Positions 1-64,000 of a stretch of DNA of 64,000 nt are shown piece by piece (the stretch's first letter is position 1; each line of letters opens with the position of its first letter). The stretch is from Candidatus Woesearchaeota archaeon. Its GTDB lineage: Archaea > Nanobdellota > Nanobdellia > SCGC-AAA011-G17 > ARS1403. Where the stretch lies: the NCBI GenBank assembly GCA_018302705.1, contig JAGVZI010000020.1, positions 1,081-65,080 of the forward strand. Direction: 5' to 3'. A model generated the notes under the pieces. The model saw only the letters and a list, made by a program, of their open reading frames with translations, had not been told where the DNA came from and did no database searches. The position numbers were made by a program, and so were the translations under genes.

Positions 1-546
1 TATCTCCTTGCACTTAAACTCGGAGACCCCATTGAATTTAACGTCTTCAATTGTTATTCCTTCAGGATTCAAACTAAATTTAGAAAAATTATTCAGATGG
101 ATTTCTTTATACCCATTATTCTCTTTTATATATCCATTCTCAACTCTTATAATATCATTATCATGCAAATTCTCCATGGAATTTATATGTTGCACATCCC
201 ACAAGACAACTCTTATAGTTCCGGTCTCGTCCCCAATAACAAAGCTCCCCACTTTTCCAGCCCTCTTCTCATTTTTAAATTCCCTAACGCCGAAATTAAC
301 AATAAGTTTCCCGTTGACATTGGCGTTCCTCATCCCGTTTCTAGCATCTTTAATTTTTATCTCGCCTACGTCCTCAAAGACCTTAACGCCTGCTTCATTT
401 GCTATAATGTGCGCAGCCCCTTCCTTGCTTATTAATCCAGACAGCTGCTCCATCTTATTTTTTATTTTATCCTCAATCTCAAACAAAGTCAAGCCGCTCT
501 CTCTTAGCTTAGAAATAATGGTGTCATAATTCAAGGGTATAATCAT
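1..546 (-). CDS. Replication protein A / SSB-like OB-fold protein, partial (runs off window start)
   Basis: Minus-strand frame from ATG (544-546) reads MIIPLNYDTIISKLRESGLTLFEIEDKIKNKMEQLSGLISKEGAAHIIANEAGV...GKVGSFVIGDETGTIRVVLWD. The GDETG..LWD stretch is a typical archaeal RPA OB-fold. There is no stop before the window edge, so it is absent from the ORF track. Plus-strand ORFs 8..529 and 97..435 are low-complexity antisense artefacts. Confidence 0.55.
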   Translation of the reverse strand, partial: MIIPLNYDTIISKLRESGLTLFEIEDKIKNKMEQLSGLISKEGAAHIIANEAGVKVFEDVGEIKIKDARNGMRNANVNGKLIVNFGVREFKNEKRAGKVGSFVIGDETGTIRVVLWDVQHINSMENLHDNDIIRVENGYIKENNGYKEIHLNNFSKFSLNPEGITIEDVKFNGVSEFKCKEI

Positions 547-577
547 AAAAAAATAAAACTACAACCACTATAAAAAT

Positions 578-1333
578 TTATTGATTATACGGCAGAACAA
601 ATTTCACTGCAACGTCTCCCAAGCCTTTATACATCTCAGCAACATCAAACAGCACATATCCCCTTTCTTCTTTTTCCTCTACTTTGATATTCCACTTAAA
701 GTCCTTGTCATTCCTGCAGTCTTCAAACAAGTTATTTCTCGTCACTCCCTTATCCTCTTCATCCTTAACGCACCCATTTGCTTTCTTTAAAATTTCATTA
801 TAGCTGCTAAAGCTGTAATCCAAAAAATATTCATTGCTTGGCTCAAATCCATACCTAACTCCTTCATAATCAAATTCAATCACGCCATTAAGTTCTATAA
901 CAAGTCTATTATTCTCGTCAATTTTCCACTCGGCATCTATCCCATTAATCCCTCTAGCCTTCAAATATTCATCAAAAAGGGTTTTGAATCTGCTAAAAAA
1001 ATTCTCTTCTAAATTATAAGAAAATAAGCAATCATCTTTCCATATAACATATCCATTTATTTTTCCACACTCCTGCCCATTTAATATTCCCCCATCGTTT
1101 CCAAGTTTTTTTAATGCATTAAAAGAAGAATACTCAATTGCTATATCCAAAAATAATTCAATTTCCCCCTCGTCTAAAGTAGCATTGATGGCAATCTCGG
1201 GAAGTTCTCCGGTGTCAACAATCCTGCTCTCCTCCAGAATTTTTTCTTTGTTCATGCTGACAAATATAATGAACACAAACACAGCAACAACAGTGAAAGT
1301 TGCCAAGAAAAAACTTCCTTTCCTATTCATCCT
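578..1333 (-). CDS. Pilin-like protein with class III (prepilin) signal peptide
   Basis: Internal start gives MNRKG/SFFLATFTVVAVFVFIIFV: a charged N-terminus, then KG, then a hydrophobic helix. It is the last of a tandem series of MNKRG-type genes. Confidence 0.5.
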   Translation of the reverse strand, partial: RMNRKGSFFLATFTVVAVFVFIIFVSMNKEKILEESRIVDTGELPEIAINATLDEGEIELFLDIAIEYSSFNALKKLGNDGGILNGQECGKINGYVIWKDDCLFSYNLEENFFSRFKTLFDEYLKARGINGIDAEWKIDENNRLVIELNGVIEFDYEGVRYGFEPSNEYFLDYSFSSYNEILKKANGCVKDEEDKGVTRNNLFEDCRNDKDFKWNIKVEEKEERGYVLFDVAEMYKGLGDVAVKFVLPYNQ

Positions 1334-1826
1334 CCACCACCAATTCAACAGTAATAAGCCCACCGTTTATGGAAGGAATCATAATCCTCTCCCCTCTGCC
1401 AAGCTCAGATCTGAAAAGCTTCAGCCCGGTTTTTACCCCTCCCTCAGCTTCCTCTCCGGTATCAATCAAGTCCCATCCTTTGGTCGAAGTGATATACTCA
1501 GCCTCGCCGTCGGGATATCGGACCTCCAAGAGATAATTCCTGCCGTTAAAGCCGTAAAAGTTCAATATCTGTCTGCTGGCAGAGCGCAGATCCCTCAAAA
1601 GAAATTTATCCCTGTTTTCGCTTAAGGCAATCATGTCAGCAATTCTCTCCCCTCCAGCATCTGTCCTTAAGTAATTCAGCAAGAATAATCTTTCCTCGTC
1701 GGGAAATTTAACATCTCTATTAGAGTATTTATAGCTGAGAGGATCAAACCCGATGGCAACAACACCTATCATGAGAAATAGCAGAAAATATCCGACTATC
1801 AAATCAGTAATTTCATTGGATTTCAT
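1323..1826 (-). CDS. N-terminally membrane-anchored protein in the pilus locus (FlaF/FlaG-like?)
   Basis: MKSNEITDLIVGYFLLFLMIGVVAIGF: a single N-terminal TM helix followed by a soluble domain. Position within the pilin gene cluster. Confidence 0.35.
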   Translation of the reverse strand: MKSNEITDLIVGYFLLFLMIGVVAIGFDPLSYKYSNRDVKFPDEERLFLLNYLRTDAGGERIADMIALSENRDKFLLRDLRSASRQILNFYGFNGRNYLLEVRYPDGEAEYITSTKGWDLIDTGEEAEGGVKTGLKLFRSELGRGERIMIPSINGGLITVELVVEDE

Positions 1827-1829
1827 TTT

Positions 1830-2228
1830 TTATTTTTTACTATAGCCGACCTCCAGCCTAGCCTCCTTATCATCTACAACAACATATCTGCTAACAACCC
1901 TTTTCTGCTCTAAATTGTCAGTTTCAATCCTCACATCATTCCCCTCGCTCCTGGCCAATTTAACATTGAATGCATATTTGTCGCCCATGCATCTCCTTAA
2001 TATCTCTGCCCCATTTTCTCCATTAATCTTGGAAGCATCCATAACGCCAAAGTCGCCTTCCTTAGAAAAGCACCTCACTACCCTGTTAGCAACTACGCTA
2101 TCCTCGGCGTTGTCCAGCTTGACAAGAAATTTATCCTCGATAGAAATGAATTTGGCAGCAAAACCAATAGCTATCGCAAGTAAAAAAATATACCCTATTA
2201 TAAAGCCAATGTTCTGCATAATTGTCAT
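1830..2228 (-). CDS. N-terminally membrane-anchored protein in the pilus locus
   Basis: MTIMQNIGFIIGYIFLLAIAIGFAAKF. Same architecture as its neighbour; the start overlaps the stop of the upstream gene at 2228. Confidence 0.35.
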   Translation of the reverse strand: MTIMQNIGFIIGYIFLLAIAIGFAAKFISIEDKFLVKLDNAEDSVVANRVVRCFSKEGDFGVMDASKINGENGAEILRRCMGDKYAFNVKLARSEGNDVRIETDNLEQKRVVSRYVVVDDKEARLEVGYSKK

Positions 2229-2611
2229 TAAGAGATCACCACTCTGCTTCCCTCTTTTTTTATATTAATCAGCTCTGTTTTCCCGTTTAATTGCTCTCCG
2301 AAATTATAATTCCCGTCTAAGAATATCTCGCCCCTTCCTTTCATCCCTTCTTCTGACCTGCTCAATCTAATTATACTATCATCGATATCAACATAGTATT
2401 CATCACCAAGGTCATAAGCAAGATTCAAATCACCCTCAACAAGAAAAATGCTGCTAATTGTCAGAGACAGATCCTCCGCCTTTAAGGGATTTAATTTAGA
2501 ATCAGGAATCCCCCTGTAAGCCCAGCCAGAGAGTATTACTATAAGGATTACTAGCACTACGCCTTTGACAAATTCCCAGGAAACAAATTCCTCCTGTCCT
2601 CTTTTATTCAT
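2228..2611 (-). CDS. Pilin-like protein, class III signal peptide
   Basis: MNKRGQEEFVSWEFVKGVVLVILIVILSGWA: MNKRG motif followed by a hydrophobic helix. Confidence 0.6.
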   Translation of the reverse strand: MNKRGQEEFVSWEFVKGVVLVILIVILSGWAYRGIPDSKLNPLKAEDLSLTISSIFLVEGDLNLAYDLGDEYYVDIDDSIIRLSRSEEGMKGRGEIFLDGNYNFGEQLNGKTELINIKKEGSRVVIS

Positions 2612-2650
2612 ACTAAGGATAATTGTGATTTAATTTATAATTGTTTTTAT

Positions 2651-3448
2651 CTATGCTACAGGAATCAAGCTAACAGGTTCACATTGAACAGCACAGTCCG
2701 TTTTAATTAAAGACCCGCTGCTATAGCAATCATACTCAACAGGTTCACCCACATCCCTCGTTATAATCGGAAATTTTACAGTACAAAATCTAGAGCTAAG
2801 TGGATCAATTGCATCCCGGGCCTCATCGCACAATCTTCTGCATTCTTTTCTAGCATCTTCAACGCCGACATTAAAATAGCCCCCTGAACATTTTCCATCT
2901 CTAGTAAAAGCATTGAATATGCAATGTCTCGCTCCCTCGCATTTGCTTCCAATAGAGCCCCCTTCAAATTCTCTCTCGCAAGAATCATCGTTCACAATTA
3001 TCTCTTTCCCGTCAATCTCAAATTTATCAACGCATTTTCCCCTCCCCTCTTTTACTAAACATACTCCATTTTCGCAGTAGCCTCCAGAGCATTCGTCAGT
3101 AGAAGCCCCGCATTTAGTATTATCGCTGCACACTTTTAAAAAATTAAACTCGGTTAGCTTTTCACAGGGAAGATAAAATTCTTTTTCTCCTTTATCATAT
3201 CTGCATATCTGCAAAGGGTCGCTTTTTCTAGAACAGCAAAGAGTTTCCCCGGACTTATCATACTCGCCGCAGATCTTAACAATACTAGGGCTAAATTCAT
3301 TGCTCGAAATCAAATCAAATCCAGCAGGACAGCCTTTGTTCAAAAGGACCTTGCCCCCAATTAATAAAACAATGAAGATAAAGAAGAAGGTCAGTACAAG
3401 ACCAGTAACCTCATTGCTGCTTAAACTTATCTCGCCTCTTTTATTCAT
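2651..3448 (-). CDS. Cysteine-rich pilin-like/secreted protein (class III signal peptide)
   Basis: MNKRGEISLSSNEVTGLVLTFFFIFIVLLIGG, then a 230-aa domain with about 30 Cys (CxxC, CSGGYCENGVC, etc.). Confidence 0.6.
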   Translation of the reverse strand: MNKRGEISLSSNEVTGLVLTFFFIFIVLLIGGKVLLNKGCPAGFDLISSNEFSPSIVKICGEYDKSGETLCCSRKSDPLQICRYDKGEKEFYLPCEKLTEFNFLKVCSDNTKCGASTDECSGGYCENGVCLVKEGRGKCVDKFEIDGKEIIVNDDSCEREFEGGSIGSKCEGARHCIFNAFTRDGKCSGGYFNVGVEDARKECRRLCDEARDAIDPLSSRFCTVKFPIITRDVGEPVEYDCYSSGSLIKTDCAVQCEPVSLIPVA

Positions 3449-3481
3449 GCAATTATCTTGCTTTAAAAAATATATAAATCT

Positions 3482-3673
3482 TTACTTCTCAATCAGCTCA
3501 TTAATATTCTTCCCGGTTTCCTCGGCCCCGGCAGTAGTCGTTTTAATAATCCCCATTAAGCTCCTGAAAACCTCATTAATCTGTTTTCTGAAAACCCACA
3601 CAAGTGTAATCAAAACAATGACTGCAATTATCGCATATACTATCTCATTCCAAGTCAAGCCTTTTTTATTCAT
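3482..3673 (-). CDS. Small pilin-like protein (63 aa)
   Basis: MNKKGLTWNEIVYAIIAVIVLITLVWVF. Confidence 0.55.
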   Translation of the reverse strand: MNKKGLTWNEIVYAIIAVIVLITLVWVFRKQINEVFRSLMGIIKTTTAGAEETGKNINELIEK

Positions 3674-3691
3674 AGAAAAAGAAAAAATAAA

Positions 3692-4048
3692 TCAACAACT
3701 TACACCCAAGCAAGTAATAGATATGGGGGCTTGATTACAACCTGTTGACTCAGGATTGCTTCCAGCAGTTTTTACAATATCAAACTTCTGTGTGCAAAAA
3801 GTAGATCCTCTTTTAGCATCATCAGTATCCAATAATTTTGCTCTTTCACAATAAGCCTGGCAATTCGCCTTGGCCAAATCAACATCGTATCCTGCAGTGC
3901 TGCCGCTGAAAACATTCCTTATCTTCCCAAAGATAGTTGATAATCCTCCAGTAAAGAAAGTAACTATAAGCAGTAATACTATAATCGCAATAATAGCAAG
4001 AACAATCGTATTCATAGAAAGCTCGGTTGCTCCTCTTTTATTCATCAT
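3692..4048 (-). CDS. Pilin-like protein, class III signal peptide
   Basis: MMNKRGATELSMNTIVLAIIAIIVLLLIVTFF. The C-terminal domain has 5 Cys. Confidence 0.6.
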   Translation of the reverse strand: MMNKRGATELSMNTIVLAIIAIIVLLLIVTFFTGGLSTIFGKIRNVFSGSTAGYDVDLAKANCQAYCERAKLLDTDDAKRGSTFCTQKFDIVKTAGSNPESTGCNQAPISITCLGVSC

Positions 4049-4123
4049 ATCACCTTCAATATTAAACTTATATATAAATTATTTGGTTTTTATTTAAACC
4101 TTTCTATTCTAGTCTCAGCTCCC

Positions 4124-5185
4124 CTAAAAGTATTCTAAAGACGTAGTTTTAGAGGCAGGCAAGCACTCTCCTTTTACAAGCATTATAATCCTAATAGCGC
4201 TTCCATCAGATAAAGTAATCATTGCAGACCGGTACAACAAGTCAGGAGCCAGACCATAACCATATACAGTGGATAAACCTTCAATTGAGGCAATGACATT
4301 CCAGCACCCATTTATAGAAAATCGTCCCCTATATTCCTCGCCAAAATATTCTTCAACATGTTTTCCCATGCTATTTATCAAGAAAAGATGTTTCCTTTCA
4401 TTTTCTTTTTCTAACTGACCATCCTTATATAGCCCGCCCAAATCGAGCAGATATTTAATCATCTCGTGGATTTGATAATCCTCGCCAAGGTAACTGAAAT
4501 CATCATTCAGATAGGCAATAATGTCTCGAGCCTCCTCTGGATTAATACCCTTAACATCTTCAAATTCTATATTTGCTATACTTAGTCTTTCCCCCCGCTC
4601 AGTACCACAAAGTTTTTTTTGGGTCACATCAGAAAGTTCACCAGAAAATTCAGCAGCAGTAGCCCTATCTAGAAAATTAATTTTCCTGTCTTTAACATAA
4701 ACAACATCTCCTAATTCATATCTATCATTAACGTTTTCAAATTCCTCGTCAATAAAGAACCCATCAGCCCCCCCATCAAGGTTTAAAAAAGCTAGCCTGG
4801 AAGAAACAGAAAGCGGATACACCCTGGCTTTTCCTTTTTTCTCGGCAAAAATATCCCCGTCCCGGACTCTAACTCCAAAACCTTTTTCTTTTATCGCATT
4901 AAAATTAATTTCTTTAATGCAGTCATCATCGATAACAGCGAAATTATTTCTGAAAAATAAATTAAATTCATCTATTATCTTTTTTTCTTCTTCAGTTAAT
5001 GTGCTCTCTTCTCCAATGGTTTTGCTATAGGCTTTTTTTATCGCCTCAGTATCTGCTATTTTCACAAATCCTTCCTTGACTTCAGCAAAAGAGTCGCTAT
5101 AAACAAAAAAGATTACAATCATAGCTATAAAAATTAAGACCAAGGTGCTAATAGTCCCCCAATGTTCATCTCCTCTCTTGTTCAT
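4124..5185 (-). CDS. Large pilin-like protein (start at internal MNKRG)
   Basis: ORF 4124..5290 contains MNKRGDEHWGTISTLVLIFIAMIVIFFVYS at codon 36. The upstream 35 codons are unlikely to be coding. Confidence 0.5.
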   Translation of the reverse strand: MNKRGDEHWGTISTLVLIFIAMIVIFFVYSDSFAEVKEGFVKIADTEAIKKAYSKTIGEESTLTEEEKKIIDEFNLFFRNNFAVIDDDCIKEINFNAIKEKGFGVRVRDGDIFAEKKGKARVYPLSVSSRLAFLNLDGGADGFFIDEEFENVNDRYELGDVVYVKDRKINFLDRATAAEFSGELSDVTQKKLCGTERGERLSIANIEFEDVKGINPEEARDIIAYLNDDFSYLGEDYQIHEMIKYLLDLGGLYKDGQLEKENERKHLFLINSMGKHVEEYFGEEYRGRFSINGCWNVIASIEGLSTVYGYGLAPDLLYRSAMITLSDGSAIRIIMLVKGECLPASKTTSLEYF

Positions 5186-5333
5186 CTTTCCAAAAACTCC
5201 AGAATAATGTCCACCAGGTCCATAATCTTGTCTCTTAAAAAATAAATAAAAAACAAGATTACAACCAGAGCAATCAAAGCCAGTATCCACATGGCAGTCT
5301 CGCTCAAAGCAAATAATCCTCTTTTATTTTCTT

Positions 5334-6149
5334 TCATCCTATCTCACCGCTGCAAACATTCTCATTTTCATCGAATTCAGAGATCATAATGCCGTCGGGA
5401 TTTTCTGCAAAATAATCCATAAGCCAAGTACCAGTACCTAGAGCTGTACCTCCTAAAAGAGCAGCACTGCCGCATAAAAGAGCGCCGGGTCCAGTTATTA
5501 AGCACACACCAATGACAGCAACGCTTCCTTCAATAGTTCTAGCAATTACACTAGGCTCAGTATTTTCTACAAAGGTGACAGCATACAATTTTCTTTCTCT
5601 AAATAAGGGGTCAGATATACTTGAAATCGGAAAGTTAAAAATAATTCTGTTATTATTAAATCCCTTGAAATAATTCCAATAGGTAGTATCCGTGCTGCCA
5701 ATGTATTCCCTCTGCAGATAATCCTCTAAATCTCTTGCTATTATCTCGGGAACGTCTCCTAAAGGCTCAATCACGTAGCAGTTAAAGCATTGATTATCAC
5801 TCCACTTAATCAAGTTCTTTCCAGCGGGATCCCTTTTTCCCTCGCCCCACATCCAAAAGCACTGTCTCATATTCTCCGCAATCTTTTCCAAGAATTCATC
5901 CTCGTCGAGGTTTTCAAATTCCTTGTAATAAGTATTGCAAAAAACACCCCCGACTCCAAGCTTTTGAAATATTCCCAAAGTCTGGTCAGAAAAATAAACG
6001 CTGATCTGGCAGATCTTCCTCGTAAAGACATCCTCTCTTTCAACGAAGACAACATAAAGAACACCAGCCATCACAGTTAAAATTGCCAGGGATAAAACCA
6101 GTACAAGAACAGCATTCCTCCCAGTTTCCTGTCCGCTCTTATTGAACAC
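5334..6149 (-). CDS. Pilin-like protein, class III signal peptide
   Basis: MFNKSGQETGRNAVLVLVLSLAILTVMAGVLYVVFV. Confidence 0.55.
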   Translation of the reverse strand: MFNKSGQETGRNAVLVLVLSLAILTVMAGVLYVVFVEREDVFTRKICQISVYFSDQTLGIFQKLGVGGVFCNTYYKEFENLDEDEFLEKIAENMRQCFWMWGEGKRDPAGKNLIKWSDNQCFNCYVIEPLGDVPEIIARDLEDYLQREYIGSTDTTYWNYFKGFNNNRIIFNFPISSISDPLFRERKLYAVTFVENTEPSVIARTIEGSVAVIGVCLITGPGALLCGSAALLGGTALGTGTWLMDYFAENPDGIMISEFDENENVCSGEIG

Positions 6150-6240
6150 CTATAATCACCTTCCTCACGAGTAAAATAAACAGGATCGCTAAGAGTAAAA
6201 TCAATATTAACGCAATCACATTTCTAAATCCCATTTTTAT

Positions 6241-8367
6241 TCAAAGTGTGCCTCCAGTGGTCTTCAAAACATTCCTCGCCATAAGTGTCAATATCATCGT
6301 AGTTATTAAAGTAACTAAAATATAAAATATTATGCTCTTAAATAAGTTCTTCCCCAAGCTGCTCTCCTTATTCAACTCATCAACTCCATTTTCAATACCG
6401 TTGGCAAGCACAGTTAGAATATAAGTAATCTGCACTAAATACAAGCCAACAACGAGCTGAAAATAAAACGGCGGGATTACCTCTTCAATAGGAAATATTC
6501 CTTTAATGGTTTCAACACCTACCCCCAATCCAGTGCCGACATCAACTCCGCCAGCGCCTGCAGTTTTTCCGAATACAGTTCCAAGGCTGGCAATAATATT
6601 CGTTATCAGCCCTCCAATGCCGACGACAATCCCCGCAATTAAAGGCGTTATAAAATTAATCTGGCTTCTCATGTCGCTTAAGACGTCAGAAAGCAGATCC
6701 TTCAGCCTCTCATTAACTTTGTGTATCGCACTCATGTAGTTGCTTATGCTCATCAAAGCATGTGCAACAATCTTAGGTCCTCTTTTAGCGCTCTCAATTA
6801 GCACTTCCATGCTGCTGCTTATTACTTTAGAAGGAAAGCTCAATATCGCTCCTCTCTTAACATTAAAAATCGCTTCTCTTAGCCCCATTCCCAATCCTCT
6901 CAAATTATTATTAACCATACTGAAGAATTTCCCGCTCATAGTACCTTCCATGTTCTCAGCCACTTTTGAAAAAGCCGACTCAGCAGGCAGTCCATCTTCA
7001 ATCCTATTCCCCAGCTGAAATAAGCTTCCAGAAAACTCTCTCTCTAATTCCCTCGTCTCTTTCCTAATTTTCACAAGACTTCTGCTTTTCAGTTTATAAT
7101 AAACACTCAAGCTGATAGCAACGCTAAATGGTATTGCCAGGCTCAGGACCAATGCGCTAAATCCAAAAGGTCCGATATATCCCTTCTCGCCGTTTTTATA
7201 TCCGAAAATCCAGTCGCTATTCAATAAGATATTGTCAGGAGAAAGCCAGTGAATCCAAAGCGGGGAAAACCCAATAGCCAGCACAAATAAAAATAAAGGA
7301 ATGGCAAGCACAGCAGGGCTAATAAGCATAGTTCCAATTCTCAAATATTTATAATTCTCAAAAAGATCTTCTTGCAGGGAAAAGCTCTCTCCCTCTCCAG
7401 CAGGTCTTTTAACCAATAATCTATTCCCAATGAAATAAACAAGCACAGGCAAAATTAAGTTGTAAAAAAAAGCAATCCAATACCATTTAATTCCAAGAAA
7501 GGCCCCCATCAAAGGTAGCATTATCAAACCCAAAACAGGGAGGATTATCCCGAGCATGTACAAAGTTGTTATCGGAGATTTCAATTCTTGGGCGTAATGC
7601 AGCATCTTCTCGTAAGTGCCGTCGAGCATCGTCGTCAAAGCCCTTTCAAGAATCTCTAGCCTTCTAGCTTCTTTCGGCTCAAACAAGCTGCTCTCGATTA
7701 AATGGAAAGAATTCACAAAATCTATATTATAATTTTTCCAATTTTCAAGATAAGCATCCAAGGATTCCTGCACAGTATTATACATTCCAGTCTCAATGTT
7801 CCAAAAAACTTTTTTCAAATCGCTTGAGAGGGGGTCTTGAATGTGCTGGGCTGCGAATTTCACAGCATGCTCTAAATTAGAAGTGTGCCTCATATACATA
7901 ACAACGTATAATATGCACAGCACCATTTGGTTTTCAGCCTGTATTCTCCACCTCAGTGCTTTCTGATTTGGATGATCGCTAAGAAATTTCAAAGTTAAAA
8001 TTCCCAGGGCAATAAAAAACACGGGAAAAAATAGCAGAATGCTTTCCATCGCAAGCCCGATTACAAAAATAGCTATCCCAATTAGAATTAATCCAAAAGC
8101 AGAGAAGAAAGCAAGGCTCATCACCCCTTCGGGAGTTGTTTTTAAGCCGGTAGTCTGTATGCTCTCCCATAGTCTCTCGTTGTATTTCTCACTCGGCTTT
8201 ATAGTTAAAATATTTTTGCAGAAATTGCAACTCTTTTCATAAAGGCTCAGCTCTTTCCCAATCTGCTCTTCCTTAAATTTCTTGTACTCTCCTGAAAATC
8301 CCTCGCCGAATTTATTCTCTAGTTTTCTCTTATATTTCTCTAGGATATCCTCGACATCGTTTCTCAT
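6241..8367 (-). CDS. FlaJ/TadC-like polytopic membrane protein (type IV pilus/archaellum platform)
   Basis: 708 aa with many TM helices. It is adjacent to, and co-oriented with, the FlaI-like ATPase and the pilin genes. Confidence 0.55.
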   Translation of the reverse strand: MRNDVEDILEKYKRKLENKFGEGFSGEYKKFKEEQIGKELSLYEKSCNFCKNILTIKPSEKYNERLWESIQTTGLKTTPEGVMSLAFFSAFGLILIGIAIFVIGLAMESILLFFPVFFIALGILTLKFLSDHPNQKALRWRIQAENQMVLCILYVVMYMRHTSNLEHAVKFAAQHIQDPLSSDLKKVFWNIETGMYNTVQESLDAYLENWKNYNIDFVNSFHLIESSLFEPKEARRLEILERALTTMLDGTYEKMLHYAQELKSPITTLYMLGIILPVLGLIMLPLMGAFLGIKWYWIAFFYNLILPVLVYFIGNRLLVKRPAGEGESFSLQEDLFENYKYLRIGTMLISPAVLAIPLFLFVLAIGFSPLWIHWLSPDNILLNSDWIFGYKNGEKGYIGPFGFSALVLSLAIPFSVAISLSVYYKLKSRSLVKIRKETRELEREFSGSLFQLGNRIEDGLPAESAFSKVAENMEGTMSGKFFSMVNNNLRGLGMGLREAIFNVKRGAILSFPSKVISSSMEVLIESAKRGPKIVAHALMSISNYMSAIHKVNERLKDLLSDVLSDMRSQINFITPLIAGIVVGIGGLITNIIASLGTVFGKTAGAGGVDVGTGLGVGVETIKGIFPIEEVIPPFYFQLVVGLYLVQITYILTVLANGIENGVDELNKESSLGKNLFKSIIFYILVTLITTMILTLMARNVLKTTGGTL

Positions 8368-8422
8368 AAACCCTCTTTTTAAAAAACAAAAGAATGCAGA
8401 TATATAAAATATGCGAATTAAA

Positions 8423-10681
8423 TTAAATTCTCTTGGCAGCCCTCTTCAGCCACTCTTCCCATTCAAAATAGATCCTCTTCGGATCCAAATATCCAATTTC
8501 TTTTTTAACTCCCTCGCTAACCCTGTGATAATGATCATTCGCAGCAATTACAAACTTAGCTTCCAAAATATTTTTATTCAATTTAGAGTAATTAACAAGC
8601 GCTTCTTTCATCTTCGCCCTTAATATTATATTGTCCCAGACAGCATCCCAATGCCCGGCCCATTCAGGAATGTTGCTCGCTATATTCTTTATCACTTCGC
8701 TGTTTCCATTTATCAGCTCATCAGTAGCCTGCAAAGAATCTGTTTTGGCATCATATTTCATCAAGTCAACAAAGCCATTTTCTTTCAAAGGATCATCTTC
8801 CCATTTTTTTCTCACTTCAGTTATCTGCACAATTCTCCTCCATTTGCTCAATCCATCAGCGCTTTTAACAGGATTGCATATAACAATCACATCAGTTGCT
8901 TTGAAGCTGGTTTTAGGAACTTGCAGATCATTTACAACCCTATCATAAACACCATAAGGAGAATCGCCATGAATAGTTCCTGCAACTACGTTTGCTAAAG
9001 CTCCAATTCTCATCGCTTCATAAAGTGCTTTACTCTCCAGAGATCTAATCTCTCCGACGATAAGTGCACTATCCCCCATTCTTAATGCAGCCCTAATTCC
9101 TTCTTCAGCACTTACTTCAGTAGCCCCTCCAGCTAATGCGCTTCTAACTTTTAATGGTTGAATATTGTATCCAAGCCCCCTCATAGCATCTACACCAAGT
9201 TCCATTGTGTCTTCGACCGTAATTATTCTGTACTTTCTCATCACCTCAATAAGCAAAGATCCAAGTACACTCGTTTTTCCAGAGCTCCTCGTTCCAGCTA
9301 TAAGTATTGTTCTTGCACCTTCCACAAGAAAACTAATCAGTCCAGCTCCAAGAGGGCTTATCATCCTATTTTCAATGAACAAAGGCAGAGTCCATGGTTC
9401 ATCCCTATGTCTTCTAAAAGCATAAGCCAGTCCTTTAGGATTTAATGGCCTGCCGACGATAGCAACTCTCGCCCTAGCACCAGGAACACTTAATTCAGTA
9501 TCCAAAATTGGATTGGCCTCATCCAAAGGCCTACCGCTTAATATCCTGAATTTAGTCGCCCAGTTCTCAGCATCCTCCGCACTAGGGATAATATTTGTAA
9601 CGCACTCATCATATTTTTGGTGCACAATGAATATAGGGGTGATTCCAATAGGCCCGTTAATAGTTATATCTTGTATTTTCTCATCTTGAAGTAAAACTTC
9701 CAGCAGCCCGAACCCGACAGTGTACCTTACCAATATCGAGGTTAATTCATTTAATTCTTTCAAGCTCAGCTTAACATTCTGCCTGTCAGCAAGCTCCTGC
9801 AGCAGATCCCTGCCAATATTGAAGAAAGTCATCCTCATCCTCTCGGGGTCAATAAATTCCTCTGCCCTTGGCTTGTGCTCTATCAAGACATTCCTTGCCA
9901 TGTCAAGCAGCTCTTGTTTGTCCTCAGTTAATTTAAATTCAGGCGATATTATGTGATACAGATATTTGATGTCCTCGGGTACAGAAAGAATAGTAACATC
10001 TGCATTTCCGATTTTATAGCTGTCTATTTCTTCCCCATCAACAGGAATCCTCGACATCAATCTAGTAAACATAAAATTAGGAGTTATCTCAGCCCGGAAC
10101 AGCTGCCTGTAAATTTCCCGGCCGCCAACTTGGTATCCGTCTAATCTTTTCCTGACGATCCAGATTATTTTTGTCTTATCAAGGAATCCAAAAAATTCAG
10201 TTAATATCTCGATTAAAATCTCGCAAGATTTGATATCGGGCTCATCAACCAGTTTTCCTAAAATAATTTTTTCTTCTCTGATTATCCTCCTTAATTCAAC
10301 ATAAACCCCTACAGGATCCCTGATCAGATTTCTAACCAGGCCCCTGACAACCCCGATTTTGCTGGCTAAATATTTATATCCCTCGTCGGCAGGCATGGCT
10401 AAAAATTTTCCTTGCTTTATAACATGGTTATACAGTCCGGCAATCTCTGCAAGTAATTGCACTTGGCTGTAGCTGTAATTATAATTTCTTTGCTGCACCA
10501 AAACAACCCTGCTAACCCCTGCATTTTCAACTAATTTGTTTATAACATCCTGCATGCACTCCTCGCTGTCCTCAATGCTTGGTATTATCGTCTTTTTAGT
10601 ATAATCAATCCTCAAAACCCTCTCGCTTCCCTCATTAACAATCTCATATTCCCTCTCTTTCTTGTTTTCAAAAAGCGCCAT
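8423..10681 (-). CDS. FlaI/GspE/VirB11-family secretion ATPase with long N-terminal extension
   Basis: Walker A IAGTRSSGKTSVLGSLL. ALIVGEIRS motif typical of FlaI/PilB ATPases. 752 aa. Confidence 0.75.
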   Translation of the reverse strand: MALFENKKEREYEIVNEGSERVLRIDYTKKTIIPSIEDSEECMQDVINKLVENAGVSRVVLVQQRNYNYSYSQVQLLAEIAGLYNHVIKQGKFLAMPADEGYKYLASKIGVVRGLVRNLIRDPVGVYVELRRIIREEKIILGKLVDEPDIKSCEILIEILTEFFGFLDKTKIIWIVRKRLDGYQVGGREIYRQLFRAEITPNFMFTRLMSRIPVDGEEIDSYKIGNADVTILSVPEDIKYLYHIISPEFKLTEDKQELLDMARNVLIEHKPRAEEFIDPERMRMTFFNIGRDLLQELADRQNVKLSLKELNELTSILVRYTVGFGLLEVLLQDEKIQDITINGPIGITPIFIVHQKYDECVTNIIPSAEDAENWATKFRILSGRPLDEANPILDTELSVPGARARVAIVGRPLNPKGLAYAFRRHRDEPWTLPLFIENRMISPLGAGLISFLVEGARTILIAGTRSSGKTSVLGSLLIEVMRKYRIITVEDTMELGVDAMRGLGYNIQPLKVRSALAGGATEVSAEEGIRAALRMGDSALIVGEIRSLESKALYEAMRIGALANVVAGTIHGDSPYGVYDRVVNDLQVPKTSFKATDVIVICNPVKSADGLSKWRRIVQITEVRKKWEDDPLKENGFVDLMKYDAKTDSLQATDELINGNSEVIKNIASNIPEWAGHWDAVWDNIILRAKMKEALVNYSKLNKNILEAKFVIAANDHYHRVSEGVKKEIGYLDPKRIYFEWEEWLKRAAKRI

Positions 10682-10728
10682 CTAAAGGAAAAAGCTGAAG
10701 TTAAATAAAAGGGTTTTGGTGAAGAAAA

Positions 10729-11100
10729 TCAAATCAATGCAAATAATTTATTAGCTATCTCAACAATTTTTTCTTTATGATTGATAATATAGTTTTTTGA
10801 GATGATAAAACCTTCATAAGAAACTCGATTCCTGTTGTCTCTCATTTCTTGTAAAAATCTCCTGTTCTGCTCGCCAAGACTATATTTGCTTGCAACATAA
10901 TCAATTAGTTCTTGATGAGCGCCATCGCCTTTAGCTTTAACACCTTCCTTTAAAGTAATGGCCTCCATCAAATTGTGAATTATGTCATAAAAATCAATTA
11001 AAGTATTTGTTGGATATTCTTCCATATTAGTCTTCTTCAATCTTTCTAAAGTAACTTCAGCCAACTTCTTCAAGGCCTTTGCCTGTTCTCTGTCCTGCAT
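10729..11100 (-). CDS. HEPN-domain protein (toxin partner of MNT)
   Basis: About 120 aa, all-helical, immediately downstream of a nucleotidyltransferase gene in the canonical MNT-HEPN order. The Rx4-6H motif is not clearly intact (RDNRNRVSYEG). Confidence 0.5.
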   Translation of the reverse strand: MQDREQAKALKKLAEVTLERLKKTNMEEYPTNTLIDFYDIIHNLMEAITLKEGVKAKGDGAHQELIDYVASKYSLGEQNRRFLQEMRDNRNRVSYEGFIISKNYIINHKEKIVEIANKLFALI

Positions 11101-11111
11101 AACTCTTGAAA

Positions 11112-11651
11112 TTATTTGTATCCCTCCAAGAAACCACTAAGAACAAAACCATTAATAATGTTGTTCTTTAATTCAACAGGATAAGTTAAAAAATTTTCAT
11201 TGAAATGTAACTGGATTGTCCTTCTTAATTTTTTTTCGAATTTTTCAGTTTTAATATCCTCTTTTTTGCATTCCAAATAAATATCAATATCACTTTGTTC
11301 ATTATCGTCTCCGTGCTCATAGCTACCAAAAACAATAATAGACTTAGGGGACAATTTTTCCTCAAGGTACTCAATCAAGCCAGATTCAAGAAGGGAATAA
11401 ATATTGAATATTCTCTTGTTTTTTCTAAATCTTTTTTCAGGAGTATTAGCTTTATACAAAGGAAACTTTCTTCGTCCTTTTTTCTCCACGCTCCTTAAGA
11501 TTAATCCATCTTTTACCAATCCATCAAGAAGGCTTTTAACAGAAGTATGTGCAAGTTTAATCCTCCTGCTTATGTCAATCAGGTAGTGTTGTTTAGTGGG
11601 TTCATTAAAAAAAATCTCCAGTATTTTCCGTGTATTACTTTTTTGTAACAT
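11112..11651 (-). CDS. Minimal nucleotidyltransferase (MNT) with N-terminal winged helix
   Basis: GSYEHGDDNEQSDIDIYL matches the GSx9-13DxD nucleotidyltransferase motif. The N-terminal ~80 aa look like a wHTH. Confidence 0.7.
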   Translation of the reverse strand: MLQKSNTRKILEIFFNEPTKQHYLIDISRRIKLAHTSVKSLLDGLVKDGLILRSVEKKGRRKFPLYKANTPEKRFRKNKRIFNIYSLLESGLIEYLEEKLSPKSIIVFGSYEHGDDNEQSDIDIYLECKKEDIKTEKFEKKLRRTIQLHFNENFLTYPVELKNNIINGFVLSGFLEGYK

Positions 11652-11697
11652 ATATTACATAATTATAACATATATTACATTTTTGTAATATATAAAC
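11641..11697. promoter_or_regulatory. Direct + inverted repeat operator-like element at the MNT start codon
   Basis: ttttgtaACATATATTACATaattatAACATATATTACAttttTGTAATATATaaac: two direct copies of ACATATATTACA. The second copy forms a 10-bp inverted repeat with TGTAATATAT. Confidence 0.4.
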
Positions 11698-11795
11698 TTT
11701 TCTAAAAGGAAAGGTAAATGGAAAAGTTCGTTGTCCATGTTTCTTAAAATTAAAAAAGGAATATTTTAAATAAAACTTAATATTAACAAATAGAA

Positions 11796-12155
11796 ATGCA
11801 GGAAATCTCAGCCCAGCCGGAGATTATTGGGAGATTAAGGATTAATGAAGCTAGATTGGCGAACATAAGAGAGAGGCTGACTGTAACAGACAACAACATG
11901 GTTGAAGAATTCAGGAGAATGTCGGAGCAGATAAAAGAGCTCAATGCAGAATTGAAGCAGATAAAAAACGAATCATTCAGATTAAGAGAGGCACTAAAGG
12001 ATGTGATCAAAGAGATGAGCTCATTTGCCAGCTCTCAGGAATTAAAAGTCTTAGAAAGATATATTAACACATGGAACCCATTAAACTTCATGACGGAAAA
12101 AGAGGTTCTGTCATTAATAAAGAAAAATGCCGAATCTGCAAGCAAGGATAAATGA
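11796..12155 (+). CDS. Coiled-coil protein
   Basis: 119 aa, heptad-rich (EEFRRMSEQIKELNAELKQIKNESFRLREALKD). Confidence 0.4.
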   Translation: MQEISAQPEIIGRLRINEARLANIRERLTVTDNNMVEEFRRMSEQIKELNAELKQIKNESFRLREALKDVIKEMSSFASSQELKVLERYINTWNPLNFMTEKEVLSLIKKNAESASKDK

Positions 12156-12741
12156 ACTAAAAAAAGCAGGAAAGCCAAATAGCGAGATAATTGAAAATCT
12201 GAAAAAAGAAGGTCACCTTGCCCAGGATATATATGATGCAATGTCCACTAATGAAAGTCTTTATGAATTAACCCCCCCGACGCCATCAGAAGAAATGGGA
12301 TCGGAAAGCATGGATGAAGATGAAGATTCTTATCAGCCAATGTCAGGACTCCCGGAAACAGGAAATTTCATCCCGTCGCAAAAATTCCCAGCGCCGTCTA
12401 AAATCCCCCAGAGGCAGAGCATAGAGGAAATAGAGGAAATAGCTGAATCTATTATAAGTGAAAAAATCGACGAGCTCAGTGTTAACATCAACGATATAAG
12501 TTTGTGGAGGGAGAAAACATCTTCAGAAATAGAAGCAATAAAGCAGGAAATTCTAAGAATAAGAAATCATATGGAAAATCTGCAAGCAACAATGCTCGGA
12601 AAAGTAGAGGATTACAGGAAGTCAATCACAGACGTCAGCATAGAAGTAAAAACCCTCTCAAAAGTCCTGGAAAAAATCCTACAGCCGTTGACAGAGAATG
12701 TAAAAGAATTATCAAGGATTACAGAGAGATTAAAAAAATAA
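12127..12741 (+). CDS. Coiled-coil protein with acidic linker
   Basis: 204 aa. N-terminal small domain, acidic low-complexity middle, C-terminal coiled coil. Confidence 0.4.
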   Translation: MPNLQARINELKKAGKPNSEIIENLKKEGHLAQDIYDAMSTNESLYELTPPTPSEEMGSESMDEDEDSYQPMSGLPETGNFIPSQKFPAPSKIPQRQSIEEIEEIAESIISEKIDELSVNINDISLWREKTSSEIEAIKQEILRIRNHMENLQATMLGKVEDYRKSITDVSIEVKTLSKVLEKILQPLTENVKELSRITERLKK

Positions 12742-12743
12742 AA

Positions 12744-13271
12744 TTAATCTCGTAGGCTTTCAAAGCTCAACAGCCTGACAGCAAAAGAAAATATTATCAG
12801 CACAACTATCGTCGTTAAAACTTTAACGTTGAAAATAGCTTTATGTATAGAAGGCCCAGCTCCTTCTCCTTCTGGTGTCCCCCCCACAAAAAAAGGGCCA
12901 TAAACAACAGTCAGTCCCCCGACAACGATTATTATAGAAAGGATAATTATCGTCCAATAGACAGTGGTGTTTTTAAAGATACTCTCGATAACATCCCCCT
13001 TAAGCCCTCCAAACATAAAAATAAGTAAGACAGAAAATGCAACCATCACCATAATAATAAACCAGGGTGCAATTACAGAAATAAATTCCATCGCGCCAGG
13101 CATAGCAGCAAATAAAGCAGCCATAGCAAATGCAATTATCGCATTAATATTAATGCTATCGCCAAAGAATTTTGTCTTGCTCAGCGCAGCATAAATAATA
13201 GCGTAAATTAAGATAAAAAGGAAGATGGGTATTAAAAACTCCCCCAATCCGCTGTCAAGAAGGCTTACCAT
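12744..13271 (-). CDS. Polytopic membrane protein, paralog 1 of 3
   Basis: Shares the N-terminal pattern ...LPFLLVFAV.F.IL.K...FG(E/D)... with the next two genes. 4-5 TM helices. Confidence 0.5.
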   Translation of the reverse strand: MVSLLDSGLGEFLIPIFLFILIYAIIYAALSKTKFFGDSININAIIAFAMAALFAAMPGAMEFISVIAPWFIIMVMVAFSVLLIFMFGGLKGDVIESIFKNTTVYWTIIILSIIIVVGGLTVVYGPFFVGGTPEGEGAGPSIHKAIFNVKVLTTIVVLIIFSFAVRLLSFESLRD

Positions 13272-13286
13272 CTCTACTTACCCTCT

Positions 13287-13844
13287 TTATTTCTTTCCAC
13301 CAGTTAACCCCTTCACTAGATTCTCAAAGCGATCGCCTAAACTCTTCTTGTCTCCTCCAGGTTCTCTGACAATCAGCCAGATAACTAAAACAAAAACGCC
13401 AACTACTATTAATGTTCCAACATCCTGCTCAGTCATTTCTCCAACAAGGGGGACATCCCAGTCAGCAGCAGCTCCAAGAGCCCATATTACAGAGATAATG
13501 CCTACAACAGCGCCCCAAAATAGCCATCCACCACCCCATTCAGATTTCCCTGAAAAGATTCCAACAACCAAGATGAGCATTAGCAGCACGAGTACTATCA
13601 TTGAAACCCTCGGCAAAAACCCAACTAGCACCTCGACGATGGCTGTAGATGAAACCAAAAACGCAGCTAATATCAAGCTGACAATGGCATCAACGTTTTT
13701 ATTCTCTCCAAATAATCTTATCTTTCTGAGAATCGCAAAGGTAACAGCAAACACCAGCAAGAAGGGAAGAACGACATCAAAGCCCCCGACATCTGCAAAG
13801 CTACCAACAACGTCATTGAAATCAATGTTCTCAAACAAAGCCAT
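13287..13844 (-). CDS. Polytopic membrane protein, paralog 2 of 3
   Basis: MALFENIDFNDVVGSFADVGGFDVVLPFLLVFAVTFAILRKIRLFGENK. Confidence 0.5.
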   Translation of the reverse strand: MALFENIDFNDVVGSFADVGGFDVVLPFLLVFAVTFAILRKIRLFGENKNVDAIVSLILAAFLVSSTAIVEVLVGFLPRVSMIVLVLLMLILVVGIFSGKSEWGGGWLFWGAVVGIISVIWALGAAADWDVPLVGEMTEQDVGTLIVVGVFVLVIWLIVREPGGDKKSLGDRFENLVKGLTGGKK

Positions 13845-13895
13845 TTTATCACCCTTTTTTTATTTTTATTTAGTAAACATTCCTTTCTTATAAAT

Positions 13896-14480
13896 CTATT
13901 CTTTTCCAGCGCTCGGTCTTCCTTCATCTCCCTTAGTTATATATATTATCGCCCAGATCACAACACCAAGCAAGATAAGTGTAGCAACCAGAGTGCCGCT
14001 CCAAAATTCAAGTACGTAATTAAAAGCAAACCCGAGCCAGCTCTGCTTTTCATTCGCAGGAATATTTCCCAAAAACACAGATATAACTCCAACAAACATT
14101 ATTATCATGAGAAACACCATCCATCTCCCGCTTAATTTCTCATATAAAGTATTGTCGGGCTTCATAAATATTCCTATCATCAGCAAGAAGGATAAAGCAA
14201 CAATGATCAACAAGCTAACTTGGGGCAAAGCAGTATTAATAACACCCACTATTTTCGTAGCCGCAACAACAAGCATTGCAAGGACGAAGGCAACAATGGC
14301 ATTCAGGTTCTTTCTCGGATAAGTCTCCTTTCCAATCTTCTCCTCTCCAAGAATCCTTGTCTTCTCTAAGATCCCGAAAACAACTGCAAAAACAAGAAGA
14401 AACGGAAGGATTACATCAAATATTCCAAACTCTCCCAAAAAATCTAGGGCGTTCCTCAAAACAGACATGTAAGAAGACAA
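13896..14480 (-). CDS. Polytopic membrane protein, paralog 3 of 3
   Basis: MSSYMSVLRNALDFLGEFGIFDVILPFLLVFAVVFGILEKTRILGEEK. Confidence 0.5.
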   Translation of the reverse strand: MSSYMSVLRNALDFLGEFGIFDVILPFLLVFAVVFGILEKTRILGEEKIGKETYPRKNLNAIVAFVLAMLVVAATKIVGVINTALPQVSLLIIVALSFLLMIGIFMKPDNTLYEKLSGRWMVFLMIIMFVGVISVFLGNIPANEKQSWLGFAFNYVLEFWSGTLVATLILLGVVIWAIIYITKGDEGRPSAGKE

Positions 14481-14525
14481 AGCTAAATTCTTATTTAAAG
14501 ATTGTGGTTTTCAGTTTTCAACTTT

Positions 14526-14828
14526 TTACTCTTCTGCTTTGATCTCTTCTCTCTCTTCCCCGCTGGCCTCTTCCTCGCTGAAGCTTGGTATCGCAGCCTT
14601 GTTTATGATGAAAATATCGCCGATCGCTTTTACAAGTTGGTGTGGCACAATAACGCCCTTGGCGCTTCCAAGAACCCTTGACAATGCCCCGCTTCTAGTA
14701 GCCTTAACTCTCCATCCAAAAGCCTTCCCAATAGTAACAACACATTCTTCAACGTCGCCAAAATACTCACCTTGATCAGTGAACACCTTCATATCATAGG
14801 TTTCAGTTATCTTTTTAGTCCTTAGCAT
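14526..14828 (-). CDS. PRC-barrel domain protein
   Basis: 100 aa, ...GKAFGWRVKATRSGALSRVLGSAKGVIVPHQLVKAIGDIFIIN. Resembles PRC-barrel proteins. Confidence 0.45.
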   Translation of the reverse strand: MLRTKKITETYDMKVFTDQGEYFGDVEECVVTIGKAFGWRVKATRSGALSRVLGSAKGVIVPHQLVKAIGDIFIINKAAIPSFSEEEASGEEREEIKAEE

Positions 14829-14873
14829 AGTACAACGCGAAATATTTAAAGTATAAATATTTTTCTATAATCC

Positions 14874-15539
14874 ATGCATACTATTCAAAACCTCATAATT
14901 ATAGGAACATCCCATATAGCAGTAGAAAGCATTGATGAAGTGACAACAGCAATAGCAGAATTAAAGCCGGAGATTATCGCATTGGAATTGGATTTAAAAA
15001 GGTTCAAGAGGCTTACTTCAAAAACAAAATATAAGCTAAAGCTATCAGACATAGGGCAAAAAGGCTTTTTAATAAATTTAATCGGCTCTTACATAGAGCG
15101 TTATCTAGGAAAAAAAGTTGGCGTCCTTCCCGGGTCTGAAATGAAAAGGGCAATTCATTTAGCCAGAAAAAACAATATCAAGATAGCATTAATAGACCAG
15201 GACGTAAATATTACATTAAAAAAGCTGAAAGAGAATTTCACATTGAAAGAAAAACTAAGGCTGGTAAAAAGCATTTTCACAGCGCCCTTCACAGCAAAAA
15301 AATTCAGCATCGATCTAAGAAAAGTCCCGGAACAAAAACTTATAAACAAGCTCACATTACAGGTAAAGAAAGATTATCCATCAGTTTACAAAGTCTTGAT
15401 AGAAGAGAGGAATGAAATAATGGCAGCAAGGTTAATTAAGCTGATGCAAGAAAATAAAAAAGTCCTCGCTATCGTGGGAGCAGGCCATGTTTCGGGGATG
15501 GAGAAAATACTAAGATGGAATTTAGCAAAAAAGAGATAA
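14874..15539 (+). CDS. TraB/PrgY/GumN-family protein
   Basis: IIIGTSHIAVESIDEVTTAIAELKPEIIALELD matches the TraB-family N-terminal signature. Confidence 0.65.
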   Translation: MHTIQNLIIIGTSHIAVESIDEVTTAIAELKPEIIALELDLKRFKRLTSKTKYKLKLSDIGQKGFLINLIGSYIERYLGKKVGVLPGSEMKRAIHLARKNNIKIALIDQDVNITLKKLKENFTLKEKLRLVKSIFTAPFTAKKFSIDLRKVPEQKLINKLTLQVKKDYPSVYKVLIEERNEIMAARLIKLMQENKKVLAIVGAGHVSGMEKILRWNLAKKR

Positions 15540-16255
15540 AATATATTCTGGTAGCAGCCATAATCGCAGCCTTTGTATTCAGCTTTAACGAGTGGGGGAT
15601 AGAAAAGTTCAACATCGCAACAGGAATAAAAAACCTATTCATCGCCTTCATCTTCTGCTCAGTAATTTATTTTCTACATTCATTCGCGCAAAAACTCGTC
15701 GCAGATTATTATGAATACAGAATAGAATTCACATTAATAGACATAAAAAGAAGAGTAAGGAAAATCGGAAAAATAGGAAGGGCAGTCACAATACCGATAG
15801 GTCCGATAATAACTCTGCTTCTAGTCTTTATATCGGCCGGTAAATTTATTTTTCTTCTCTTAAATTCATACGAGCATATCTCGCAAAAGGAATTCAGGAT
15901 CGGGAGGCAGTGGGTAAACCTAAAGGAGTTTGAAGAAGCCCAGATAGCATTAGCCGGCCCTCTTTCGCAAATTGTTTTGCTAATAATTTTCAAATTGCTC
16001 TTGCCATTCTCGGTGGTTTTCAACAAGGCAATGTTCATCACATCAGTAATAGCAATCTATCACATGCTCCCTCTTCCCAAAGTAGACGGCTCAAAAATTT
16101 TCTTTGGAAGCAGGTCTCTTTACATTGCTAGTTTAGTTTTCATTGTGACATTCATAATTCTAATATTCCATCTGTCTGTGATTCAAACAATAATCCTGGC
16201 TCTGCTATTTTCTACAATACTGGGTATAATGTATCTTTACAAGAAAACTAAGTAA
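15515..16255 (+). CDS. Site-2-protease (M50)-like membrane protein, HExxH degenerate
   Basis: Polytopic protein with MLPLPKVDGSKIF resembling the M50 NxxPxxxLDG motif. No intact HExxH (LHSFAQK). Confidence 0.35.
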   Translation: MEFSKKEIKYILVAAIIAAFVFSFNEWGIEKFNIATGIKNLFIAFIFCSVIYFLHSFAQKLVADYYEYRIEFTLIDIKRRVRKIGKIGRAVTIPIGPIITLLLVFISAGKFIFLLLNSYEHISQKEFRIGRQWVNLKEFEEAQIALAGPLSQIVLLIIFKLLLPFSVVFNKAMFITSVIAIYHMLPLPKVDGSKIFFGSRSLYIASLVFIVTFIILIFHLSVIQTIILALLFSTILGIMYLYKKTK

Positions 16256-16569
16256 TCAAAAAAGTAGGCTGAAAATCCCCTTTTGCAACAGCCATAAAAC
16301 AAAGATCAGCGAGAATGCAGAATGTACATCGTAAATCACAAGGAACATGTAAATCCCGGACAGCAAATCGATGAGGCTTGCAAAATCTCCCAAAAATAAA
16401 AGTGACTTAATGATAATGTACCCGGCAAAGAAACTAGCAATGCCCAACCCAATATCCCATTGTGCCAAAACAAAGAAAAAGGCAGCAGCCAGATCCAAAA
16501 TCCCAAGTAATTTCAGCATAGTCCTTCCCTAGAAAACATATTTAAAACCTTATCCATTATAGAGCAAAT

Positions 16570-18066
16570 ATGTATTCGATAAAAGATTTCACTCCAAGAA
16601 GTTATCAAAAAGAAATATTTGAGACCACAAAAAGCAAGTCCACATTAGTCTGTCTGCCGACGGGAACTGGAAAAACAATTAATATTATCCTGTTAGCCGT
16701 CCACAGATTAAACACAATCAAGGATTCAAAAATCGCAGTTGTATCCCCGACAAAGCCCTTAAACGCGCAGCACTTAAAAACATTCGCGCAGCAGACCACA
16801 ATACCATCAGAAGAAATAGCTTTGGTAACGGGATTGATAAAACCAGAAGCCAGAAAAGATCTCTACACAAAAAAGGTTATTATTGCAACGCCTCAAACGC
16901 TGAAGGAGGATATCGTAAACAGCAGGTTCTCATTCAAAGATTTCTCATTGTTAGCAATAGATGAAGCGCATCGGGCAATAGGAAATTACGCATATAATTT
17001 TCTTGCAGAAAGATACATGCAAGACTCCATCTCCCCTCTGATTCTGGCATTGACAGCATCGCCAGGTGGAACAAAAACAAAAATAGAAGAGATAAAATCC
17101 AATTTGCATATATGGGCAATAGAGATCAGGACAGAAGAAGACATTAAAGAGCATATCCAAGAAAAGAAAACAATTTGGCTCGAAGTCGAACTCTCGCCAG
17201 AATTAAAGCAGATCCAGTCTTTAATAAAATCCGCATTTAAAAGCAGAGTGAATGATTTGAAAAAGATAGGATTCACAAAACCATCTTCGTTAATATCAAA
17301 AAGGGATTTGCTAATCCTGCAACAGCAGTTAAGAAAAGGTTTAAGCAAAAAAAATCCTTCAACATTCTATGGAATATCTTTGACAGCATCTTTGATAAAA
17401 ATCGACTACGCATTAGAGCTGCTGGAAACACAAGGCTTAATCCCGCTTCAGGAGTTTTGGAACAAGCTTCAGCAAGAGGAAACAAAAGCAGCAAAAGCAA
17501 TTCTAAAAATGGAAGAAATGCAAAGTGCAATTTCTATGACGAATTCACTAATGGGAAAAGATATCAAGCATCCAAAACTCTACATGCTCCGCGGCATAAT
17601 AAGAAATGAGCTGGAAAAGAACCCGAAGGCAAAGTTTATAGTGTTCGCAAATTATAGGAACACAATTAATGAAATAATTGATTTTCTAAAGAAAGAGAAC
17701 AGCATAAAACCAACGAAGTTAATCGGGCAAAAATCAGGACTGACGCAAAAAGAACAAGTTTCAACAATAAAAGATTTCGAAGACGGCACGTATAATGTAA
17801 TGATTGGAACATCAATTCTGGAAGAAGGCCTGGACATAAGCACCGGAGCAAAGCTGGCAATTTTCTATGATATCGTCCCAAGTGAGATAAGGGCAATCCA
17901 AAGAAAGGGGAGGGTAGGAAGAACTCAAGCAGGAAAAATAATTTTTTTAGTGACAAATAACACTCGCGAGCAGGGGTATAAATGGTCTGCCTACCATAAA
18001 GAAAAAACCATGAAAAAAACCTTGCAATTAATGCAAAAAGAAACCCAATCTACATTGATTTCTTAG
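16570..18066 (+). CDS. Hef-like DEAH/SF2 helicase (helicase part only)
   Basis: Walker A LPTGTGKT, DEAH box AIDEAHRA, helicase C motifs (QRKGRVGR). Confidence 0.75.
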   Translation: MYSIKDFTPRSYQKEIFETTKSKSTLVCLPTGTGKTINIILLAVHRLNTIKDSKIAVVSPTKPLNAQHLKTFAQQTTIPSEEIALVTGLIKPEARKDLYTKKVIIATPQTLKEDIVNSRFSFKDFSLLAIDEAHRAIGNYAYNFLAERYMQDSISPLILALTASPGGTKTKIEEIKSNLHIWAIEIRTEEDIKEHIQEKKTIWLEVELSPELKQIQSLIKSAFKSRVNDLKKIGFTKPSSLISKRDLLILQQQLRKGLSKKNPSTFYGISLTASLIKIDYALELLETQGLIPLQEFWNKLQQEETKAAKAILKMEEMQSAISMTNSLMGKDIKHPKLYMLRGIIRNELEKNPKAKFIVFANYRNTINEIIDFLKKENSIKPTKLIGQKSGLTQKEQVSTIKDFEDGTYNVMIGTSILEEGLDISTGAKLAIFYDIVPSEIRAIQRKGRVGRTQAGKIIFLVTNNTREQGYKWSAYHKEKTMKKTLQLMQKETQSTLIS

Positions 18067-18126
18067 CTCCATCATTTTTCAAGGAGGGAACAGAAACTTC
18101 TTAAACCTCGTCTCATAAACAATTTT

Positions 18127-18792
18127 ATGAAAATTCTCTTGGATAATCGCGAAAGAAGCTCGGGGATAAAGAAGGAATTAATCAAGCAGGGGTTGGAAGT
18201 CTTTGAGCAGCAGCTGACATCGGCAGATTTCATAATAAAAACAAAAACTCTCGACGGCAGGATACTAACACTAGGAATAGAAAAGAAGACAATAAATGAT
18301 TTCCTAAACTCAATCATAGACAAGAGGATTATCTCGCAGCTAATTGAAATGAAGCGCCATTTCGATCTTCCTATCTTAATAATAGAAGGCACAGAAAATA
18401 TTTATGCAGTGCGCAACTTCCATCCAAACTCAATCAGGGGCATGCTCGCATCTATTGTAATCGATTTTCAAACGCCAATACTCTACACAAGGAATATAAG
18501 AGATACTGCTAACCTGCTGGCAGTCATAGCAAGAAGATTGGAAAAGCCAAGATCGCTTCCAAGTTTGTTAAAAAAGCGAAAACCATTGACATTAAAACAA
18601 CAGCAGGAATTTTTAATAGAATCCTTGCCAGGCATAGGCCCTCAAATCTCAAGGAGTTTGCTGACAAGATTCGGAACGATTAAAAACCTAGTGAATGCAA
18701 AGGAAGAAGAATTGATGCAAATAGAAAAAATAGGAAAGATAAAGGCAAGCCAGATTAAAAAAGTTTTAGAGGAAAATTACAAAGAAGATTGA
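18127..18792 (+). CDS. XPF/ERCC4-type nuclease with C-terminal (HhH)2
   Basis: LDNRERSS...SADFII...ERK-like ERCC4 motifs. C-terminal LPGIGPQISRSLLTRFGTIKNL...IEKIGKIKASQI helix-hairpin-helix pair. Confidence 0.75.
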   Translation: MKILLDNRERSSGIKKELIKQGLEVFEQQLTSADFIIKTKTLDGRILTLGIEKKTINDFLNSIIDKRIISQLIEMKRHFDLPILIIEGTENIYAVRNFHPNSIRGMLASIVIDFQTPILYTRNIRDTANLLAVIARRLEKPRSLPSLLKKRKPLTLKQQQEFLIESLPGIGPQISRSLLTRFGTIKNLVNAKEEELMQIEKIGKIKASQIKKVLEENYKED

Positions 18793-19202
18793 AGATAGAA
18801 AGAAACAAACTTGAGAAAATTTTAAATATAAGTTCTTTAAAAAAGAGAGTATGGCGAAGCAAAATCCGACAGAAAATTCTCTGGACTTGGAATATAATGC
18901 CTTGCGCGGGCAGCTTAGGATCATAAAAGAAAAGTCTGAAGGACTGCGTCGAGATTTAGATAGCACTCTAAGAAAGATCAATGCACTCTCGAAGAGGGAG
19001 CAAATTTCAGACAACTACAAAAGAGCAGCAGAAAAAGAAACCAATCGGCTTATTGCTAAAATAGAAAAAATCCTGGATATTCTGGATCAAAGCCGCAATA
19101 GTCAATAGATATAGTGCTAAAAATGCATATGTATTCTCTTCATGCATTTCTTGCATAACTTCTTTTCTTTCTCCTCTAACTCTCTTCCGCAATTTTCACA
19201 TT

Positions 19203-19721
19203 TCATGAATATTCCCCAAGAGTTTCATATCTTGCTCCCTTCTCAGTCAGCTCGCTTTTAATTAATTTAAAGCAATCTACTCTAAAGCCTTCATCAATCT
19301 GCAAATTAGAAATCTCCATAAGCTTATTTTTATCCTTCACAGCTTTAATCCTCCCGAGAGTAATATGCGGCTCAAATCTTTTCTCCCTCTCAAACAAGGC
19401 TATCAAAGCATCATCAATGTTCTCCTTTAACTTAATAATCTTTCTTTTAGGCATGATGCCTATCCAGACAACGCGAATAAAATTCTCTATTTTCGGAAAA
19501 AACTCAATCTTGTCAAGTTTTAATTTAAAAGGCTTAAACCTGACATTAGACAAATCCTTTTTCACCCTCTCTAATTTAGATTCAGAAACGTCCCCTAAAA
19601 ATTTTAATGTAAGATGATAGTCATTTGGCACGATTATTTTAGCAATGCTTTCATGAAAATTTATCTTTCTTAAATCCTCTTTGATTTTCTCCGGCAGTTC
19701 AATTGCTATAAAGCACCTCAT
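19203..19721 (-). CDS. 2'-5' RNA ligase LigT (2H phosphoesterase)
   Basis: Two HxTx motifs (HLTLKF, HITLGR). The likely start is the internal MRCFIAIELPE. The upstream 67 codons of ORF 19203..19922 are Leu-rich junk. Confidence 0.65.
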   Translation of the reverse strand: MRCFIAIELPEKIKEDLRKINFHESIAKIIVPNDYHLTLKFLGDVSESKLERVKKDLSNVRFKPFKLKLDKIEFFPKIENFIRVVWIGIMPKRKIIKLKENIDDALIALFEREKRFEPHITLGRIKAVKDKNKLMEISNLQIDEGFRVDCFKLIKSELTEKGARYETLGEYS

Positions 19722-19723
19722 CC

Positions 19724-20836
19724 TTGTCAGTAATACAAAGGCTTTTAAATCCTTTACTTTCAATTCTGCCAATGACAGACCCAAGGATAAAGGAAGTCGC
19801 AAGAATTCTAGTAGAATACTCAAATGAGATAAAGAAAAATGACAAGGTAGTAATAGAAGCATCCCCGGAAGCAGCGCCTCTAGTAAAAGAGATCTACAAG
19901 ATTTGCATCCAAAAAGGGGCATATCCGCGAGTTAACATGGGAGTCCCGGGATTAACAAAAATTTATTATGATCATGCATCAAAAGAGCAACTGGACCATT
20001 TTCCAGAATTGACAATGCACGAAATAGAACATAGTGATGCATTTTTCTCAATAGGAGCCCCGTCAAATACAAGAGAATTGACAAATGTAGATCCAAAAAA
20101 AATAGCTTTAAGATCAAAGATTACAAAGCCAATTTCAGATGGAATATTAGAGAAACGCTGGGTTGTCTTCTACTACCCAAATAACGCTCAGGCTCAAGAG
20201 GCAGACATGTCTCTGGAAGAATTCGAAGACTTTGTTTTCTCAGCCACGATACAGGATTGGAAAAAAATCTCAAGAGAGCAGGATAAGCTGAAAGAAATCC
20301 TCGACAAGGGAAAGGAAGTTAGAGTCATAGGAAAAAATACAGATATAATGTTTTCAATAAAGGGAAGAAAGGCGGAAAAAGGGGACGGAAAAAATAACAT
20401 GCCATGCGGAGAAGTTTTCATAGCGCCACTGGAAAAAACAACACAAGGCCATATAGAATTTTCATTCCCGGCAATAAGGGTAGGAAGAGAAGTTGATGGG
20501 ATAAAACTAAAATTTAAAGACGGAAAAGTAATAGAAGCATCAGCAGTAAAAGGAGAAAAATATCTTAAAGAATGTTTGGAAATGGACAACGGAGCAAAAT
20601 ACCTTGGAGAATTCGGGATCGGATTTAACAGGAACATTCAGAGATTTGTCAAGAACATTTTATTCGACGAGAAAATTTCAGGGACAATCCATCTGGCGCT
20701 GGGCAGGGCATACAAAGAAGGCGGAGGAACAAACGAATCAGCATTGCATTGGGACATGATAAAGGATTTAAGGCAGGAAGGAAAAGTCATTGTCGACGGT
20801 AAAACTATCCAAGAGAATGGAAAATTTTTAATCTAA
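19724..20836 (+). CDS. M29-family aminopeptidase (AmpS/aminopeptidase T-like)
   Basis: About 370 aa; resembles M29 thermophilic aminopeptidases. The true start may be the internal MTDPRIKEV. Confidence 0.55.
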   Translation: MSVIQRLLNPLLSILPMTDPRIKEVARILVEYSNEIKKNDKVVIEASPEAAPLVKEIYKICIQKGAYPRVNMGVPGLTKIYYDHASKEQLDHFPELTMHEIEHSDAFFSIGAPSNTRELTNVDPKKIALRSKITKPISDGILEKRWVVFYYPNNAQAQEADMSLEEFEDFVFSATIQDWKKISREQDKLKEILDKGKEVRVIGKNTDIMFSIKGRKAEKGDGKNNMPCGEVFIAPLEKTTQGHIEFSFPAIRVGREVDGIKLKFKDGKVIEASAVKGEKYLKECLEMDNGAKYLGEFGIGFNRNIQRFVKNILFDEKISGTIHLALGRAYKEGGGTNESALHWDMIKDLRQEGKVIVDGKTIQENGKFLI

Positions 20837-21478
20837 AACAATTAATTCTTTTGAAAGGTTTGTTAATACTTCAACTTTGTTTCCTTTTAACAGCACTGTG
20901 TCTTCAATTCTAACTCCTTTATTTTTACTATACCATCCGGGCTCGATTGTAACTACGTCATTGTCTTTAAAATTATATTTAGATTTAGCAGAAATCCAAG
21001 GAGGTTGATGTATCCTCTTCCCAACTCCATGTCCCAAGCTATGCCTGAACTTTTTCCTATCATTTCCATATCCATCCCTTATCATCGCATCCAACTCAAA
21101 ACAATTCATTCCTATTTTAATTTCTCTCAAAGCGGTTTCATGTAAATTCAAAATCAATTGATATAATTCCAAATCCTTCCTACTAGGTTTCCCCTTATAC
21201 AACATTCTTGTAACATCGCTGCAATAATTATCGTACTTAACTCCAAAATCCACGATGATAAATTTGTCCAATCTGGTTTCATTTGATTTGTGATGTATCT
21301 CCAAAAAATTATTCCCAGAAACTATCAGCGGTGGAAATGCAAGTTTACAATTTTTCTCTTTTGCTTTTTTCCTCAAATATTCAGCAATTTCAATTTCAGT
21401 TCCAAAATTAAAATTGTCAAAGCATTCTTTCAAAATTTCGCAGCTAGTCTTACAAGCTTCTCTTATATTATCAATCAT
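20828..21478 (-). CDS. M24-family peptidase (prolidase-like catalytic domain only)
   Basis: HSLGHGVGKRIHQPP matches the M24 HxxGHxxGxxxH metal-binding motif. 216 aa, no N-terminal domain. Confidence 0.6.
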   Translation of the reverse strand: MIDNIREACKTSCEILKECFDNFNFGTEIEIAEYLRKKAKEKNCKLAFPPLIVSGNNFLEIHHKSNETRLDKFIIVDFGVKYDNYCSDVTRMLYKGKPSRKDLELYQLILNLHETALREIKIGMNCFELDAMIRDGYGNDRKKFRHSLGHGVGKRIHQPPWISAKSKYNFKDNDVVTIEPGWYSKNKGVRIEDTVLLKGNKVEVLTNLSKELIVLD

Positions 21479-22845
21479 TAGGATGTAGGGGCGGTGATTT
21501 TGCAGTTTCTAATCAGAATAGGGGGGGTTAAAGTGGGGATTCTAGCCTCCCAACTTCGTAAATATCGTGCTTTATTCCCGACGCAGTCTACATTTTTAAG
21601 AAGTCTTAAAATATTCTCGCTGATCCTTATATTTTTCAGACTCCCAATAACTTTCCCGTTTTTGATTAAAAATGTCCCGTCTCTGGGGATTGTAGAAAAA
21701 TCTCCGCTATGATAATTTGCAAATCTTGTATACCACACATTTGTAACATAAATTCCGTTTTTAACTTCTTTGATCATCTCAGGGAGGCTTAATCTCCCTC
21801 TTTCAACAACAATGTTCCACGGGCCGGGGCTGATTAATCCTGCATTTCCAGTGCTCTCAACTTTGTATTTTCTGGCAGTAGAAGTATTATGCAAGTATTG
21901 CTTAAAAATTCCCTTCTCAATTAAAACATTCCTCCTTGTTGCAACGCCCTCGTCGTCTGCTTTAGTAGAATTAACCCCTCCGTCCAATCTTCCGTCGTCA
22001 TAGAGAGTAATATCCGGGCTTCCAACTTTCTTCCCTTGTCTGCCTGCAAAGAAACTCAAGCCTGCTTCGACAGAAAAAATAGAAGCACCCTCTCCAACAA
22101 TATTAAGAAGGGGGATTATCGCCATCGGCCCGAAGATAATATCGTAATTTCCTTTACTTCCCTTAGAAGGATTCCTGCTATCCTTGGCAATCTTCCCGGC
22201 GGTTTTTCCAGCTTCCTCGACATTAAACTTTTTCAAGCTCGTGCTTAATGAATTCATGTGCCCGCTCTCATCTTCTTCTATAAGGCTTCTGATAGAAAAA
22301 TAAAGCTCGCTTCTTTTTTCATTGAACATAATCTCATTAGAGGTCAAAACAGTGCTTTTCACGTCATGAACCTCTAAGATACCATTTGTTCTCCTGGCTC
22401 CTTCTTTGAGGGCTGCATTAATCCCTCTTTCAGCATAATCAACCTCGTCGATATTAATCGCTTTGGGGTCATAAGTGTTCCCGATTTCTTTATACTTGAA
22501 TTTTTTTTCATTAATCCCGTAATAATCTTTTTTCGGTTGCATTAGTTTCAAGAATTCAAAAATTTTCCTGACAAGTTTGTCCATGCCTTTCTTATTCGGC
22601 TCAAGAAAATCTCCCCTCTCATTAGAAAGCCCGCTTTCCCCAATAAGGTCATGGCAGTTAGTAGTTAAAATTTTTTTATCCTTTACAACAAATATCCCTA
22701 TATTTCTTAGCTCCTCCACTCCGGTTTTAACAATTTTATTATTGGCAAATTTTATCTGCCTAGAGTGGTTTGCAGAAAAGGTCAAGACAGCATCGTCTAT
22801 TTTTTTCTGTTTCAATTTTTTCATCAAATATTCTAAAGTTTCCAT
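21478..22845 (-). CDS. TldD/PmbA-family metallopeptidase
   Basis: 455 aa; resembles TldD/PmbA-family proteins (Gly-rich C-terminal half, GxC motif). Adjacent to a paralog. Confidence 0.65.
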   Translation of the reverse strand: METLEYLMKKLKQKKIDDAVLTFSANHSRQIKFANNKIVKTGVEELRNIGIFVVKDKKILTTNCHDLIGESGLSNERGDFLEPNKKGMDKLVRKIFEFLKLMQPKKDYYGINEKKFKYKEIGNTYDPKAINIDEVDYAERGINAALKEGARRTNGILEVHDVKSTVLTSNEIMFNEKRSELYFSIRSLIEEDESGHMNSLSTSLKKFNVEEAGKTAGKIAKDSRNPSKGSKGNYDIIFGPMAIIPLLNIVGEGASIFSVEAGLSFFAGRQGKKVGSPDITLYDDGRLDGGVNSTKADDEGVATRRNVLIEKGIFKQYLHNTSTARKYKVESTGNAGLISPGPWNIVVERGRLSLPEMIKEVKNGIYVTNVWYTRFANYHSGDFSTIPRDGTFLIKNGKVIGSLKNIRISENILRLLKNVDCVGNKARYLRSWEARIPTLTPPILIRNCKITAPTS

Positions 22846-22846
22846 T

Positions 22847-24247
22847 TTAACCTAACTTTATATCCTTGATTCTTATGCTCGGACCTCCAAGGAATGCCGG
22901 CACGCCTTGCATAGGCTCACCTTTTCCGCACGTTCCAGTATGGTACTCAATATTTTTGCCAACAGCATCAATGCTATTCCATAAAGCAGGTGTCGTCAAT
23001 TCCAACACGGGTTTTATAACAGGGTATCTTATCTTTCCATTCTTAATAAGATAGGCATCACCGCCAACATATTTCTGTTGAAATCTTTTGTCATCAATGT
23101 TCCATTCAGTATAGTCTCGAATATAAACTCCTAATTTTATGTCTTCAATTAATTCCTCTTCGGAATACTCTCCCGGCAGCAAAAAAGTATTGGCCATTCT
23201 TATAATGGCTTCCTTGTCAAAGTCTTCAGCCCTGGCAGCCCCGTTGCTTTTAACATTCATCTCAGCAGCAGTCTCTCGATTATGCAAGAATTCATTTATC
23301 TTCCCGTCTTTAATCAAAAATCTTCTTCTTGCTTTAACTCCCTCGTCGTCATAAAGATAAAATCCAGCGCTATTCTCCAAAGTAGGATCATCGACGACGT
23401 TTACAATCTCGCTTCCAAGACGATTTCCAATCATGTTCTTATGTATAAAGCTCTCGCCAGCCTGTGCAGCTTCTCTTCCAAATATCCTGTCAGCCTCAAA
23501 GGGATGCCCTACGCTTTCATGCACCATTATCCCGGTTACTTCAGGTCCGACGACGACATCAATTTTTTCTCTTGGAGGTTTTCTCGCGTGCTTCAAATTT
23601 TTTTCAATCGCCTTATACTCATCTAAAATATACTTAGGCAGATTCCATTTCTTAACATGCTCATATCCTCCTGAATTGCAGAGCTGCCAATACTTCTGCG
23701 AACTCTTCCCGTTTATTTTCAGTGTAAGGAAAAATGTAAAATTAGCCCTCGGTATTTCAGAGATAATCCTCGTGCCTTCAGTAGTCAAAAGGGACTTTTT
23801 AGAAATATCAGAGCTCAAACTTAGATATCTCCCGATGGCATTTCTCGCACCAGAGTCTGTTTCATGTAGCAGCTCAATCTTGTCGCTCAGCTTGATGTCT
23901 TTAAATTTTACCTTCTGCATTACTTTATATATCTTCTTATAAGGCAGTTCCTCGGAAAGCCTTACTTTTTCGCTTAACCTATTCCCGTTACGGACTACTC
24001 TAATGGCCTTCATTATATTCTTTTTAATTGAATCTTTTTCAAACCTATTTATAGAAACGAACCCAAGTGAATTGTTTAGCAGAAAGCGTACCCCCATGCC
24101 GATAGAATGATCAAATCCGCTCACTTCAGCAGTTCCATTTTTCAAAATCAACCCCTCTTCTTCATGCTCTTCAAGCCTTACCTCCCCATATTGCACATTA
24201 TTCTTCTCTAAAAATTTTAAAGCAAAATCCGCATATCCATCATACAT
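22847..24247 (-). CDS. TldD/PmbA-family metallopeptidase (paralog)
   Basis: 466 aa. HESVGHPFEADRIF matches the TldD HExxxH motif. Confidence 0.7.
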   Translation of the reverse strand: MYDGYADFALKFLEKNNVQYGEVRLEEHEEEGLILKNGTAEVSGFDHSIGMGVRFLLNNSLGFVSINRFEKDSIKKNIMKAIRVVRNGNRLSEKVRLSEELPYKKIYKVMQKVKFKDIKLSDKIELLHETDSGARNAIGRYLSLSSDISKKSLLTTEGTRIISEIPRANFTFFLTLKINGKSSQKYWQLCNSGGYEHVKKWNLPKYILDEYKAIEKNLKHARKPPREKIDVVVGPEVTGIMVHESVGHPFEADRIFGREAAQAGESFIHKNMIGNRLGSEIVNVVDDPTLENSAGFYLYDDEGVKARRRFLIKDGKINEFLHNRETAAEMNVKSNGAARAEDFDKEAIIRMANTFLLPGEYSEEELIEDIKLGVYIRDYTEWNIDDKRFQQKYVGGDAYLIKNGKIRYPVIKPVLELTTPALWNSIDAVGKNIEYHTGTCGKGEPMQGVPAFLGGPSIRIKDIKLG

Positions 24248-24279
24248 AGGATAAAAGTATCTTGAAGGATTAATAAAGA

Positions 24280-25296
24280 TTATGGATAAGCTTCTTTCAG
24301 CAGTTTTTCTTTCTTCTCAAATTTTCTTCTAACCGGTTCTAATATAGTATTCAATTCTCTACTCACGCTTTGTTTTAAATCCATGGGGTGTAATTTCTTG
24401 ACCGCAAAATCCTTTTTCAATTCGCTAAAATTATTATAATTAATATCGCCACCAAATCTCTTTGCCCTTTCAATTTTCAATTTTCCTTTATAGGGAAACA
24501 AAAAATATTCGCAAAAAGCTAATACTCCATTATCCTTGACTTCGCCTTCTTTGCAATATGCGCTATTCACTTTTCTTGCAACTTCTTTCTCATCATCAAG
24601 CAAATCTATTTTACTTTTAGCATCGCTTGCACTCATCTTCCCTCCAGTTAATCCCGGTAATAGGGGAGTCATCACCTCAACCCGGGATTTATAACTAAGC
24701 TTAGGCAGATATTCTCTAGCCATCACAAGAATTTTTCTCTGGTCCATCCCTCCATATTGGACATCAACATCCAAATATTGCTCATCAAGAGCCTGCATTA
24801 TAGGGTAGATTAAAGTGCTGACTTTCGGATTTTCTATTCGACAAACCTCAGAAGCAGAATGTAATGCTCTTTTAGTCGTCAGCTCAGTACTCATTCTCAG
24901 CACATCAGAGATATATTCGCTAGTTAACTGGAAATCGCTTCCTCTAATGAACCCCAACCCAGAAGTATCTATCTTTAAACTCTCAAAAACCCCTTTCACA
25001 ATCTCCTCATAATATATGCTTCTAGCATCAAGCAAATGCCAAGGGCTTTTTCTATCATCCAGATGAGCATGCAAATTAGCAATCAAGAATTTAAATTTAA
25101 ATCCTGCTTTCAAAAAATCTCCAATTTTCAAAATAGGGATTAAATGACCGGCATGCAATCTCCCGGTCGGGGCGTATCCAACATAAGCAATAGGGGATTT
25201 TTTTTCTTCTAGCAATTTCCTAAGCTCTTCTCTCGTTAGAATCTCAGCAGTATTTCTCGCAACCAGATCAAATCTTTCTTTCGAGTTCATAATCAA
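24280..25296 (-). CDS. tyrS: Tyrosyl-tRNA synthetase (class I, archaeal type)
   Basis: HIGH motif HAGHLIPILK, KMSKS-like KMSASD, about 338 aa. TrpRS is not fully excluded. Confidence 0.6.
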   Translation of the reverse strand: MIMNSKERFDLVARNTAEILTREELRKLLEEKKSPIAYVGYAPTGRLHAGHLIPILKIGDFLKAGFKFKFLIANLHAHLDDRKSPWHLLDARSIYYEEIVKGVFESLKIDTSGLGFIRGSDFQLTSEYISDVLRMSTELTTKRALHSASEVCRIENPKVSTLIYPIMQALDEQYLDVDVQYGGMDQRKILVMAREYLPKLSYKSRVEVMTPLLPGLTGGKMSASDAKSKIDLLDDEKEVARKVNSAYCKEGEVKDNGVLAFCEYFLFPYKGKLKIERAKRFGGDINYNNFSELKKDFAVKKLHPMDLKQSVSRELNTILEPVRRKFEKKEKLLKEAYP

Positions 25297-25337
25297 AACA
25301 AAAACACCTTTAAATATAAAATTATCCTTTCTAGATA

Positions 25338-25682
25338 ATGCAAGACCGGAATTTATTCAAGATTTCTTTGATAATGTCCACTATAGGAACATTCCTCATT
25401 CTCTTATTGTCAGAATATTCAGAAGTCGAATTAACAAATATAGGGGACCTTAACAAAAATCAACTTGAAATGAAAGTGAAAGTAAGTGGGACAGTAATCT
25501 CTGCAAGGGAAACCCCCGGGCTTTATATCCTGAGTATAAGGGATTCAACGGCAACAATCCCTATAGTAATCTTCAAGGAAGATCCGTTATCGATAGGAAG
25601 GAATGCACAAATAGAAGTTACTGGAAAACTTACAGAATACAAAAATGAGTTGGAAATAATCGCTGAGATAATAAGAATATGA
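25338..25682 (+). CDS. Membrane-anchored OB-fold protein
   Basis: N-terminal TM helix followed by an OB-fold-like domain (VKVSGTVISARETPGLYILSIRDSTATIPIV). Confidence 0.35.
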   Translation: MQDRNLFKISLIMSTIGTFLILLLSEYSEVELTNIGDLNKNQLEMKVKVSGTVISARETPGLYILSIRDSTATIPIVIFKEDPLSIGRNAQIEVTGKLTEYKNELEIIAEIIRI

Positions 25683-26875
25683 TAGTAGAAATAATCATTG
25701 CAGTATTAGTTGGAATAATCGGCGGTGTATTCAGCGGGCTTACGCCGGGGATCCATACAAACTTATTAGTTACATTATTATTCTCGGCGTCTCCCTTTTT
25801 GCTAACATTCACAACCCCGTTAGTTATCTCTACCCTAATAGTTTCAATGGCTATAACACATACATTTCTCAATGTTCTTCCAGCAGTTTATCTTGGCGCC
25901 CCAGATAGCGAAGGAAAAATATTGTCCGTCCTTCCAGGTCACAGGATGTTGCTGCAAGGAAAAGGATATGAAGCAGTTACTCTAACAGTTCTGGGAAGCT
26001 TTCTTGCAATTATCATCGGCATATTATTAACTCCCTTATTGCTGAAATTTCTTCCAGGTTTATATTCATCAATAAAGAATTACATCGGATATCTCCTAGT
26101 AATAATCTCCATATACATGGTTCTGAGGGAAAGAAAAAAGTTCTGGGCGTTTTTTATTTTCATATTGGCAGGAATCTTTGGATTAGGCGTTTTAAACCTA
26201 AATATCAAAGAGCCCCTCTTCCCTTTGTTAAGTAGCCTATTCGGGGTTGCAGGTTTATTGATCAGCTTAAAAGACAATGTAAAAATCCCAAAGCAGATAA
26301 TAGAAAAGATAACGATACCAAAAAAAGAAGTTGCAAAGGCAATGAGCAGCGCAGGCATCGTCGGAACTTTCGTAAGTTTAATGCCCGGCCTAGGTCCAGC
26401 GCAAGCAGCAATTATCGGTAGCCAATTAATAAAATTAACAGATAAAGGTTTTTTAATTCTCGTTGGCTCTCTGGAAACTCTCGGCATGATAACAAGTTTC
26501 ATCGCAATATTCTCCATTCAAAAAGCAAGGAATGGAGCTGTAGTCGTAATAAGCAGGCTGATGGAAACTATAACTCAGAAGGATTTGATCTTATTTTTAA
26601 TCGTCGCATTTATTGCAGGATTAATCGCAGTATTTCTTAGCTTAAGTTTTGCAAAAATTTTCTCCTCACTAATCACAAAAGTAAATTATCAAAAATTATG
26701 CATTGCAATAATAATCCTGATAGTTGGAATGGCCCTCTGGTTGTCCTCTTATCTTGGGCTTTTTGTTTTAATCATCGGGAGTTTTATCGGTATGCTTCCT
26801 TCATTGGTAGGAATCGGAAAAAATCATTTGATGGGCTGTTTATTATTGCCAATTATTTTATTCTTCTTATTATAG
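25679..26875 (+). CDS. TctA-like (DUF112) polytopic membrane transporter
   Basis: 398 aa, two halves each containing an LTPGIHTNL / LMPGLGPAQAA-type motif. Confidence 0.4.
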   Translation: MIVEIIIAVLVGIIGGVFSGLTPGIHTNLLVTLLFSASPFLLTFTTPLVISTLIVSMAITHTFLNVLPAVYLGAPDSEGKILSVLPGHRMLLQGKGYEAVTLTVLGSFLAIIIGILLTPLLLKFLPGLYSSIKNYIGYLLVIISIYMVLRERKKFWAFFIFILAGIFGLGVLNLNIKEPLFPLLSSLFGVAGLLISLKDNVKIPKQIIEKITIPKKEVAKAMSSAGIVGTFVSLMPGLGPAQAAIIGSQLIKLTDKGFLILVGSLETLGMITSFIAIFSIQKARNGAVVVISRLMETITQKDLILFLIVAFIAGLIAVFLSLSFAKIFSSLITKVNYQKLCIAIIILIVGMALWLSSYLGLFVLIIGSFIGMLPSLVGIGKNHLMGCLLLPIILFFLL

Positions 26876-26910
26876 AAAGATTTAAAAAATTGGATATTTA
26901 GTGAACCATT

Positions 26911-27330
26911 ATGAGTTTAGTATCAAAATTAAAAACAACTGGCAAAGTAATAGCCCATCCATTAATGGGAGTTTTACCTGAACAAGAATGGTTGGGCAAG
27001 AGAGTTTCTTGGTACAACCATTATTATGCCGTGGCTTCCAATGCTGTGCCAGAAATCTTAACAGGATTGGTAATGTCTTCATTAAATCAAAGCGAAGAAA
27101 GTTTGATGTTGGGATTATACCTCGGGGTAGAAGGTGCAACAAGGCTCTCACAATTAAGAGGGGATCCAATTAACCTCTTCATAGGATGGAGCAAACCAAG
27201 AGGATCCTATGTTTTAGAAGTGCCTTGGGGTTTAGCAAAGAGAACAAGTCTGGCAATTTATAGCTTATCGCAAGATATAGCTAATTACTATAACGGAGAT
27301 AATAGAACTTTAAAAGTTGATAAATCCTAG
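26911..27330 (+). CDS. Hypothetical protein
   Basis: 139-aa ORF in an intergenic position, no recognisable motifs. Confidence 0.3.
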   Translation: MSLVSKLKTTGKVIAHPLMGVLPEQEWLGKRVSWYNHYYAVASNAVPEILTGLVMSSLNQSEESLMLGLYLGVEGATRLSQLRGDPINLFIGWSKPRGSYVLEVPWGLAKRTSLAIYSLSQDIANYYNGDNRTLKVDKS

Positions 27331-30300
27331 AACCACTTCCCCAAACCCATCTGTTTCTCTTTTTCTTGTAAAAACACACTCTCGATCATGTTCTTAGTCA
27401 GCTCAAGTGTTTGCCTTAAGTAAACAGGAAGTTCATATTTATCAACCAAGCTCATGGCAGGCTCAACATATTTGACAATGCTTCCCTCTGCAATTGTAAA
27501 TATTATCCTTCCATGGCATTTGCTGCAAACACCTGCAAGAGGAACCCTTCTAAATTTCAGATTGCAATCAACGCACCTAAACTGCTGCTGGCTAAACTTT
27601 CTTAGATTTCCACGAATATCTCTCATGAAGTGTCTTTCAATTACGAGTCTTGCAACATCGTTTTCGTCAACAGCCCTTATTTTTTCAGCCAGGCTCATTT
27701 GTCCAAATACTTTTTCTTTCATCGTCGGTAATTTCTTGTAGCTGCTGCACAAAACACCCATATTAATATCACTAACCTCATGAGTAAATCCATAATCTTC
27801 ATATTGTTTCTCGGTTCCAAGCCTTTTATTGAGCTGGGGAATTCCTACTTCCCGAGCATCTTTAAATTTTTCAGCAGCCTCGTAAAATTCTAGGGGATAT
27901 CTCCATCCGACATCCATGTCAAACACCATATCATCCACTTCAGCAGGAATTAATCTTGTTGTCAAAACTAATGGAGCATCCTGCCTAGCACCCCTATGCC
28001 CGGGCAGTAATTTTCTGGAGAAATTCAGTAAAGCATCCATCAGCAAAACAACGCAGGCCTCGTCTCCATCGCAGTCTCTTCTCATAATTGAATGCAACAA
28101 TGGATGTGCTAAAAATCCCTGAAGTTTGCTAAACCCGATTATCCTGCAAACAACGCCGGCAGAAGTATGTGGGCTCATTGCCAACACTAAATGCCCGATC
28201 AGCTCTTTCTCATTCTTCAGTCCATAAAACCTCTCCACTCCATAAAATCTCTCTAATAAATTATCTACAAATCTGCTAACTCTAAATAAGACTTCATCAG
28301 CGCCGTCGTCAAAGCTACCATCGCAACTAGGCAAAATAATATCCTGCGGCATAATTTCAACTAGCTGATCTTCTGTTTTTAATTCATTTCCATTAACATC
28401 GTTTTCATACCCTAAAATTCTCAACCACTCAACACCAACCCCGATTTCTCTCGGCTTGAAATGGGTAATGCACATCTCAGTCATATCGTATCTGATTGTC
28501 CCGTCCCTGTTAACATACACATCCTCGGCAGCCCTCAAAATCCCTTTAGCTAGGTTCTCAGGAATATGCTCAGAATTGCTCGTCCCCCTCACACCTTTAA
28601 TCAAATCCGGATAATTTCGTAAATTTAGCCTCTGCAAAACATTTCTAAAATGCTCCTGCACATCTAGCTTCTCACTGCTATAATGTTTCAGCTCGCCATG
28701 TATTTCGCATCTTTCAGGATAATATTTCCTGCATTCATCACAATACCCGACCTTATTAGTTTTGCTCAAGCACTTCTCACATTCCGGATAGATTCTTCTC
28801 TCATTGCATTTCTCACAAAAATAAATGCTAAAATCTGATTTAATATATCCCTTCTCCAGCGCACTCTGCAGGCTTCTCATCTTCCCACCCTGTTCCCCGA
28901 CAGGGAAAAGACAATGCGGATTTCCAACTAATTTCCTTATCTTCCCCTTCTCAGGTCTGCCCATTCTGGCGCCGATATAAAAGCCGCTTTTATCCCTTAG
29001 ACTTACCAAACTTATTCTATTAACAGCATCGAGAACGTTTTCATTATTATCGGGATTCAATGATTTTAGCTTTTCGTCATCATCCAAAAACCCGAGGTTC
29101 GCAGCAAGTCCGATGGCATCGTCCTGCTCAATAAGGATATACTCATTATCGACGACAACATGCGGCAAACCAATCAGCTCCAAAGTTCTCTTGGGGTCCT
29201 CGACTAAATTCTCTTTTTCAAATGGGAGAATTATCTTCTCTATCTTATTATTATCCCTCTTGACGATCATTTTTTTAGAAAGCCAGTCAACTAATTTTGA
29301 AAATTCTTCATAGGTTATATCATTCCAATGATAGGTATATCTTGGATGCAGAGGAACCCCGAGGTTGATAGATAATTTAACAGCAGAATCTCCGCTCAAT
29401 TTCAAGTCCCCTTTAAATAATTTCTTTAGAACTTCCTTATCTATCTCCAACTCATCATTCAATTCAATCAAGCCCTTCCCCTTAACTTTGTTTTCAAATT
29501 CAAGCAGCCACCATTCCTCGCAATACCCTGGCTTAACTAGCTTGTGACCTCGATTAAAAAAATCACCATAATTGATTAAGATGTCTCCTAGGAATAAAAT
29601 CTCCTCCACGTCTTTAGCAAATTTTCTGGCATCCATCTCATTATCAAGGAATAAAACATTTCCATTTTTCAATTTGACAATCGGTCCCTCGATACTGTCG
29701 CAAACACTTAGTGTAGTTGATTTTCCAGGTCGTTCCATTTTCAGCTGCGTTCCATTTGCTATAAAGCCGTCAAGAACACCCATTGTGGCTGGATGCAATG
29801 AAGTGGAACTCAATCCGCTGATTCTGCTCCGGCCATATCTCAATCTTAACCCTCCTTTTCTCATGGGGTGCCCTAGGACAGGCCTTCCAGCAACGATGTC
29901 TTTTAAATAATTATAATCAGGTAAAATCTCGCCGCCGCCGCTTTTCTCTCCTTTGCTTCTGATTTTTTTTTGCAGCTCAACAAAATCCTCCATCCACTTC
30001 CAGTCTTTCATCTCAAAATCCTTATACCAGTTGCTAAACTTTTTCCAAAACTTTCCGCCCTTCTGTGTTAGTCCTTCGCCAATAACCAAACATATCCCGT
30101 TGCTCAAGTAATTGCTCGCAAATCTGTCTAGATCCTTGTAATTGCTAACATCAACTGTCTCGCTGGCATCTCCGCATATCTGCACAGGCAGATGTCTGAT
30201 CATGAACTCGATCTCCTCTTCGCTGGGAAAATATTGTAAGTTAGCAATCCTCTCGTGAAAATCTCTCAGCTCCATAACATATCTTTTAACTTCAATATCA

Positions 30301-30860
30301 TCTGCATCATATTCAGCATACCCCTTCTTCCTTCTTACATAATCAGCCAAAGCAACAAATACGCAAGTGGCTGTAGTTCCTGCGCTTCTTATCGGCCCAG
30401 AAAAAAATAGTGCAAAATACTCCTTTCCATTGTCTCTCCTTTTCTTAAGCTCTAGTCTAACAAACCCCTCGAGGGGAGATGCAACAACGCCAACAGTTAT
30501 ATACGCCAGTCCAACCCTCAATCCAACTTCCATCGCTTCTCTTGTGTCTTTAAATTTGCAAAATTTTTCCATTGCAGTCTCTTCAGCAACCTTAAATGCA
30601 ACCCTCCAGTCCTGCATCCCGAATTCATTCTCTAATTCCTGCAACCTTTCAGTCACTCCAGCATCCTTAATCTGTGGAGCAACAGTCCCTATCAATCCCT
30701 CTACCCTCTCTGCCATGTTCGCTGCCAGGATAATCTCGACATCGTCGCTAGGATCAAGTCCTTTTCCTCTCGCTGTTTTCGCTACATTATATGCCCTGCT
30801 AATCTCTTTCTCCAGAAGTTCAAAATAATTAACTATTTGTCTGCTTGCTTTCATCTCCAA
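27327..30860 (-). CDS. polC: DNA polymerase II (PolD) large subunit DP2
   Basis: 1177 aa, directly downstream of DP1 in the same orientation. Cys-cluster motifs. Confidence 0.85.
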   Translation of the reverse strand: MEMKASRQIVNYFELLEKEISRAYNVAKTARGKGLDPSDDVEIILAANMAERVEGLIGTVAPQIKDAGVTERLQELENEFGMQDWRVAFKVAEETAMEKFCKFKDTREAMEVGLRVGLAYITVGVVASPLEGFVRLELKKRRDNGKEYFALFFSGPIRSAGTTATCVFVALADYVRRKKGYAEYDADDIEVKRYVMELRDFHERIANLQYFPSEEEIEFMIRHLPVQICGDASETVDVSNYKDLDRFASNYLSNGICLVIGEGLTQKGGKFWKKFSNWYKDFEMKDWKWMEDFVELQKKIRSKGEKSGGGEILPDYNYLKDIVAGRPVLGHPMRKGGLRLRYGRSRISGLSSTSLHPATMGVLDGFIANGTQLKMERPGKSTTLSVCDSIEGPIVKLKNGNVLFLDNEMDARKFAKDVEEILFLGDILINYGDFFNRGHKLVKPGYCEEWWLLEFENKVKGKGLIELNDELEIDKEVLKKLFKGDLKLSGDSAVKLSINLGVPLHPRYTYHWNDITYEEFSKLVDWLSKKMIVKRDNNKIEKIILPFEKENLVEDPKRTLELIGLPHVVVDNEYILIEQDDAIGLAANLGFLDDDEKLKSLNPDNNENVLDAVNRISLVSLRDKSGFYIGARMGRPEKGKIRKLVGNPHCLFPVGEQGGKMRSLQSALEKGYIKSDFSIYFCEKCNERRIYPECEKCLSKTNKVGYCDECRKYYPERCEIHGELKHYSSEKLDVQEHFRNVLQRLNLRNYPDLIKGVRGTSNSEHIPENLAKGILRAAEDVYVNRDGTIRYDMTEMCITHFKPREIGVGVEWLRILGYENDVNGNELKTEDQLVEIMPQDIILPSCDGSFDDGADEVLFRVSRFVDNLLERFYGVERFYGLKNEKELIGHLVLAMSPHTSAGVVCRIIGFSKLQGFLAHPLLHSIMRRDCDGDEACVVLLMDALLNFSRKLLPGHRGARQDAPLVLTTRLIPAEVDDMVFDMDVGWRYPLEFYEAAEKFKDAREVGIPQLNKRLGTEKQYEDYGFTHEVSDINMGVLCSSYKKLPTMKEKVFGQMSLAEKIRAVDENDVARLVIERHFMRDIRGNLRKFSQQQFRCVDCNLKFRRVPLAGVCSKCHGRIIFTIAEGSIVKYVEPAMSLVDKYELPVYLRQTLELTKNMIESVFLQEKEKQMGLGKWF

Positions 30861-32430
30861 AGTACGTTATCTTGCTTTCCATTGTGTGTAGGTTGATTAT
30901 TATTGCTCTTGAAGGCTCAGGCTCAATCCCTCTTCTCTCCATATAATCTGTCTGGGAAGCCCAGCAGCCGCAATTTAGCATAACAACATTGTTATGATTG
31001 ACAACGCTGCATCTATGCACATGTCCGGAAATAAAAAAGTCGGGCACTTTATTTAGTATTAAATTATCTTTGCTTCCAGCAAGGTAGGAAGTAGAAGTGT
31101 GTGTAGGAGCCAAATGCCTTTTCTTCAATAGGAGTTTCATTATAAGATCTGCTCTAGTAACCCCCCCTTTTAATCTTATGTCGTCGACAGTATCAGCATA
31201 ATAAGTAAAGCTTCCTCCGTGATATATCAAAACATCAAAGCCGGAAAAATCTTTAGTAGCCCCGATATTGACCAGGGCAGGATTGCTCACAGAAAAAACA
31301 TTTTCCCTCTCCAAGAGGTCGCCGAGGAGCCCTTTGTCTAGAGGCGGCTGTGGTTCATCCAGTCTTACAGCATCATGATTCCCGGGGCACAAGATAATCT
31401 TAATTCTCTCGGGAATTCTCTTGAGCAGCTCATCTAATTTTCTGTATTGCTGATAATAATCTTTTATTTTTAGGTCGTTCTCTTGCCCAGGATAAACCCC
31501 GATGCCCTCGATTAAATCCCCGACAAGAAACAGATACTTTATTTTATCCACTATGCCGCCATTGCCGCCGTTTTCCAATTCCCCGACCCCATTCACCCAG
31601 TCTAAGAATCTGTTAAAATCCTCCTCCAAAAAATTCTTACTGCCAACATGCAGATCAGATATAAAGACAGCATATTCCTCAGCAGGGCTTTTCTTTAATT
31701 CTTTACCAACGGGAATGTCGGGGAAAAAAATTTTATTGGCAAAAACAAATCCGTTATCAATATTCCCGCTGATGCCGATAACCTCGTCCAGCACAATCTC
31801 CCTGGCAGCATCTCTCAATTCATTTTTGTTTCTATTAATCAGCACATTAATTTTCCCGCTCAAATCCTCGAGCTCAAGCAACAGGTTATTGTTCTTAGTT
31901 AATCTCTTATCATTAACGATCCCAATTAAAGCAACACTCTCCTTATTTTTATTGACAATCCTGCTAATAGAGGCTGCATCTTTCAGTTCAATCCTATTGC
32001 ATAAAATCTCTTTCAATATCCTGTATCTATTATTAAAAATGGCAACAAAATCCTCGACACCCACCTTCTTGGGTTTTTCATTATATGATTGTAAAACAAC
32101 AACTCCCCCCTCGCTATCCTCCCGTTCTAGAAAATTCTCGGCTTCCTTATTATTGAATTCAGTTCTTTCAAAAAGCACGTCCAAAAAAGCATTGTAATCA
32201 TCGGCTAATCTCTTTTTTTCAAATAACACCCGGGCATCATCAAAGCCTATCCAATTTAACTCCTTTTTCTTATCCTCCTCAATGCACCTCACTAAATCCT
32301 CGTTTATGACGACAACAGCCCCGCTCATATTCTCAACAAGGTTCTCTTTATCAATGAGATTTATCTTATCTAATAACTCGGGACTAATCAAAAACCCGCT
32401 GTCAGTAAAATATTTCAGCTCCTTGTTCAT
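30829..32430 (-). CDS. polB: DNA polymerase II (PolD) small subunit DP1 (calcineurin-like phosphoesterase)
   Basis: MPP motifs (LCPGNHD, GHVH). 533 aa, immediately downstream of orc1/cdc6. Confidence 0.85.
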   Translation of the reverse strand: MNKELKYFTDSGFLISPELLDKINLIDKENLVENMSGAVVVINEDLVRCIEEDKKKELNWIGFDDARVLFEKKRLADDYNAFLDVLFERTEFNNKEAENFLEREDSEGGVVVLQSYNEKPKKVGVEDFVAIFNNRYRILKEILCNRIELKDAASISRIVNKNKESVALIGIVNDKRLTKNNNLLLELEDLSGKINVLINRNKNELRDAAREIVLDEVIGISGNIDNGFVFANKIFFPDIPVGKELKKSPAEEYAVFISDLHVGSKNFLEEDFNRFLDWVNGVGELENGGNGGIVDKIKYLFLVGDLIEGIGVYPGQENDLKIKDYYQQYRKLDELLKRIPERIKIILCPGNHDAVRLDEPQPPLDKGLLGDLLERENVFSVSNPALVNIGATKDFSGFDVLIYHGGSFTYYADTVDDIRLKGGVTRADLIMKLLLKKRHLAPTHTSTSYLAGSKDNLILNKVPDFFISGHVHRCSVVNHNNVVMLNCGCWASQTDYMERRGIEPEPSRAIIINLHTMESKITYFGDESKQTNS

Positions 32431-32433
32431 CTT

Positions 32434-33657
32434 TCATATTCCCAGGCTGCCCTCTAAGGTTTTCTTGAGCTCGTCGACAGAACTATTTGGTATTGCAAGC
32501 GAAATCTCTCTGGTTCTTCCATATCTTCCCTTGCTGATAACCCTTGCATTAATTATTCCGAACATGTCAAGCTCGGCGATAATATCGCTTACTCTTCTCT
32601 GTGTTAGGGGTTTAAGCCCGCATAATTTGCACTTGTCCTTATACACATCATAAGCATCTCCAGTAAATGCTCTATCTTTCAAATCTAGATTAAATATACT
32701 GTACAAGACTATCTGCCCCTGCTTTGGCTGTGTCTTTACAATATCAACTACCCTGTCTCTTTCAATCTTCTCCTCTGCTTCATCCAAAAATTTTATCGTG
32801 ACTTTCGATTTATTTTTCCTCTCAGCTACCTCTCCAGCAACCCTTATTAATTCTAAAGCCCTTCTCGCATCACCATGCTCCCTTGCAGCATATGCAGCGC
32901 ATTTTTCAATCACTCCCTCTTCTATAACCTCTTTCTTGAAGGCAAGCTGCACCCTTTCTTTTAATATATCTTGCAACTGAACCGCGTTATAAGGCGGGAA
33001 TACCAGCTCTTCCTCGCTCAAGCTGCTCTTAACCCTAGGATCTAAATTATCAGCAAACACAAGATCATTGCTAATGCCTATAAAAGAAATCTCGGCTTTT
33101 TTCAATTCACTATTTATTCTGGTTAAATTATACAAGATTCCATCCCCCATCTTATGCACCAATTGATCAATCTCATCCAATATAAGAACAATCATCTTTT
33201 CATCTTCGTCAATTTTCTCAAGGAATACTTTATAGATTTCATCAGTCGGCAATCCTGTAGCAGGGACCTTGGCGCCAAAACTATTGGCAAGTTGAGCAAG
33301 TAATCTATACTCTGTATCCGCAACCCTTTTCATCTTGCAATTCAAATAAACAATTTGCAAGTTTATATTCTTCTTCCTGGCAGTTTTCATCAGCTGGTCC
33401 GCAACATACTGGCTAACAACTGTCTTGCCGGTTCCAGTCCTTCCATAAAGAAATATGTTGCTTGGCTTCTCCATCCTTAAAGCAGGCGCAAGTATCCCTG
33501 CAATCTGCTGAATCTGCTCATCCCTATGCGGTATAGTATCCGGAGTATAATTTCCTTGTAATGCTTTTTTATTGACAAAAAGTGGGTCTTTCCTCATATA
33601 ATTCTCAAAAAATCCGCTTAATTGCTTAGGTCTGCTTCCCATAAATTCTGAAAACAC
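32434..33657 (-). CDS. cdc6: Orc1/Cdc6 replication initiator
   Basis: AAA+ Walker A LYGRTGTGKT, C-terminal winged helix, 407 aa. Confidence 0.9.
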   Translation of the reverse strand: MFSEFMGSRPKQLSGFFENYMRKDPLFVNKKALQGNYTPDTIPHRDEQIQQIAGILAPALRMEKPSNIFLYGRTGTGKTVVSQYVADQLMKTARKKNINLQIVYLNCKMKRVADTEYRLLAQLANSFGAKVPATGLPTDEIYKVFLEKIDEDEKMIVLILDEIDQLVHKMGDGILYNLTRINSELKKAEISFIGISNDLVFADNLDPRVKSSLSEEELVFPPYNAVQLQDILKERVQLAFKKEVIEEGVIEKCAAYAAREHGDARRALELIRVAGEVAERKNKSKVTIKFLDEAEEKIERDRVVDIVKTQPKQGQIVLYSIFNLDLKDRAFTGDAYDVYKDKCKLCGLKPLTQRRVSDIIAELDMFGIINARVISKGRYGRTREISLAIPNSSVDELKKTLEGSLGI

Positions 33658-34187
33658 AACTTATATTTAAACAATTCTCCAAAAGAAGTCAGACCCACAC
33701 CTTTATTGCACATGCAACCTTCTTTGCGATTATTCTCGAGGTTGGCATATATCATTACTAAGCAGATGAAACCATCTTAGCTAAACAACTCATAAGTTAT
33801 AACACTGTAAAATATATATTAAATAAAATATAATAAAAGATATATATTATCTAAAACGGAAAACCTTAAAAATAAAATAAAAAATAGCGTCGATAAACCA
33901 TTTCTAAAATAAACTATTCTAATATAAATATAATTAAAACATTCTAGCAAAAACACAATTGTTAAATCAAACTAGTCCAAAATCAAATTTCCTCAGGAGG
34001 AACCCCAAAAAACACAAATAATAAGGCTTAAAATCAAGGAATTTTAGCAATAATCTCCATCGGCAATTGGGGTGTAGGGGTAACTATTATTTAACCCCCA
34101 TCTAACAAAAAGACAATAAAATCTAATTTCCATAACAATAATTACAAATAAGAAAAATTTATAAACAATCCTTAATTCTCATCACCA
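33658..34187. other. Candidate replication origin (oriC) adjacent to orc1/cdc6
   Basis: A 530-bp non-coding AT-rich stretch with a strongly AT-rich putative unwinding element (33800-33960). It contains a perfect palindrome TTCCTCAGGAGGAA followed by CCCC (33989-34006), and inverted G-strings (GGGGTGTAGGGG ... ACCCCC) at 34067-34100. Its position upstream of cdc6-DP1-DP2 matches Pyrococcus. Confidence 0.55.
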
Positions 34188-34451
34188 ATGCCAGAAGAAG
34201 ATAAAAAATACTCTAAGCAGTTACTAGGGAAAACAGTTGTAAGTAAGACAGGAAAGCGCTTCGGAGAAGTTGGTGATATTATATTTGAAACTCGCACAGG
34301 AGAATTAATCCAGATACTTCTTAAAAATCCAACAACGTACACAAGAGATTTAGAGCTGGAATCCACTAAAAATGGCGAGCTCCTTATTCCATTCTCAGCG
34401 GTCATAGCCATGGGAGATTTTGTTGTTGTGGCAGAAGAAGACATTATTTAA
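34188..34451 (+). CDS. PRC-barrel domain protein
   Basis: 87 aa, LLGKTVVSKTGKRFGEVGDIIFETRTGELIQILL. Confidence 0.5.
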   Translation: MPEEDKKYSKQLLGKTVVSKTGKRFGEVGDIIFETRTGELIQILLKNPTTYTRDLELESTKNGELLIPFSAVIAMGDFVVVAEEDII

Positions 34452-34545
34452 AAAATAAAAATCAATAAATTTTAAAACCTTATTTTCTATAATATTTAAC
34501 GATAGCTTTAAAATATAACTATAAAAATATAAGCTTCTAAAAAAC

Positions 34546-36426
34546 ATGCTAAACTTCAAAACAACAGCAGACCTGCAGATATCTAAAAAAATAGCAGAGC
34601 AGATCATCGGCCAGGATCAAGGTCTGCAATTAATTAAAAAAGCAGCCCAGCACCGTCGTCATGTGCTTTTAATAGGTCACTCAGGGACAGGAAAATCCCT
34701 TTTAGGTCAAGCCTTAGCAGAACTGCTTCCAACAAAAGGAGAATTGCAAGATATTCTCTGCTATCCAAATGAAAAAGACCCGAATAATCCAATAATAAAA
34801 ACATTCCCGGCAGAAGAAGGGGAAAAGACAATAGTCAAATTAAGAAACAGTCTGGAAAACAGCTTATCATCAAGGCGCTTTTATTTGCTAATTTTAGGCT
34901 CAACTTTTTTATTCTTCCTCGGCTATTTTTTATGGTCTGCATTTAAAACATCTCCCTATGGTCCGATAGCAATTGTCCAAGGGCTTTCAACAGTTATTTG
35001 GATTCTCTTCATCGGCTTCTTGTTATTGTCAAGAGCGCCAGGAATGTTAAAAACACTAACAGGTTTAGCAATGGTGCCAAAGCCATTAATAACGCATAAG
35101 AAAGACGACCCAGCGCCATTTATCGAAGCTACGGGTGCACATTCAGGAGCATTACTCGGCGATATACTTCACGACCCCTTGCAGTCTGGGGGTCTAGGCA
35201 CTCCCCCTCATGAAAGAATTGTGCCGGGAATGATCCACAGGGCTAACGGCGGGGTTTTATTTATTGATGAAATCGCAACACTATCCCCAAAATCCCAGCA
35301 AGAATTATTAACTGTTTTGCAAGAAAAAAAATATCCGATAACAGGGCAGTCAGAGCATTCATCTGGAGCAATGACCCGGACCCAGCCGGTCCCGTCTGAT
35401 TTTGTTTTAGTGGCAGCAGGCAATGAAGAAACAATAGCTAAAATGCATCCAGCCCTCCGTTCTAGAATCCGCGGTTATGGTTATGAGATCCATATAAATC
35501 ATCACATGGATGATAACTTAGAAAATCAATTAAAAATTGCGCAATTCATCGCTCAAGAAGTTATCAAAGACGGCAAGATTCCGCATTTTTCAAATGCAGC
35601 AGCAGAGGAGATAATTAATGAAGCAAAGCGCAGGTCAGGCACTTCAGGAAAATTAACGCTGCATTTGCGCGAGCTAGGCGGCTTAGTAAGGGCAGCAGGG
35701 GATTTAGCAAAAGAAGAAGGAAAAGGAATAACAGAAAGAACTCATGTAATCAGGGCAAAATTATTAGCTCGCCCCTTAGAGCAGCAATTGGCAGATAAAT
35801 ACATTGAGGAAAAGAAAAAATATGAAGTAATAATCACTAAAGGAAAGATCATTGGCAGAGTAAATGGGTTGGCAGTGATAGGCACAGAAACCTCGTTATC
35901 AGGAATTGTTCTTCCAATAGAATCAGAAATAACCCCCGGAGGCTCTCGAGGGACAGAGATTGTAGCAACAGGTCAGCTGGGGAAAATCGCAAAAGAGGCA
36001 GTCAAAAATGTTTCTGCAATTATCTTGAAGTATTTTGGCAAGGACTTAAAAGAAAAGCACGATATCTTTGTTCAATTTTTATATACTTACACAGGAGTAG
36101 AAGGGGATTCAGCATCAATAGCAGTAGCAACAGCAATAGTCTCAGCCTTCACAAAAGCCCCAGTAAAGCAAGATTATGCAATGACAGGTTCTTTATCAGT
36201 ACGTGGAGAAGTTCTGGCAGTTGGAGGAGTAACCCAAAAAGCAGAAGCAGCAATCGGAGCAGGCATCACTAATCTAATAATTCCAAAAGCAAATCTTAAT
36301 GATGTTATCTTGTCAGAGGAAAATAGAAAGAAAATAAAAATCATTCCAGTAGAAAGGATTGAAGAGGTTTTAAAAGAAGCATTGGACTGGAAAGGAAAAG
36401 AAAATATCTTGAAGAAATTAAAGTAA
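34546..36426 (+). CDS. lonB: Archaeal membrane-bound Lon protease (LonB)
   Basis: Walker A GHSGTGKS, a TM insertion inside the AAA+ domain, Ser-Lys dyad region GDSASIA. Confidence 0.9.
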
Positions 36427-36431
36427 GGGTT

Positions 36432-36689
36432 TTATTTTTTGTTCCATATCTCAAATAACTCTCTGCTTATCTTCCACCTCTTTCTAATCCCTCTTGAATT
36501 TTTGCCAATTACTTCATCAACCCATCCAACATTTTTCATCTCAAGCAGCAGCTGTAATGTAAACTCCTTATCTCTCCTCAACTCTCTCGCAATTTCTTTG
36601 GTAAACATCCCTCTTCCAGAGTTTTCATAAAGAATGCTTAAAATATCCTCCTTCAGCAAATTTATTGTATTATTAGATAACCTTACCAT
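36432..36689 (-). CDS. Small winged-helix transcription regulator
   Basis: 85 aa, MFTKEIARELRRDKEFTLQLLLEMKNVGWVDE. Confidence 0.45.
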   Translation of the reverse strand: MVRLSNNTINLLKEDILSILYENSGRGMFTKEIARELRRDKEFTLQLLLEMKNVGWVDEVIGKNSRGIRKRWKISRELFEIWNKK

Positions 36690-36804
36690 AACCCCTTTAA
36701 AACAGACGTATATTTAAGTTTTGCTAAGTTAGGCGTTTAACCAAAATGTCCGGTTTTAACGGTTTTCAGCAATGTTTAATAATCACCTTTAATTTTCAAG
36801 GGCA

Positions 36805-38469
36805 ATGAAGACGCAAATAATTAATTTATTAAAAAAACATACAAAATTAAAAGAGGTAATTCTAGAAATCCCCCCCTCTCCAGAGCTAGGCGATTATGCA
36901 TTTCCCTGCTTTCAGTTAGCAAAGAAAGAAAAGAAAAACCCAGCAGAAATAGCAGCAAATTTAGCAGCAAAAATTAAACTAATAAAAGGGGTAGAAAAAG
37001 TTCAGCCAACAGGCCCCTACTTAAACTTCTTCCTCGACAAGAGCATTAACTCAGAATTTATTTTATCATCTATTTTAAAGCCAAAAAAGCCCAAGAGAGG
37101 TAAAAATAAAAAGAAAATTGTGATAGAGTCTCCAGGACCAAACACAAACAAACCCTTGCACCTCGGCCATCTAAGAAACATGGTTTTAGGAATCTCAATC
37201 AAAAATCTCCAGGAAGCAGCCGGAAATAAGGCAATTCTCGTTGACATTATCAATGACCGCGGGATTCATATAGCAAAATCAGTACTTGCATACAGCTTGT
37301 ATGGCAATAACAAAAAGCCGGATAAAAAGCCAGACCACTTCATCGGGGATTTCTATGTTTTATTCTCAAAAAAAGCAGCAGAAAATCCAGAGCTGGAAAA
37401 TGAAGCCCATAAGCTGCTGCAGAAATATGAGGCAAAAGACAAAGCAACTCTCTCTTTATTTAAAAGGATGAATGTATGGGCAATCCAAGGCTTTAATCAA
37501 ACCTACAAGAGGGTTGGTATTAAAATTCAGAAAGCATATTTGGAAAGCCAGAATTATGAAAGGGGGAGGGAAATCGTCCTTAATGGCTTGAAGAAAGGGG
37601 TATTTCAAAAAAACAAAGAAGGAAGTATCATAGTAAATCTAGAAGGAGAAGGCCTAGGTGAGAAAGTCCTTCTAAGGGCAGACGGCACCTCAATATACAT
37701 TACTCAGGATATTTACATAGCAATTAAGCGTTATAATGATTTTCACATGGACAAGATGCTTTACATCGTCGGCTCAGAGCAGATCTATCATTTCAAAGTA
37801 CTATTCAAAACACTGGAATTGCTGGGCTATAAGTTCGCAAGAAATTATTTCCACCTGCCTTACGGCATGGTTTATCTTCCCGAAGGAAAGATAAAGTCGA
37901 GGGAGGGGAAAATTGTCGACGCTGATTCTCTTCTTGATCAAATGCACACCCTAGCTGAAAAAGAAATCCGGAAGCGCTATAAAACTCTTTCAAAAAAGGA
38001 AATACAAAAAAGGTCAGAAATAATTGCCCAATCAGCAATAAAATTCTTCCTCTTAAAATATGATCCATTAAAAGATTTCACATTCTTTCCAGAGAAATCA
38101 ATCTCTTTCGAGGGAGACACGGGCCCATATATTCAGTATACATCCGCAAGGGCATCCTCAATACTAAGAAAGGCAAGAACATTCAAGCCAGCATTTAATT
38201 TCACAGAAGAGGTTGAGCAGAAAATAATAAATCACCTCTCGAGATTTCAAGAAACAGTAGGAGAGGCAGCAGGAAAATACTCCCCACATTTAATTGCCCA
38301 TTATTCCCTGGATCTAGCCCATCTATTCAATGAATTTTATCACAAGTATCCTGTCTTGACTGCAGAAAAAGCAATTAAAGAATCAAGGTTAACATTAGTA
38401 AAGGCAACAAATAACATCCTCAAGGCGTCTCTCGAATTGATGGGGATTAAGCCACTAGAAAAGATGTAA
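36805..38469 (+). CDS. argS: Arginyl-tRNA synthetase
   Basis: HIGH motif (PLHLGHLRN), DALR-type anticodon-binding C-terminus, 554 aa. Confidence 0.85.
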   Translation: MKTQIINLLKKHTKLKEVILEIPPSPELGDYAFPCFQLAKKEKKNPAEIAANLAAKIKLIKGVEKVQPTGPYLNFFLDKSINSEFILSSILKPKKPKRGKNKKKIVIESPGPNTNKPLHLGHLRNMVLGISIKNLQEAAGNKAILVDIINDRGIHIAKSVLAYSLYGNNKKPDKKPDHFIGDFYVLFSKKAAENPELENEAHKLLQKYEAKDKATLSLFKRMNVWAIQGFNQTYKRVGIKIQKAYLESQNYERGREIVLNGLKKGVFQKNKEGSIIVNLEGEGLGEKVLLRADGTSIYITQDIYIAIKRYNDFHMDKMLYIVGSEQIYHFKVLFKTLELLGYKFARNYFHLPYGMVYLPEGKIKSREGKIVDADSLLDQMHTLAEKEIRKRYKTLSKKEIQKRSEIIAQSAIKFFLLKYDPLKDFTFFPEKSISFEGDTGPYIQYTSARASSILRKARTFKPAFNFTEEVEQKIINHLSRFQETVGEAAGKYSPHLIAHYSLDLAHLFNEFYHKYPVLTAEKAIKESRLTLVKATNNILKASLELMGIKPLEKM

Positions 38470-38528
38470 AATTAAATAGAAAATTAAGTTTAGTAAAGCT
38501 TATATAAGTTATCTATCACCTCCAAATC

Positions 38529-38963
38529 ATGCCAATTGTAGGATTCCACTTGGAAAAAACACTTGCAGAAAGAACCAAGAAGCTGCAAAAAGGAATGAAA
38601 GCAACCCACAATATCACAATTACATCTATTCAAAATGAAGACATTGAGATGGGGAAATCCACAAAGAAACCAGGTTTAAAATTTAGCTTCGAATACGAAG
38701 TAGATTATCAGCCTAATATAGGCAAAGTATCTATAGAAGGAAGTGTTCTTTATCTTGACGATGAGAAAACAGTAAAAGCCATTCTGGATAACTGGAAAAA
38801 GAACAAAAATGTAAATCAGGAAGTTACTGCTCAAGTCCTAAATACAGCAATTGTCCGTTGCACAATAAAGGCATTAAATATGGCGCAAGAAGTTAATCTC
38901 CCGCCGCACATGCCAATTCCAACAGTAACCCCTAGGGGTAGAGAACAAGATTATATAGGGTAA
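38529..38963 (+). CDS. Hypothetical protein
   Basis: 144 aa, no recognisable motif. Confidence 0.35.
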   Translation: MPIVGFHLEKTLAERTKKLQKGMKATHNITITSIQNEDIEMGKSTKKPGLKFSFEYEVDYQPNIGKVSIEGSVLYLDDEKTVKAILDNWKKNKNVNQEVTAQVLNTAIVRCTIKALNMAQEVNLPPHMPIPTVTPRGREQDYIG

Positions 38964-39144
38964 AGAGACCTCTTTAAAGGTCCCTACTAGAAACAGTTTT
39001 TCTGTTATTTGCCTTTGCTCTTTCAGCAGCTTTCTTTATCAAGCCAACAACATCACGGCTTAAAGCTTCTGCAAAATCACCAGAGACATTGCATCCCTGA
39101 GCGTGCTCTTTTATTCTAGACCTTACAACAATCGTATCAGCCAT
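38873..39144 (-). CDS. Small DUF1931-like (histone-fold-like) protein, possibly frameshifted at an A4 run
   Basis: GGAGTG SD-like site lies 6 nt upstream of the ATG. The first 49 aa (MADTIVVRSRIKEHAQGCNVSGDFAEALSRDVVGLIKKAAERAKANNRK) resemble ~56-aa archaeal DUF1931 proteins. With one extra A, the frame would end ...TVSSRDL*. As given, the frame continues into antisense sequence of the neighbouring gene. This ORF is not in the supplied track. Confidence 0.35.
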
Positions 39145-39254
39145 TTTTTCACACTCCTATTATTTTTTATATTTTATTAAACTAGAGTCAACTAGCCATA
39201 TTTATAAAATTTGTGGTTCCAAGCCCCACAAACCCAAAATTCTGCATTTGGCTA

Positions 39255-39345
39255 TTATTTTAAACAAACCAACAAACAATTCAACACAACTTCAACACTT
39301 AAACACATAAAAATATATAAAGTTCAACACATAACTTTAAAACTT
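39255..39345. promoter_or_regulatory. Reiterated TTCAACAC heptamer/octamer array flanking a TATA-like box
   Basis: Four perfect TTCAACAC copies (39270, 39281, 39313, 39334), plus a degenerate copy and AAATATATAAAG between them. Confidence 0.45.
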
Positions 39346-39372
39346 CAACACATCCGCTACTACTTGAAAAAA

Positions 39373-39942
39373 ATGAATCCAGATGAAATATTCAAGGAAA
39401 ACGTAATTAATTCTTTTAAAAAAGCCCGTAAAGACATGCTAGAGCTACAAAATTCACTGGTTTCACTAAAACAAGAGATTGACCAATTAAGAGCCAATTT
39501 AGAGCCTAAAAGTTCCACAGGAAATGAAGGGGTCTTCAACAAACAAACAAACCAACAAACAAACAAACAATTAAACAAACAAACAATTATTCAACAATCA
39601 AACACACTATCAAAGCTAAACGAGGACCTCGAAGCCCATTTTAATACCCTCACAAAGCAGGAGTTCCTGGTTTTCCTCTCACTTTACCAGTTAGAAGAAG
39701 AGTTAAGCACAGTTAAGTTCTCAGATCTAGCCAACCATTTAAACCTCTCAGAAAGCTCTATCCGTGGCTATATCAACCGTTTAATCCAAAAAGGCTCTCC
39801 AATTCTCAGAAAAAGAGTCAATAACAAGGTAATTAACCTCTCACTTTCATCGGATTTTCGTAATTTAAACCTAAAAAAGCGCCTCACAGACATCTATTAT
39901 CAATCAGATGCCTCTCAGAAACGGCTTTTTGATAGGTATTAA
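39373..39942 (+). CDS. Coiled-coil + C-terminal winged-helix protein (island paralog A)
   Basis: Start at MNPDEIFKEN. A coiled coil, then the NKQTNQQTNKQLNKQT low-complexity region, then wHTH (LTKQEFLVFLSLYQLEEE...SIRGYINRLIQKGSPILRK). Paralogous to 40209..40814. Confidence 0.55.
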   Translation: MNPDEIFKENVINSFKKARKDMLELQNSLVSLKQEIDQLRANLEPKSSTGNEGVFNKQTNQQTNKQLNKQTIIQQSNTLSKLNEDLEAHFNTLTKQEFLVFLSLYQLEEELSTVKFSDLANHLNLSESSIRGYINRLIQKGSPILRKRVNNKVINLSLSSDFRNLNLKKRLTDIYYQSDASQKRLFDRY

Positions 39943-40208
39943 TCCTTTATAGCTACGTCCACTATCCCCCCTCACTCATATTCTCTTTATTTTTCTCTCC
40001 CCCTCTCATTAATCAGTTTTTTAGATAATCCGATTTTGAAATATTTTGGAAGTATTTTGAAATATATTGGAGCATGCAATTACTCTTTTTTCCGAAAAGG
40101 GTCATCCGTCTTCGTCCGTAGTGTCCGTAGGAACATCCTACAACATCCTACGACACTTTAAAGTATGAAGAAAAATTTATAAATAAAAGGGTATTTCACA
40201 GATACAAG

Positions 40209-40814
40209 ATGCTTAAATGGTTGTTTAAAAAACATTTTAAGGAAGAGTTAAATTCTCATTTTGACAAATTGCATTTAAACTTATCTAGGGCATTTCTGAA
40301 CATCAAGGATGATATAAATAGCATCCACAAGCATCTGAATGAAAAGAGTTCAAAACTATATGAGGTCGAAAAAAGATTAATCGCTCTAGAACACAGGTTG
40401 GAGTATTCTTCAGAACAGGGGTTGGGGAAAGGAAGGATTGCACAAATAGCGCAAAGAGGAGAGATTGAACTGGAGGATGAAAGTCAAGGTGAGATCTCAT
40501 TAATTGAGCATTCTGGTTTGACAGAAACCCAAAAAATAATTCTAGTGGCAATTTACGAGCTTGAAAAGCAGCACAACAGCCCGATATCTTTTAAGTCTCT
40601 TGCAACCTTTCTTTATCCAGGGAAAAATTATAGCTCAATAAGGACAACCATCTCAGATTACCTAGACATCCTGGCAACCTACGGTTTTGTTAAAAAAGAG
40701 AAGGTGAAAAGGGAAACCATTACAATCACCACAAAAAAGGGCAAAGAATTAGCTAAAGAAGTATTAAAACAGAAAAAACAAAGGGAAAGAAGAAAAGTAA
40801 CAGAAGAGATTTAA
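40209..40814 (+). CDS. Coiled-coil + C-terminal winged-helix protein (island paralog B)
   Basis: LIALEHRLEY coiled coil, then wHTH (TETQKIILVAIYELEKQHNSPISFKSLATFL...DYLDILATYGFVKKEK) and a basic tail. Confidence 0.55.
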   Translation: MLKWLFKKHFKEELNSHFDKLHLNLSRAFLNIKDDINSIHKHLNEKSSKLYEVEKRLIALEHRLEYSSEQGLGKGRIAQIAQRGEIELEDESQGEISLIEHSGLTETQKIILVAIYELEKQHNSPISFKSLATFLYPGKNYSSIRTTISDYLDILATYGFVKKEKVKRETITITTKKGKELAKEVLKQKKQRERRKVTEEI

Positions 40815-40959
40815 ATTAATTATCAAAGATTAATAAAATCTATTAAATGTTTTAATCAAAGACTAAAACATTTTATCTTAAAACCTCCTCTCAAAAACTA
40901 AAATATTTAAGAATTTAGCCACAACAAGCTATATAAACCCGCTTTACCCAAAAAGAGCT

Positions 40960-41169
40960 ATGAAAACAGAAAAAAGTATCAAAAAGGTTGGATCAATATG
41001 GGGATTAATAACATTAGTCCTCGCTAAATTAGTAGCCCCGATGCCTACAACAAACAGATGGCTATATAAAATGGGTGAATCTACTAGCAACCTGAGAAAT
41101 TATGGGTTCTCGAACTTAGATTTGAACAGATTAGATAGGTCATTATTGTACTCTTTAACAAGTTATTAA
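40960..41169 (+). CDS. Small hypothetical protein
   Basis: 69-aa ORF preceded 22 nt upstream by a TATA/BRE-like motif shared with the integrase gene. Confidence 0.3.
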   Translation: MKTEKSIKKVGSIWGLITLVLAKLVAPMPTTNRWLYKMGESTSNLRNYGFSNLDLNRLDRSLLYSLTSY

Positions 41170-41369
41170 AAACCTGGTTTTTAGCAAGTTTATCCATAAT
41201 ATCCATGATTAGCGGTTTTTAGATTAAATTAAAAATTTTAACAGCAGAATATTACGAGCAAAACTTAAAATTTTTTAGAAAATCATTCTTATTCTAGCAC
41301 AAATACCCATCCAATTTGAAATAAGTTTCAGCCAAAAAGTTTAAAAATAGTAAAAGTAAAGAAAAAAGG

Positions 41370-41735
41370 ATGAAACATTCAATTGAAGATATAGGAACCC
41401 TAGTTGAAATGGGTATAAACAAGCAACAAGCCTTAGCTACTCTGGCTTTATTTCCAGATTTAGATGATGCCATGCTTGTAATTAACGCATATAGGCATCC
41501 GCCAGAAGGATTTAAAAGATATGTTGGAGATTATTCTAATTATTTAGCTACATTAAGGGATGCTTCTAGGGGGGTTACAGGAGACAGAACCGCTCACGAT
41601 CAAGAAGTAGCAGAAAGAACAGCTATGGTCCCAGAAGAGGTATTAACTAGATCCGCCTATAGGAAGGATAAGCCATCTAGCTCAAGCCATTATTGGGAAC
41701 ACGAAACTACAAGGCAACTTGATTTAGGTTCTTAA
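41370..41735 (+). CDS. Hypothetical protein
   Basis: 121-aa ORF within the island. Confidence 0.35.
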   Translation: MKHSIEDIGTLVEMGINKQQALATLALFPDLDDAMLVINAYRHPPEGFKRYVGDYSNYLATLRDASRGVTGDRTAHDQEVAERTAMVPEEVLTRSAYRKDKPSSSSHYWEHETTRQLDLGS

Positions 41736-41935
41736 AAGTTTCTATCTTTTCTTATTTATTTTGTTTTAACTAAAATTACCCTAAAAATGTAACACTCTTC
41801 CTAATCTATTGAATAAAAGGTTACAAAACATGCCAAAAACATAATATATCTACCAACTATAACCTAAATTTAGAATTTTGCCACTACAAGCCTTATACAC
41901 AAACTATATAAACTAATTCGTCTAATGCTAATTAG

Positions 41936-42784
41936 ATGAAAAATGAAGAGGTGTTGGAAAAAGTTGAAAGAGAGTTGAAATTATTAGGTCATAGTCCAAG
42001 AACTATAAATTCCTACTTAACTTATCTAAATGAATTATTCAAATTTACTGGGAAAATACACTCAAGAATCCTGTTCGAAGATATTAAGAAATTCTTAGAG
42101 CATTTAAGCATCGAAAAAAACTACTCTGGATCTAGTTTAAACCTTGCAAGGTCTGCAATCTCTTTCTATTATGAAAAAATGTTGGAAAAATACACAGTTA
42201 GCAAGATAAGAGTTAAGAAAGTGGGCAAAAAACTCCCAAATGTGCTAACAAAACAAGAAGTAAAAAGAATAATCGATGCAGCTTCCAATTTAAGGGATAA
42301 ATTAATCATTCAAATGATGTATTCTTGCGGCCTAAGAGTTTCTGAAGCTGTAAACATAAAGTTAGAAGATTTAGATACCTCTAGACTAACAGGAATAGTA
42401 AGGTCTGGGAAAGGAAATAAAGATAGGGTAATACAATTAAATCCTCCTTTAGTAAACAGTATAGAATCTTATGTTAAAACTAAAAAATTACCTTCTATGT
42501 TCTTGTTTTCTAAATCAAATGGAACCCCCTATACTATTAGGACCTTTCAGATAATAATAAAAAAATTAGCGGAAAAGGCGGGAATAACAAAAAGAGTTCA
42601 TTCTCACATATTTAGACACGCATTTGGTACCCATTTAGTTGAAAAGGGGATAGATATAGTAAGAGTTCAAGGGATGATGGGGCACTCAAATTTAGAAACT
42701 ACAAAATTATACATAAACTTATCAAAAGAACAGTTTAAAGGCGTTGGAAACCTTTTAGATGATTTGGATAAAGATGAAAACTGA
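41936..42784 (+). CDS. Tyrosine recombinase / integrase (XerC/D-like)
   Basis: N-terminal SAM-like core-binding domain. Catalytic box RVHSHIFRHAFGTHLVEKGIDIVRVQGMMGHSNLETTKLYINL, which includes RHxF...H and the catalytic Tyr. Confidence 0.85.
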   Translation: MKNEEVLEKVERELKLLGHSPRTINSYLTYLNELFKFTGKIHSRILFEDIKKFLEHLSIEKNYSGSSLNLARSAISFYYEKMLEKYTVSKIRVKKVGKKLPNVLTKQEVKRIIDAASNLRDKLIIQMMYSCGLRVSEAVNIKLEDLDTSRLTGIVRSGKGNKDRVIQLNPPLVNSIESYVKTKKLPSMFLFSKSNGTPYTIRTFQIIIKKLAEKAGITKRVHSHIFRHAFGTHLVEKGIDIVRVQGMMGHSNLETTKLYINLSKEQFKGVGNLLDDLDKDEN

Positions 42785-43289
42785 AAATATTATTTGTGCA
42801 TATGAATATGAAATTATAGATTGGATTAAAGAAAATTATAAGTTAATAGGTTATGATAAGCTATTAGAAGAAAATAAAAATAAAATCCCAGATTTAGTTA
42901 TGTTAAAAAATGGTAAAAAGGCAAACGTAGAAGTTGAAATTTACTCTAGTTCATTTGTTAAACATAAACATAATCCTAGTAAAATAGATGAAGTTCTTTG
43001 CTTAATCAATGATTCTAAACTGTCTATAAAAACGATTAAAATCAAACAACTTAAATTATGGTATCATTTACAAGGAAATGAGCTAGTTGACTTTTTTAAA
43101 GCCCTGCCAGATACCAATTTAATAGACCACAGATGCAATCAAACAATTTATCATCACCAAAAGGAATGGCTCAATCTTTCCGAAAAAGAGGAAAGAAGAA
43201 TTAGAGAAAATTTGGAAGCACAATCAAGATTTCTAAATACTGGAGATCCAAAGGAATTGAAAGAAAAAGCGGGTGATGTTTTTGACTAA
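42759..43289 (+). CDS. Hypothetical protein, possible PD-(D/E)xK nuclease fold
   Basis: IPDLVMLKNGKKANVEVEIYSS resembles a D...(E/D)xK-type core. Weak evidence. Confidence 0.3.
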   Translation: MIWIKMKTENIICAYEYEIIDWIKENYKLIGYDKLLEENKNKIPDLVMLKNGKKANVEVEIYSSSFVKHKHNPSKIDEVLCLINDSKLSIKTIKIKQLKLWYHLQGNELVDFFKALPDTNLIDHRCNQTIYHHQKEWLNLSEKEERRIRENLEAQSRFLNTGDPKELKEKAGDVFD

Positions 43290-43734
43290 AGCAATGAATA
43301 TTTCATCAGAAACTAGTAGGTGTAAAAGATGCAATAAGATAAAGAAATTCCATGCAAAAGGGTTGTGTAATGTTTGTTATAAGAATTATGGAACAAGATT
43401 AATCATCTGTAAACAATGTAAAGAAAAAAAGAATCATATGGCAAAGGGCTATTGTGGAAATTGTTATAGGAAACGATTCTATTATGATAACACTAAAGCA
43501 AGCAACTTAAGGAGGTATTATGGAGATCTTTCTTTAGAACGATGGAAGGAGATCACTAAAGAATGTGTTTCTTGTAGTTTTAACAAAATTGTTGATGTAC
43601 ATCATATTGATGAAAATAATAAAAATAATTCTAAGAGTAATTTAATTGGTTTATGTCCAAATTGTCATAAATTAATCCATATGGGCCAATATAGGCAGGA
43701 GATAATTAGCAATCTAATACGCCAAAGGATATAA
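43273..43734 (+). CDS. HNH endonuclease with N-terminal Zn-ribbon repeats
   Basis: Three CxxC...CxxC knuckles, then VDVHHIDENNKNN...LCPNCHKLIH (the HNH motif). Confidence 0.8.
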   Translation: MMFLTKAMNISSETSRCKRCNKIKKFHAKGLCNVCYKNYGTRLIICKQCKEKKNHMAKGYCGNCYRKRFYYDNTKASNLRRYYGDLSLERWKEITKECVSCSFNKIVDVHHIDENNKNNSKSNLIGLCPNCHKLIHMGQYRQEIISNLIRQRI

Positions 43735-43791
43735 CTTTCAAACTCCGGGACAAAAAACATTGAAAGCTATGGGCACTAACAGACAAAATAA

Positions 43792-43929
43792 CGCCGAACA
43801 TTGATTATAGACGCTTATGATTTAAGAGTTATCCAAGAATTGTTAGCTCATGAAAATTTAGAAACTACACAAATTTACACAAAAGTTTCAACAAAAACAT
43901 TGAAAGGGGTAAAAAGCCCAAGAGATTAA
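43792..43929 (+). pseudogene. Integrase C-terminal fragment (45 aa, no start codon)
   Basis: [45 protein letters not shown] is homologous to the C-terminus of the integrase at 41936..42784 (NLETTKLYINLSKEQFKGV). A stop lies immediately upstream. Confidence 0.6.
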
Positions 43930-43940
43930 AAATGAAAGAA

Positions 43941-44117
43941 TTATCTATTTCTCCAATTTACATCATGCTTAGTATAAATGTTTGGAACATTTCTTCTTAA
44001 CCATATCATAAATGCTATTATCCCTATAATTAAAAATACAACCAATGCAAATAGAATCCACATTCTAAACTCGGTGATATTATTTCCAAAAAGACTATCA
44101 CTAAAAAACGCTCTCAT
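43941..44117 (-). CDS. Small single-TM protein
   Basis: MRAFFSDSLFGNNITEFRMWILFALVVFLIIGIIAFMIWLRRNVPNIYTKHDVNWRNR. More protein-like than the overlapping plus ORF 43978..44193. Confidence 0.3.
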   Translation of the reverse strand: MRAFFSDSLFGNNITEFRMWILFALVVFLIIGIIAFMIWLRRNVPNIYTKHDVNWRNR

Positions 44118-44324
44118 TAAAATTACTCCAATTAAGATACTTCCACCAGCAGAGATTATAGGATGCCTTCTACAAAACCAATTTAATTTTTGAAAAGTAG
44201 ATGGTTTCCTGAAATGGGTTTTATTATGGAATTTTCTTCTATGTCTTCCATGCCCTCTAACCCTACTAAATCATATGTTTCCAAAGCTTAAAAATTAACT
44301 ATACCTCGTTAATGTTACAATACA

Positions 44325-44400
44325 GGGGCATTAGCATAGCTTTATAAATAATTTTGGAAGATTAAATCCTTAGCATAGTTTACTTAGCATAGTTTAAGTA
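44325..44400. promoter_or_regulatory. Three direct repeats TTAGCATAGYTT upstream of the Zn-ribbon gene
   Basis: ATTAGCATAGCTTT (44330), TTAGCATAGTTTAC (44370), TTAGCATAGTTTAAG (44384). ATG at 44409. Confidence 0.4.
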
Positions 44401-44408
44401 GGTATAAA

Positions 44409-44744
44409 ATGAAAGAATTTAATCCAGATGATTACGAAAACACTGGCAGAAGAAATTCTGGAAGAGCGGGTAGAAGAAAGCCAAGCAGAAGAAATTCTGA
44501 TCGAAAGGATTTCAGGCCTAGGTTCTCAGAAGATCGGTCAATGCATAAAGCAACATGTGATTCATGCGGCGAAAGCTGTGAAGTTCCTTTCAAACCAACC
44601 AAAGGCAAGCCAATTTACTGTGATGCATGTTTTAAAAAGAATAAGAATTCCGGGCCCGAGAACAGGACTAATCAATCTTCAAGGGAGTTAGCTCAAATAA
44701 ATGAAAAACTCGACAGGATATTAGAGGCATTAAAGGTAAATTAA
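44409..44744 (+). CDS. Arg/Ser-rich basic protein with C4 zinc ribbon
   Basis: N-terminal GRRNSGRAGRRKPSRRNSDRK. CDSCGESCEV...CDACF zinc ribbon. C-terminal helix. Confidence 0.45.
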   Translation: MKEFNPDDYENTGRRNSGRAGRRKPSRRNSDRKDFRPRFSEDRSMHKATCDSCGESCEVPFKPTKGKPIYCDACFKKNKNSGPENRTNQSSRELAQINEKLDRILEALKVN

Positions 44745-44791
44745 ATTTTGTATAAAAACCCTTAAAAACCGTTTATTCTTAAATATTTCAG

Positions 44792-45457
44792 GTGATAAGG
44801 AGTCCAAAAACGAAACCGATCAAATTATCTTCAAGCAGTATAAACCTATTCTTAGAATGTCCAAGATGCTTCTATCTGCAAATTGTTAAAGGAATTAAAC
44901 GACCTCAAGGACCTTTCCCCTCTTTGCCTTCAGGAATGGATAAAATATTGAAAGAGCATTTTGACAGGTTTATGGAAAAAGATGAATTGCCTCCAGAGAT
45001 AAAAGGAAAATGCGAAGGCTGCAAATTATTTTTTGATAAAAAACTGCTTGAAATCTGGAGAAATAACAGGAAAGGAATTGAATATACTGATCCTAAAACA
45101 GGAATCTTATTGCATGGAGCTATTGACAATCTTTTAGTTAAAGATGGAAAATTAATTGTCCTAGATTATAAAACAAGGGGCTTTCCAGTTAAAGAAGATA
45201 CTCATGAGGATTATCAATCTCAAATGGATCTTTATAACTTTTTGTTAAATAAAAATGGATATGAAACAGAAAATTATACTTATTTATTATTTTATTATCC
45301 TAAAGAAGTCTTAGAAACTGGAGAAGTTATTTTTGATACAGAACTTGTTAAAATGAAGATCAATGTAAAAGATGGAGAAAAAGCTTTTAATGATGCTGTT
45401 GCTTTGATTAAAGGAGAAGAGCCAGAAGAAAAGTGTGAGTGGTGTGAGGGGAAGTGA
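44792..45457 (+). CDS. Cas4-like / RecB-family PD-(D/E)xK nuclease with 4-Cys cluster (standalone)
   Basis: N-terminal CPRCFY and C-terminal CEWCEG cysteine pairs, in the Cas4/DUF83 1+3 / 2+2 Fe-S arrangement. GAIDNL...VLDYK (D..DxK) core, QxxxY (YQSQMDLY) motif. Confidence 0.6.
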   Translation: MIRSPKTKPIKLSSSSINLFLECPRCFYLQIVKGIKRPQGPFPSLPSGMDKILKEHFDRFMEKDELPPEIKGKCEGCKLFFDKKLLEIWRNNRKGIEYTDPKTGILLHGAIDNLLVKDGKLIVLDYKTRGFPVKEDTHEDYQSQMDLYNFLLNKNGYETENYTYLLFYYPKEVLETGEVIFDTELVKMKINVKDGEKAFNDAVALIKGEEPEEKCEWCEGK

Positions 45458-45532
45458 GATAGACATCAAAACAAATCTTCATGAACTAAAAGAAAAAAAA
45501 TAAGAAAATTCTGCTCACAAACTTATTATAAG

Positions 45533-45844
45533 TTAAAAAATTTTCGTTTTCTCAATCTCTTCTTCGGGATTAAGAGGTTTATAGTCATTAAAATGTTTAA
45601 TGCAAAATTCAATTAATTTATTTGCTAATATCAAGTTTTTATCCACTTCATCCCTTCTTGTTTTACTATCAGCCTTAAACAAATAAATATCTAATAATTC
45701 ATGGTCGTCTGTATAAATCTCCCAATTATTTCTATTCAGAAGAGCTAAAGTTTGTCCATCAGAATTAACATAATCAATATAGTGAGTTTTGTTTTTATGT
45801 TTAACTTCAAATGTTTTTTGAATCGTTGTTTGTTCAATTTTCAT
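45533..45844 (-). CDS. Hypothetical protein
   Basis: 103-aa ORF on the opposite strand within the island. Confidence 0.35.
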   Translation of the reverse strand: MKIEQTTIQKTFEVKHKNKTHYIDYVNSDGQTLALLNRNNWEIYTDDHELLDIYLFKADSKTRRDEVDKNLILANKLIEFCIKHFNDYKPLNPEEEIEKTKIF

Positions 45845-45874
45845 AAAATAAATAAACCAAGGGGATATTTAAAG

Positions 45875-46759
45875 ATGATCATAAAAACACTTAAAAACAA
45901 GCATCTTTATTCAATTATCAAGATGGAATACAAGCCCTACTGTAAGAAAATTGATAGATCAATGATGGATTGGGGGTTCACAATCCCTAAAAATTATGTA
46001 AAAGATTTTGAAGCCGAAATCAGCCTAGATCCTGGAAAATCACGTAGAATCGAGATCCTTTGGGAGAAGAAGAGGTATCCTGCAAAGTTATGTAATGTTA
46101 AAAGGAAGGATTATCCAAAGGTCTATCAATTGAGATGGGATAATAGTCAAGGATTCCTCAATAAATTAAGAAAGACATTTATACAAAGCTATATTGTCTT
46201 CAAAAGCCAAAAGGAATTATTTGATACTCAAAAAAGAGAAGGGCATTTCAGAACAAAAGAGCATCAAGAAGCAATTGTTTTTTCTCCTGTAAATTCTGAA
46301 TTAATACACGCAGAGACTTTCATTAGGGTTGAAAATGAATGGAACTCATTATTTAGGAGGTTAACAGAAGAGAACGTATTTGGATGGATTTTTGATAAAA
46401 ATAAAAAATATTTAATCTCTAGAAGTACAAACTGGATTAAAGCTAGTGAATTTAAGGAACATATTAATGCTACAAATGTAATTTATTATTTAGCAAATAC
46501 AAAAAAAGGATTGATATATGTTGGGAAAGCCGGGGTTTTAGGAAAGAGAGTTAAACCAAAGAAAAGCCACCAAGACATGCCCGACGATTGGGATCTTTTT
46601 AAATATGATATAATAAAACCAGAATATTGTAATCTTTTAGGGAGAATAGAAGATCACACAATTAGGACTCTTGCCGCAATACTAGAGAATGATAAAGGTT
46701 ATCCAACATTGAAGCTCCAAGGGTATAAATTAGTAAATAAAAATTGGAAAAAATTATAA
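45875..46759 (+). CDS. GIY-YIG nuclease with N-terminal putative DNA-recognition domain
   Basis: C-terminal VIYYLANTKKGLIYVGKAG...R...E(RIEDH)...N(VNKNW) matches GIY-(x9)-YVG, Arg, Glu, Asn of GIY-YIG. The start is set at the internal ATG after the GGGGAT SD-like site; track ORF 45752..46759 overlaps the minus-strand gene. Confidence 0.55.
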   Translation: MIIKTLKNKHLYSIIKMEYKPYCKKIDRSMMDWGFTIPKNYVKDFEAEISLDPGKSRRIEILWEKKRYPAKLCNVKRKDYPKVYQLRWDNSQGFLNKLRKTFIQSYIVFKSQKELFDTQKREGHFRTKEHQEAIVFSPVNSELIHAETFIRVENEWNSLFRRLTEENVFGWIFDKNKKYLISRSTNWIKASEFKEHINATNVIYYLANTKKGLIYVGKAGVLGKRVKPKKSHQDMPDDWDLFKYDIIKPEYCNLLGRIEDHTIRTLAAILENDKGYPTLKLQGYKLVNKNWKKL

Positions 46760-47023
46760 GTAATATATGATAATGAAAAGAAAAACAGAGATTAAGTCGG
46801 CAGATCAAAAAGATAATGGAAAATTTATTTCGTTCTGGGAAGAAATGAAGAAAAAAAGAAAAGAGCAAGGAAAATAGTTTTTTTAAAGTCAGAGCTGCTC
46901 AGAACCTCAACACTCTTCTGCGTTAATCTCTCTCCAGGCCTGTCAAACCAAGGCAAGTCTTTGATTTTCATTAAGAAAAGAAAAATAAATGAACGCTTTT
47001 TTAATATCATATCCTAAATATTT

Positions 47024-47230
47024 TTATTCCTTATTGAATCCAAGCATCCTCATTATTCTTCGTTCTAAGTTTTCCTCGGGGTTTTCTGGGGCATAAATTC
47101 TAATTCGCTCATGACCATCTACTTCCACCCCATGTACTTGCCTTTTTGTAGAGCCTCTCTCGCTGATTACAACGCCAATATGCCTTCCATCCGGCAAAGT
47201 ATACTCATAAGCATATTCCATGTCGCCCAA
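47024..47230 (-). CDS. Small hypothetical protein
   Basis: 68 aa, MGDMEYAYEYTLPDGRHIGVVISERGSTKRQVHGVEVDGHERIRIY. Confidence 0.3.
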   Translation of the reverse strand: MGDMEYAYEYTLPDGRHIGVVISERGSTKRQVHGVEVDGHERIRIYAPENPEENLERRIMRMLGFNKE

Positions 47231-47317
47231 CCACAGGCTTCTTATATATAAAACTATCTTGGATTATTATCTTAGTTTGTCAAAAATTTTTTAAATCTGT
47301 ATGTTTATAATCATGGC

Positions 47318-47653
47318 ATGCATAAACCATTGGAGTTCATTTTGGAAGCAACATCCATGAACACAGGGAAAGTATCAGAAGGGAGGTTGCTAATCGCTGT
47401 TAGAGTAACATCTGTAAAATCCTTGAACCCAGAATGCTGTGATGGGTACATAGAAAGTCTAAGAAAACTTTATGAGTTAAGGGCGATAAACCCCCCTGAA
47501 TCATTTACCCCCAGATATGGGAGCAGGTTAAAAGTTTATGTTAGTATCACTCAAAGCGCAAACCTTCCAAAGGGGATATTCTATCCCCGCAAGATGGAGC
47601 TCCTGGATGAAAGTGGGAGGATCCTGTCTGTCTATGAAGAATGCTCGTTATAA
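47318..47653 (+). CDS. Hypothetical protein
   Basis: 111 aa. Confidence 0.3.
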   Translation: MHKPLEFILEATSMNTGKVSEGRLLIAVRVTSVKSLNPECCDGYIESLRKLYELRAINPPESFTPRYGSRLKVYVSITQSANLPKGIFYPRKMELLDESGRILSVYEECSL

Positions 47654-47702
47654 AAACTTAAAAAGATAATATTTTGAAATTTTTCTAAAAAGAAAAAAAT
47701 GG

Positions 47703-47897
47703 CTATTTCCTAGCCATATTTATTGCCCATAATGCAGCCAAACCTACCAAAACATAGACAATTCTCTCTAGCCAGGAAACCGATCCGAGAATAAGGTTCA
47801 CCAAATTAAAGTCGAGAGCGCCAATCAATCCCCAGTTTATTCCACCAATAATTACTAAGACTAAAGCAATCCAATCCCAAACACTTTTTTCGGCCAT
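47703..47897 (-). CDS. Small two-TM membrane protein
   Basis: 64 aa, hydrophobic. Confidence 0.35.
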   Translation of the reverse strand: MAEKSVWDWIALVLVIIGGINWGLIGALDFNLVNLILGSVSWLERIVYVLVGLAALWAINMARK

Positions 47898-47935
47898 TTT
47901 TTCTTCACCTCCTTTTTTTTATTTAAGTCTAAAAT

Positions 47936-48337
47936 TTAAATGAGCTCCTTAATTACCAATATAATCAGTAGCACCCAGATCAAAATCGACAGCCAGGCTT
48001 TTCTTGCAATGTTTTTTTCTTTCAATAGTTTTCTGCCTAGTTGCAATACCTCTTTAGAGTAAACAGCCATGCCCGCAGCACTAATCAAAACAACGAATAA
48101 GATAACTCCAAAAATCTGTACAATACTAATCTCTTGCAATAGCTGATAAAAAACAATACCCGCAAGTACTAAAGAAACAACAACGAAAGCTTTAGGATTC
48201 TTCCATACAACCTCGATAATATCAATCCATCTCTCGGGGTTCTTCAAAATAACCAGAATCTTTATCAAACTAACAACCACTACGACCCAAGCAAAGATTT
48301 CTATCGGAGTCATTCTAGCTAAGATATAGGGGTTCAA
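47936..48337 (-). CDS. Membrane protein (4 TM)
   Basis: 133 aa, hydrophobic. Confidence 0.4.
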   Translation of the reverse strand: MNPYILARMTPIEIFAWVVVVVSLIKILVILKNPERWIDIIEVVWKNPKAFVVVSLVLAGIVFYQLLQEISIVQIFGVILFVVLISAAGMAVYSKEVLQLGRKLLKEKNIARKAWLSILIWVLLIILVIKELI

Positions 48338-48429
48338 GCACTATATAAATATTCCTACACCCTGCCTGCTCACTCGTTTACTTTACATACACATCAAACA
48401 AGGAGAACAAAAGGATATAGTTGGAATGA

Positions 48430-48615
48430 GCAGGAGAGAAATCCGGGATAGAAAAAGAAATTTGTCCCAATGCTTTACGACATTCATTTGCAGTGCATCT
48501 ATCAGAAGATGGAAGGGACATAAGATCCATACAAAGATTACCGGGTTACACAGATTTATCGACGACGCATAGACCTACCTACAGAGGGCAGCTAAAGAAA
48601 GCGAAGATCCTCTAG
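48430..48615 (+). pseudogene. Integrase C-terminal fragment (61 codons, no start codon)
   Basis: ...NALRHSFAVHLSEDGRDIRSIQRLPGYTDLSTTHRPTYRGQLKKAKIL* has the RHxFA..HL...GxDxxxIQ..LGH...TT..Y box II of tyrosine recombinases. TGA lies immediately upstream and there is no N-terminal part. Confidence 0.6.
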
Positions 48616-48841
48616 AAGCCTAGGATTATCTTAAAAATTCGACGAAAATATTTAATCTACCGACGATAAATTTATATACTTCCTAGTCTTCTCAATATCA
48701 ATCCCAATTAACTTCGGGAAAGAGAGGTGAGAGAATGGTTGTTGGCATTTGCCGGTAACCTTCTTTCTAGTTTCAGATGACATACCTGCCACGTGCGCAC
48801 AGCATTTATAAACAAAAAGTAAGTCTTTATCCTCGATAAAA

Positions 48842-49105
48842 ATGAAAAGTCTAAGTAAAGAACATAAAAGGAAATTAAGCATATCTCAAAGAAAGAGGTT
48901 TTCTTTAAATAGATTTCCTGAAGAAGTTAAAAAGAAAATAAGCGAGGCTAAAAAAATTAGGTGTTATGAAGAAACAGAAGAGGGGAGAATACAATATTTC
49001 AAAAAATTGGGTTATCAAACTTTAATTAATTGGGAGAAAGAACTAAAAAAACCAGAAATTGTTTTAGAAAAAATAAACAATTTTAAATATAATCTTCATC
49101 CATAA
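48842..49105 (+). CDS. Small basic protein
   Basis: 87 aa, Lys/Arg-rich. Confidence 0.3.
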   Translation: MKSLSKEHKRKLSISQRKRFSLNRFPEEVKKKISEAKKIRCYEETEEGRIQYFKKLGYQTLINWEKELKKPEIVLEKINNFKYNLHP

Positions 49106-49402
49106 AAAAGGAGGTGAACTAAAATGGGCAAGGTTTTAGTCAAGAACGTTATAAAAAGAAAAGCCGGATATCTATACTATTGATTTTAATCTGCGGGTTA
49201 AATCGGGAAAGTGGACGGCAAAGGTAATCTAAAACTGCTTAGGTAGTTTGGACCTTAGATGTCTGCGAAGCAAAGATGTCCCGAGGCGGAAGAAGAAAGA
49301 AAGCCTCAAAAAGGAGAAGGTGACTTCTTCTTTTTTTCTTTTTGTTTCAATTTTCTAGCTAAATATTTATATACAAGTTATTCTCTGCTAATTAGCTAAA
49401 AG

Positions 49403-49495
49403 ATGGTGACCTACCTTTGCAAATACTGCGGCTCAACTTCAGCGTCGCAAAAAACCTGCTGCGATGAAGACATGGTGTTAGTTGCAACCAAATAA
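49403..49495 (+). CDS. Tiny 30-aa Cys-rich peptide (zinc-knuckle-like)
   Basis: MVTYLCKYCGSTSASQKTCCDEDMVLVATK: CxxC + CC. Below the track length cut-off. Confidence 0.25.
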   Translation: MVTYLCKYCGSTSASQKTCCDEDMVLVATK

Positions 49496-49515
49496 GTCTA
49501 TGTAATTTCACAAAA

Positions 49516-49752
49516 ATGGAAGAGAAAAATTTAGTCTTGTTCAGATTGGAAGGTTGCCCCTATTGCAAAAGGGCAGAAGATGAATTGAAAAAGAAAGGCA
49601 TTAAATACAGAAAAATAGAGGTCATGCCTGAAAAATCAAAACGTGAAATTCTAAAAAAGGTTTCAGGCCAGGATTCTGTTCCAGTCCTAGTTGAAGTCAT
49701 CGGTGCAAAAAACCAAGATGATGACATCATCGAATGGTTAAAGTCTGAATAG
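49516..49752 (+). CDS. Glutaredoxin-like protein
   Basis: CPYC active-site motif (LFRLEGCPYCKRAEDELKKKGIKY), 78 aa. Confidence 0.7.
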   Translation: MEEKNLVLFRLEGCPYCKRAEDELKKKGIKYRKIEVMPEKSKREILKKVSGQDSVPVLVEVIGAKNQDDDIIEWLKSE

Positions 49753-49766
49753 TTATTCTCCTAATG

Positions 49767-49997
49767 TTATTCTTCTAATAAATCAGGCAATTCCCTTCCA
49801 TTGGTTCTTTCCCACATCCTAGTTTGAGCGCTTCCAAAATCAAGGCACCCATCACTCCCTATTATTTTATAAGACCTAACATTAAGTTTTTCCAGGTTAG
49901 AACGCCCGTCCTCGTCATGAGTTGTATAGGTATAATGTACCTCTCCGGCATGATCAACTAACTCATATACGTCATATAGTTTTTCCGTCATTCTCAA
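49767..49997 (-). CDS. Small hypothetical protein
   Basis: 76 aa. Confidence 0.3.
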   Translation of the reverse strand: MRMTEKLYDVYELVDHAGEVHYTYTTHDEDGRSNLEKLNVRSYKIIGSDGCLDFGSAQTRMWERTNGRELPDLLEE

Positions 49998-50005
49998 ATA
50001 AAAAA

Positions 50006-50281
50006 TTAAAGCAGATCCTTTATCCTTCCTATGTGGTCCGCAATTTTATTCCCCGTATCTGTCAACTGTATCACTTTAATCCTTCCCTGCTTCTCAAAGC
50101 CGACCAAGCCGGCTTTTTCCATCTCCTGCAGAATTTTCACAGTATGGGAGTAAGTGCAGTCAACTTCCTTTGCTAAAACACTGCCGTATCTATTTCTTAA
50201 ATTCTTCTTCAAAGCCACCAATATCATCGCAGGCTTTCTTCTAAAAAATACCTCAAAGATTTCCTTCTTTTGCTTTGTCAT
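50006..50281 (-). CDS. Winged-helix transcription regulator (ArsR/MarR-like)
   Basis: 91 aa, SVLAKEVDCTYSHTVKILQEMEKAGLVGFEKQGRIKVIQLTDTG. Confidence 0.5.
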   Translation of the reverse strand: MTKQKKEIFEVFFRRKPAMILVALKKNLRNRYGSVLAKEVDCTYSHTVKILQEMEKAGLVGFEKQGRIKVIQLTDTGNKIADHIGRIKDLL

Positions 50282-50445
50282 TTAGTTTCCCCCTAACCAC
50301 CTCTCCAACACTCATGTTTTAACGTATATTTAAATACTTATCGTTCAAATTTTAATTTTTTCAACCCCTTTATTCTAGAATATGGGTTCTAAAAATTTAT
50401 AAGCTTAACCATAAGTTTTAAATTAACCTTTTAATTAGCTATCTT

Positions 50446-51726
50446 ATGCTAGATATAAGGTTTTTAAAAGAAAATCCGAAATTAGTTAAGGAAAACATAA
50501 GGAAAAAATATCAGGAAGGCAAATTAGTTCTCGTCGATAAAATAATAGAAAATTACTCAAGGGTCTTGAAGTTAAAGAAAGAAGCAGAAGAGTTGCGCCA
50601 TAGAAGGAACAAGCTTTCAATGGAGATAAACGCTTTAGTTAAAAGAAAAGTTGATGCATCTCCAATTATAAAAGAAGTAAAAGGAATCCCTGGAAAAATA
50701 AAAGACCTTGAAGATAAGAAGCACGAGCTTGAGTTGGAAATGAACCTCCGGCTCATACAAATTCCAAACATAATGCATCCGTCCGTGCCTAAAGGAAAGG
50801 ATCATCTGCAGAACAAAGTGATAAAGAAGCAAGGCAAGGTTCCAAAGTTTAATTTTCAAGTGAGAAACCATGTTGAGCTCGGCGAGCATCTCGGAATTTT
50901 GGATTTTGACTCCTCAGCAGAAACTTCTGGGAATGGATTCTATTATTTGAAAGGGAAATTAGCCCTGCTGAATCAGGCCCTGATTAGGTTCATTATTGAT
51001 TTCATGCAGTTAAAAAAGTACCAGTACATTGAAACCCCATTAATGATAAATAAAAAAGTGGCTGCAGCAGCAGGAGATTTAGACGCGTTCGAAAAAGCGC
51101 TATACAAGATTGAAGCAGAAGATCTGTATCTGGTTCCGACAGCAGAGCACTCATTATTGGGGATGCATTCAAATAAAACATTTTCAGATGAGGATCTTCC
51201 AAGAAAATATTTCTCATACTCAATGTGCTTCAGGAAAGAAATCGGAAGCCATGGAATAAATGAAAAAGGTTTGTGGAGAACTCATCAGTTCAATAAAGTT
51301 GAGCAGTTTATTTTTTGCAGGCCAGACGAGTCTTGGAAGATGTATGAGGAATTAAGAAAGAATACAGAGCAGATTTTTCAGAAATTAAAGCTACCTTATA
51401 GAATCCTGGAGTCGTGCTCAGGAGATTTAGGAAATTGGAAGGCAAAATCAGAAGATCTGGAAGTTTACAGGCCGACGACAAAGCAGTACGAGGAAGTTAC
51501 TTCATTAAGCAACTGCGCTGATTTCCAAGCAAGGGATTTGAATATAAAATTTGTTAACAAAAAAGGAGAGAAGCAGGTAGTGCACACATTAAACAACACG
51601 GCAATAGCAACATCTCGCGCTTTAGTCGCAATAATGGAAAGCTATCAGACAAAGAATGGAGAGATAAAAGTTCCGGCTGTGCTGCAGAAATATACGGGGT
51701 TCAAAGATATAGAAAAGCATAAATAA
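50446..51726 (+). CDS. serS: Seryl-tRNA synthetase
   Basis: N-terminal coiled-coil arm plus class II core; resembles seryl-tRNA synthetases. 426 aa. Confidence 0.85.
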   Translation: MLDIRFLKENPKLVKENIRKKYQEGKLVLVDKIIENYSRVLKLKKEAEELRHRRNKLSMEINALVKRKVDASPIIKEVKGIPGKIKDLEDKKHELELEMNLRLIQIPNIMHPSVPKGKDHLQNKVIKKQGKVPKFNFQVRNHVELGEHLGILDFDSSAETSGNGFYYLKGKLALLNQALIRFIIDFMQLKKYQYIETPLMINKKVAAAAGDLDAFEKALYKIEAEDLYLVPTAEHSLLGMHSNKTFSDEDLPRKYFSYSMCFRKEIGSHGINEKGLWRTHQFNKVEQFIFCRPDESWKMYEELRKNTEQIFQKLKLPYRILESCSGDLGNWKAKSEDLEVYRPTTKQYEEVTSLSNCADFQARDLNIKFVNKKGEKQVVHTLNNTAIATSRALVAIMESYQTKNGEIKVPAVLQKYTGFKDIEKHK

Positions 51727-51752
51727 ATCCTGCACAATAGAAATCTATTTTA

Positions 51753-52064
51753 ATGTTGAAGATTAACCAATGTGCTATGGCAAAGAAACCAAAAGATCAA
51801 GTTGAAAAGGAAATAGAAACCGGCGACAGGGACGAGGATATCTATACAGGGGAGGGGAGGGAAGTAGCAGAAGACGAAGAGGTAATTACAAATGCAGAGG
51901 AAGGATTTATGGAAGGGTATGAAGGGGATGCAAGGGCAGTAAAGTGTGCAAAATGCGGCGTCATGTTAGAGGAAGATTTCATCGAGGAAGAAATAGATGA
52001 TGAAGAATATCGTTTTTGCTCAGAAAGGTGCGCGGAAACTTTTAAAAAGCCAAAAAAACGCTAG
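51753..52064 (+). CDS. Acidic zinc-ribbon protein
   Basis: CAKCGV...RFCSERC, Glu/Asp-rich. Confidence 0.4.
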   Translation: MLKINQCAMAKKPKDQVEKEIETGDRDEDIYTGEGREVAEDEEVITNAEEGFMEGYEGDARAVKCAKCGVMLEEDFIEEEIDDEEYRFCSERCAETFKKPKKR

Positions 52065-52070
52065 TTCTTT

Positions 52071-52673
52071 ATGAAAATACTCGCAGCTTCTGATCTTCAT
52101 GGGGATATTAATCTAGCTAAAAGATTGGCGGAGAAAGCAGAAAAGGAAAAAGTAGACATGGTTTTCTTATGCGGTGATTTAACTCTCAATGAAGTTTCAA
52201 CAGAGGGCCTTATAGGTCCGTTTAAAGAAAAAGGTTTGAAAGTAGGCATTATCCCTGGGAATCATGAGTCGCCTGCAACTTCAAATTTCTTGGTTGAAAT
52301 GTATAAACTGATTAATCTTCATGGCTACTCGTATTATATGAATCGGGTTGGGATGTTTGGTTGTGGCTCAGCTAACATGGGCTTGTTCCAATTATCAGAA
52401 GAGGAAATATTTGATTCTCTTGAAAAGGGTCATAGCTACATCGAAGGCACTCAGAAAAAAATAATGGTAACACATGTTCATCCCTCAGGAAGTTTAATAG
52501 AAAGATTTACTCATTTTTTCCCGGGAAGCGGAGCAGTAAGAGATGCAATTGAAAGATTCCAGCCAGACCTAGCTTTATGCGGCCATGTTCATGAAGCAGA
52601 GGGCATTGAGGAAAAGATTGGCAAGACAAAATTGATTAACGTAGGAAGACACGGAAAAATTATTGAGATATAG
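52071..52673 (+). CDS. Calcineurin-like metallophosphoesterase
   Basis: SDLHGD...GDL...GNHE...HVH...GHVH motifs. Confidence 0.75.
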   Translation: MKILAASDLHGDINLAKRLAEKAEKEKVDMVFLCGDLTLNEVSTEGLIGPFKEKGLKVGIIPGNHESPATSNFLVEMYKLINLHGYSYYMNRVGMFGCGSANMGLFQLSEEEIFDSLEKGHSYIEGTQKKIMVTHVHPSGSLIERFTHFFPGSGAVRDAIERFQPDLALCGHVHEAEGIEEKIGKTKLINVGRHGKIIEI

Positions 52674-52700
52674 ATATAATGAAACGGGTTCTATTTTAAG

Positions 52701-54890
52701 ATGGTGGAATTAATTATTTCAGAGAAACCAAGTCAGGCGCAGAAAATAGCTGAAGCATTATCAGATACAAAGCCTAAGAAAATCGTCGATAACAAGGTTT
52801 CTTATTACGAGCTGACGCATAAAGGAAAAAAAATATTTGTGGGGTGTGCAGTCGGGCATCTTTTCAATTTAAGAGAGAAAAACAAGAAAGGCTGGACATA
52901 TCCAGTATTTGATACAGAATGGGCCCCGAGCTATGAATTAAATAAGAATTCAGGTTTCACAAAAAAATACATAGAGATTTTATCAAAACTTACAAAGAGT
53001 AGCAATGAATTTGTAGTCGCATGCGATTATGATTTGGAAGGAAGCCTGATCGGCTACAATGTTCTGAGATTTATTGCAAACAAAAAAGATGGAAAAAGGA
53101 TGAAGTTTTCCACACTGACAAAAGAAGAGCTTCAAGAGTCTTATGAACGTGCATCAAAGCATCTGGATTTTCCGTTGATAGAATCAGGAGAAGCAAGGCA
53201 TATAATCGACTTTTATTTCGGCATTAATCTTTCAAGAGCTTTAACCCTGTCAATTAAGAATGCAACAAATAGATTCAAGATTTTATCCTCTGGAAGAGTT
53301 CAAGGACCAACATTGAAAATTCTTGCTGAGAGAGAACTTGAAATTCAGAAATTTAAGCCCAAGCTGTATTGGGAGTTAGAAGCCCTCGGGGATATTTATT
53401 CGAAACACAAGAAGGATAAATTCTGGGATGGGAAGGAAGTAAAAAAGGTTTACGAAAAAATAAAAAATGAAAAATCCGCAGTTGTAAAAAAAGTAATTAA
53501 AAAAATTCAAAGCCAATCGCCGCCCAATCCGTTTGATTTAACCGCACTTCAATTAGAAGCATACAGGCTTTTTAAAATAAACCCAAAAGATTCTCTGGCC
53601 ATAGCTCAAACCCTCTACACTAAAGCTTATATTTCATATCCAAGAACAAGCTCGAACCAGTTTCCCCCGCAAATAAATATTCGGTTGATAATCCATAAAC
53701 TTTCAGCTCAGAAGGAGTACGCAAAACTTTGTCAGGAGTTGCTTGCAAGAAAAGAACTGAAGCCTAATAATGGCAAGAAAACAGACCCGGCTCATCCGGC
53801 AATATCCCCAACAGGAATAGAGCCAAGAAAACTTTCAGACAGGGAAAATAAAATCTACGACTTAATTGTTCGCAGAACTCTTGCAACACTTGCAGATCCA
53901 GCCAAAAGAGAGTCGGTTTCCATTGATTTAGACATTAAGAAAGAGCCGTTTATATCAACAGGCATAAGGACCATCGATCCAGGATGGCACAGGTTTTATG
54001 GAAGATATGCAAACTTCGACGAGATAAATCTCCCGGATATGAAAGAAGGCGATCTTGTTAAAATTAAAAAAATAAATCTCCTCAGCAAAGAGACTCAGCC
54101 GCCAAAGCGGTATACGCCCGCATCTACAATTAAGGAGCTCGAGCAAAAAAATCTCGGGACAAAAGCAACAAGGGCGAGTATAATCGATGCATTATATCAG
54201 AGAAATTACATTGTAGGTCAATCAATCCAGGTTACAACCCTTGGATTAAAAACAGTTCAAACCCTCGAGAAGTACTGCCCGGAAATACTCGACGAGGAAA
54301 TGACCCGCAAATTGGAACAGGATATGGAAGAGATAAGGGAGAAAAAAGAAACAAAAGAAAAAGTTATACACGATGCTGAAAAACACCTGTCAAAGGTATT
54401 AAAACATTTTAAGGAAAATGAATTAAAAATTGGAAAAGAGCTGTCAGAGGCAAACATTGAAACCCTCGAGCAGGAATCTAGAATAGGGCAGTGCCCGGAA
54501 TGTAAAGAAGGGACCTTATCAATAAAGAGGGGGAAATTTGGGTTATTCATCGCATGTGATCGATATAAAGAAGGGTGTAAAACAACGTTTTCGCTTCCAA
54601 GCAATGCATTAGTAAAGCCGACAGGAAAAATATGCAAGGAATGTAATTACCCGGAAATCTTAGTGATAAGAAGGGGAAAGAGGCCGCAGTCTGTGTGTTT
54701 AAATGTGGACTGCAAGACAAAAGCAGTTCCTCAAGAGGTTTTGAAAGAAAAAAGAAAATGCCCCAAATGCAGCAGCCAGCTGATCATCAGGAAAAGTTTA
54801 TATGGTTCGTTTTTTTCTTGTCCCAATTATCCAAAATGCAAACATATAGAATCCCTACAAAACAAAAATGAAAGCCCAAAAATTTCTTAA
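52701..54890 (+). CDS. topA: DNA topoisomerase IA (topo I/III) with C-terminal zinc ribbons
   Basis: TOPRIM N-terminus, active-site region ISYPRTSS, C-terminal CxxC...CxxC repeats. Confidence 0.85.
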   Translation: MVELIISEKPSQAQKIAEALSDTKPKKIVDNKVSYYELTHKGKKIFVGCAVGHLFNLREKNKKGWTYPVFDTEWAPSYELNKNSGFTKKYIEILSKLTKSSNEFVVACDYDLEGSLIGYNVLRFIANKKDGKRMKFSTLTKEELQESYERASKHLDFPLIESGEARHIIDFYFGINLSRALTLSIKNATNRFKILSSGRVQGPTLKILAERELEIQKFKPKLYWELEALGDIYSKHKKDKFWDGKEVKKVYEKIKNEKSAVVKKVIKKIQSQSPPNPFDLTALQLEAYRLFKINPKDSLAIAQTLYTKAYISYPRTSSNQFPPQINIRLIIHKLSAQKEYAKLCQELLARKELKPNNGKKTDPAHPAISPTGIEPRKLSDRENKIYDLIVRRTLATLADPAKRESVSIDLDIKKEPFISTGIRTIDPGWHRFYGRYANFDEINLPDMKEGDLVKIKKINLLSKETQPPKRYTPASTIKELEQKNLGTKATRASIIDALYQRNYIVGQSIQVTTLGLKTVQTLEKYCPEILDEEMTRKLEQDMEEIREKKETKEKVIHDAEKHLSKVLKHFKENELKIGKELSEANIETLEQESRIGQCPECKEGTLSIKRGKFGLFIACDRYKEGCKTTFSLPSNALVKPTGKICKECNYPEILVIRRGKRPQSVCLNVDCKTKAVPQEVLKEKRKCPKCSSQLIIRKSLYGSFFSCPNYPKCKHIESLQNKNESPKIS

Positions 54891-55611
54891 GTTTCTAAGC
54901 AATTCTTTTGCAGGTCTCCTTTTCACACTAGCTTTTTTCCTGCTCTTCGCGTCTATATTCCTTTCCAGTTTGCTTGATAACCTTCATGTTTTAGAATCAT
55001 CTTTGCAGGAGGAGTTATCAGATAAAAATTTTATCCTCGAGCAGATCGCAAAAGAATCGAACTTAACTCAGCAGCAAGTAATAGGAATATGCAAGCAGGA
55101 TCCAAGTCAGTCGGAATGCGAGCAGATAGAAAATACTGAGCTGGCAACTAAGCCTGTAATAGACGAGATAAATAAACAGCTGTCCCCTTATAAATCATTA
55201 ATAGGGAATTCAAAATTTCTGGCGTTGTTGCCCTTTGCTCTCAGCATCTTATTTTATTTTTTAGGCACAGTCTCTATCTACGCATCTTTATTCAAGGTTT
55301 CAATTAATGCTTTAATCTCCTCGATATTTGGATATATCGCCTTTAGTTCATTGCCCAAATTTATTCCCGGAGTAGTTGATCAGGCATTCAATATAATCTC
55401 GGCAGATATCTCAAATGAGCTTCCTGTTGGTTTTAAAGAGAGCATCGTCACTGTAATGAGCAGCTGGTTGAAAAACCCCATAGCTAATGTAAACAAATTA
55501 TTCTTCTATATAATAGTGGTTTCTATTCTCACTTCAATCGTTTTTTATTTTCTCAAAAAGGGGCACATCTCATCCCCCGCAGTAACTGAAAATGAAAAAT
55601 CACGGCCTTAA
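54868..55611 (+). CDS. Hypothetical membrane protein
   Basis: 247 aa, several TM helices. Confidence 0.4.
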   Translation: MKAQKFLKFLSNSFAGLLFTLAFFLLFASIFLSSLLDNLHVLESSLQEELSDKNFILEQIAKESNLTQQQVIGICKQDPSQSECEQIENTELATKPVIDEINKQLSPYKSLIGNSKFLALLPFALSILFYFLGTVSIYASLFKVSINALISSIFGYIAFSSLPKFIPGVVDQAFNIISADISNELPVGFKESIVTVMSSWLKNPIANVNKLFFYIIVVSILTSIVFYFLKKGHISSPAVTENEKSRP

Positions 55612-55653
55612 TTAACCATAATGTTTATATTCTTAAATGCATAATTCTGATAT

Positions 55654-56193
55654 ATGTATAGAAAAAGAGATTTCTCTGAAGTGCTTTCGTCTGAACTAGT
55701 ATCTGCGACAGGAGGGATTATCGCAGGAACCTTATTGGCAATATTCACAGATAAGCTTTTTTTGCTTCCGGGTTTATTTATCTTCCTCCCGGGGTTTCTC
55801 CAGTTAAAAGGAGCAATCGCAGGTTCATTAGCTGCAAGGCTTGGAACAGAGCTTCATACAAGAAGGATAAGGCCTGGAAAAAAATCAAGGTTGATTACTG
55901 AAAATAAATTAGCCTCCTTTATCCTAATATTTTTTGTTAGCCTGGTATTAGGCGTGACAGCTTATTTATTAACATTTTTTTTATTCAATCAAAATTATCC
56001 GAGGCTTTTGCTTATCCCTTTATTAGCCGCAGTAATCTCCTCTATATTTTTATTCCCTCTAACAACGAAGCTGACTCTCTGGATGTATAAGCATCATCAC
56101 GATCCCGACAATGTAATCGGACCTTATGTAACTACATTAGGAGATATAGAAAGTATATTATCGATATTGTTTGCAATAATTGTATTGACATGA
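55654..56193 (+). CDS. MgtE-type (SLC41-like) divalent cation transporter TM domain protein
   Basis: LPGFLQLKGAIAGSLAARLGTEL resembles the MgtE TM motif. Tandem with a paralog. Confidence 0.45.
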   Translation: MYRKRDFSEVLSSELVSATGGIIAGTLLAIFTDKLFLLPGLFIFLPGFLQLKGAIAGSLAARLGTELHTRRIRPGKKSRLITENKLASFILIFFVSLVLGVTAYLLTFFLFNQNYPRLLLIPLLAAVISSIFLFPLTTKLTLWMYKHHHDPDNVIGPYVTTLGDIESILSILFAIIVLT

Positions 56194-56747
56194 ATCTTGA
56201 AACAAGAATTATAAAGGAAAGCTTGGGAATATTAATTTTGGCTTCAATAATTAGCACTCTCGGAGGGATAGGGTTAGAAATGGTCCAGAAGAAAATCCTA
56301 ACAACCCTGCCTCTGTTAATCCTGTTCCCGGCGCTTAATAACATGGTTGGAGGTTTTGGCATTGCTTTCTCTTCCAGGTACACAACTCTGTTGCAGCAGA
56401 AAAAACTTGGAAAGAAAAAATTCATGAATAAAGCATTAAGGGAGCATTTTATATTAATTCTAAAGGTCTCTGCCATCGCTGCCTTCTATATTTCAACTCT
56501 TTCTTTAGTCGTAGCTTCATTGAAGGAATTCACATTCAACCCGTTTTTATACCTTAAAATCCTTGCAGTAACAATAATAACAACAATATCCTTGGTTTCA
56601 TTAATCGCCGTGATCTCGGTACTGGCTGGAAGATATTTCATAAAGAAAAAAGAAGATCCAGATAATCTGTTAATCCCGATTACAACCTCTATCGCAGACC
56701 TCGGCTCTATGATAATCTTTTCTTTACTTATTTTTATCCTCTTCTAA
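56190..56747 (+). CDS. MgtE-type TM domain protein (paralog)
   Basis: FPALNNMVGGFGIAFSSRYTTLL. Overlaps the upstream gene by 4 nt. Confidence 0.45.
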   Translation: MNLETRIIKESLGILILASIISTLGGIGLEMVQKKILTTLPLLILFPALNNMVGGFGIAFSSRYTTLLQQKKLGKKKFMNKALREHFILILKVSAIAAFYISTLSLVVASLKEFTFNPFLYLKILAVTIITTISLVSLIAVISVLAGRYFIKKKEDPDNLLIPITTSIADLGSMIIFSLLIFILF

Positions 56748-57350
56748 TCTGAATACCCCGTTATTCTTAATCTCGAAATTTACCTGGCCATTATTATTTT
56801 CAAACCTTAGCCGTCTAGGAAATTTTTCAAGCCTTATTATCCTCTTGCTCAACTTTTTAATAAGCACCCCTCCAATCATCTCTATCTCATCTTTTTTTAT
56901 ATTATTATAAACCTGGGTGGTTATTATCACAGGGGTTTTTCTGCTCAATTCATCTAGGATTTTAAGCTGCCTCCATACCCACATATTATACACTCTCGGT
57001 TTCTCCCTCACTTTTGCCCTGTAAAAATGGCTTATAGTATCAACTATTATCAGGGAGATATTTTTCATCTCGGGTAAGGACATAACTATCTTGTTCTGCT
57101 CAGAAAACCTTTTTGGCTTAAATAAGATAATTCCCCCTAATACTCTTTGAAATCCATCTCCGGATAGCTGCTTAATTCTTTCTGAATTAAAACTATTTTC
57201 AGTATCAATGTAAACAACTTTTCTGTTTTCCCTGGCCTGTTCAATAGCAGCAAGTTTTGCAAATGTAGTCTTCCCAGTGCTGGCCTCCCCATAAATGCAA
57301 GTTATTTCGTTTTCATAATGCTGAAACAAATTGCATCCGCTGTTAATCAT
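56724..57350 (-). CDS. RadB/KaiC-like RecA-superfamily ATPase
   Basis: Walker A GEASTGKTTFA, Walker B LIIVDTISHF, 208 aa. Confidence 0.6.
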   Translation of the reverse strand: MINSGCNLFQHYENEITCIYGEASTGKTTFAKLAAIEQARENRKVVYIDTENSFNSERIKQLSGDGFQRVLGGIILFKPKRFSEQNKIVMSLPEMKNISLIIVDTISHFYRAKVREKPRVYNMWVWRQLKILDELSRKTPVIITTQVYNNIKKDEIEMIGGVLIKKLSKRIIRLEKFPRRLRFENNNGQVNFEIKNNGVFRLEEDKNK

Positions 57351-57466
57351 ACGCTAAAGTAGAGGATAAGACTTAATAACCTTATCTTAAATAAAAAATT
57401 TTGTGCAAAAATCTAATTATTGTGCAAACCCACCGGTAGCGAAAGATTTATAAATCATGTATATAC

Positions 57467-57853
57467 ATGAAATGTATACACATAGGATATACTAAAATCA
57501 AGATGTCAGACATATTTAATGCAAAGGTATTGTGCGATGGGTGCAATACAAGAATGGAGAAGACAAGCATTCTAAGAAATGGATTCAATGTACGAGCTTT
57601 AGAATGCCCGGGGTGCGGAAAAAATTATTTGCATCCAGAAGACGAATATAAATTAGAGCAATTCTCAAAACTTAGGAACAAGCATTTTCAGGTAAAGTTA
57701 AGGATAGTAGGCAATTCCTATACAGTCTCGATTCCTCGCGAGATAATTGATTATCAAGATGAAATACAAAAAAGATTAAATAAGATGCTTTTTATGGCAT
57801 TAGAAGAGCCTGAAAAGCTAAGTATCTTTTTCAGAAAGAGGGTATTTGAATAA
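57467..57853 (+). CDS. Zinc-ribbon protein
   Basis: CDGCNT...CPGCG. Confidence 0.4.
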
Positions 57854-57855
57854 AA

Positions 57856-60141
57856 ATGACAGAAAAAAAAGAAGCTCAATTAAAGGTAATGGAAGCCCTG
57901 CAGGAAGAGGCATACAAGGGGATAGTTAGGATTGATAGTAGTACGATGAGCCTTCTAGGTGTTCGTCCCGGGGATGTTATAGAAATTGAAGGCTCAAGAA
58001 TTACAGTGGGTGTTGTTGATCGCGCATACCCCTCAGATATTGGTCAGTCAATAATCAGGATGGATGGTATTCTAAGGAGGAATGCAAAAACAGGTATTGG
58101 AGAAAGTGTCAAGGTCAGGCCTGCCGAAGTTAAAGAGGCAAAATCTATTATAATTGCTCCAGCTCAAAAGGGGATAATGGTTCAAGCTCATCCAGATGTT
58201 TTCAAGCGCGGTTTATTGGGCAGGGCAGTTGTTAAAGGTGACATAGTTGCATTGGGGGGCACAAGAAGGAGGAGAAGAACTTTAGCAGAATCGCCTTTCT
58301 TCGATGACATATTCAATTTTGAAGACACATTATTTGATAATTTTGGTTTTTCATCTCTGAAATTCATTGTTGTTGACGCAATTCCCAAGCAGCCTTTGAT
58401 AGTTACAGAAACAACTGAAATAAAAGTAAATCCGAAGGCAGTTGATATTGTAGAAGAATCATTTCCAGAAGTTACTTATGAAGACATTGGCGGGTTAAAA
58501 GAAGAAATTAAAAAAATTAGAGAGATGATTGAGCTGCCATTAAGGCATCCAGAGATTTTTAAAAGACTAGGAATTGAACCTCCTGCAGGTGTTTTGTTGC
58601 ACGGTCCTCCAGGATGCGGAAAAACTTTGCTGGCAAAAGCAGTTGCAAATGAATCAGATGCGCATTTCATTTTAGTTAATGGTCCTGAGATTATGAATAA
58701 ATATTATGGAGAGTCAGAAAAAAGAATTAGGCAACTATTTGAAGATGCGGAAAAAAATGCACCTGCAATTATTTTCATCGACGAGATAGATGCAATCGCT
58801 CCAAAGAGGGAAGATGTTCATGGAGAATTGGAGAGGCGGGTTGTAGCCCAATTATTGTCGATGATGGACGGTTTAAAGAACAGAGGGAAAGTTGTAGTCA
58901 TAGCAGCAACTAACAGGCCCAATGCAATAGACCCAGCACTAAGGCGTCCTGGAAGGTTTGACAGGGAAATTCCAATTTCTGTTCCAAACAAGAAAGGGAG
59001 ATTGAATATTTTAAAAATCCATACAAGAAACATGCCGATGGCAGAAGATGTAAAATTGGAAAAATTAGCAGAAGTAACTCATGGTTTTGTAGGAGCAGAT
59101 GTTTCAGCACTAGCAAAAGAAGCAGCCATGAATGTTCTGAGAAGATTGCTTCCAGATATAAAACTGCAGGAGAAAGAGCCAATTCCAAAAGAACTTTTAG
59201 AAAAATTAATAGTGACAAAAGAAGATTTCCAAGAAGCCTTGAAGATTGTAAGGCCTTCTGCGATGAGAGAAATTTTAGTAGAAATACCGAATGTAAGATG
59301 GAATCAAGTAGGGGGTTTAGAATTAACAAAGCAGGAGCTAAAAGAGGCAGTTGAATGGCCGTTGAAATATCAGAATGCATTCAAGAATCTAAGTATAAAG
59401 CCTCCAAGAGGAATCTTGCTTTACGGTCCTCCAGGATGCGGAAAAACTTTGCTGGCAAAAGCAGTTGCAAACGAGTCGCAGGCAAACTTCATTTTAATCA
59501 AAGGGCCAGAATTATTGAACAAATTCGTCGGAGAAAGCGAACGGGGAGTTAGGAAAGTTTTTGAAAAAGCAAGGCAATTAAATCCTGCAATAATATTTTT
59601 CGATGAAGTGGATTCCCTTGTCCCGCGGCGTGGAGGCTATGACAATTCAGGAGTTACTGAAAGAGTTGTGAATACTTTGCTCTCAGAGATGGACGGCCTT
59701 GAAGAATTAAATGATGTAATTGTGATGGCAGCGACCAACAGGCCAGATATGCTCGACCCAGCATTATTAAGGCCAGGAAGATTTGACAGGATGATTTTAG
59801 TTTCTGTTCCGGATGAAAAATCTAGATTAGAAATTTTTAATATTAATACAAAGGATATGCCAATAGCTACAGATGTTGATTTAGCAAAGCTTGCAAAAGA
59901 AGCTAAGTTATACACGGGGGCAGACATTGAAAATGTTTGCAAGGAAGCAGGAATTTTAGCATTAAGAGAAAACATAAAGGCAAGAGAGATCACAATGAAG
60001 CACTTTGAAGAAGCTCTGAAAAAAACAAGAGCGAGTGTAACAGAAGATGACTTGGAAGCATACAAGCTAATTGAAGAGCGCTTCTTTAAATCTGCAAGGG
60101 GAGCAGCAATAAGAAAAGAAATACCAACTTATTTTGGTTAA
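57856..60141 (+). CDS. cdc48: Cdc48/VCP-like AAA+ ATPase
   Basis: N-domain, two AAA modules each with GPPGCGKT Walker A and DEID/DEVD Walker B, 761 aa. Confidence 0.9.
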
Positions 60142-60462
60142 CATTAAAAAGTAGTAATAAAACCGAAATGTTTAAAAAACCTTTTTACAATAATTTTTAA
60201 CAATAAAGGCTAAAAAATGAAAACAGAAACACAAGTTAAAGAATATAAATTTAAAGGAAATCCAACAATTCTTGTTCCTAGAGTAGGAAACCTTGTCTAC
60301 GATGAAAGAGGTCAGGAAATCTTGGCAATTCATAATGAAAGGTTTAGAGGCATTTCTCATATAGAAGACAAACATAATTACAAGGAAGGGTAGCCTTTAT
60401 CATATTCAAATGTCCCAAGAGTTCTTAGCTATGCTCAGTTATTAAGGGAAAGATTCCAGGAC

Positions 60463-60945
60463 ATGCATGTTTTAAGTCCGGAGGAAGTAGTTCAATATTG
60501 GGATGCAATTCCAGAAAGAGATTCTACTTATGCAGACACTAATTCAGTTCCAGTTTATCCTAATGAAGGCTGCAATGAAGGCTTAAGGCAGAGAGTTTTA
60601 GCTATACTGGGAAAGCAAAAAACAGAAACACTTTTAGCAGTCTCAGGATTAGGTGTTGAAAGAGCAGATAATCATCAAGGATTTACTTTTACAGAAAAAG
60701 AAGCTACTAGGGCAGAAGAAGCTCCTTACTTGCAAAGAGATGGAAAAGTTAGGTATGACGGAACAAGATTAGTTAATTCTGAAGAAGGAGTTTCTATCTG
60801 GGTTCCAGAAAGCCAATCCGGCCTTCGTAGGCTTTACCGTTACGGGTCTGGCAGGCTCAATGCCTGGGACGATGCCCTGCTTGACTCGGATGGGTCTGGT
60901 CGGGTACAAGTTTTATACGACCCGCAGGGTCGCGCCGAAAAATAA
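60463..60945 (+). CDS. Hypothetical ORF whose 3' 130 nt are anomalously GC-rich
   Basis: ORF in the track. The coding status of the 3' part is doubtful (see finding). Confidence 0.25.
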   Translation: MHVLSPEEVVQYWDAIPERDSTYADTNSVPVYPNEGCNEGLRQRVLAILGKQKTETLLAVSGLGVERADNHQGFTFTEKEATRAEEAPYLQRDGKVRYDGTRLVNSEEGVSIWVPESQSGLRRLYRYGSGRLNAWDDALLDSDGSGRVQVLYDPQGRAEK

Positions 60946-60998
60946 GGTTTATTTAATTATCTTCTTATTATTAATTAATATTATCAATCTCATCAGAT

Positions 60999-61883
60999 CT
61001 AATCCAACTTAGTCATCACAATAGGCTTGTCAGCAACCATCACAGTGTGCTCTGCCTGGCTTACTTTCATTCCATCTTCTTCAACTAATTCAGGATACCG
61101 ACGGATAATCCCTTGTTGCTCCAGTACTCTGAAGCTGTTATTTATTCTAAACTCATCAAACTTTCCCTTCACCCATTCTTTTGAAATGGGCAACCCCTTG
61201 TAATTTTCATAAATATAATCTAGCACCTCTCTGCCTATCCTCACACTTTTCAATTCTTCTATCCTGTATATCCCGCTTAACCTTCCTTCATTAACTTTGC
61301 CAGCACCCGTAGTTGCAAAAGGCTCAACAGCAAAAACCTGCCCGTCTTCTAATTCAGTTTCGCTTTTATTATCGTAGTTCGGAATAATAATCCCGGCATG
61401 TAAATTCCATTGCTCAACCTCATGCCCGCTTAAGTTTCTTATAGGGTTAAAACCATAACCGACAATAACCTCTTCGATAGCGTTCCCAATTTCTCCAAGT
61501 TTTATACCGGGCCTCATTAAGTTAATCGCTTCCCTCAATGCATCTTTGCTAGCCCTTATTAATTCTAAATCCTCATCGGTATCAATGCTTACACTTAGAG
61601 CATTGTCTCCGATAAAGCCATTAACATGCACGCCAACATCTATTTTAGCCAGGTCTCCGTGCTTAAATTTCTCCTCGCTGTCATTTAGAGCATAGCAGTG
61701 AGCAGCTTTGTTATTAAGGGAGATCTGCACAGGAAAAGCTAATCCCGCCCCTTGCTGATGCACAAAATCTTCTGTTTTTTTAGTAACATCTCTTAACAAA
61801 ACACCTTCCTTAATTAATTTCTTGCCAAACAACAGCGCTTCAGCAGCAATCTTTCCTGCTTTCTTGTAATCCTGCAAATTCAT
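60999..61883 (-). CDS. map: Methionine aminopeptidase, type 2 (archaeal)
   Basis: 294 aa; resembles archaeal type-2 methionine aminopeptidases (H..D..D..H..E..E metal ligands spread across the M24 fold). N-terminus MNLQDYKKAGKIAAEAL. Confidence 0.75.
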   Translation of the reverse strand: MNLQDYKKAGKIAAEALLFGKKLIKEGVLLRDVTKKTEDFVHQQGAGLAFPVQISLNNKAAHCYALNDSEEKFKHGDLAKIDVGVHVNGFIGDNALSVSIDTDEDLELIRASKDALREAINLMRPGIKLGEIGNAIEEVIVGYGFNPIRNLSGHEVEQWNLHAGIIIPNYDNKSETELEDGQVFAVEPFATTGAGKVNEGRLSGIYRIEELKSVRIGREVLDYIYENYKGLPISKEWVKGKFDEFRINNSFRVLEQQGIIRRYPELVEEDGMKVSQAEHTVMVADKPIVMTKLD

Positions 61884-61943
61884 AACCCTGCTTTTGCAAT
61901 AACATATTTAAACTTATCTTTAGAACAAATCAATATTATAAAT

Positions 61944-64000
61944 ATGAAAGGCTTCATCCTCTATCCGACTTACAGAATATTCAATGGCAGGCCTCATGTT
62001 CTGCTATTTGGAAAATTAGAAAACGGGCAATCTTTTCTTACAGTAAATTCTTTCAGGCCATATTTCTATATAAAAGAGGCTGATCTTCCCTCGCTCCCAA
62101 AAGAACATGAATACACCCGGACAGATTTAAAAAATTTTAATGAAGAAAAATTAATCAAGGTTTATACAGAAATCCCGTCAGAGGTTCCGCAGATTAGAAG
62201 GTATCTCGAGGAGCATGGAGTTGAATGCTATGAAGCAGATATAAGATTCCCATACCGCTTTCTTATAGACAATAATATAATGTCCGCGATAGAAATCCAG
62301 GAAGAAGATTACGAGCAGAATGAGTATCTGGATCGGATTTACAACGAGCCCGCAATAATCCCGGCGCAATTCAAGCCAGTTTTAAAAATTTTCTCAATAG
62401 ATATAGAAACCTCAATAGATGGGAAAAAACTTTACTCAATTTCAATATATTCCGAGGAATTTCAAAAAGCATTGATTGTCAGTAAAAAGAAAATCAAAAG
62501 CGCTATCGTCTTCAAAGATGAAGAATCGCTATTGGAGAAATTCAAGGAAGTAATAATTGAAGAAGATCCTGATATTATAACTGGCTGGAGCGTAATTGAT
62601 TTTGATCTAAATTTCCTGAGAGAAAAATTCAAGCAGCACAAGATTCCATTCGTACTCGGGAGAACAGACCAGCAGTGTAAATTAAAATTAGAGTCGGATT
62701 TCTTCAAGACTTCAAAGTCAGATTTTCAGGGCAGGTTGGTGTTGGACGCGATTGGCTTGTTGAAAGGGTCTTTCATCCAGCTTGAAAATTATAAGCTCAG
62801 CACGGCAGCTGCTCATTTCTTGAAACAGGGAAAGCTTATCGATGATTACAATAAAGCAGAAGAGATAGAATCCATGTACAAGAAAAATCCAGAAAAGCTT
62901 GTTGAATACAACATGAAGGATGCGCAGCTTGTGCTTGATATAATTAAAAAAACAAGGGTTTTAGATCTATCAATCCATCGCTCGCTTTTGACCGGAATGC
63001 CGCTAGACCGGGTCAGTGCCTCTATTGCTTCATTTGATTCCCTCTACTTAAGAAAATTAAAAGAAAGAAATTATGCAGCGCAGTCAGCAAGCTTTAGGAA
63101 CAAAGAAACAAGAATCACTGGCGGTTATGTCATGGATTCAATCCCGGGAATTTATGAAAACATAATCATTTTAGATTTTAAATCTCTCTATCCTTCGATT
63201 ATAAGGACATTTAACATAGACCCATTAACCTTCGTCGGAAAGAAACCCGGAAAAAATTTAATCATAGCTCCTAATCGAGCAGCATTCAAAAAAGAGAAAG
63301 GGATTTTGCCGGATATAATCGCAGAATTGATGGAGGAAAGGGAGAGGGTAAAAAAGGAAAAGGATGAGCTCACTTCCCATGCCATTAAGATTTTATTAAA
63401 CTCTTTTTTTGGCGTGATGGCGAATCCTTCTTTCAGATTTTTTAACACAGATATGGCAAATGCAATTACCCACTTTGGGCAGTTTTTAATAAAAATGACT
63501 GCAGAAGAAATAAGGAAAAAGGGGTATGAGGTTATTTATCAAGATACAGACAGCATATTTGTAAAATCATGTATTGAAAAATATGAAGATGCAGAAATTG
63601 AAGGAAGAAAAATCACAGTAGTTATGAATCTTTTTTTTGAAAAATATATTGGCAACACTTATGGAACAAGGAATCACTTAGAGTTAGAATTTGAAAAAGT
63701 CTACAAGATGTTCATAATGCCAAAGATCAGAAGTGAGGAAGCAGGAGCCAAAAAAAGATATGCCGGGTTAAGAGTTGTGAATGGAGAGGAGAAAATAGAA
63801 TTTACGGGAATGGAATCGAGAAGAAGAGATTGGACAGAGGTGTCAAAAAAATTTCAGCACGAATTACTAGACAGGATATTCCACAAAAAGGAAATTTCAG
63901 ATTATGTTAAAAAGTTCATAAAAGAAGTAAAGGAAGGAAAATATGATGATATGCTAATCTATCGCAAAGGCTTGAGAAAAAATGTAGAACAATATACTAA
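61944..64000 (+). CDS. polB: Family B DNA polymerase, partial (runs off window end)
   Basis: Starts MKGFILYPTYRIFNGRPHVLLFGKLENG. Motif A DFKSLYPSII (~63176). Motif C YQDTDSIF (~63540). No stop within the window. Confidence 0.85.
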   Translation, partial: MKGFILYPTYRIFNGRPHVLLFGKLENGQSFLTVNSFRPYFYIKEADLPSLPKEHEYTRTDLKNFNEEKLIKVYTEIPSEVPQIRRYLEEHGVECYEADIRFPYRFLIDNNIMSAIEIQEEDYEQNEYLDRIYNEPAIIPAQFKPVLKIFSIDIETSIDGKKLYSISIYSEEFQKALIVSKKKIKSAIVFKDEESLLEKFKEVIIEEDPDIITGWSVIDFDLNFLREKFKQHKIPFVLGRTDQQCKLKLESDFFKTSKSDFQGRLVLDAIGLLKGSFIQLENYKLSTAAAHFLKQGKLIDDYNKAEEIESMYKKNPEKLVEYNMKDAQLVLDIIKKTRVLDLSIHRSLLTGMPLDRVSASIASFDSLYLRKLKERNYAAQSASFRNKETRITGGYVMDSIPGIYENIIILDFKSLYPSIIRTFNIDPLTFVGKKPGKNLIIAPNRAAFKKEKGILPDIIAELMEERERVKKEKDELTSHAIKILLNSFFGVMANPSFRFFNTDMANAITHFGQFLIKMTAEEIRKKGYEVIYQDTDSIFVKSCIEKYEDAEIEGRKITVVMNLFFEKYIGNTYGTRNHLELEFEKVYKMFIMPKIRSEEAGAKKRYAGLRVVNGEEKIEFTGMESRRRDWTEVSKKFQHELLDRIFHKKEISDYVKKFIKEVKEGKYDDMLIYRKGLRKNVEQYT

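Follow-up and report, generated by a model that had tools for sequence, protein, structure and literature searches.

A type IV pilus-like operon with eight prepilin-like proteins in a Woesearchaeota archaeon

Does a compact gene cluster in a Candidatus Woesearchaeota genome encode a machine that assembles a surface filament? The question was raised by a 64-kb stretch of DNA (the window), in which positions 578-10681 had been interpreted by a sequence-only reading as a type IV pilus-like locus of a small-genome, DPANN-like archaeon and a candidate for host-cell attachment. The nature of the organism was borne out, as the DNA derives from a Woesearchaeota archaeon and the platform protein encoded in it matches NCBI entry J4443_03525 with 100% identity. 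The locus is a tight minus-strand operon whose genes overlap or are separated by gaps of at most 91 nt, and which encodes a GspE/FlaI/TadA-family ATPase, a polytopic protein, eight prepilin-like proteins and two motif-less N-anchored proteins (Table 1). Intact ATPase motifs, the fold of the platform protein, conservation of the leader and the presence of an A24 peptidase in the lineage uphold the type IV pilus-like interpretation, and the operon probably encodes a lineage-specific variant, a type IV filament machine of Woesearchaeota/Nanoarchaeota. By analogy, its filament would most likely make contact with other cells and may serve in host attachment; bacterial cell-wall-cutting enzymes carried by some pilin-like genes of relatives hint at the mode of host engagement.

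Table 1. Genes and candidate genes of the operon, from the ATPase gene downstream (window coordinates; a slash marks the predicted cleavage position).
Product	Length (aa)	Coordinates	Strand	N-terminal sequence	Basis or remark
Secretion ATPase, GspE/FlaI/TadA superfamily	752	8423..10681	-		Pfam T2SSE, NCBIfam and PDB matches, motifs
Polytopic platform protein	708	6241..8367	-		GspF/PilC cytoplasmic-domain fold in model
Tiny hydrophobic ORF (candidate)	31	6139..6234	-	MGFRNVIALILILLLAILFILLVRKVIIGVQ	Overlaps start of next gene
Prepilin-like, GTG start	271	5334..6149	-	MFNKSG/QETG, then hydrophobic helix	Motif
Very short prepilin-like	51	5182..5337	-	MKENKRG/LFALSETAMWILALIALVVILFF	Motif and hydrophobic window
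Large prepilin-like	353	4124..5185	-	MNKRG/DEHWGTISTLVLIFIAMIVIFF	Motif and hydrophobic window
Candidate major pilin	117	3692..4045	-	MNKRG/ATELSMNTIVLAIIAIIVLLLIVTFFTGG	Motif, conservation pattern, model
Flp/Epd-like short pilin	63	3482..3673	-	MNKKG/LTWNEIVYAIIAVIVLITLVWVF	Motif, weak Flp1_like match
Cys-rich prepilin-like	265	2651..3448	-	MNKRG/EISLSSNEVTGLVLTFFFIFIVLLIGG	Motif, paralogy to 117-aa pilin
Prepilin-like	127	2228..2611	-	MNKRG/QEEFVSWEFVKGVVLVILIVILSG	Motif and hydrophobic window
N-anchored protein without KRG motif	132	1830..2228	-	MTIMQNIGFIIGYIFLL	ORF call
N-anchored accessory protein, motif-less	167	1323..1826	-		ORF call
Last prepilin-like protein	250	578..1330	-	MNRKG/SFFLATFTVVAVFVFIIF	Motif and hydrophobic window

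The ATPase and the platform protein

The ATPase matched Pfam T2SSE (E 2.2e-14), and its top PDB matches were afGspE2 (2oap, 2e-30), CpaF (1e-23) and FlaI (3e-19). These alignments begin at query residue ~291-314, and the core (residues ~290-650) retains an intact Walker A motif (463, GTRSSGKT), Asp box (486), Walker B motif (539) and His box (568). It is preceded by an N-terminal extension of ~200-290 aa (~200 aa relative to FlaI and afGspE2), and a PDB sequence search with the first 300 residues returned no match. Relatives are 59-67% identical over the whole length. The profile match, the motifs and the extension agree with the earlier description of the protein as an extended FlaI-like ATPase.

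The product of the adjacent gene has at least 8-9 transmembrane (TM) segments and two cytoplasmic helical bundles, and a search for a sequence repeat within it detected none. It was not matched by Pfam T2SSF, which recognised only one of 20 homologues (E 1.5e-3). When its AF2 model (pLDDT 78) was compared with the PDB using Foldseek, however, the cytoplasmic domains of OutF (5nbg) and EpsF (2vma) were recovered (prob 1.0/0.99; TM-score on target 0.74-0.75, rmsd 2.9 Å), as was the PilC model 3jc8_Ca (prob 0.69). Alignment by hhalign with a 'secretion system protein' of Haloterrigena plasmid pHTUR04 gave 99.8% (E 7e-29, ~480 columns), and that with a canonical haloarchaeal T2SSF protein was not significant. 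The platform protein, which has more than 3600 homologues, belongs to a divergent GspF/PilC/TadC/FlaJ-like family that is specific to Woesearchaeota/Nanoarchaeota, plus the haloarchaeal plasmid relative. The proposal that it is FlaJ/TadC-like is therefore backed by fold and genomic position, but not by the Pfam T2SSF profile.

A short conserved leader marks eight operon proteins

Eight proteins of the operon start with an M..NK[KR]G-type sequence followed by a hydrophobic helix of ~20 residues. When the 82 ATG-started ORFs of the window were screened for the pattern ^M.{0,5}[KRS]G together with a Kyte-Doolittle hydrophobic window above 2.0, seven passed, all of them in the operon, with the GTG-start gene as the eighth; this clustering is not due to chance. 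The sequence-only reading had listed seven such genes, each correctly placed on the minus strand, but had overlooked the 51-aa gene, on account of which the sizes of the pilin-like proteins span 51-353 aa rather than 63-354 aa. Nor are the motif genes strictly consecutive, as two motif-less genes (1830-2228 and 1323-1826) precede the last one. Both had rightly been described as N-anchored proteins lacking MNKRG; the orthologue of the 132-aa protein in related locus L006 (15777-16196, 36% identity), however, starts with MNKKGG and thus carries the motif. Orthologues of the 167-aa protein in L004, L005 and L006 are likewise motif-less, and a Pfam search with the window protein gave no match.

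The motif is kept in orthologous operons whose platform proteins share only ~50% identity. Among 309 ORFs of related operons, Lys occupies position -3 in 85% and Asn position -4 in 50%, neither residue being imposed by the search pattern, while position -1 is Gly in 81% or Ala in 18% and position +1 is Gln, Asp or Glu in 37%. A strict regular expression approximating FlaFind accepted two of the eight proteins, the other six failing because 0-10 polar residues lie between the Gly and the hydrophobic core. None of the Pfam and NCBIfam pilin and class III signal models scored above threshold against the pilin-like proteins.

The prepilin-like genes

The platform gene is followed by a tiny, conserved hydrophobic ORF, a putative gene that precedes the first pilin-like gene; its counterparts in L004 and L011 (31-41 aa, one hydrophobic helix) occupy the same position, and ORFs of ~35-45 aa are found at the equivalent position in many other loci. 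The following 271-aa gene, which has a Shine-Dalgarno-like GGAAGGTGA 5 nt upstream of its GTG, fills a slot held by a ~270-300 aa gene in the stereotyped order and is 33% identical to its L006 orthologue. The 51-aa gene has counterparts of 49-57 aa at the same position in relatives, and the slot of the 353-aa gene is there occupied by a gene of ~350-500 aa. The 353-aa protein, in which Pfam and NCBIfam searches revealed no domain, is a candidate minor pilin or adhesin.

The 117-aa protein (118 aa from an upstream ATG, (M)MNKRG, to 4048) has a small head domain with six conserved Cys, and a separate TTTATATA-like element and a ribosome-binding site (GAAGGTGA) lie upstream of its gene. No other pilin gene is detectable in as many related loci (19 of 36), and the family of the 117-aa protein comprises 644 representatives (E<=1e-3). 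Conservation is high over residues 1-70, where G5 is invariant, and the C-terminus varies but retains conserved Cys; on the alignment, such a fixed N-terminus with a variable, probably Cys-bonded head is the classic pilin pattern. The AF2 model (pLDDT 75) predicts a continuous helix (residues 11-49) and a small head that is mostly helical rather than a beta-sheet, for which Foldseek found no significant fold match in the PDB and none among solved pilins. Pfam pilin families matched none of 82 family members, and the best PDB profile match, to an archaeal Pilin_N filament subunit, was in register and non-significant (E 0.73).

The 63-aa protein, with a predicted mature form of ~58 aa lacking a globular head, matched Pfam Flp1_like at 5e-6 (26.3 bits, under the gathering score of 33.5), a weak match that recurs in its relatives. 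In many loci its orthologues (58-66 aa) come after the major-pilin gene, and it shares 39% identity with the N-terminus of the 117-aa pilin. Two collinear BLASTP matches also link the latter to the 265-aa protein (N-terminus, E 2e-4; head residues 47-103 against 188-241, E 8e-4), which is a paralogue with a Cys-rich insertion of ~140 aa. The 265-aa protein has no Pfam domain and is kept in close relatives only; its gene sits in a hypervariable 'cargo' slot, which in other species holds SLT, M23 or Amidase_2 proteins.

The 127-aa protein is 32% identical to its L006 orthologue. The last protein, of 250 aa, has orthologues in L004 and L005, and its alignment with the 414-aa orthologue of L006/L011 shows the latter to be the same scaffold with an SLT domain inserted; some relatives have an SLT or NlpC/P60 domain inserted in this scaffold. 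Its gene ends the operon and is followed by RPA, YdjM and RadA. The flanking synteny also includes TraB, an unrelated housekeeping gene.

Prepilin peptidase, distribution and a proposed mechanism

As the sequence-only reading had stated, no prepilin peptidase was found in the window, nor was one present in the 10 kb beyond its start. A canonical A24 prepilin peptidase, MBS3151768.1, very probably belongs to the same metagenome-assembled genome (MAG) as the window. This family is widespread in Woesearchaeota and shares contigs with four related operons; in L011, the gene of an A24 peptidase that has the two catalytic Asp motifs lies 3.7 kb from the operon. Members of the platform family were found in 476 or more species-representative genomes, exclusively of Woesearchaeota/Nanoarchaeota, and the platform gene lies immediately downstream of the ATPase gene in 39 of 39 related loci. 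Of 41 species loci, 25 continue with a run of 7-11 prepilin-like genes in stereotyped order, and the other 16 have few or none directly downstream.

If the operon works like characterised type IV filament systems, the eight proteins would be synthesised as prepilins whose leader is short and positively charged (M-x-N-K-[KR]-G), and the A24 aspartic peptidase encoded elsewhere in the genome would cut after the Gly. A hexameric ATPase would bind the platform protein at its cytoplasmic helical bundles, and use of ATP by the hexamer would pull mature subunits from the membrane via their hydrophobic N-terminal helices, so that they polymerise into a surface filament. The bulk subunit may be the conserved, Cys-containing 117-aa protein and/or the head-less, Flp-like 63-aa protein. 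The larger, fast-evolving proteins (271, 353, 265, 127 and 250 aa) would be minor or tip subunits conferring binding or enzymatic specificity, and the two motif-less bitopic proteins may act as assembly accessories.

Alternative interpretations

An unlikely alternative is a bindosome- or pseudopilus-like device, comparable to the Sulfolobus BasEF bindosome or a type II secretion pseudopilus, in which the ATPase and platform would build the class-III-signal proteins into a short, cell-bound structure, instead of a long pilus, that displays or releases adhesins or, in relatives, wall hydrolases. This would suit the heterogeneity of the large prepilin-like proteins, whose counterparts in relatives carry peptidoglycan hydrolase domains (SLT, M23, Amidase_2, NlpC/P60) as their only recurrent known domains; no such domain is present in the window copy of the operon. 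It has also been proposed that class-III-signal binding proteins commonly 'functionalise' archaeal type IV filament machines (Sivabalasarma & Albers 2026, bioRxiv 10.64898/2026.04.22.720090). The ATPase did match NCBIfam bindosome BasE weakly (60 bits), but far under the cut-off of 1000, and a strongly conserved family of small pilins, together with head-less Flp-like subunits, is typical of major pilins that form filaments. Display of this kind is moreover compatible with a pilus bearing cargo subunits and hence is no exclusive alternative.

More doubtful still is a DNA-uptake or exchange pilus, comparable to competence pili or Sulfolobus Ups, that by retraction or cell-cell contact would supply DNA to a genome-reduced cell. 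Recombination genes flank the operon both here and in distant genomes (Hef helicase/ERCC4 nuclease upstream, RPA and RadA downstream), the DNA-repair neighbourhood of the Ups pilus is conserved (Sivabalasarma & Albers 2026), and the nearest ATPase-platform pair outside DPANN is carried on a plasmid, next to a DEAD/DEAH helicase, ParA and a DUF87 ATPase. However, the flanks also hold housekeeping genes (TraB), and the synteny may simply follow from the high collinearity of genomes within the order. In the window, neither a ComEC-like channel nor a retraction ATPase nor a DNA-binding pilin was identified, and the cargo domains of relatives fit cell walls, not DNA.

It is very improbable that the MNKRG proteins are signal-anchor proteins of the usual, uncleaved kind with a coincidentally charged N-terminus, and that the ATPase and platform function separately, as might be argued from the unmatched pilin models, the mostly failing FlaFind-like pattern and the two motif-less members. 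Across ~300 fast-evolving proteins the spacing between Met and an invariant Gly or Ala is constant, and Lys at -3 and Asn at -4 are conserved, which argues for a recognition or processing site beyond the positive-inside rule; in addition, the pilin-like genes are co-linear with the ATPase-platform pair across hundreds of species and the lineage has a dedicated A24 peptidase. An archaellum, the rotating motility filament, is effectively refuted: although FlaI is the best NCBIfam name for the ATPase and the platform protein is FlaJ-like in size and TM number, the FlaI score of 139 bits lies under the equivalog cut-off of 550, the large N-terminal extension is at odds with archaellum ATPases being the most minimal (Sivabalasarma & Albers 2026), and neither archaellins (FlaB) nor FlaF/G/H/C/D/E/X matches were found among operon and neighbouring proteins when archaellum-specific matches with archaellins, named beforehand as contrary evidence, were looked for.

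Comparison with known systems

Considered as a type IV filament machine, the operon resembles archaeal systems in having a secretion ATPase, a polytopic platform and several class-III-signal substrates, with the A24 peptidase encoded separately. It differs in that its platform is missed by Pfam T2SSF, its pilins fall outside Pfam pilin and class III models, and its leader is very short and fixed, with 0-10 polar residues before the hydrophobic core. Archaeal type IV pili and type IV filament systems were reportedly classified by Makarova et al. in 2016. A further classification reports Epd-type 'system 1' and minimal Aap-like systems in some DPANN, and an ATPase N-terminal domain that is variable and subsystem-specific (Sivabalasarma & Albers 2026). 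The N-terminal domain is likewise the variable part of the window ATPase, the head-less Flp/Epd-like pilins of 63 and 51 aa recall Epd-type systems, and the frequent Gln, Asp or Glu at +1 recalls EppA/Epd-type substrates. Unlike system 1, with its two platform genes, the operon has a single one.

The bacterial Tad/Flp pilus comprises a CpaF/TadA ATPase, a TadB/TadC platform, Flp pilin and a CpaA/TadV peptidase. The ATPase core is near CpaF and the TadA family (126 bits, cut-off 373), and the short head-less pilins give a weak Flp1_like signal. All scores are under the family cut-offs, however, the platform is one fused protein instead of TadB plus TadC, a secretin or outer-membrane part is absent from the operon, and there are many large pilin-like proteins. 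Some homologues are annotated as TadB or CpaA by JGI.

The hydrolase-bearing prepilin-like proteins of relatives may parallel the class-III-signal proteins with functional, non-pilin domains of the Sulfolobus bindosome (BasEF) and of 'functionalised' machines, which depend on a type IV filament ATPase and platform. The bindosome cargo consists of solute-binding proteins from distant ABC-transporter loci (Sivabalasarma & Albers 2026). In related Woesearchaeota, by contrast, cargo genes lie inside the operon and encode cell-wall hydrolases, and similarity to BasE is negligible.

The closest annotated relative found was the Haloterrigena turkmenica pHTUR04 pair HTUR_RS24145 (T2SS/T4SS ATPase) and HTUR_RS24140 ('secretion system protein'). 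The former is 43% identical to the window ATPase in the core and unrelated in the N-terminal region, and the latter, like the window platform, has no Pfam T2SSF match. The pair differs from the window operon in being plasmid-borne, with neither a downstream run of prepilin-like genes nor annotated pilins; a DUF7311 gene lies upstream, and helicase, ParA and DUF87 genes surround it.

Organization of the operon and its secretion ATPase

An ORF listing of window positions 1 to 14000 revealed a continuous minus-strand gene series extending from 10681 to 578, with every junction being either an overlap or a gap of no more than 91 nt (see table). This operon probably encodes a lineage-specific type IV pilus-like machine, and each of the four core components of a type IV filament system is either present or very probably so. 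The DPANN-like archaeon suggested by the sequence-only reading was borne out by the platform protein (MBS3151420.1), which was 100% identical to J4443_03525 of Candidatus Woesearchaeota archaeon.

The product of the first gene matched Pfam T2SSE (2e-14; 53 bits against a GA of 24.9) with all four diagnostic motifs (Walker A, Asp box, Walker B and His box) intact, as expected of the GspE/PilB/TadA/FlaI family of secretion ATPases within the type IV filament superfamily. Its best PDB relatives were Archaeoglobus GspE2 (2oap, 2e-30), CpaF (1e-23) and FlaI (3e-19), and as the alignments began only at about residue 291-314, the protein carries some 200 extra N-terminal residues relative to FlaI; its earlier description as an extended GspE/FlaI-family ATPase therefore stands. 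A PDB sequence search with the N-terminal 300 aa returned no match and no similarity was seen to the N-terminus of the related Haloterrigena ATPase; Woesearchaeota homologues were 59-67% identical across the full length, from residue 12 onwards. NCBIfam scores all fell far short of their cut-offs (FlaI, 139 bits against 550; TadA, 126 against 373; BasE, 60 against 1000), and the protein is, judged by these profiles, a member of the superfamily belonging to none of the named equivalogs.

Features of the operon, its surroundings and related loci (window positions, unless a locus of a relative (L number), the extended window contig (L009) or a plasmid is named)
Feature	Position	Strand	Remarks
Secretion ATPase, 752 aa	8423-10681	-	First in transcription order
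Platform protein, 708 aa	6241-8367	-	Second in transcription order
Single-helix ORF, 31 aa	6139-6234	-	Between platform gene and first pilin-like gene
Genes after the platform gene		-	In transcription order: 271 (GTG start), 51, 353, 117/118, 63, 265, 127, 132, 167, 250 aa
Short prepilin-like protein, 51 aa	5182-5337	-	MKENKRG; 49-57 aa counterparts at the same place in relatives
Candidate major pilin, 117 aa	3692-4045	-	
Flp-like protein, 63 aa	3482-3673	-	
Cys-rich protein, 265 aa	2651-3448	-	About 26 cysteines; two BLASTP matches to 117-aa pilin
250-aa protein	578-1330	-	
Nucleotidyltransferase and 123-aa partner	10729-11651	-	Directly upstream of ATPase gene
Coiled-coil-looking proteins	11796-12741	+	119 and 204 aa; divergently transcribed pair
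PRC-barrel and multi-TM proteins	12744-14828	-	100 aa; three paralogues of about 175-194 aa
Recombination-gene flanks	16570-18792 (+) and L009:10785-13789		
Genes after RadA	L009:14608-19547		Past window start
Haloarchaeal ATPase-platform pair (L007)	NC_013747.1 11420-26271		Plasmid pHTUR04
First cargo slot	L023:14590-16227		SLT+Amidase_2
First cargo slot	L034:15174-17219		SLT+M23
First cargo slot	L044:14354-15472		M23
First cargo slot	L005:16701-17900		Amidase_2
Last-gene cargo slot	L053:20458-21900		SLT
Last-gene cargo slot	L011:12341-13582		SLT
Last-gene cargo slot	L017:16377-17372		NlpC/P60
553-aa cargo-slot protein	L024:5757-7415		

The platform protein is recognizable by fold and gene context

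Pfam T2SSF (PF00482), the profile of GspF/PilC/TadC/FlaJ proteins, gave no match to the window platform at E<=1 and matched only one of 20 homologues, weakly (E 1.5e-3). PDB sequence searches with the protein and with its 20-sequence profile returned nothing relevant, and hhalign found no significant internal repeat between its N- and C-terminal halves and a probability of only 0.6% against a canonical haloarchaeal T2SSF protein. An AlphaFold2 model built with 20 homologues (pLDDT 78, pTM 0.74) was all-helical, with no fewer than 8-9 membrane helices and a pair of helical bundles on the cytoplasmic side. When this model was compared with the PDB by Foldseek, the cytoplasmic domains of the type II secretion platforms OutF (5nbg) and EpsF (2vma) were retrieved with probabilities of 0.97-1.0, target-normalised TM-scores of 0.68-0.75 and rmsd values of 2.9-3.2 Å, as was a PilC chain from a type IVa pilus machine model (probability 0.69); whole-chain E-values were poor because the match is confined to one domain. 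The protein is thus polytopic, has a GspF/PilC-type cytoplasmic bundle and is encoded next to the ATPase.

Further evidence came from hhalign, in which the platform family aligned over about 480 columns (99.8%, E 7e-29) with a 'secretion system protein' of Haloterrigena turkmenica plasmid pHTUR04, to which, on this alignment, it is clearly homologous. The latter likewise gave no match to Pfam T2SSF; its gene lies directly 3' of one for a T2SS/T4SS ATPase that shares 43% identity in its core with the window enzyme. The window platform represents a divergent lineage within the platform-protein family, visible by fold and context and not by the standard HMM, and the FlaJ/TadC-like gene previously placed beside the ATPase holds on the former grounds and fails on the latter. 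This plasmid-borne pair is the closest annotated relative of the ATPase-platform module; its neighbours are DUF7311, DUF7382, a DEAD/DEAH helicase, ParA and a DUF87 ATPase, with no annotated pilins, which hints at a wider, possibly different use of the module outside DPANN.

Eight operon proteins carry a class III-like leader

A start of the form M(x0-3)-N/R-K/R-K/R/S-G was found in eight of the ten small-to-medium operon proteins, the motif Gly being followed by 0-10 partly polar residues and then by a hydrophobic stretch of about 20 residues. When such an N-terminus together with a strongly hydrophobic segment was required of all 82 ATG-started ORFs called in the window, seven were retained, all of them inside the operon, with the GTG-started 271-aa gene as the eighth; this clustering is far beyond chance. 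All eight have the attributes of class III signal peptide substrates (short charged leader, -1 Gly/Ala, -2 Lys/Arg and a helix of about 20 residues). The seven MNKRG-type genes recognized earlier were all recovered, the 51-aa protein having been overlooked, and the 132-aa and 167-aa proteins were indeed N-anchored without the motif.

None of the ten operon proteins matched the pilin, archaellin or class III signal families of Pfam and NCBIfam (Class_IIIsignal, Pilin_N and similar), the sole pilin-type signal being that of the 63-aa protein against Flp1_like (26.3 bits, under the GA of 33.5). The FlaFind cleavage pattern, reportedly that of Szabo et al. from 2007, is [KRDE][GA][ALIFQMVED][ILMVTAS]x3; a regex approximating this pattern accepted two of the eight, most of which have polar residues after the Gly. 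The layout G-Q/D/E-x-L-S-x-N... appears to resemble euryarchaeal class III leaders of the Q-x-S-x-E type. Among 309 ORFs from related operons, selected solely on [KR][GA] near the N-terminus and a hydrophobic segment, the leader had K at -3 in 85%, N at -4 in 50%, G (81%) or A (18%) at -1 and Q/D/E at +1 in 37%.

The 117-aa family comprised 65 word-index homologues and, in a 1.84-billion-protein library, 644 representatives at E<=1e-3. Its N-terminal 70 residues are very conserved (MNKRGQGGLSMNTIIVAIIAIIVLLLIVTFFTGG...), with G5 invariant and K3 nearly so, and its C-terminal part is variable with six conserved cysteines, an alignment that reads as a typical pilin pattern. AlphaFold2 predicted a continuous helix over residues 11-49 followed by a small head (pLDDT 75), for which Foldseek gave no meaningful match and no solved pilin with such a head in the PDB. 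With the family profile, the top PDB entry was the archaeal Pilin_N subunit 8fjs, in register and non-significant (E 0.73); hhalign against a haloarchaeal Pilin_N protein was equally non-significant, and 82 diverse family members matched no Pfam pilin family. A PDB search with the 63-aa pilin found nothing. Cleavage would reduce this protein and the 51-aa protein to helices of about 58 and 44 residues with no head, in the style of Flp/Epd.

BLASTP aligned the 265-aa protein with the 117-aa pilin in two collinear segments (E 2e-4 and 8e-4), and it appears to be a paralogue of that pilin with a Cys-rich insertion of about 140 aa. It is common only to close relatives (L013, L014), and as an HMM of the 117-aa head domain found orthologues only and not the cargo proteins of distant relatives, a 'pilin with insertion' is established only for this protein and those close relatives.

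A candidate prepilin peptidase is encoded elsewhere

The statement that the window holds no prepilin peptidase was upheld, no A24 enzyme being found there by a Pfam scan of membrane proteins or by tblastn with the enzyme of the marine relative L011, nor within 10 kb beyond the window start. In L011 itself, the operon is followed 3.7 kb downstream by a gene for a 292-aa PF01478 protein with both catalytic aspartate motifs (...SDIKTTEVPD... and ...WGGGDAKLL...). Woesearchaeota and Nanoarchaeota commonly encode homologues of about 290 aa, four of which share contigs with related operons (431447, 66072, 31704 and 535886 nt). Among the homologues, MBS3151768.1 ('prepilin peptidase [Candidatus Woesearchaeota archaeon]') combines both catalytic motifs with a composition matching the window; it lies on a 128.8-kb contig from the JGI metagenome that also contains the window contig and is 348 accession numbers from the platform protein. 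Given this proximity and co-occurrence, it very probably derives from the same MAG. The search for a PibD/FlaK enzyme elsewhere in the genome, recommended with the sequence-only reading, thus yielded A24 peptidases in relatives and a very probable one for this genome. That the operon proteins are uncleaved signal-anchor proteins is, beside these enzymes and the leader conserved in related operons, very improbable.

The operon is conserved across Woesearchaeota and Nanoarchaeota

More than 3600 platform homologues were found, all labelled Woesearchaeota, Nanoarchaeota or 'archaeon', and at least 476 GTDB species-representative genomes encode the protein, the complete AR20 (CP010426) and CP066683 among them. 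The ATPase gene adjoined it in each of the 39 loci whose upstream sequence extended for 9 kb or more. In 25 of 41 loci with at least 7 kb downstream, 7-11 class III-like ORFs lay directly 3' of the platform gene in the size order tiny, ~280, ~50, ~350-500, ~125, ~60, 190-680 (variable), ~125, ~150, ~170 and ~250 aa, which the window operon fits gene for gene. The other 16 had 0-3 such ORFs, so pilin genes are not always linked to the platform gene. ATPase and platform keep 45-67% identity across relatives; by tblastn, the 117-aa family was the only one among the pilin-like proteins detectable in many loci (19 of 36), and these proteins evolve fast. ORFs of 31-45 aa, some beginning MKRRG, match the position of the single-helix ORF in many relatives.

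As platform and pilins escape the Pfam models scanned, annotation by those models may overlook or under-call the operon. What emerges is a single conserved operon, shared by at least 476 species genomes, whose family is close to universal in a major uncultured lineage and poorly annotated there. Few DPANN archaea are as widespread as the Woesearchaeota, of which none is known to be well characterised in culture or to contact partners in a described way.

Peptidoglycan hydrolases occupy two operon positions in relatives

A Pfam scan of 115 large (>=180 aa) class III-like proteins from related operons identified SLT (4), Peptidase_M23 (3), Amidase_2 (2), NlpC/P60 (1) and SLT_2 (1) domains, besides DUF6861 (2), a collagen repeat (1) and a weak Flp1_like match (1). 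Peptidoglycan hydrolases, of which some proteins carry two, were the only recurrent recognized domains. They fell in two cargo slots, namely the variable gene that comes after those for the major pilin and the Flp-like protein (265 aa here) and the last gene of the operon (250 aa here). The 414-aa protein of L006 and L011 is an orthologue of the window's 250-aa protein with an inserted SLT domain, which carries the canonical ...QESSG...GVMQI... motif. No hydrolase domain was recognized by Pfam or NCBIfam in the 265-aa and 250-aa proteins of the window. By eye, the C-terminus of the L024 cargo-slot protein (...HYNGRAIDIR..., ...GGEWWHYEY...) resembles a VanY/M15-type (LAS) peptidoglycan peptidase, with no Pfam match at E<=0.001.

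Woesearchaeota have been reported to encode lytic murein transglycosylases, which were interpreted as pointing to predation on bacteria (PMC9723730), and archaeal peptidoglycan hydrolases, in which Nanoarchaeota are rich, can kill bacteria (PMC12352652). Pili and class III signals are mentioned in neither paper, and a link between hydrolases and this operon therefore appears not to have been drawn before in the literature searched. The pattern supports cell-cell contact with bacteria as the function of the family, indirectly for the window genome; alternatively, the domains could serve remodelling of the cell's own wall. It is conceivable, if somewhat doubtful, that throughout the Woesearchaeales the filament is an 'armed pilus', in which minor or tip subunits from the two hypervariable slots bear bacterial cell-wall hydrolases in many species, so that it attaches to hosts or prey that are bacteria, not archaea, and locally breaches their wall, the Cys-rich, pilin-derived cargo of the window being an adhesin variant. 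If true, this would be a concrete organelle for the suspected predatory lifestyle of Woesearchaeota. The wall hydrolases of relatives, built as prepilin-like proteins inside the operon, offer a handle on host interactions in this lineage.

A pilus-like machine and its alternatives

The analysis shows the parts list, folds and motif conservation; the working of the pilus-like machine would follow by analogy with the established type IV filament mechanism. An A24 peptidase would cut the 5-7-residue leader off after the Gly, the ATPase would dock on the platform's cytoplasmic bundles and drive polymerisation, the 117-aa and/or 63-aa proteins would be the bulk subunits, and the larger variable proteins would be minor or tip subunits. 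It is predicted that an A24 peptidase cleaves after NK[KR]G, that the 117-aa or 63-aa protein forms the filament and that cargo subunits set host range.

Type IV pili are expected in DPANN, and the operon, in principle an ordinary pilus operon, is not categorically new; for DPANN, nothing beyond 'type IV pili genes' was found in the literature searched. It shares the logic of the archaeal type IV filament systems described in some DPANN, namely system 1 (Epd), Aap-like minimal systems and subsystem 4A (10.64898/2026.04.22.720090), but differs from them in its single, HMM-invisible platform protein, the long conserved N-terminal extension of its ATPase, pilin families for which Pfam has no model, its fixed NK[KR]G leader and cargo slots within the operon. 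Two platform genes characterise Epd 'system 1' (10.64898/2026.04.22.720090) and also Tad-like pili, whereas a single 708-aa one is present here, and the arrangement of TadB-like and TadC-like genes with a head-less Flp/Epd major pilin was not found.

A bindosome or pseudopilus-like display device, which would be compatible with a pilus, is an unlikely alternative, the ATPase lying far below the BasE cut-off. Less probable still is a pilus for DNA uptake or exchange, which only the conserved Hef/RPA/RadA surroundings and the plasmid location of the haloarchaeal relative would suggest. An archaellum is almost certainly not what the operon encodes, as the FlaI score was well under its cut-off and no FlaB/ArlB archaellins, FlaF/G/H, FlaCDE or FlaX were found among the operon and neighbouring proteins scanned; an archaellum-only match, named beforehand as grounds for abandoning the pilus reading, was thus looked for and did not appear.

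Flanking genes and other features of the locus

DNA-recombination genes flank the operon here and in distant genomes, Hef helicase and ERCC4 nuclease lying on its upstream side and RPA and RadA on its downstream side. The arrangement recalls the DNA-repair genes described around the Sulfolobus Ups pilus locus (10.64898/2026.04.22.720090) and may be coincidental synteny. The nucleotidyltransferase (NTP_transf_2/Polbeta, 179 aa) and its 123-aa partner have a layout that, by eye, resembles an MNT/HEPN-type toxin-antitoxin pair, and are missing from nearly all related loci (0-4 matches in 80). The coiled-coil-looking, multi-TM and PRC-barrel proteins, among which PRC was the only Pfam family, accompany the ATPase-platform pair in 31-37 of 39 loci and could be machine accessories or reflect mere strong synteny.

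On the extended contig (L001, L009), the 250-aa gene, the last of the operon, is followed by RPA, a YdjM-family gene and RadA, and then by an AbiEii-family gene, a gene for a 917-aa protein without Pfam match and further genes of unknown function. L011 has aS21, EF-1-beta and the A24 peptidase at that place, and the stretch looks like an insertion displacing the ancestral neighbourhood.

A tRNA scan and an Rfam scan of the window found nothing, and TATA-like elements 5' of several genes were discounted as evidence because the genome is AT-rich. GC skew over the operon (window 1-10000) was strongly negative (-0.24 to -0.40), exceeding that of most of the window and presumably reflecting the coding-strand purine bias of minus-strand genes.

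Follow-up and report, generated by a model that had tools for sequence, protein, structure and literature searches.

The 64-kb stretch of DNA analysed here (the window), from a Woesearchaeota (DPANN) archaeon, contains a long intergenic gap bordered on one side by the minus-strand genes orc1/cdc6, DP1 and DP2 and on the other by a plus-strand gene for a PRC-barrel protein (Table 1). Pfam agrees with the original prediction for all three replication genes, with E-values of 3e-26 for Cdc6_C and 6e-23 for Cdc6_lid in the Orc1/Cdc6 reading frame (32434-33657, minus strand) and of 1e-75 to 1e-116 for the three PolC_DP2 domains of DP2. The Orc1/Cdc6 protein is the single Orc1 homologue within the window; its 8000 homologues, of which the top one is 91% identical, are named ORC1-type in Woesearchaeota. 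DP1 begins 3 nt past orc1, in the same operon, and the proposed Pyrococcus-type order, a putative oriC followed by orc1/cdc6, DP1 and DP2, is present, with orc1-DP1-DP2 kept in 78 of 80 related loci. The PRC-barrel gene, a conserved left neighbour of the putative origin, lies upstream of orc1 in about 25 of the 80. Farther away, the predicted PolB gene from 61944 onward matches Pfam DNA_pol_B (1e-39), and the candidate RPA gene at 1-546 (minus strand), truncated where the window ends, encodes an OB-fold protein. Searches across the window for tRNAs and Rfam families returned none.

The orc1 reading frame can be extended up to a GTG at 33657, which leaves the 530-bp gap first described (33658-34187). 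Translation most likely begins at the ATG at 33642, since this codon aligns with homologue N-termini in a 6-way alignment and lies about 24 nt past a conserved TATA box; the gap is then 545 bp (33643-34187). With either start the non-coding region directly upstream of orc1/cdc6 is real, and among the window's intergenic gaps (about 60, with a median of 58 bp) only three are longer. The A+T-richest 200 bp of the window (33792-33991, 82.5% A+T) fall inside it, and the putative unwinding element, predicted to exceed 90% A+T, reaches 97.5% over 40 bp and 91.7% over 33797-33856.

Table 1. Coordinates of genes and sequence elements, in order along the window.
Feature	Position	Strand	Details
PolD large subunit DP2	27327..30860	-	Pfam PolC_DP2_N, PolC_DP2_central, PolC_DP2_cat
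PolD small subunit DP1	30829..32430	-	Pfam DNA_pol_E_B, Metallophos
orc1/cdc6 initiator gene	32434..33642	-	Pfam Cdc6_C, Cdc6_lid, AAA
Putative orc1 TATA box, GTTTAAATATAAG (orc1 strand)	33660..33672	-	~24 nt before ATG
Promoter-proximal mini-ORB, CTCCAAAAGAAGT	33677..33689	+	dyad-only PWM 15.9 bits
Proximal ORB	33691..33720	-	PWM 12.4 bits, rank 3 in window
AT-rich core, putative unwinding element	33790..33905		A+T maximum 33808-33847 (97.5%)
Mini-ORB, CTCCTGAGGAAAT	33987..33999	-	dyad-only PWM 10.6 bits; overlaps palindrome (element 33987..34002)
Palindrome, TTCCTCAGGAGGAA	33989..34002		followed by CCCC at 34003-34006
Conserved 9-mer, GGCTTAAAA	34025..34033		identical in window, L082 and L001
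Distal ORB	34052..34081	+	PWM 25.3 bits, rank 2 in window
Putative promoter block of PRC-barrel gene	34145..34167	+	TATA TTTATAAA at 34158-34165
PRC-barrel protein gene, divergent from orc1	34188..34451	+	Pfam PRC 3.5e-9
Orphan ORB	39510..39539	+	PWM 33.2 bits, rank 1 in window

An inverted ORB pair upstream of orc1

The window was compared with more than 80 loci from Woesearchaeota and Pacearchaeota; Orc1 identities of 56-91% exclude that these are misassembled copies of one sequence. In an unsupervised search over 67 related upstream regions, the most enriched k-mers join into TTCCATAGGAAATCAAGGGGTG, the canonical ORB, in agreement with the published archaeal consensus CTTCCAGTGGAAACGAAAGGGGT and with the Methanomassiliicoccales consensus GTTCCAGTGGAAATGG-AGGGGT, whose spacing is the same as in the woesearchaeal consensus (PMC4153887 Table 2). 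The family consensus reads ttTCCAyaGGAAAtnaaGGgGTg. Family-wide, the 500 bp preceding orc1 are enriched about 10-fold in ORBs. The pattern TCCANN[GA]GA occurs 137 times in -500..0 of orc1 versus 4-23 times in any other 500-bp bin; at a PWM threshold of 12 bits, -500..0 has 172 matches, -1000..-500 has 18 and other bins have 0-7, an enrichment that, unlike the k-mer and regular-expression counts, is partly circular because the PWM was trained on upstream regions. Sense-strand PWM matches peak at -50..-150 and antisense matches at -150..-500 relative to orc1.

The PWM used to scan the window was built without it and scored about 128,000 positions. Ranks 2 and 3 both fall, on the expected strands, in the 545-bp gap, which is only 0.85% of the window; the ORB-like repeats that had been suspected are thus recovered by motif search. 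The distal ORB consists of the dyad CTCCATCGGCAAT (34055-34067) and the G-string GGGGTGTAGGGG (34069-34080), which points away from the AT-rich core. Its score lies above the 99.999th percentile (21.7 bits), and it departs from the literature core at 3 positions, as good a match as chance gives about twice per window. The proximal ORB, absent from the original prediction, has the dyad TTGCATGTGCAA (33706-33717), facing the AT-rich core, a TAAA spacer, and the G-string GGTGTGGG (33694-33701), directed towards orc1. It is kept in six close relatives, with the dyad altered to a clade-specific TTGCAnnTGCAA and the canonical TTCCATAAGCAATAGGGGTGTGGGGG retained in relative L084. Both elements are degenerate matches to the archaeal consensus of a dyad, TTCCAnnGGAAA, and a G-string. 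Their positions, -414 (distal) and -74 (proximal), are typical of the family, and they are separated by about 337-339 bp of 25% GC. The opposite polarity seen here, dyads inward and G-strings outward, recurs as an inverted ORB pair in 62 of 70 loci, in which the paired ORBs are 130-550 bp apart and the spacer has a median of 290 bp and 18% GC.

Shorter elements accompany the pair: 3 of the window's 18 dyad-only PWM matches fall in the gap, against 0.15 expected. One of them immediately precedes the orc1 TATA box, at a place where relative L001 has CTTCCATAGGAAG, and a TCCAnAAGAAA element adjoins or overlaps this box in many loci; it is a likely candidate for an Orc1 autoregulation site. Another overlaps the palindrome, to which the original prediction had drawn attention together with the CCCC beside it. 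Both are present, in a mini-ORB whose position is conserved, but the perfect symmetry and the CCCC are specific to this genome, relatives having TCTCCTTAAGAAAT or TTCCTTGAGAAAT at the aligned position, and the 64-kb window holds no further copy of the palindrome. Of the proposed inverted G-strings, GGGGTGTAGGGG is that of the distal ORB and is kept in five close relatives; its supposed partner ACCCCC (34094-34099) is not conserved and is part of no recognisable element.

We consider it highly improbable that the palindrome, G-runs and AT-rich stretch arose by chance in a long AT-rich gap and share no function. Intergenic DNA is AT-rich throughout the window, a crude ORB consensus allowing up to 3 mismatches is not enriched there, and neither ACCCCC nor the palindrome-flanking CCCC is conserved. 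When the gap is shuffled with its dinucleotides kept, 70% of the shuffles contain some perfect 6+≤4+6 palindrome and only 4.9% contain one whose arms each have 3 or more G/C, so the palindrome taken alone is only marginally unusual. Chance is opposed by the two high PWM ranks on the right strands in so small a part of the window, by the family-wide enrichment upstream of orc1, and by ORB positions that are conserved in five relatives despite saturated neutral sites. Footprinting against relatives whose Orc1 is 82-91% identical, and whose synonymous sites are saturated, finds both ORBs, the mini-ORB position and both promoters conserved. The 9-mer between the palindrome and the distal ORB differs by one base in L081 and is not kept in L084.

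Origin or regulatory region

The gap has orc1 adjacency, at least two ORBs, inward-facing dyads and AT-rich DNA between the ORBs, as is characteristic of oriC1-type origins, and the proposal of an oriC with ORB-like elements and an unwinding element upstream of orc1-DP1-DP2 survives the comparative test. Counting against it are the degeneracy of the two gap ORBs and the location of the window's best ORB elsewhere, at 39.5 kb. On balance, the gap is very probably an ordinary chromosomal replication origin of the kind known from Pyrococcus and Sulfolobus. Among the papers searched, none dealt with DPANN origins or ORBs.

At such an origin, Orc1/Cdc6 monomers would bind the oppositely oriented distal and proximal ORBs, with the dyad half, touched by the winged-helix domain, facing inward and the G-string, touched by the AAA+ domain, facing outward. 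With this polarity, two bound initiators would face each other over about 337 bp of AT-rich DNA that includes the core, consistent with a published model that has the winged-helix domains opposed over the unwinding element (PMC6742236; PMC12141716). MCM would be loaded and the duplex opened in the core, and replication would fire bidirectionally. The two mini-ORBs listed in Table 1 may act as weaker, dyad-only sites that add low-affinity binding, and the one by the orc1 TATA box probably allows Orc1 to repress its own operon, orc1-DP1-DP2.

Alternatively, the gap could be a divergent promoter or regulatory region only, with Orc1 binding ORB-like sites to control orc1-DP1-DP2 and the PRC-barrel gene, and replication starting elsewhere or by recombination. 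Conserved TATA-box blocks at both gap ends would suit this reading. At the orc1 end, TTTAAATATAAGT is invariant in 5 of 6 close relatives, L001 having one base different, and the predicted box implies a leaderless or short-leader mRNA; at the other end, the promoter block is near-invariant in five relatives, with 23/23 nt identical among the window, L082 and L081 (90% Orc1 identity), 21/23 in L001, and further differences at the distal end in L084. The mini-ORB beside the orc1 TATA box points the same way, as does the lack of a skew or orientation signal independent of transcription. Cumulative GC skew over the 64-kb window shows a low plateau from about 34 kb and a minimum near 40 kb, a pattern due to a switch of coding strand; after correction for coding strand the values conflict, 64 kb being too short a span. 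Genes in the window are directed away from the gap at 72% on the left and 87% on the right, but the mean across 55 loci is 55% (P=0.23), so this is not a clade-wide feature. Skew and gene orientation thus speak neither for nor against an origin in the gap. Origin use is also dispensable for growth in some archaea, and Thermococcales can replicate origin-independently (PMC11005403). Regulation, however, needs no two full, opposite ORBs 130-550 bp apart around an AT-rich spacer, an arrangement kept in most loci that is the defining layout of origins (PMC6742236). Moreover, known oriC1 origins combine autoregulation with origin function, which makes the regulatory reading mostly an addition rather than an alternative; as a full account of the gap we regard it as unlikely.

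Read as an origin, the gap closely resembles the origins of Pyrococcus and Sulfolobus. In Pyrococcus, oriC immediately precedes the sole cdc6 gene, among replication genes, and in P. abyssi and P. furiosus it likewise has opposite-polarity ORBs around an AT-rich unwinding region and shorter mini-ORBs (PMC4010727); both also share the ORB core TTCCAnnGGAAA with GGGGT after it. Unlike Pyrococcus, the gap has no more than two full ORBs and two mini-ORBs, its inter-ORB spacer is longer, and its host, a DPANN archaeon of 37% GC, is mesophilic; experiments have mapped the Pyrococcus origin, whereas the woesearchaeal one is predicted from sequence. Sulfolobus oriC1, Orc1-1 dependent and arranged as ORB3-DUE-ORB2, similarly has inverted ORBs around an AT-rich element adjoining the initiator gene, and each of its ORBs is bound by an initiator monomer in a defined polarity. 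It differs in having three origins, with three initiators; a 2026 preprint gives the woesearchaeal phylum just one copy of Orc1/Cdc6 (bioRxiv 10.64898/2026.05.13.725050).

The Sulfolobus unwinding element mostly tolerates mutation, with one essential sequence-specific motif (PMC12141716), the ucm, which is bound by UBP. The 116-bp AT-rich core of the gap may be its analogue: it shares 80-84% identity with relatives in which identity at the four-fold sites of orc1 is down to 28-43%. In Sulfolobus, the element measures about 130 bp and the ucm is short and common to Sulfolobales origins, whereas the block here is long and nhmmer matches to it are confined to the closest subclade.

A perfect ORB inside a winged-helix gene

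The best ORB in the window lies within the frame of a gene (39373-39942) for a protein with an N-terminal coiled coil and a MarR-like winged helix (wHTH). Its core, TTCCACAGGAAATGAAGGGGT (39513-39533), has 0 mismatches to the literature core, it has the polarity of the distal ORB, and it encodes S-T-G-N-E-G-V in a predicted disordered linker (pLDDT <50). The gene is clearly translated, judging by the synonymous changes with which its wHTH part evolves. The codons of the motif are fixed across 12-13 lineages: all 13 copies encode its Ser by TCC, even though this codon accounts for 8% of Ser codons, and no copy of the peptide motif written in other codons was found. Conserved wHTH residues in the same genes use 3-5 synonymous codons, and from this contrast selection at the orphan ORB is read as acting on DNA, not protein.

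Wherever it occurs among the loci, this ORB keeps to one side of orc1, at a distance of 2.2-7 kb, and to one polarity; L090, L029 and L064 have two such ORBs. Strand-asymmetric, CAAA-type repeat tracts made of A and C only lie on its flanks. These regularities, with its top score and the selection on its DNA, raise a larger or double origin in which the orc1-proximal pair is not the whole: the perfect ORB and its A/C-only tracts would form a second initiation site or an accessory element for loading, pausing or titration. We think this improbable. The ORB sits in a translated gene, its surroundings are 33-35% GC with no inverted partner or strongly AT-rich spacer in the window, and ORBs away from origins are already known from Methanomassiliicoccales, where inverted pairs by orc1/cdc6, at predicted origins, likewise coexist with isolated ORBs elsewhere in the genome (PMC4153887). 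The Methanomassiliicoccales orphans are described downstream of genes, whereas the present one is in-frame inside a conserved gene and fixes that gene's codons across an order-level clade.

We tentatively propose, at somewhat less than even confidence, that the intragenic ORB is a functional satellite of the orc1-proximal origin and, separately, that the AT-rich core bears a long, sequence-specific element with a ucm-like role. As part of this proposal, a full-strength predicted Orc1-binding site would be fixed in the frame of a conserved origin-proximal regulator throughout Woesearchaeales and Pacearchaeales and would impose the invariant peptide S-[T/I]-G-N-x-G-V on a linker that is otherwise disordered. 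The standard origin layout of the gap is expected; a perfect ORB copy within the coding sequence of a nearby regulator is not. If the proposal is true, the AT-rich core of the origin would be more than easily melted DNA, and the intragenic ORB could tie the regulator's expression to initiator occupancy, for instance as a transcription roadblock or cell-cycle switch, or could instead serve as an accessory loading, pausing or titration site.

A candidate origin upstream of orc1/cdc6

The original prediction placed a candidate oriC in the non-coding gap upstream of an orc1/cdc6-DP1-DP2 cluster, and Pfam matches confirmed all three genes (see table). The gap ends at 34187 and measures 530 bp counted from the GTG at 33657 or 545 bp from the ATG. 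An exact-protein look-up found no identical record for the window's Orc1, and its best homologues, 91-67% identical, are named ORC1-type proteins of Woesearchaeota and Nanoarchaeota, which places the organism among the DPANN archaea. No Rfam or tRNA match was found in the gap, and we rejected an RNA gene there. The predicted PolB at the right edge of the window was confirmed; for the predicted "RPA" at the left edge, the analysis supports an OB-fold protein.

Features of the region upstream of orc1/cdc6 and of the 39-47 kb region
Feature	Coordinates	Strand	Remarks
PolD DP2	27327-30860	-	Pfam
PolD DP1	30829-32430	-	Pfam
orc1/cdc6	32434-33657	-	Pfam; start most likely ATG 33642
orc1 TATA-box block	33660-33672
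Promoter-proximal mini-ORB	33677-33689	+	dyad-only match
Proximal ORB	33691-33720	-	third-best window match, 12.4 bits; reads AGGTTGCATGTGCAATAAAGGTGTGGGTCT
Conserved AT-rich block	33790-33905		116 bp
Mini-ORB at palindrome	33987-33999	-	dyad-only match
Distal ORB	34052-34081	+	second-best window match, 25.3 bits (99.999th percentile 21.7); reads AATCTCCATCGGCAATTGGGGTGTAGGGGT
PRC-barrel gene TATA-box block	34145-34167
PRC-barrel gene	34188-34451	+	divergent from orc1
LonB	34546-36426		beyond the gap, past the PRC-barrel gene
56-aa ORF	38974-39144	-	just upstream of the ORB-bearing gene
ORB-bearing winged-helix gene	39373-39942		189 aa
Intragenic ORB	39510-39539	+	best window match, 33.2 bits; 0 mismatches to literature core
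Coiled-coil and winged-helix gene	40209-40814	+	next gene after the ORB-bearing one
Tyrosine recombinase	41936-42784	+	282 aa

The proposed sequence features are present: the palindrome TTCCTCAGGAGGAA lies at 33989-34002 with CCCC directly after it, GGGGTGTAGGGG at 34069-34080 and ACCCCC at 34094-34099, and the element of more than 90% A+T corresponds to a core that reaches 97.5% A+T over 40 bp (33808-33847) and includes the 200-bp stretch of highest A+T content in the entire window. Taken alone, the window gives only weak evidence that the gap is more than chance. A perfect palindrome of any kind with 6-bp arms and a spacer of at most 4 bp occurred in 70% of gap shuffles, and one containing G/C in 4.9%; a search of the window found no additional copies of the palindrome beyond chance, and we rejected it as a repeated origin motif. 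Repeat and tandem-repeat finders run on the gap returned AT-rich low-complexity matches only and no family of origin recognition boxes (ORBs, a dyad plus a G-string), because the sequence divergence among the ORBs of the window is too great. Scanning the window with the literature ORB core at up to 3 mismatches gave 3 matches against 1.96 expected, which is uninformative for the origin itself. Since window-only support is weak, comparison with relatives was needed to make the case.

We compared 80 loci encoding relatives of the window's Orc1 (56-89% identical) from species-representative genomes, mostly Woesearchaeota, Pacearchaeota and Nanoarchaeota MAGs. The orc1-DP1-DP2 synteny holds in 78 of the 80 loci; in about 25, the gene divergent from orc1 is the PRC-barrel gene. 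We searched the 700 bp upstream of orc1 for enriched k-mers without supervision (67 sequences, with Markov-simulated controls), and the top words assemble into TTCCATAGGAAATCAAGGGGTG, the canonical archaeal ORB; the published archaeal consensus is CTTCCAGTGGAAACGAAAGGGGT, and that of Methanomassiliicoccales is GTTCCAGTGGAAATGG-AGGGGT (PMC4153887 Table 2). The word TCCANN[GA]GA was counted 137 times in the 500 bp preceding orc1 and 4-23 times in every other 500-bp bin. A 30-nt weight matrix (PWM) built from 93 instances, with the window left out, gave 172 matches of at least 12 bits in -500..0, 18 in -1000..-500 and 0-7 in other bins. Sense-strand matches are most frequent at -50..-150 relative to orc1, and antisense matches fall at -150..-500, with a separate cluster at most 50 bp from the orc1 start. 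An inverted ORB pair is present in 62 of the 70 loci with enough upstream sequence, separated by a spacer with a median of 290 bp and 18% GC. These comparisons supply a predicted ORB consensus and ORB-spacer-ORB layout for Woesearchaeales and Pacearchaeales.

When all 64 kb were scanned with the PWM on both strands, two of the three best matches fell in the gap, at -414 (distal ORB) and -74 (proximal ORB) from the orc1 start, 339 bp apart and on the strands typical of relatives. Both turn their dyad half toward the AT-rich core and their G-string outward, the same polarity as in the published origin model, where the winged-helix domains of two bound initiators are expected to face each other across the unwinding element (PMC6742236; PMC12141716). 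With a matrix for the dyad only, 3 of 18 window matches lie inside the gap, against 0.15 expected: the distal ORB dyad, a site just upstream of the orc1 TATA box, and a site on the minus strand with which the palindrome coincides.

Conservation of the ORBs and the AT-rich core

For footprinting, the gap was aligned with those of five further loci whose Orc1 is 82-91% identical. Among these close relatives, four-fold degenerate sites of orc1 show only 28-43% identity and are therefore saturated. Against this background the TATA-box blocks of both flanking genes are conserved, as are the distal ORB, above all its G-string GGTGTnnGGG, and, in the six-way alignment, the proximal ORB and the promoter-proximal mini-ORB (a dyad-only site). 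Where the window has the palindrome, relatives keep the mini-ORB TCTCCTTAAGAAAT; the position of the predicted element is thus retained, but its perfect symmetry, the CCCC and the ACCCCC are not. A 9-mer, GGCTTAAAA (34025-34033), lies between this mini-ORB and the distal ORB and matches no nameable element; it is identical or one base off in the window and the related loci L082, L001 and L081, and is not kept in L084.

The proximal ORB has the dyad TTGCAnnTGCAA in the five closest genomes (window 33706-33717(-), L001, L081, L082 and L083), and the next relative, L084, carries the canonical TTCCATAAGCAATAGGGGTGTGGGGG at the aligned place. In this closest subclade the dyad has changed from TTCCAnnGGAAA to the new perfect dyad TTGCAnnTGCAA, with the spacer and G-string retained. 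Because L084 retains the canonical dyad, the proximal site is a diverged ORB and not a different site.

In many loci a mini-ORB-like TCCAnAAGAAAnnnAGG abuts the orc1 TATA box between it and the start codon, at -3 to -11 from the orc1 start in L009, L015-L018, L031, L037, L038, L041, L047, L051 and L058 and at -24 to -26 in L040 and L067. The window and its close relatives have a mini-ORB just upstream of the TATA box instead. These TATA-adjacent sites suggest autorepression of the orc1-DP1-DP2 operon by Orc1.

Within the AT-rich core, relatives with saturated orc1 synonymous sites share 80-84% identity over the 116-bp block. Such conservation is unusual, and would not be expected of a purely compositional unwinding element. 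An nhmmer search found the block in the closest subclade only, with marginal matches elsewhere, and we rejected it as a widely shared motif. The closest parallel is the unwinding element of Sulfolobus oriC1, which contains the essential ucm motif bound by UBP (PMC12141716); by analogy, the block may be a protein-binding element.

From the observed elements, their polarity, rank and conservation, we infer Orc1 binding, MCM loading, firing and autoregulation at the gap, which is most likely a standard oriC1-type origin. Orc1 monomers would occupy the two opposed ORBs, MCM would be loaded on the AT-rich DNA between them, the extra mini-ORBs would contribute low-affinity binding, and the mini-ORB adjoining the orc1 TATA box could mediate autoregulation of the orc1-DP1-DP2 operon.

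An ORB inside a winged-helix gene

The best ORB match in the window lies outside the origin, in-frame in a gene for a protein with an N-terminal coiled coil, a low-complexity linker and a MarR-like winged helix, where it encodes S-T-G-N-E-G-V. Homologous genes occur in 12 other loci, lying on the same side of orc1 at a distance of 2.2-7 kb and with the same orientation, and their ORB encodes S-[T/I/S]-G-N-x-G-[V/A]. The motif is matched by 66 of 70 homologues, all from Woese-, Pace- and Nanoarchaeota, and two more deviate at the last residue only. Three members selected purely on protein similarity are all located 2.2-5.6 kb from orc1 with the in-frame ORB, and the same site with fixed codons is found near orc1 in at least 15 other lineages.

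The codons are fixed as well as the peptide. The motif serine is TCC in 13 of 13 copies (TCC makes up 8% of serine codons in these loci) and the second glycine is GGG in 12 of 13 (25% of glycine codons), with conserved winged-helix residues of the same genes using 3-5 synonymous codons each; a codon-blind peptide search found no motif copy written with other codons. The T/I alternation in the peptide is ACA/ATA, exactly the tolerated C/T position of the ORB, and the motif falls where the structure model is disordered and confidence is lowest (pLDDT <50). The fixed codons, the T/I alternation, the disordered linker and the proximity to orc1 therefore indicate selection at the DNA level for an Orc1 site within coding sequence. 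The site could serve as a roadblock or switch through which Orc1 acts on the regulator gene, as an accessory element of the origin, or as a titration site. Orphan ORBs have been described before (PMC4153887), from which this one differs in being conserved inside a reading frame; we found no precedent for such an ORB. Domain searches with the winged-helix protein gave sub-threshold matches to DnaD_N and HTH_36 only, and fold searches gave generic MarR regulators, so that no specific link to a replication protein can be claimed.

The intragenic ORB is flanked by low-complexity tracts of A and C only (39260-39352 and 39535-39614), comprising CAAA-type repeats plus five copies of TTCAACAC upstream of the winged-helix gene. 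The tracts encode the N/K/Q/T-rich linker and explain why the 39-40 kb bin has a strongly negative GC skew; comparable T-poor tracts in relatives encode PTDRQTDKQT. The coiled-coil and winged-helix protein of the next gene faintly matches the C-terminal winged helix of Cdc6 (E=0.002), and the 56-aa ORF has a weak archaeal-histone match (E=0.008), both below the curated threshold.

From 39000 to 47000 the GC content is 28-33%, against about 37-40%, with many short ORFs and several long intergenic gaps, and the region may be variable or island-like beside the origin. An integrated element with its own origin was considered for this region and rejected: distant lineages keep the winged-helix gene beside orc1, and in two of them, L087 (14048-14863) and L089 (19511-end), a tyrosine recombinase with Phage_integrase and N-terminal SAM-like domains recurs a few kb past it. 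Because both genes recur near orc1, the region is more likely a chromosomal feature, and the recombinase gene, on the same recurrence, appears to be a XerA-like gene of the chromosome retained close to the origin, not a mobile-element integrase.

Skew, assembly breaks and implications for DPANN origins

Cumulative GC skew has a low plateau from about 34 kb and a minimum near 40 kb, in 64 kb that are too short for a test. The pattern follows the coding-strand switch, with 72% of the coding bases to the left of the gap on the minus strand and 87% of those to its right on the plus strand. After correction for coding strand, the values in the 64-kb window conflict, plus-strand genes agreeing with the origin and minus-strand genes disagreeing, and we rejected GC skew as evidence either way. 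Gene orientation away from the origin, strong in the window, was not significant across 55 related loci (mean 55%, P=0.23) and was dropped as a general argument.

The origin region is an assembly breakpoint, where contigs break far more often than expected. There are 30 related contigs that end at most 6 kb upstream of orc1, and in 16 of these the end lies 85-390 bp from the orc1 start (P=2.5e-10 when compared with a uniform spread). Ends in the inter-ORB AT-rich region are seen in L008, L010, L011, L013, L015, L016, L023, L024, L031, L036, L041, L044, L049, L061, L074, L075 and L083, the last of which begins inside a (TA)n-rich block and was fetched separately, outside the 16 of 30.

DPANN archaea have not been cultured or are difficult to culture and, to our knowledge, their origins have so far only been assumed; our literature search turned up no account of ORBs or mapped origins in DPANN. 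A 2026 preprint on 208 complete Nanobdellota genomes rotated them to ORC1, which it reports as single-copy, and did not analyse the DNA (bioRxiv 10.64898/2026.05.13.725050). The ORB layout is usable as an anchor for genome rotation, for replication-rate estimates from metagenomic coverage and for assembly checks. The origin in the gap is what a specialist would expect, and the canonical initiator-origin code would extend unchanged into DPANN, which is no surprise. It is the intragenic ORB and the conserved block in the unwinding element that could yield new insight into how origins are controlled.

Follow-up and report, generated by a model that had tools for sequence, protein, structure and literature searches.

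Recombinase Locus and Gene Content

The stretch of DNA analysed here (64,000 nucleotides, referred to as the window) comes from the chromosome of a Woesearchaeota (DPANN) archaeon. It contains a Cdc6/Orc1 gene at 32434-33657 and, approximately 8 kb downstream of that gene, encodes an intact tyrosine recombinase of 282 aa, int1 (41936..42784, + strand). The gene is preceded by an upstream module on the same strand (39211..41735), whose gene order is conserved in relatives and which comprises an HTH protein (39211-39942), a winged-helix (wH) protein (40209-40814), o69 (40960-41169) and o121 (41370-41735). The order ArgRS-o144-o56(-)-HTH-wH-small-small-XerA-type recombinase is conserved and was seen in the related loci L009, L011, L018, L021, L105 and L106. 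Within this order, identities were mosaic: HTH was 80% identical to L011 and 42% to L009, wH 37% and 46%, and o121 37% and 43%, respectively. The xerA locus is followed by a hypervariable island that extends up to SerRS and whose genes are defence-like or orphans. The G+C fraction was 0.28-0.33 in the island at 40-47 kb, compared to 0.36-0.42 in most of the remaining window.

The int1 protein scored 231 bits against the NCBIfam model NF040815 (XerA_Arch). Membership of the XerA family was assigned to full-length proteins above the 220-bit equivalog cutoff of this model, which was also passed by the two other recombinase types found in relatives, intA (224 bits) and int2 (235 bits), and by P0133 (241 bits). 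By these profile matches int1, intA and int2 are XerA-family proteins (NF040815; PF13495 + PF00589), and in all close relatives the precomputed Pfam annotation comprised PF13495, PF00589 and PF22823. The C-terminal alignment shows the RH, GH and LY residues in int1. Its orthologues were 62-89% identical, and homology with L007 spans exactly 41736-42794.

Three or more deeply divergent XerA-type genes fill the recombinase slot in closely related genomes; int1, intA and the int2 family are 37-42% identical to one another. The slot has been swapped often between these types. In a sister clade, L021 and L105 differ by a clean swap, with flanking genes 80-96% identical and recombinases only 37% identical. 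The phylogeny of int1 was likewise at odds with that of host genes: the L009 copy was 84% identical while ArgRS was 46% identical, and the L011 copy was 69% identical while ArgRS was 82% identical. No close relatives of int1, intA or int2 were found in IMG/VR.

Two genes on the + strand occupy the space between int1 and the first of two recombinase fragments, fragment A. The gene o176 (42759..43289) had no Pfam or PHROG match and is absent from L007, L009, L011 and L026; a putative PD..EVE-like motif was seen in its product. It is followed by an HNH endonuclease gene (43273..43734; PHROG 2255, E 7e-8; Pfam HNH, E 9e-4), which was present in one context only, on 10 contigs, and ends approximately 70 nt upstream of fragment A. 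The cargo between fragment A and the second piece, fragment B, is of mixed orientation (43941..46969) and consists of o58(-), a treble-clef zinc-finger protein (44409-44744), a PD-(D/E)XK nuclease (44792-45457), o103(-), o294 and o36, where the zinc-finger protein and the nuclease were assigned by Pfam matches. The genes for these two proteins are conserved in L011 and L026, and o103(-) directly follows an intact intA in L016-L018. Positions 41900-44400 were 100% identical across six independent contigs, so the structure is not an assembly artefact.

Two Recombinase Remnants of Different Lineages

Searching the window with int1 (tblastn) returned exactly two further integrase pieces, both above the PF00589 gathering score, which agrees with the initial annotation. 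That annotation described both as homologs of the intact integrase. This held at the family level (38-42% identity to int1), but both pieces were much closer to other XerA types (55-90%).

Fragment A (43801..43929, +) comprises the last 42 codons and the stop of an intA-type XerA gene. It matched int1 residues 234-270 at 43801-43911 (38% identity, E 3e-4) and PF00589 profile positions 140-170 of 172 (29.6 bits). Compared to residues 229-270 of the full-length intA of L018, it was 90% identical in amino acids and 86% in nucleotides, with DNA homology starting at approximately 43809. The conserved His and the catalytic Tyr are kept, and RHxxR is absent. In frame upstream the sequence reads H*QTK*RRT, and further homology was not significant (p 0.09-0.3). 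Against intact intA alleles, dN was 0.02-0.04 while dS was at least 1 (saturated), which indicates that the truncation is recent. The remnant forms an uninterrupted ORF of 42 codons starting with TTG. The NCBI record with the window sequence names it (P0121) a 'tyrosine-type recombinase/integrase'; this annotation should be marked as a remnant. In two sister Woesearchaeota lineages the int1 slot is filled by full-length intA: L018 (HTH-wH-..-intA-o103(-)) and L026, which was the nearest relative identified (WHD91 96%, Grx 87%, o69 87%). L026 also carries a decayed intA-type 3' scar with three indels, located 1.6 kb downstream from the intact intA of that genome among membrane and hypothetical proteins, with no nucleases as neighbours. 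The previously reported short repeat upstream of and inside fragment A is real: the 14-nt AAAAACATTGAAAG occurs on the + strand at 43753-43766 and at 43893-43906 (shuffle p ~0.001).

Fragment B (48430..48615, +) corresponds to the final ~61-67 codons, in decayed form, of an XerA gene of the int2 family. From residue 209 onwards, its identity to proteins of this family was 55-67%; the fragment also matched int1 residues 212-256 at 48433-48567 (42% identity, E 2e-7) and PF00589 profile positions 117-164 of 172 (41.9 bits). Weak DNA similarity may extend it back to ~48376 (approximately residue 190), giving about 61-85 codons. RH is kept, but the fragment reads LPGY where the family has LLGH (His to Tyr) and TTHRPT where the family has TTQ[IV]YT, with Pro replacing the nucleophile Tyr, and it carries a 2-codon deletion. 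With both His and Tyr lost and an indel present, fragment B is old. The earlier assignment of box II with a catalytic Tyr to both pieces is thus correct for fragment A only. In L009 and L020, an intact int2 (275 aa) lies immediately behind the same DUF378(-) gene. An ORF with a weak NUMOD3-like match adjoins fragment B. DNA synteny between the window and L026 breaks at 46969 and is regained at 48640, 25 nt past the fragment B stop. The intervening lineage-specific block of 1.67 kb (46970..48639, mixed orientation) contains o68(-), o111, DUF378(-) (47703-47897), TM133(-) (47936-48337) and fragment B; L026 has 155 nt in its place.

Tests for Split Genes and Attachment Sites

The two pieces had been reported to start within ~8 residues of each other relative to an RHxF motif. 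Fragment A does not contain RHxF, and a common alignment puts the start of fragment B 23 columns before that of fragment A, which separates the breakpoints by 23 codons or more. Alignment of the three 3' ends gave no shared nucleotide core. The int1 3' end and fragment A were 75% identical over 57 nt, with an exact match of 14-16 nt. The 14 nt common to both, AATTTAGAAACTAC, encode the conserved NLETT motif, are also present in the unlinked intact intA of L018, and are absent from fragment B. We found no near-identical direct repeats of the int1 3' end around the cargo, and the search for matching repeats at the island borders was negative. As a positive control, an 81-bp repeat (96% identical) of a PDDEXK 3' end was detected around a 1.2-kb insert in the sister genome L011.

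Replacement of the int1 3' end by an incoming element was considered and refuted, as the int1 C-terminus matches that of its own orthologues over the whole length and fragment A is of another gene lineage. Those orthologues carry different cargo. In several comparisons, alternative-cargo junctions fell 0-16 nt from the recombinase stop codons.

Using int1, intA, int2, P0133 and close full-length relatives as queries at relaxed E-values, no N-terminal int fragment was found in the window, and ARAGORN identified no tRNA genes in it. Thermococcales-type dif-like sites gave 6 matches in the 64-kb window compared to 8.9 expected, with none at the borders. The initial proposal of an attP inside int with serial or nested integration was not borne out, given the different breakpoints and the lack of an int(N), a tRNA gene and a common core in the window. 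The accompanying suggestion, recombination that left int(C) scars, survives in part: the pieces are read below as scars of replacement or deletion in a recombination-prone island, but they share no common site and are not copies of int1.

Discussion

Fragments A and B are probably scars of gene replacement and decay in the hypervariable island that follows the conserved xerA locus. Both are 55-90% identical to other XerA types compared to 38-42% for int1, and each has an intact counterpart in relatives at the same position: intA fills the slot in L018 and L026, and int2 follows DUF378(-) in L009 and L020. Replacement at the slot is recurrent, as seen in the L021/L105 swap and in the conflict between int1 and the host tree. 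Further support comes from the distance of only 25 nt between fragment B and the edge of a block absent in L026, the additional intA-type 3' scar in L026, the lack of close IMG/VR relatives of all three recombinases, and the low G+C content of the island.

The gene-by-gene mosaic structure of the locus precludes an exact reconstruction of individual events, and their order and mechanism are what we infer. The lineage would once have had an intA-type gene, and int1 or int1-o176-HNH DNA would then have overwritten everything up to intA codon 228, leaving the last 42 codons as a recent scar. Fragment B would be the older scar: the 1.67-kb block, acquired separately, would have carried an int2-family gene next to DUF378 at its right edge, and unrelated DNA, today the TM133 gene, may have replaced the 5' three quarters of that recombinase gene. 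Survival of 3' ends only could be accounted for if incoming DNA pairs with the conserved upstream genes while the far junction falls anywhere in the redundant old gene. Some observations fit replacement and decay less well. All three scars (A, B and that of L026) are 3' ends, which may be a hint of a directed process as opposed to chance, and the L026 scar may not be independent of fragment A. The 14-nt repeat at fragment A has no place in this scheme, and the junctions 0-16 nt from recombinase stops are also predicted by a site-specific mechanism.

A site-specific alternative places an att site in the recombinase 3' end, such that serial integration displaces the earlier 3' end and the orphan pieces are attR-type duplicates. 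The single-strand layout, in which the int1 3' end, cargo, A, further cargo and B follow one another, would be expected from it, alternative cargo begins at the stop codon or at most 10 nt from it, and the PDDEXK repeat of L011 is a true case of such an arrangement. We nevertheless regard this as quite improbable, since A and B are of different gene lineages from int1 and from each other, the int1 3' end is native to orthologues with different cargo, and most related loci have no orphan piece; the divergent int1/A match, the separated breakpoints and the island borders free of matching repeats also argue against it. An origin of the two pieces as Int(C) halves left by 'suicidal' integrases of the SSV type has practically no probability. 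The resemblance, an orphan C-terminal integrase piece in an archaeon, is superficial: suicidal integrases carry PF16795 (Phage_integr_3) and their Int(C) includes the whole catalytic domain (PMC8371274), whereas the close relatives here carry PF13495, PF00589 and PF22823, the retained pieces of 42-67 residues fall short of that domain, int(N) and a tRNA target are absent from the window, and the intact counterparts are unsplit in the chromosomes of relatives.

For fragment A, a homing-type origin was weighed, in which the HNH enzyme, perhaps with o176, would cut intA-type genes, and repair would copy int1-o176-HNH with the intA 3' end as the right homology arm. The HNH gene end close to the breakpoint, the restriction of o176-HNH to this lineage, the near absence of amino-acid changes in fragment A and the NUMOD3-like ORF beside fragment B are consistent with this. 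It is still improbable, as the HNH gene, present in a single context, shows no sign of being mobile, nucleases do not flank the L026 scar, and the slot swaps of L021 and L105 took place without one. Alternatively, the fragments may have been kept for a function, for example as a peptide (Tyr helix and C-terminal helix) modulating XerA in trans, or as regulatory or termination DNA. One report describes the XerA C-terminal helix as a control element (PMC3646895), and fragment A is an intact ORF with very low dN. However, recent truncation accounts for that dN, fragment B is without the key residues and the L026 counterpart is frameshifted, which makes retention for function very doubtful.

Returning to replacement and decay, the closest parallels are integrase pseudogene remnants of 'grounded' prophages and of genomic islands that are decaying or have accreted in tandem, in which truncated tyrosine recombinases also lie at the edges of acquired blocks within a low-G+C, gene-variable region; here one remnant is recent and one decayed. 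Unlike those cases, the genes are of the XerA type (the chromosome-resolvase family) and not classic phage integrases, there are no tRNA or att repeats, and one remnant shares its slot with the intact xenologue that replaced it. The locus also resembles xenologous (in situ) gene displacement at hotspots between core genes, with flanks of 80-96% identity around recombinases of 37-42% and gene trees in conflict with the host tree, but one of the swaps here was inexact, leaving a 3' scar, and the swapped gene is a site-specific recombinase next to a variable island. Orphan C-terminal pieces are shared with the archaeal SSV, pTN3 and pT26-2 systems (PMC8371274, PMC7253208), which differ in having PF16795, int(N) and a tRNA attB; the fragments here cover no more than the final 15-25% of the protein. 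A further parallel is archaeal XerA/dif dimer resolution (PMC2958812), together with Xer-exploiting elements (IMEX), in that int1, intA and int2 score above the XerA_Arch cutoff and cargo follows directly after the recombinase. However, none of the junctions has a Thermococcales-type dif-like site nearby; dif and xerA are not neighbours in Thermococcales. Integrons, including archaeal ones (PMC9668308), similarly place a tyrosine recombinase beside a variable gene array. Scores against the integron integrase model TIGR02249 were 170-202 bits, below its cutoff of 265, and proteins of only 270-282 aa leave no room for the IntI-specific extra domain. The cargo is, unlike that of integrons, of mixed orientation and includes long genes, and no repeated hairpin or inverted-repeat family was found in the window.

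The fragments are ordinary recombinase pseudogene scars and do not reveal any novel mechanism of recombination. As scars, they are direct physical evidence of the in-place replacement of XerA-type genes by distant xenologues at a conserved DPANN locus ~8 kb from cdc6, and they mark the DNA downstream of the recombinase slot as a turnover hotspot with defence-like cargo. A broader reading, which we consider unlikely, is that the slot is a multi-allelic, often exchanged XerA cassette in Woesearchaeota, with the int(C) scars as right-hand swap junctions and with the swaps, or the cargo turnover at the stop codon, perhaps driven by a specific mechanism. Candidate drivers might be HNH/o176 homing-like conversion or XerA-dependent capture at a site abutting the gene 3' end. 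If true, a housekeeping-type recombinase would be repeatedly replaced by xenologues within the dynamics of the island. The context may interest work on archaeal Xer systems and on DPANN genome plasticity.

Two recombinase remnants beside an intact gene

Fragments A (43801–43929, plus strand) and B (48430–48615, plus strand) are scars, that is orphan 3' ends, left in a hypervariable island by XerA-type recombinase genes that were replaced or have decayed. A tblastn search of the window with int1, the intact 282-aa tyrosine recombinase (41936–42784, plus strand), matched 48433–48567 (residues 212–256, 42% identity) and 43801–43911 (residues 234–270, 38% identity), and beyond these two pieces returned only noise. 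Both fragments scored above the Pfam Phage_integrase gathering threshold, with A covering profile positions 140–170 and B positions 117–164 of 172. The 2.5 kb spanning int1 and fragment A was 100% identical across six independent contigs, which excludes misassembly. On these grounds, the two integrase fragments reported in the initial annotation are genuine.

Other parts of that description required correction. The breaks do not fall at nearly the same position, as B starts 23 columns ahead of A in a common alignment. The catalytic Tyr attributed to both was confirmed for A, which keeps the conserved His and the nucleophile Tyr, and not for B, which reads LPGY in place of the family LLGH and TTHRPT in place of TTQ[IV]YT. 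Neither fragment was copied from int1, and both lie nearer to another class of Xer-like proteins of ~270 aa (55–69% identity). Stops interrupt the in-frame sequence 5' of A, and extension of A upstream into the RHxF region gave no significant similarity (p 0.09–0.3). A 14-nt repeat, AAAAACATTGAAAG, occurs at 43753 and 43893 (p about 0.001).

Genomic setting and recombinase family

The window belongs to an archaeal chromosome, with genes for the PolD small subunit, LonB, topoisomerase I, Cdc6/Orc1 (32434–33657, minus strand), ArgRS (36805–38469), and SerRS (50446–51726). Exact and near matches were annotated as Candidatus Woesearchaeota and came from Rifle-type groundwater metagenomes. The G+C fraction was 0.28–0.33 at 40–47 kb, compared with 0.36–0.42 over most other window DNA. 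ARAGORN identified no tRNA genes in the window, and no clear repeat was found beside cdc6 (33600–34600). The HTH243 gene contained internal AACAAAC-rich direct repeats (39263–39612) encoding a low-complexity N/K/Q/T-rich linker. Seryl-tRNA synthetase forms one 426-aa ORF in the window and L002; its call as two ORFs (104 and 317 aa) in contig L001:18511–19824 probably stems from a frameshift in the assembly or the strain.

The NCBIfam XerA_Arch equivalog cutoff was passed by int1, by the two other recombinase types discussed here (intA and int2), and by a further XerA-type protein, P0133; none reached the integron-integrase cutoff. IMG/VR scans with int1, intA, int2, the neighboring ORF o176, and the HNH endonuclease HNH153 found no close viral relatives. 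In another Woesearchaeota MAG (L033:1511–2328), a XerA-like gene apparently lies in two frames (residues ~2–85 and ~92–274), which reflects either a frameshift in a pseudogene or an error in sequencing.

Origins of the fragments

A protein search with fragment A matched only A itself. Full-length intA genes (270 aa) were retrieved by a DNA pattern from A on metagenome contigs L015, L017, and L018. Fragment A corresponds to intA residues 229–270 (90% amino acid and 86% nucleotide identity), and DNA homology runs from about 43809 to 4–7 nt past the stop. Against three intact intA alleles, dN was 0.02–0.04 with dS saturated, which indicates that the sequence of A evolved under selection on the protein for nearly all of its history and that the truncation is recent. 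Contigs L013 and L014 start at the fragment A start, have about 128 nt in common, and branch at the stop codon. These starts were considered as a sign of a common breakpoint and were attributed to assembly, as the shared length is roughly one assembler k-mer; the full-length gene for this case is on L015. In this single groundwater population, one intA allele (L013:1–130, L014:1–130, and L015) was followed by two sets of downstream genes (cargo), one with DpnI and one with DndB-MazG-SLFN helicase, diverging exactly at the stop codon, where assemblers broke the contigs.

Fragment B matched the int2 family from residue 209 on (55–67% identity), with a weak DNA extension that may reach residue ~190. 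This is a large, well-conserved DPANN family, 63–70% identical across Nanoarchaeota, Pacearchaeota, and Woesearchaeota and found on contigs of up to 668 kb. Two related loci (L009 and L020) carry the same minus-strand DUF378 gene as the window (47703–47897) followed by an intact int2. The window block 46970–48639, which ends 25 nt past B's stop, takes the place of 155 nt in the related locus L026. Shortly 3' of B, an 87-aa ORF (48842–49105) showed a weak motif (Pfam E 0.03) resembling NUMOD3, a homing-endonuclease DNA-binding motif, and 48736–49260 had no counterpart in L026. The two scars, one recent and one old, represent two gene lineages with unlike breakpoints.

Tests for integration within the recombinase gene

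The initial annotation had suggested, as one of two alternatives, that an att core within int splits the gene upon integration. The 14-nt AATTTAGAAACTAC is common to int1 and A; it codes for NLETT, is also present in the intact intA of L018, and is absent elsewhere in the window. Aligning the DNA of the three int 3' ends, a check proposed with that suggestion, revealed no invariant stretch common to all, and the companion search for direct or inverted repeats at the island borders (36–52 kb) yielded only short matches at chance level, as did the borders of intA-lineage loci. Four full-length queries at relaxed thresholds found no N-terminal int remnant in the window, and a P. abyssi-type dif pattern gave 6 hits against 8.9 expected, with none at a junction. 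Without an N-terminal half, a shared 3' core, border repeats, or a dif-like site in the window, an att core inside int is very unlikely. Replacement of the int1 3' end by an incoming element was refuted: the int1 C-terminus aligns with its orthologues from end to end and is conserved in those with different cargo, so it was not brought by such an element.

Locus L011 provided a comparison. There, an 81-bp repeat (96% identical; 16845–16925 and 18146–18226) of a PDDEXK gene 3' end surrounds a 1.2-kb insert that has three small ORFs and no recombinase, and the distal orphan copy still ends in the ancestral CEWCEGK, which the window has too. Such a layout is textbook att-type integration into a gene 3' end, presumably mobilized in trans, and the int1/A pair bears no resemblance to it. 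A review (PMC8371274) places suicidal integrases in PF16795, with an Int(C) that contains the entire catalytic domain; the window fragments differ on both counts. Scars of replaced or decayed genes are an already known kind of feature.

Exchange at the recombinase slot

The order ArgRS-o144-o56(minus)-HTH-wH-small-small-recombinase was kept in all related loci retrieved, and the DNA 3' of the recombinase was different in each. This cargo included MazG/SLFN-helicase/RadC, Fic, ABC transporter, DndB, DpnI, type I R-M, OLD-like, NYN, and HEPN/NTase genes. The slot itself is multi-allelic, holding int1-type genes in the window, L007, L009, L011, L105, and L106, intA-type genes in L018, L025, and L026, and int2-family genes in L021–L023. 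The clean swap between L021 (8001–8843, int2-family) and L105 (10001–10876, int1-type; also L106:7722–8576) paired recombinases of 37% identity with flanking genes of 80–96% identity (LonB 96%, ArgRS 82%, o213 88%, downstream PDDEXK 94%). The small ORF immediately 5' was 51% identical, and homology restarted 1–16 nt past the stop codon, at the promoter of the next gene. The int1 and host trees were discordant (L009: int1 84%, ArgRS 46%; L011: int1 69%, ArgRS 82%), and the segment shared by the window and L007 was exactly int1 with its upstream spacer (41736–42794).

The nearest relative found, L026 (WHD91 96%, Grx 87%, o69 87%), has a full-length intA in the slot and a third scar (L026:3925–4003) about 1.6 kb 3' of it, after three unrelated ORFs. 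This scar is a decayed intA-type 3' end of at least 26 codons with three indels, 81% identical to fragment A versus 74% to L026's own intA. All scars seen (A, B, and L026) were 3' ends, and several cargo junctions lay 0–16 nt from recombinase stop codons, one as a strain-level polymorphism (L013 vs. L014). In our view, both the 3'-end scars and the stop-codon junctions are explained by homology of the conserved upstream DNA together with selection that keeps genes and promoters intact. A less probable alternative is a site-specific or nuclease-assisted process. The HNH gene (43273–43734) terminates roughly 70 nt short of the fragment A breakpoint, although this gene is known from a single context (152-aa form). 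ORF o176 (42759–43289) overlaps the int1 end, lacks a family hit, and carries IPDLVM...NVEVEIY, a pattern resembling PD-(D/E)xK nucleases; o176 and the HNH gene would form a two-nuclease cargo unit. What is notable about the scars is their context: at a conserved Woesearchaeota locus that lies ~8 kb from cdc6, XerA xenologues have repeatedly replaced one another in situ.
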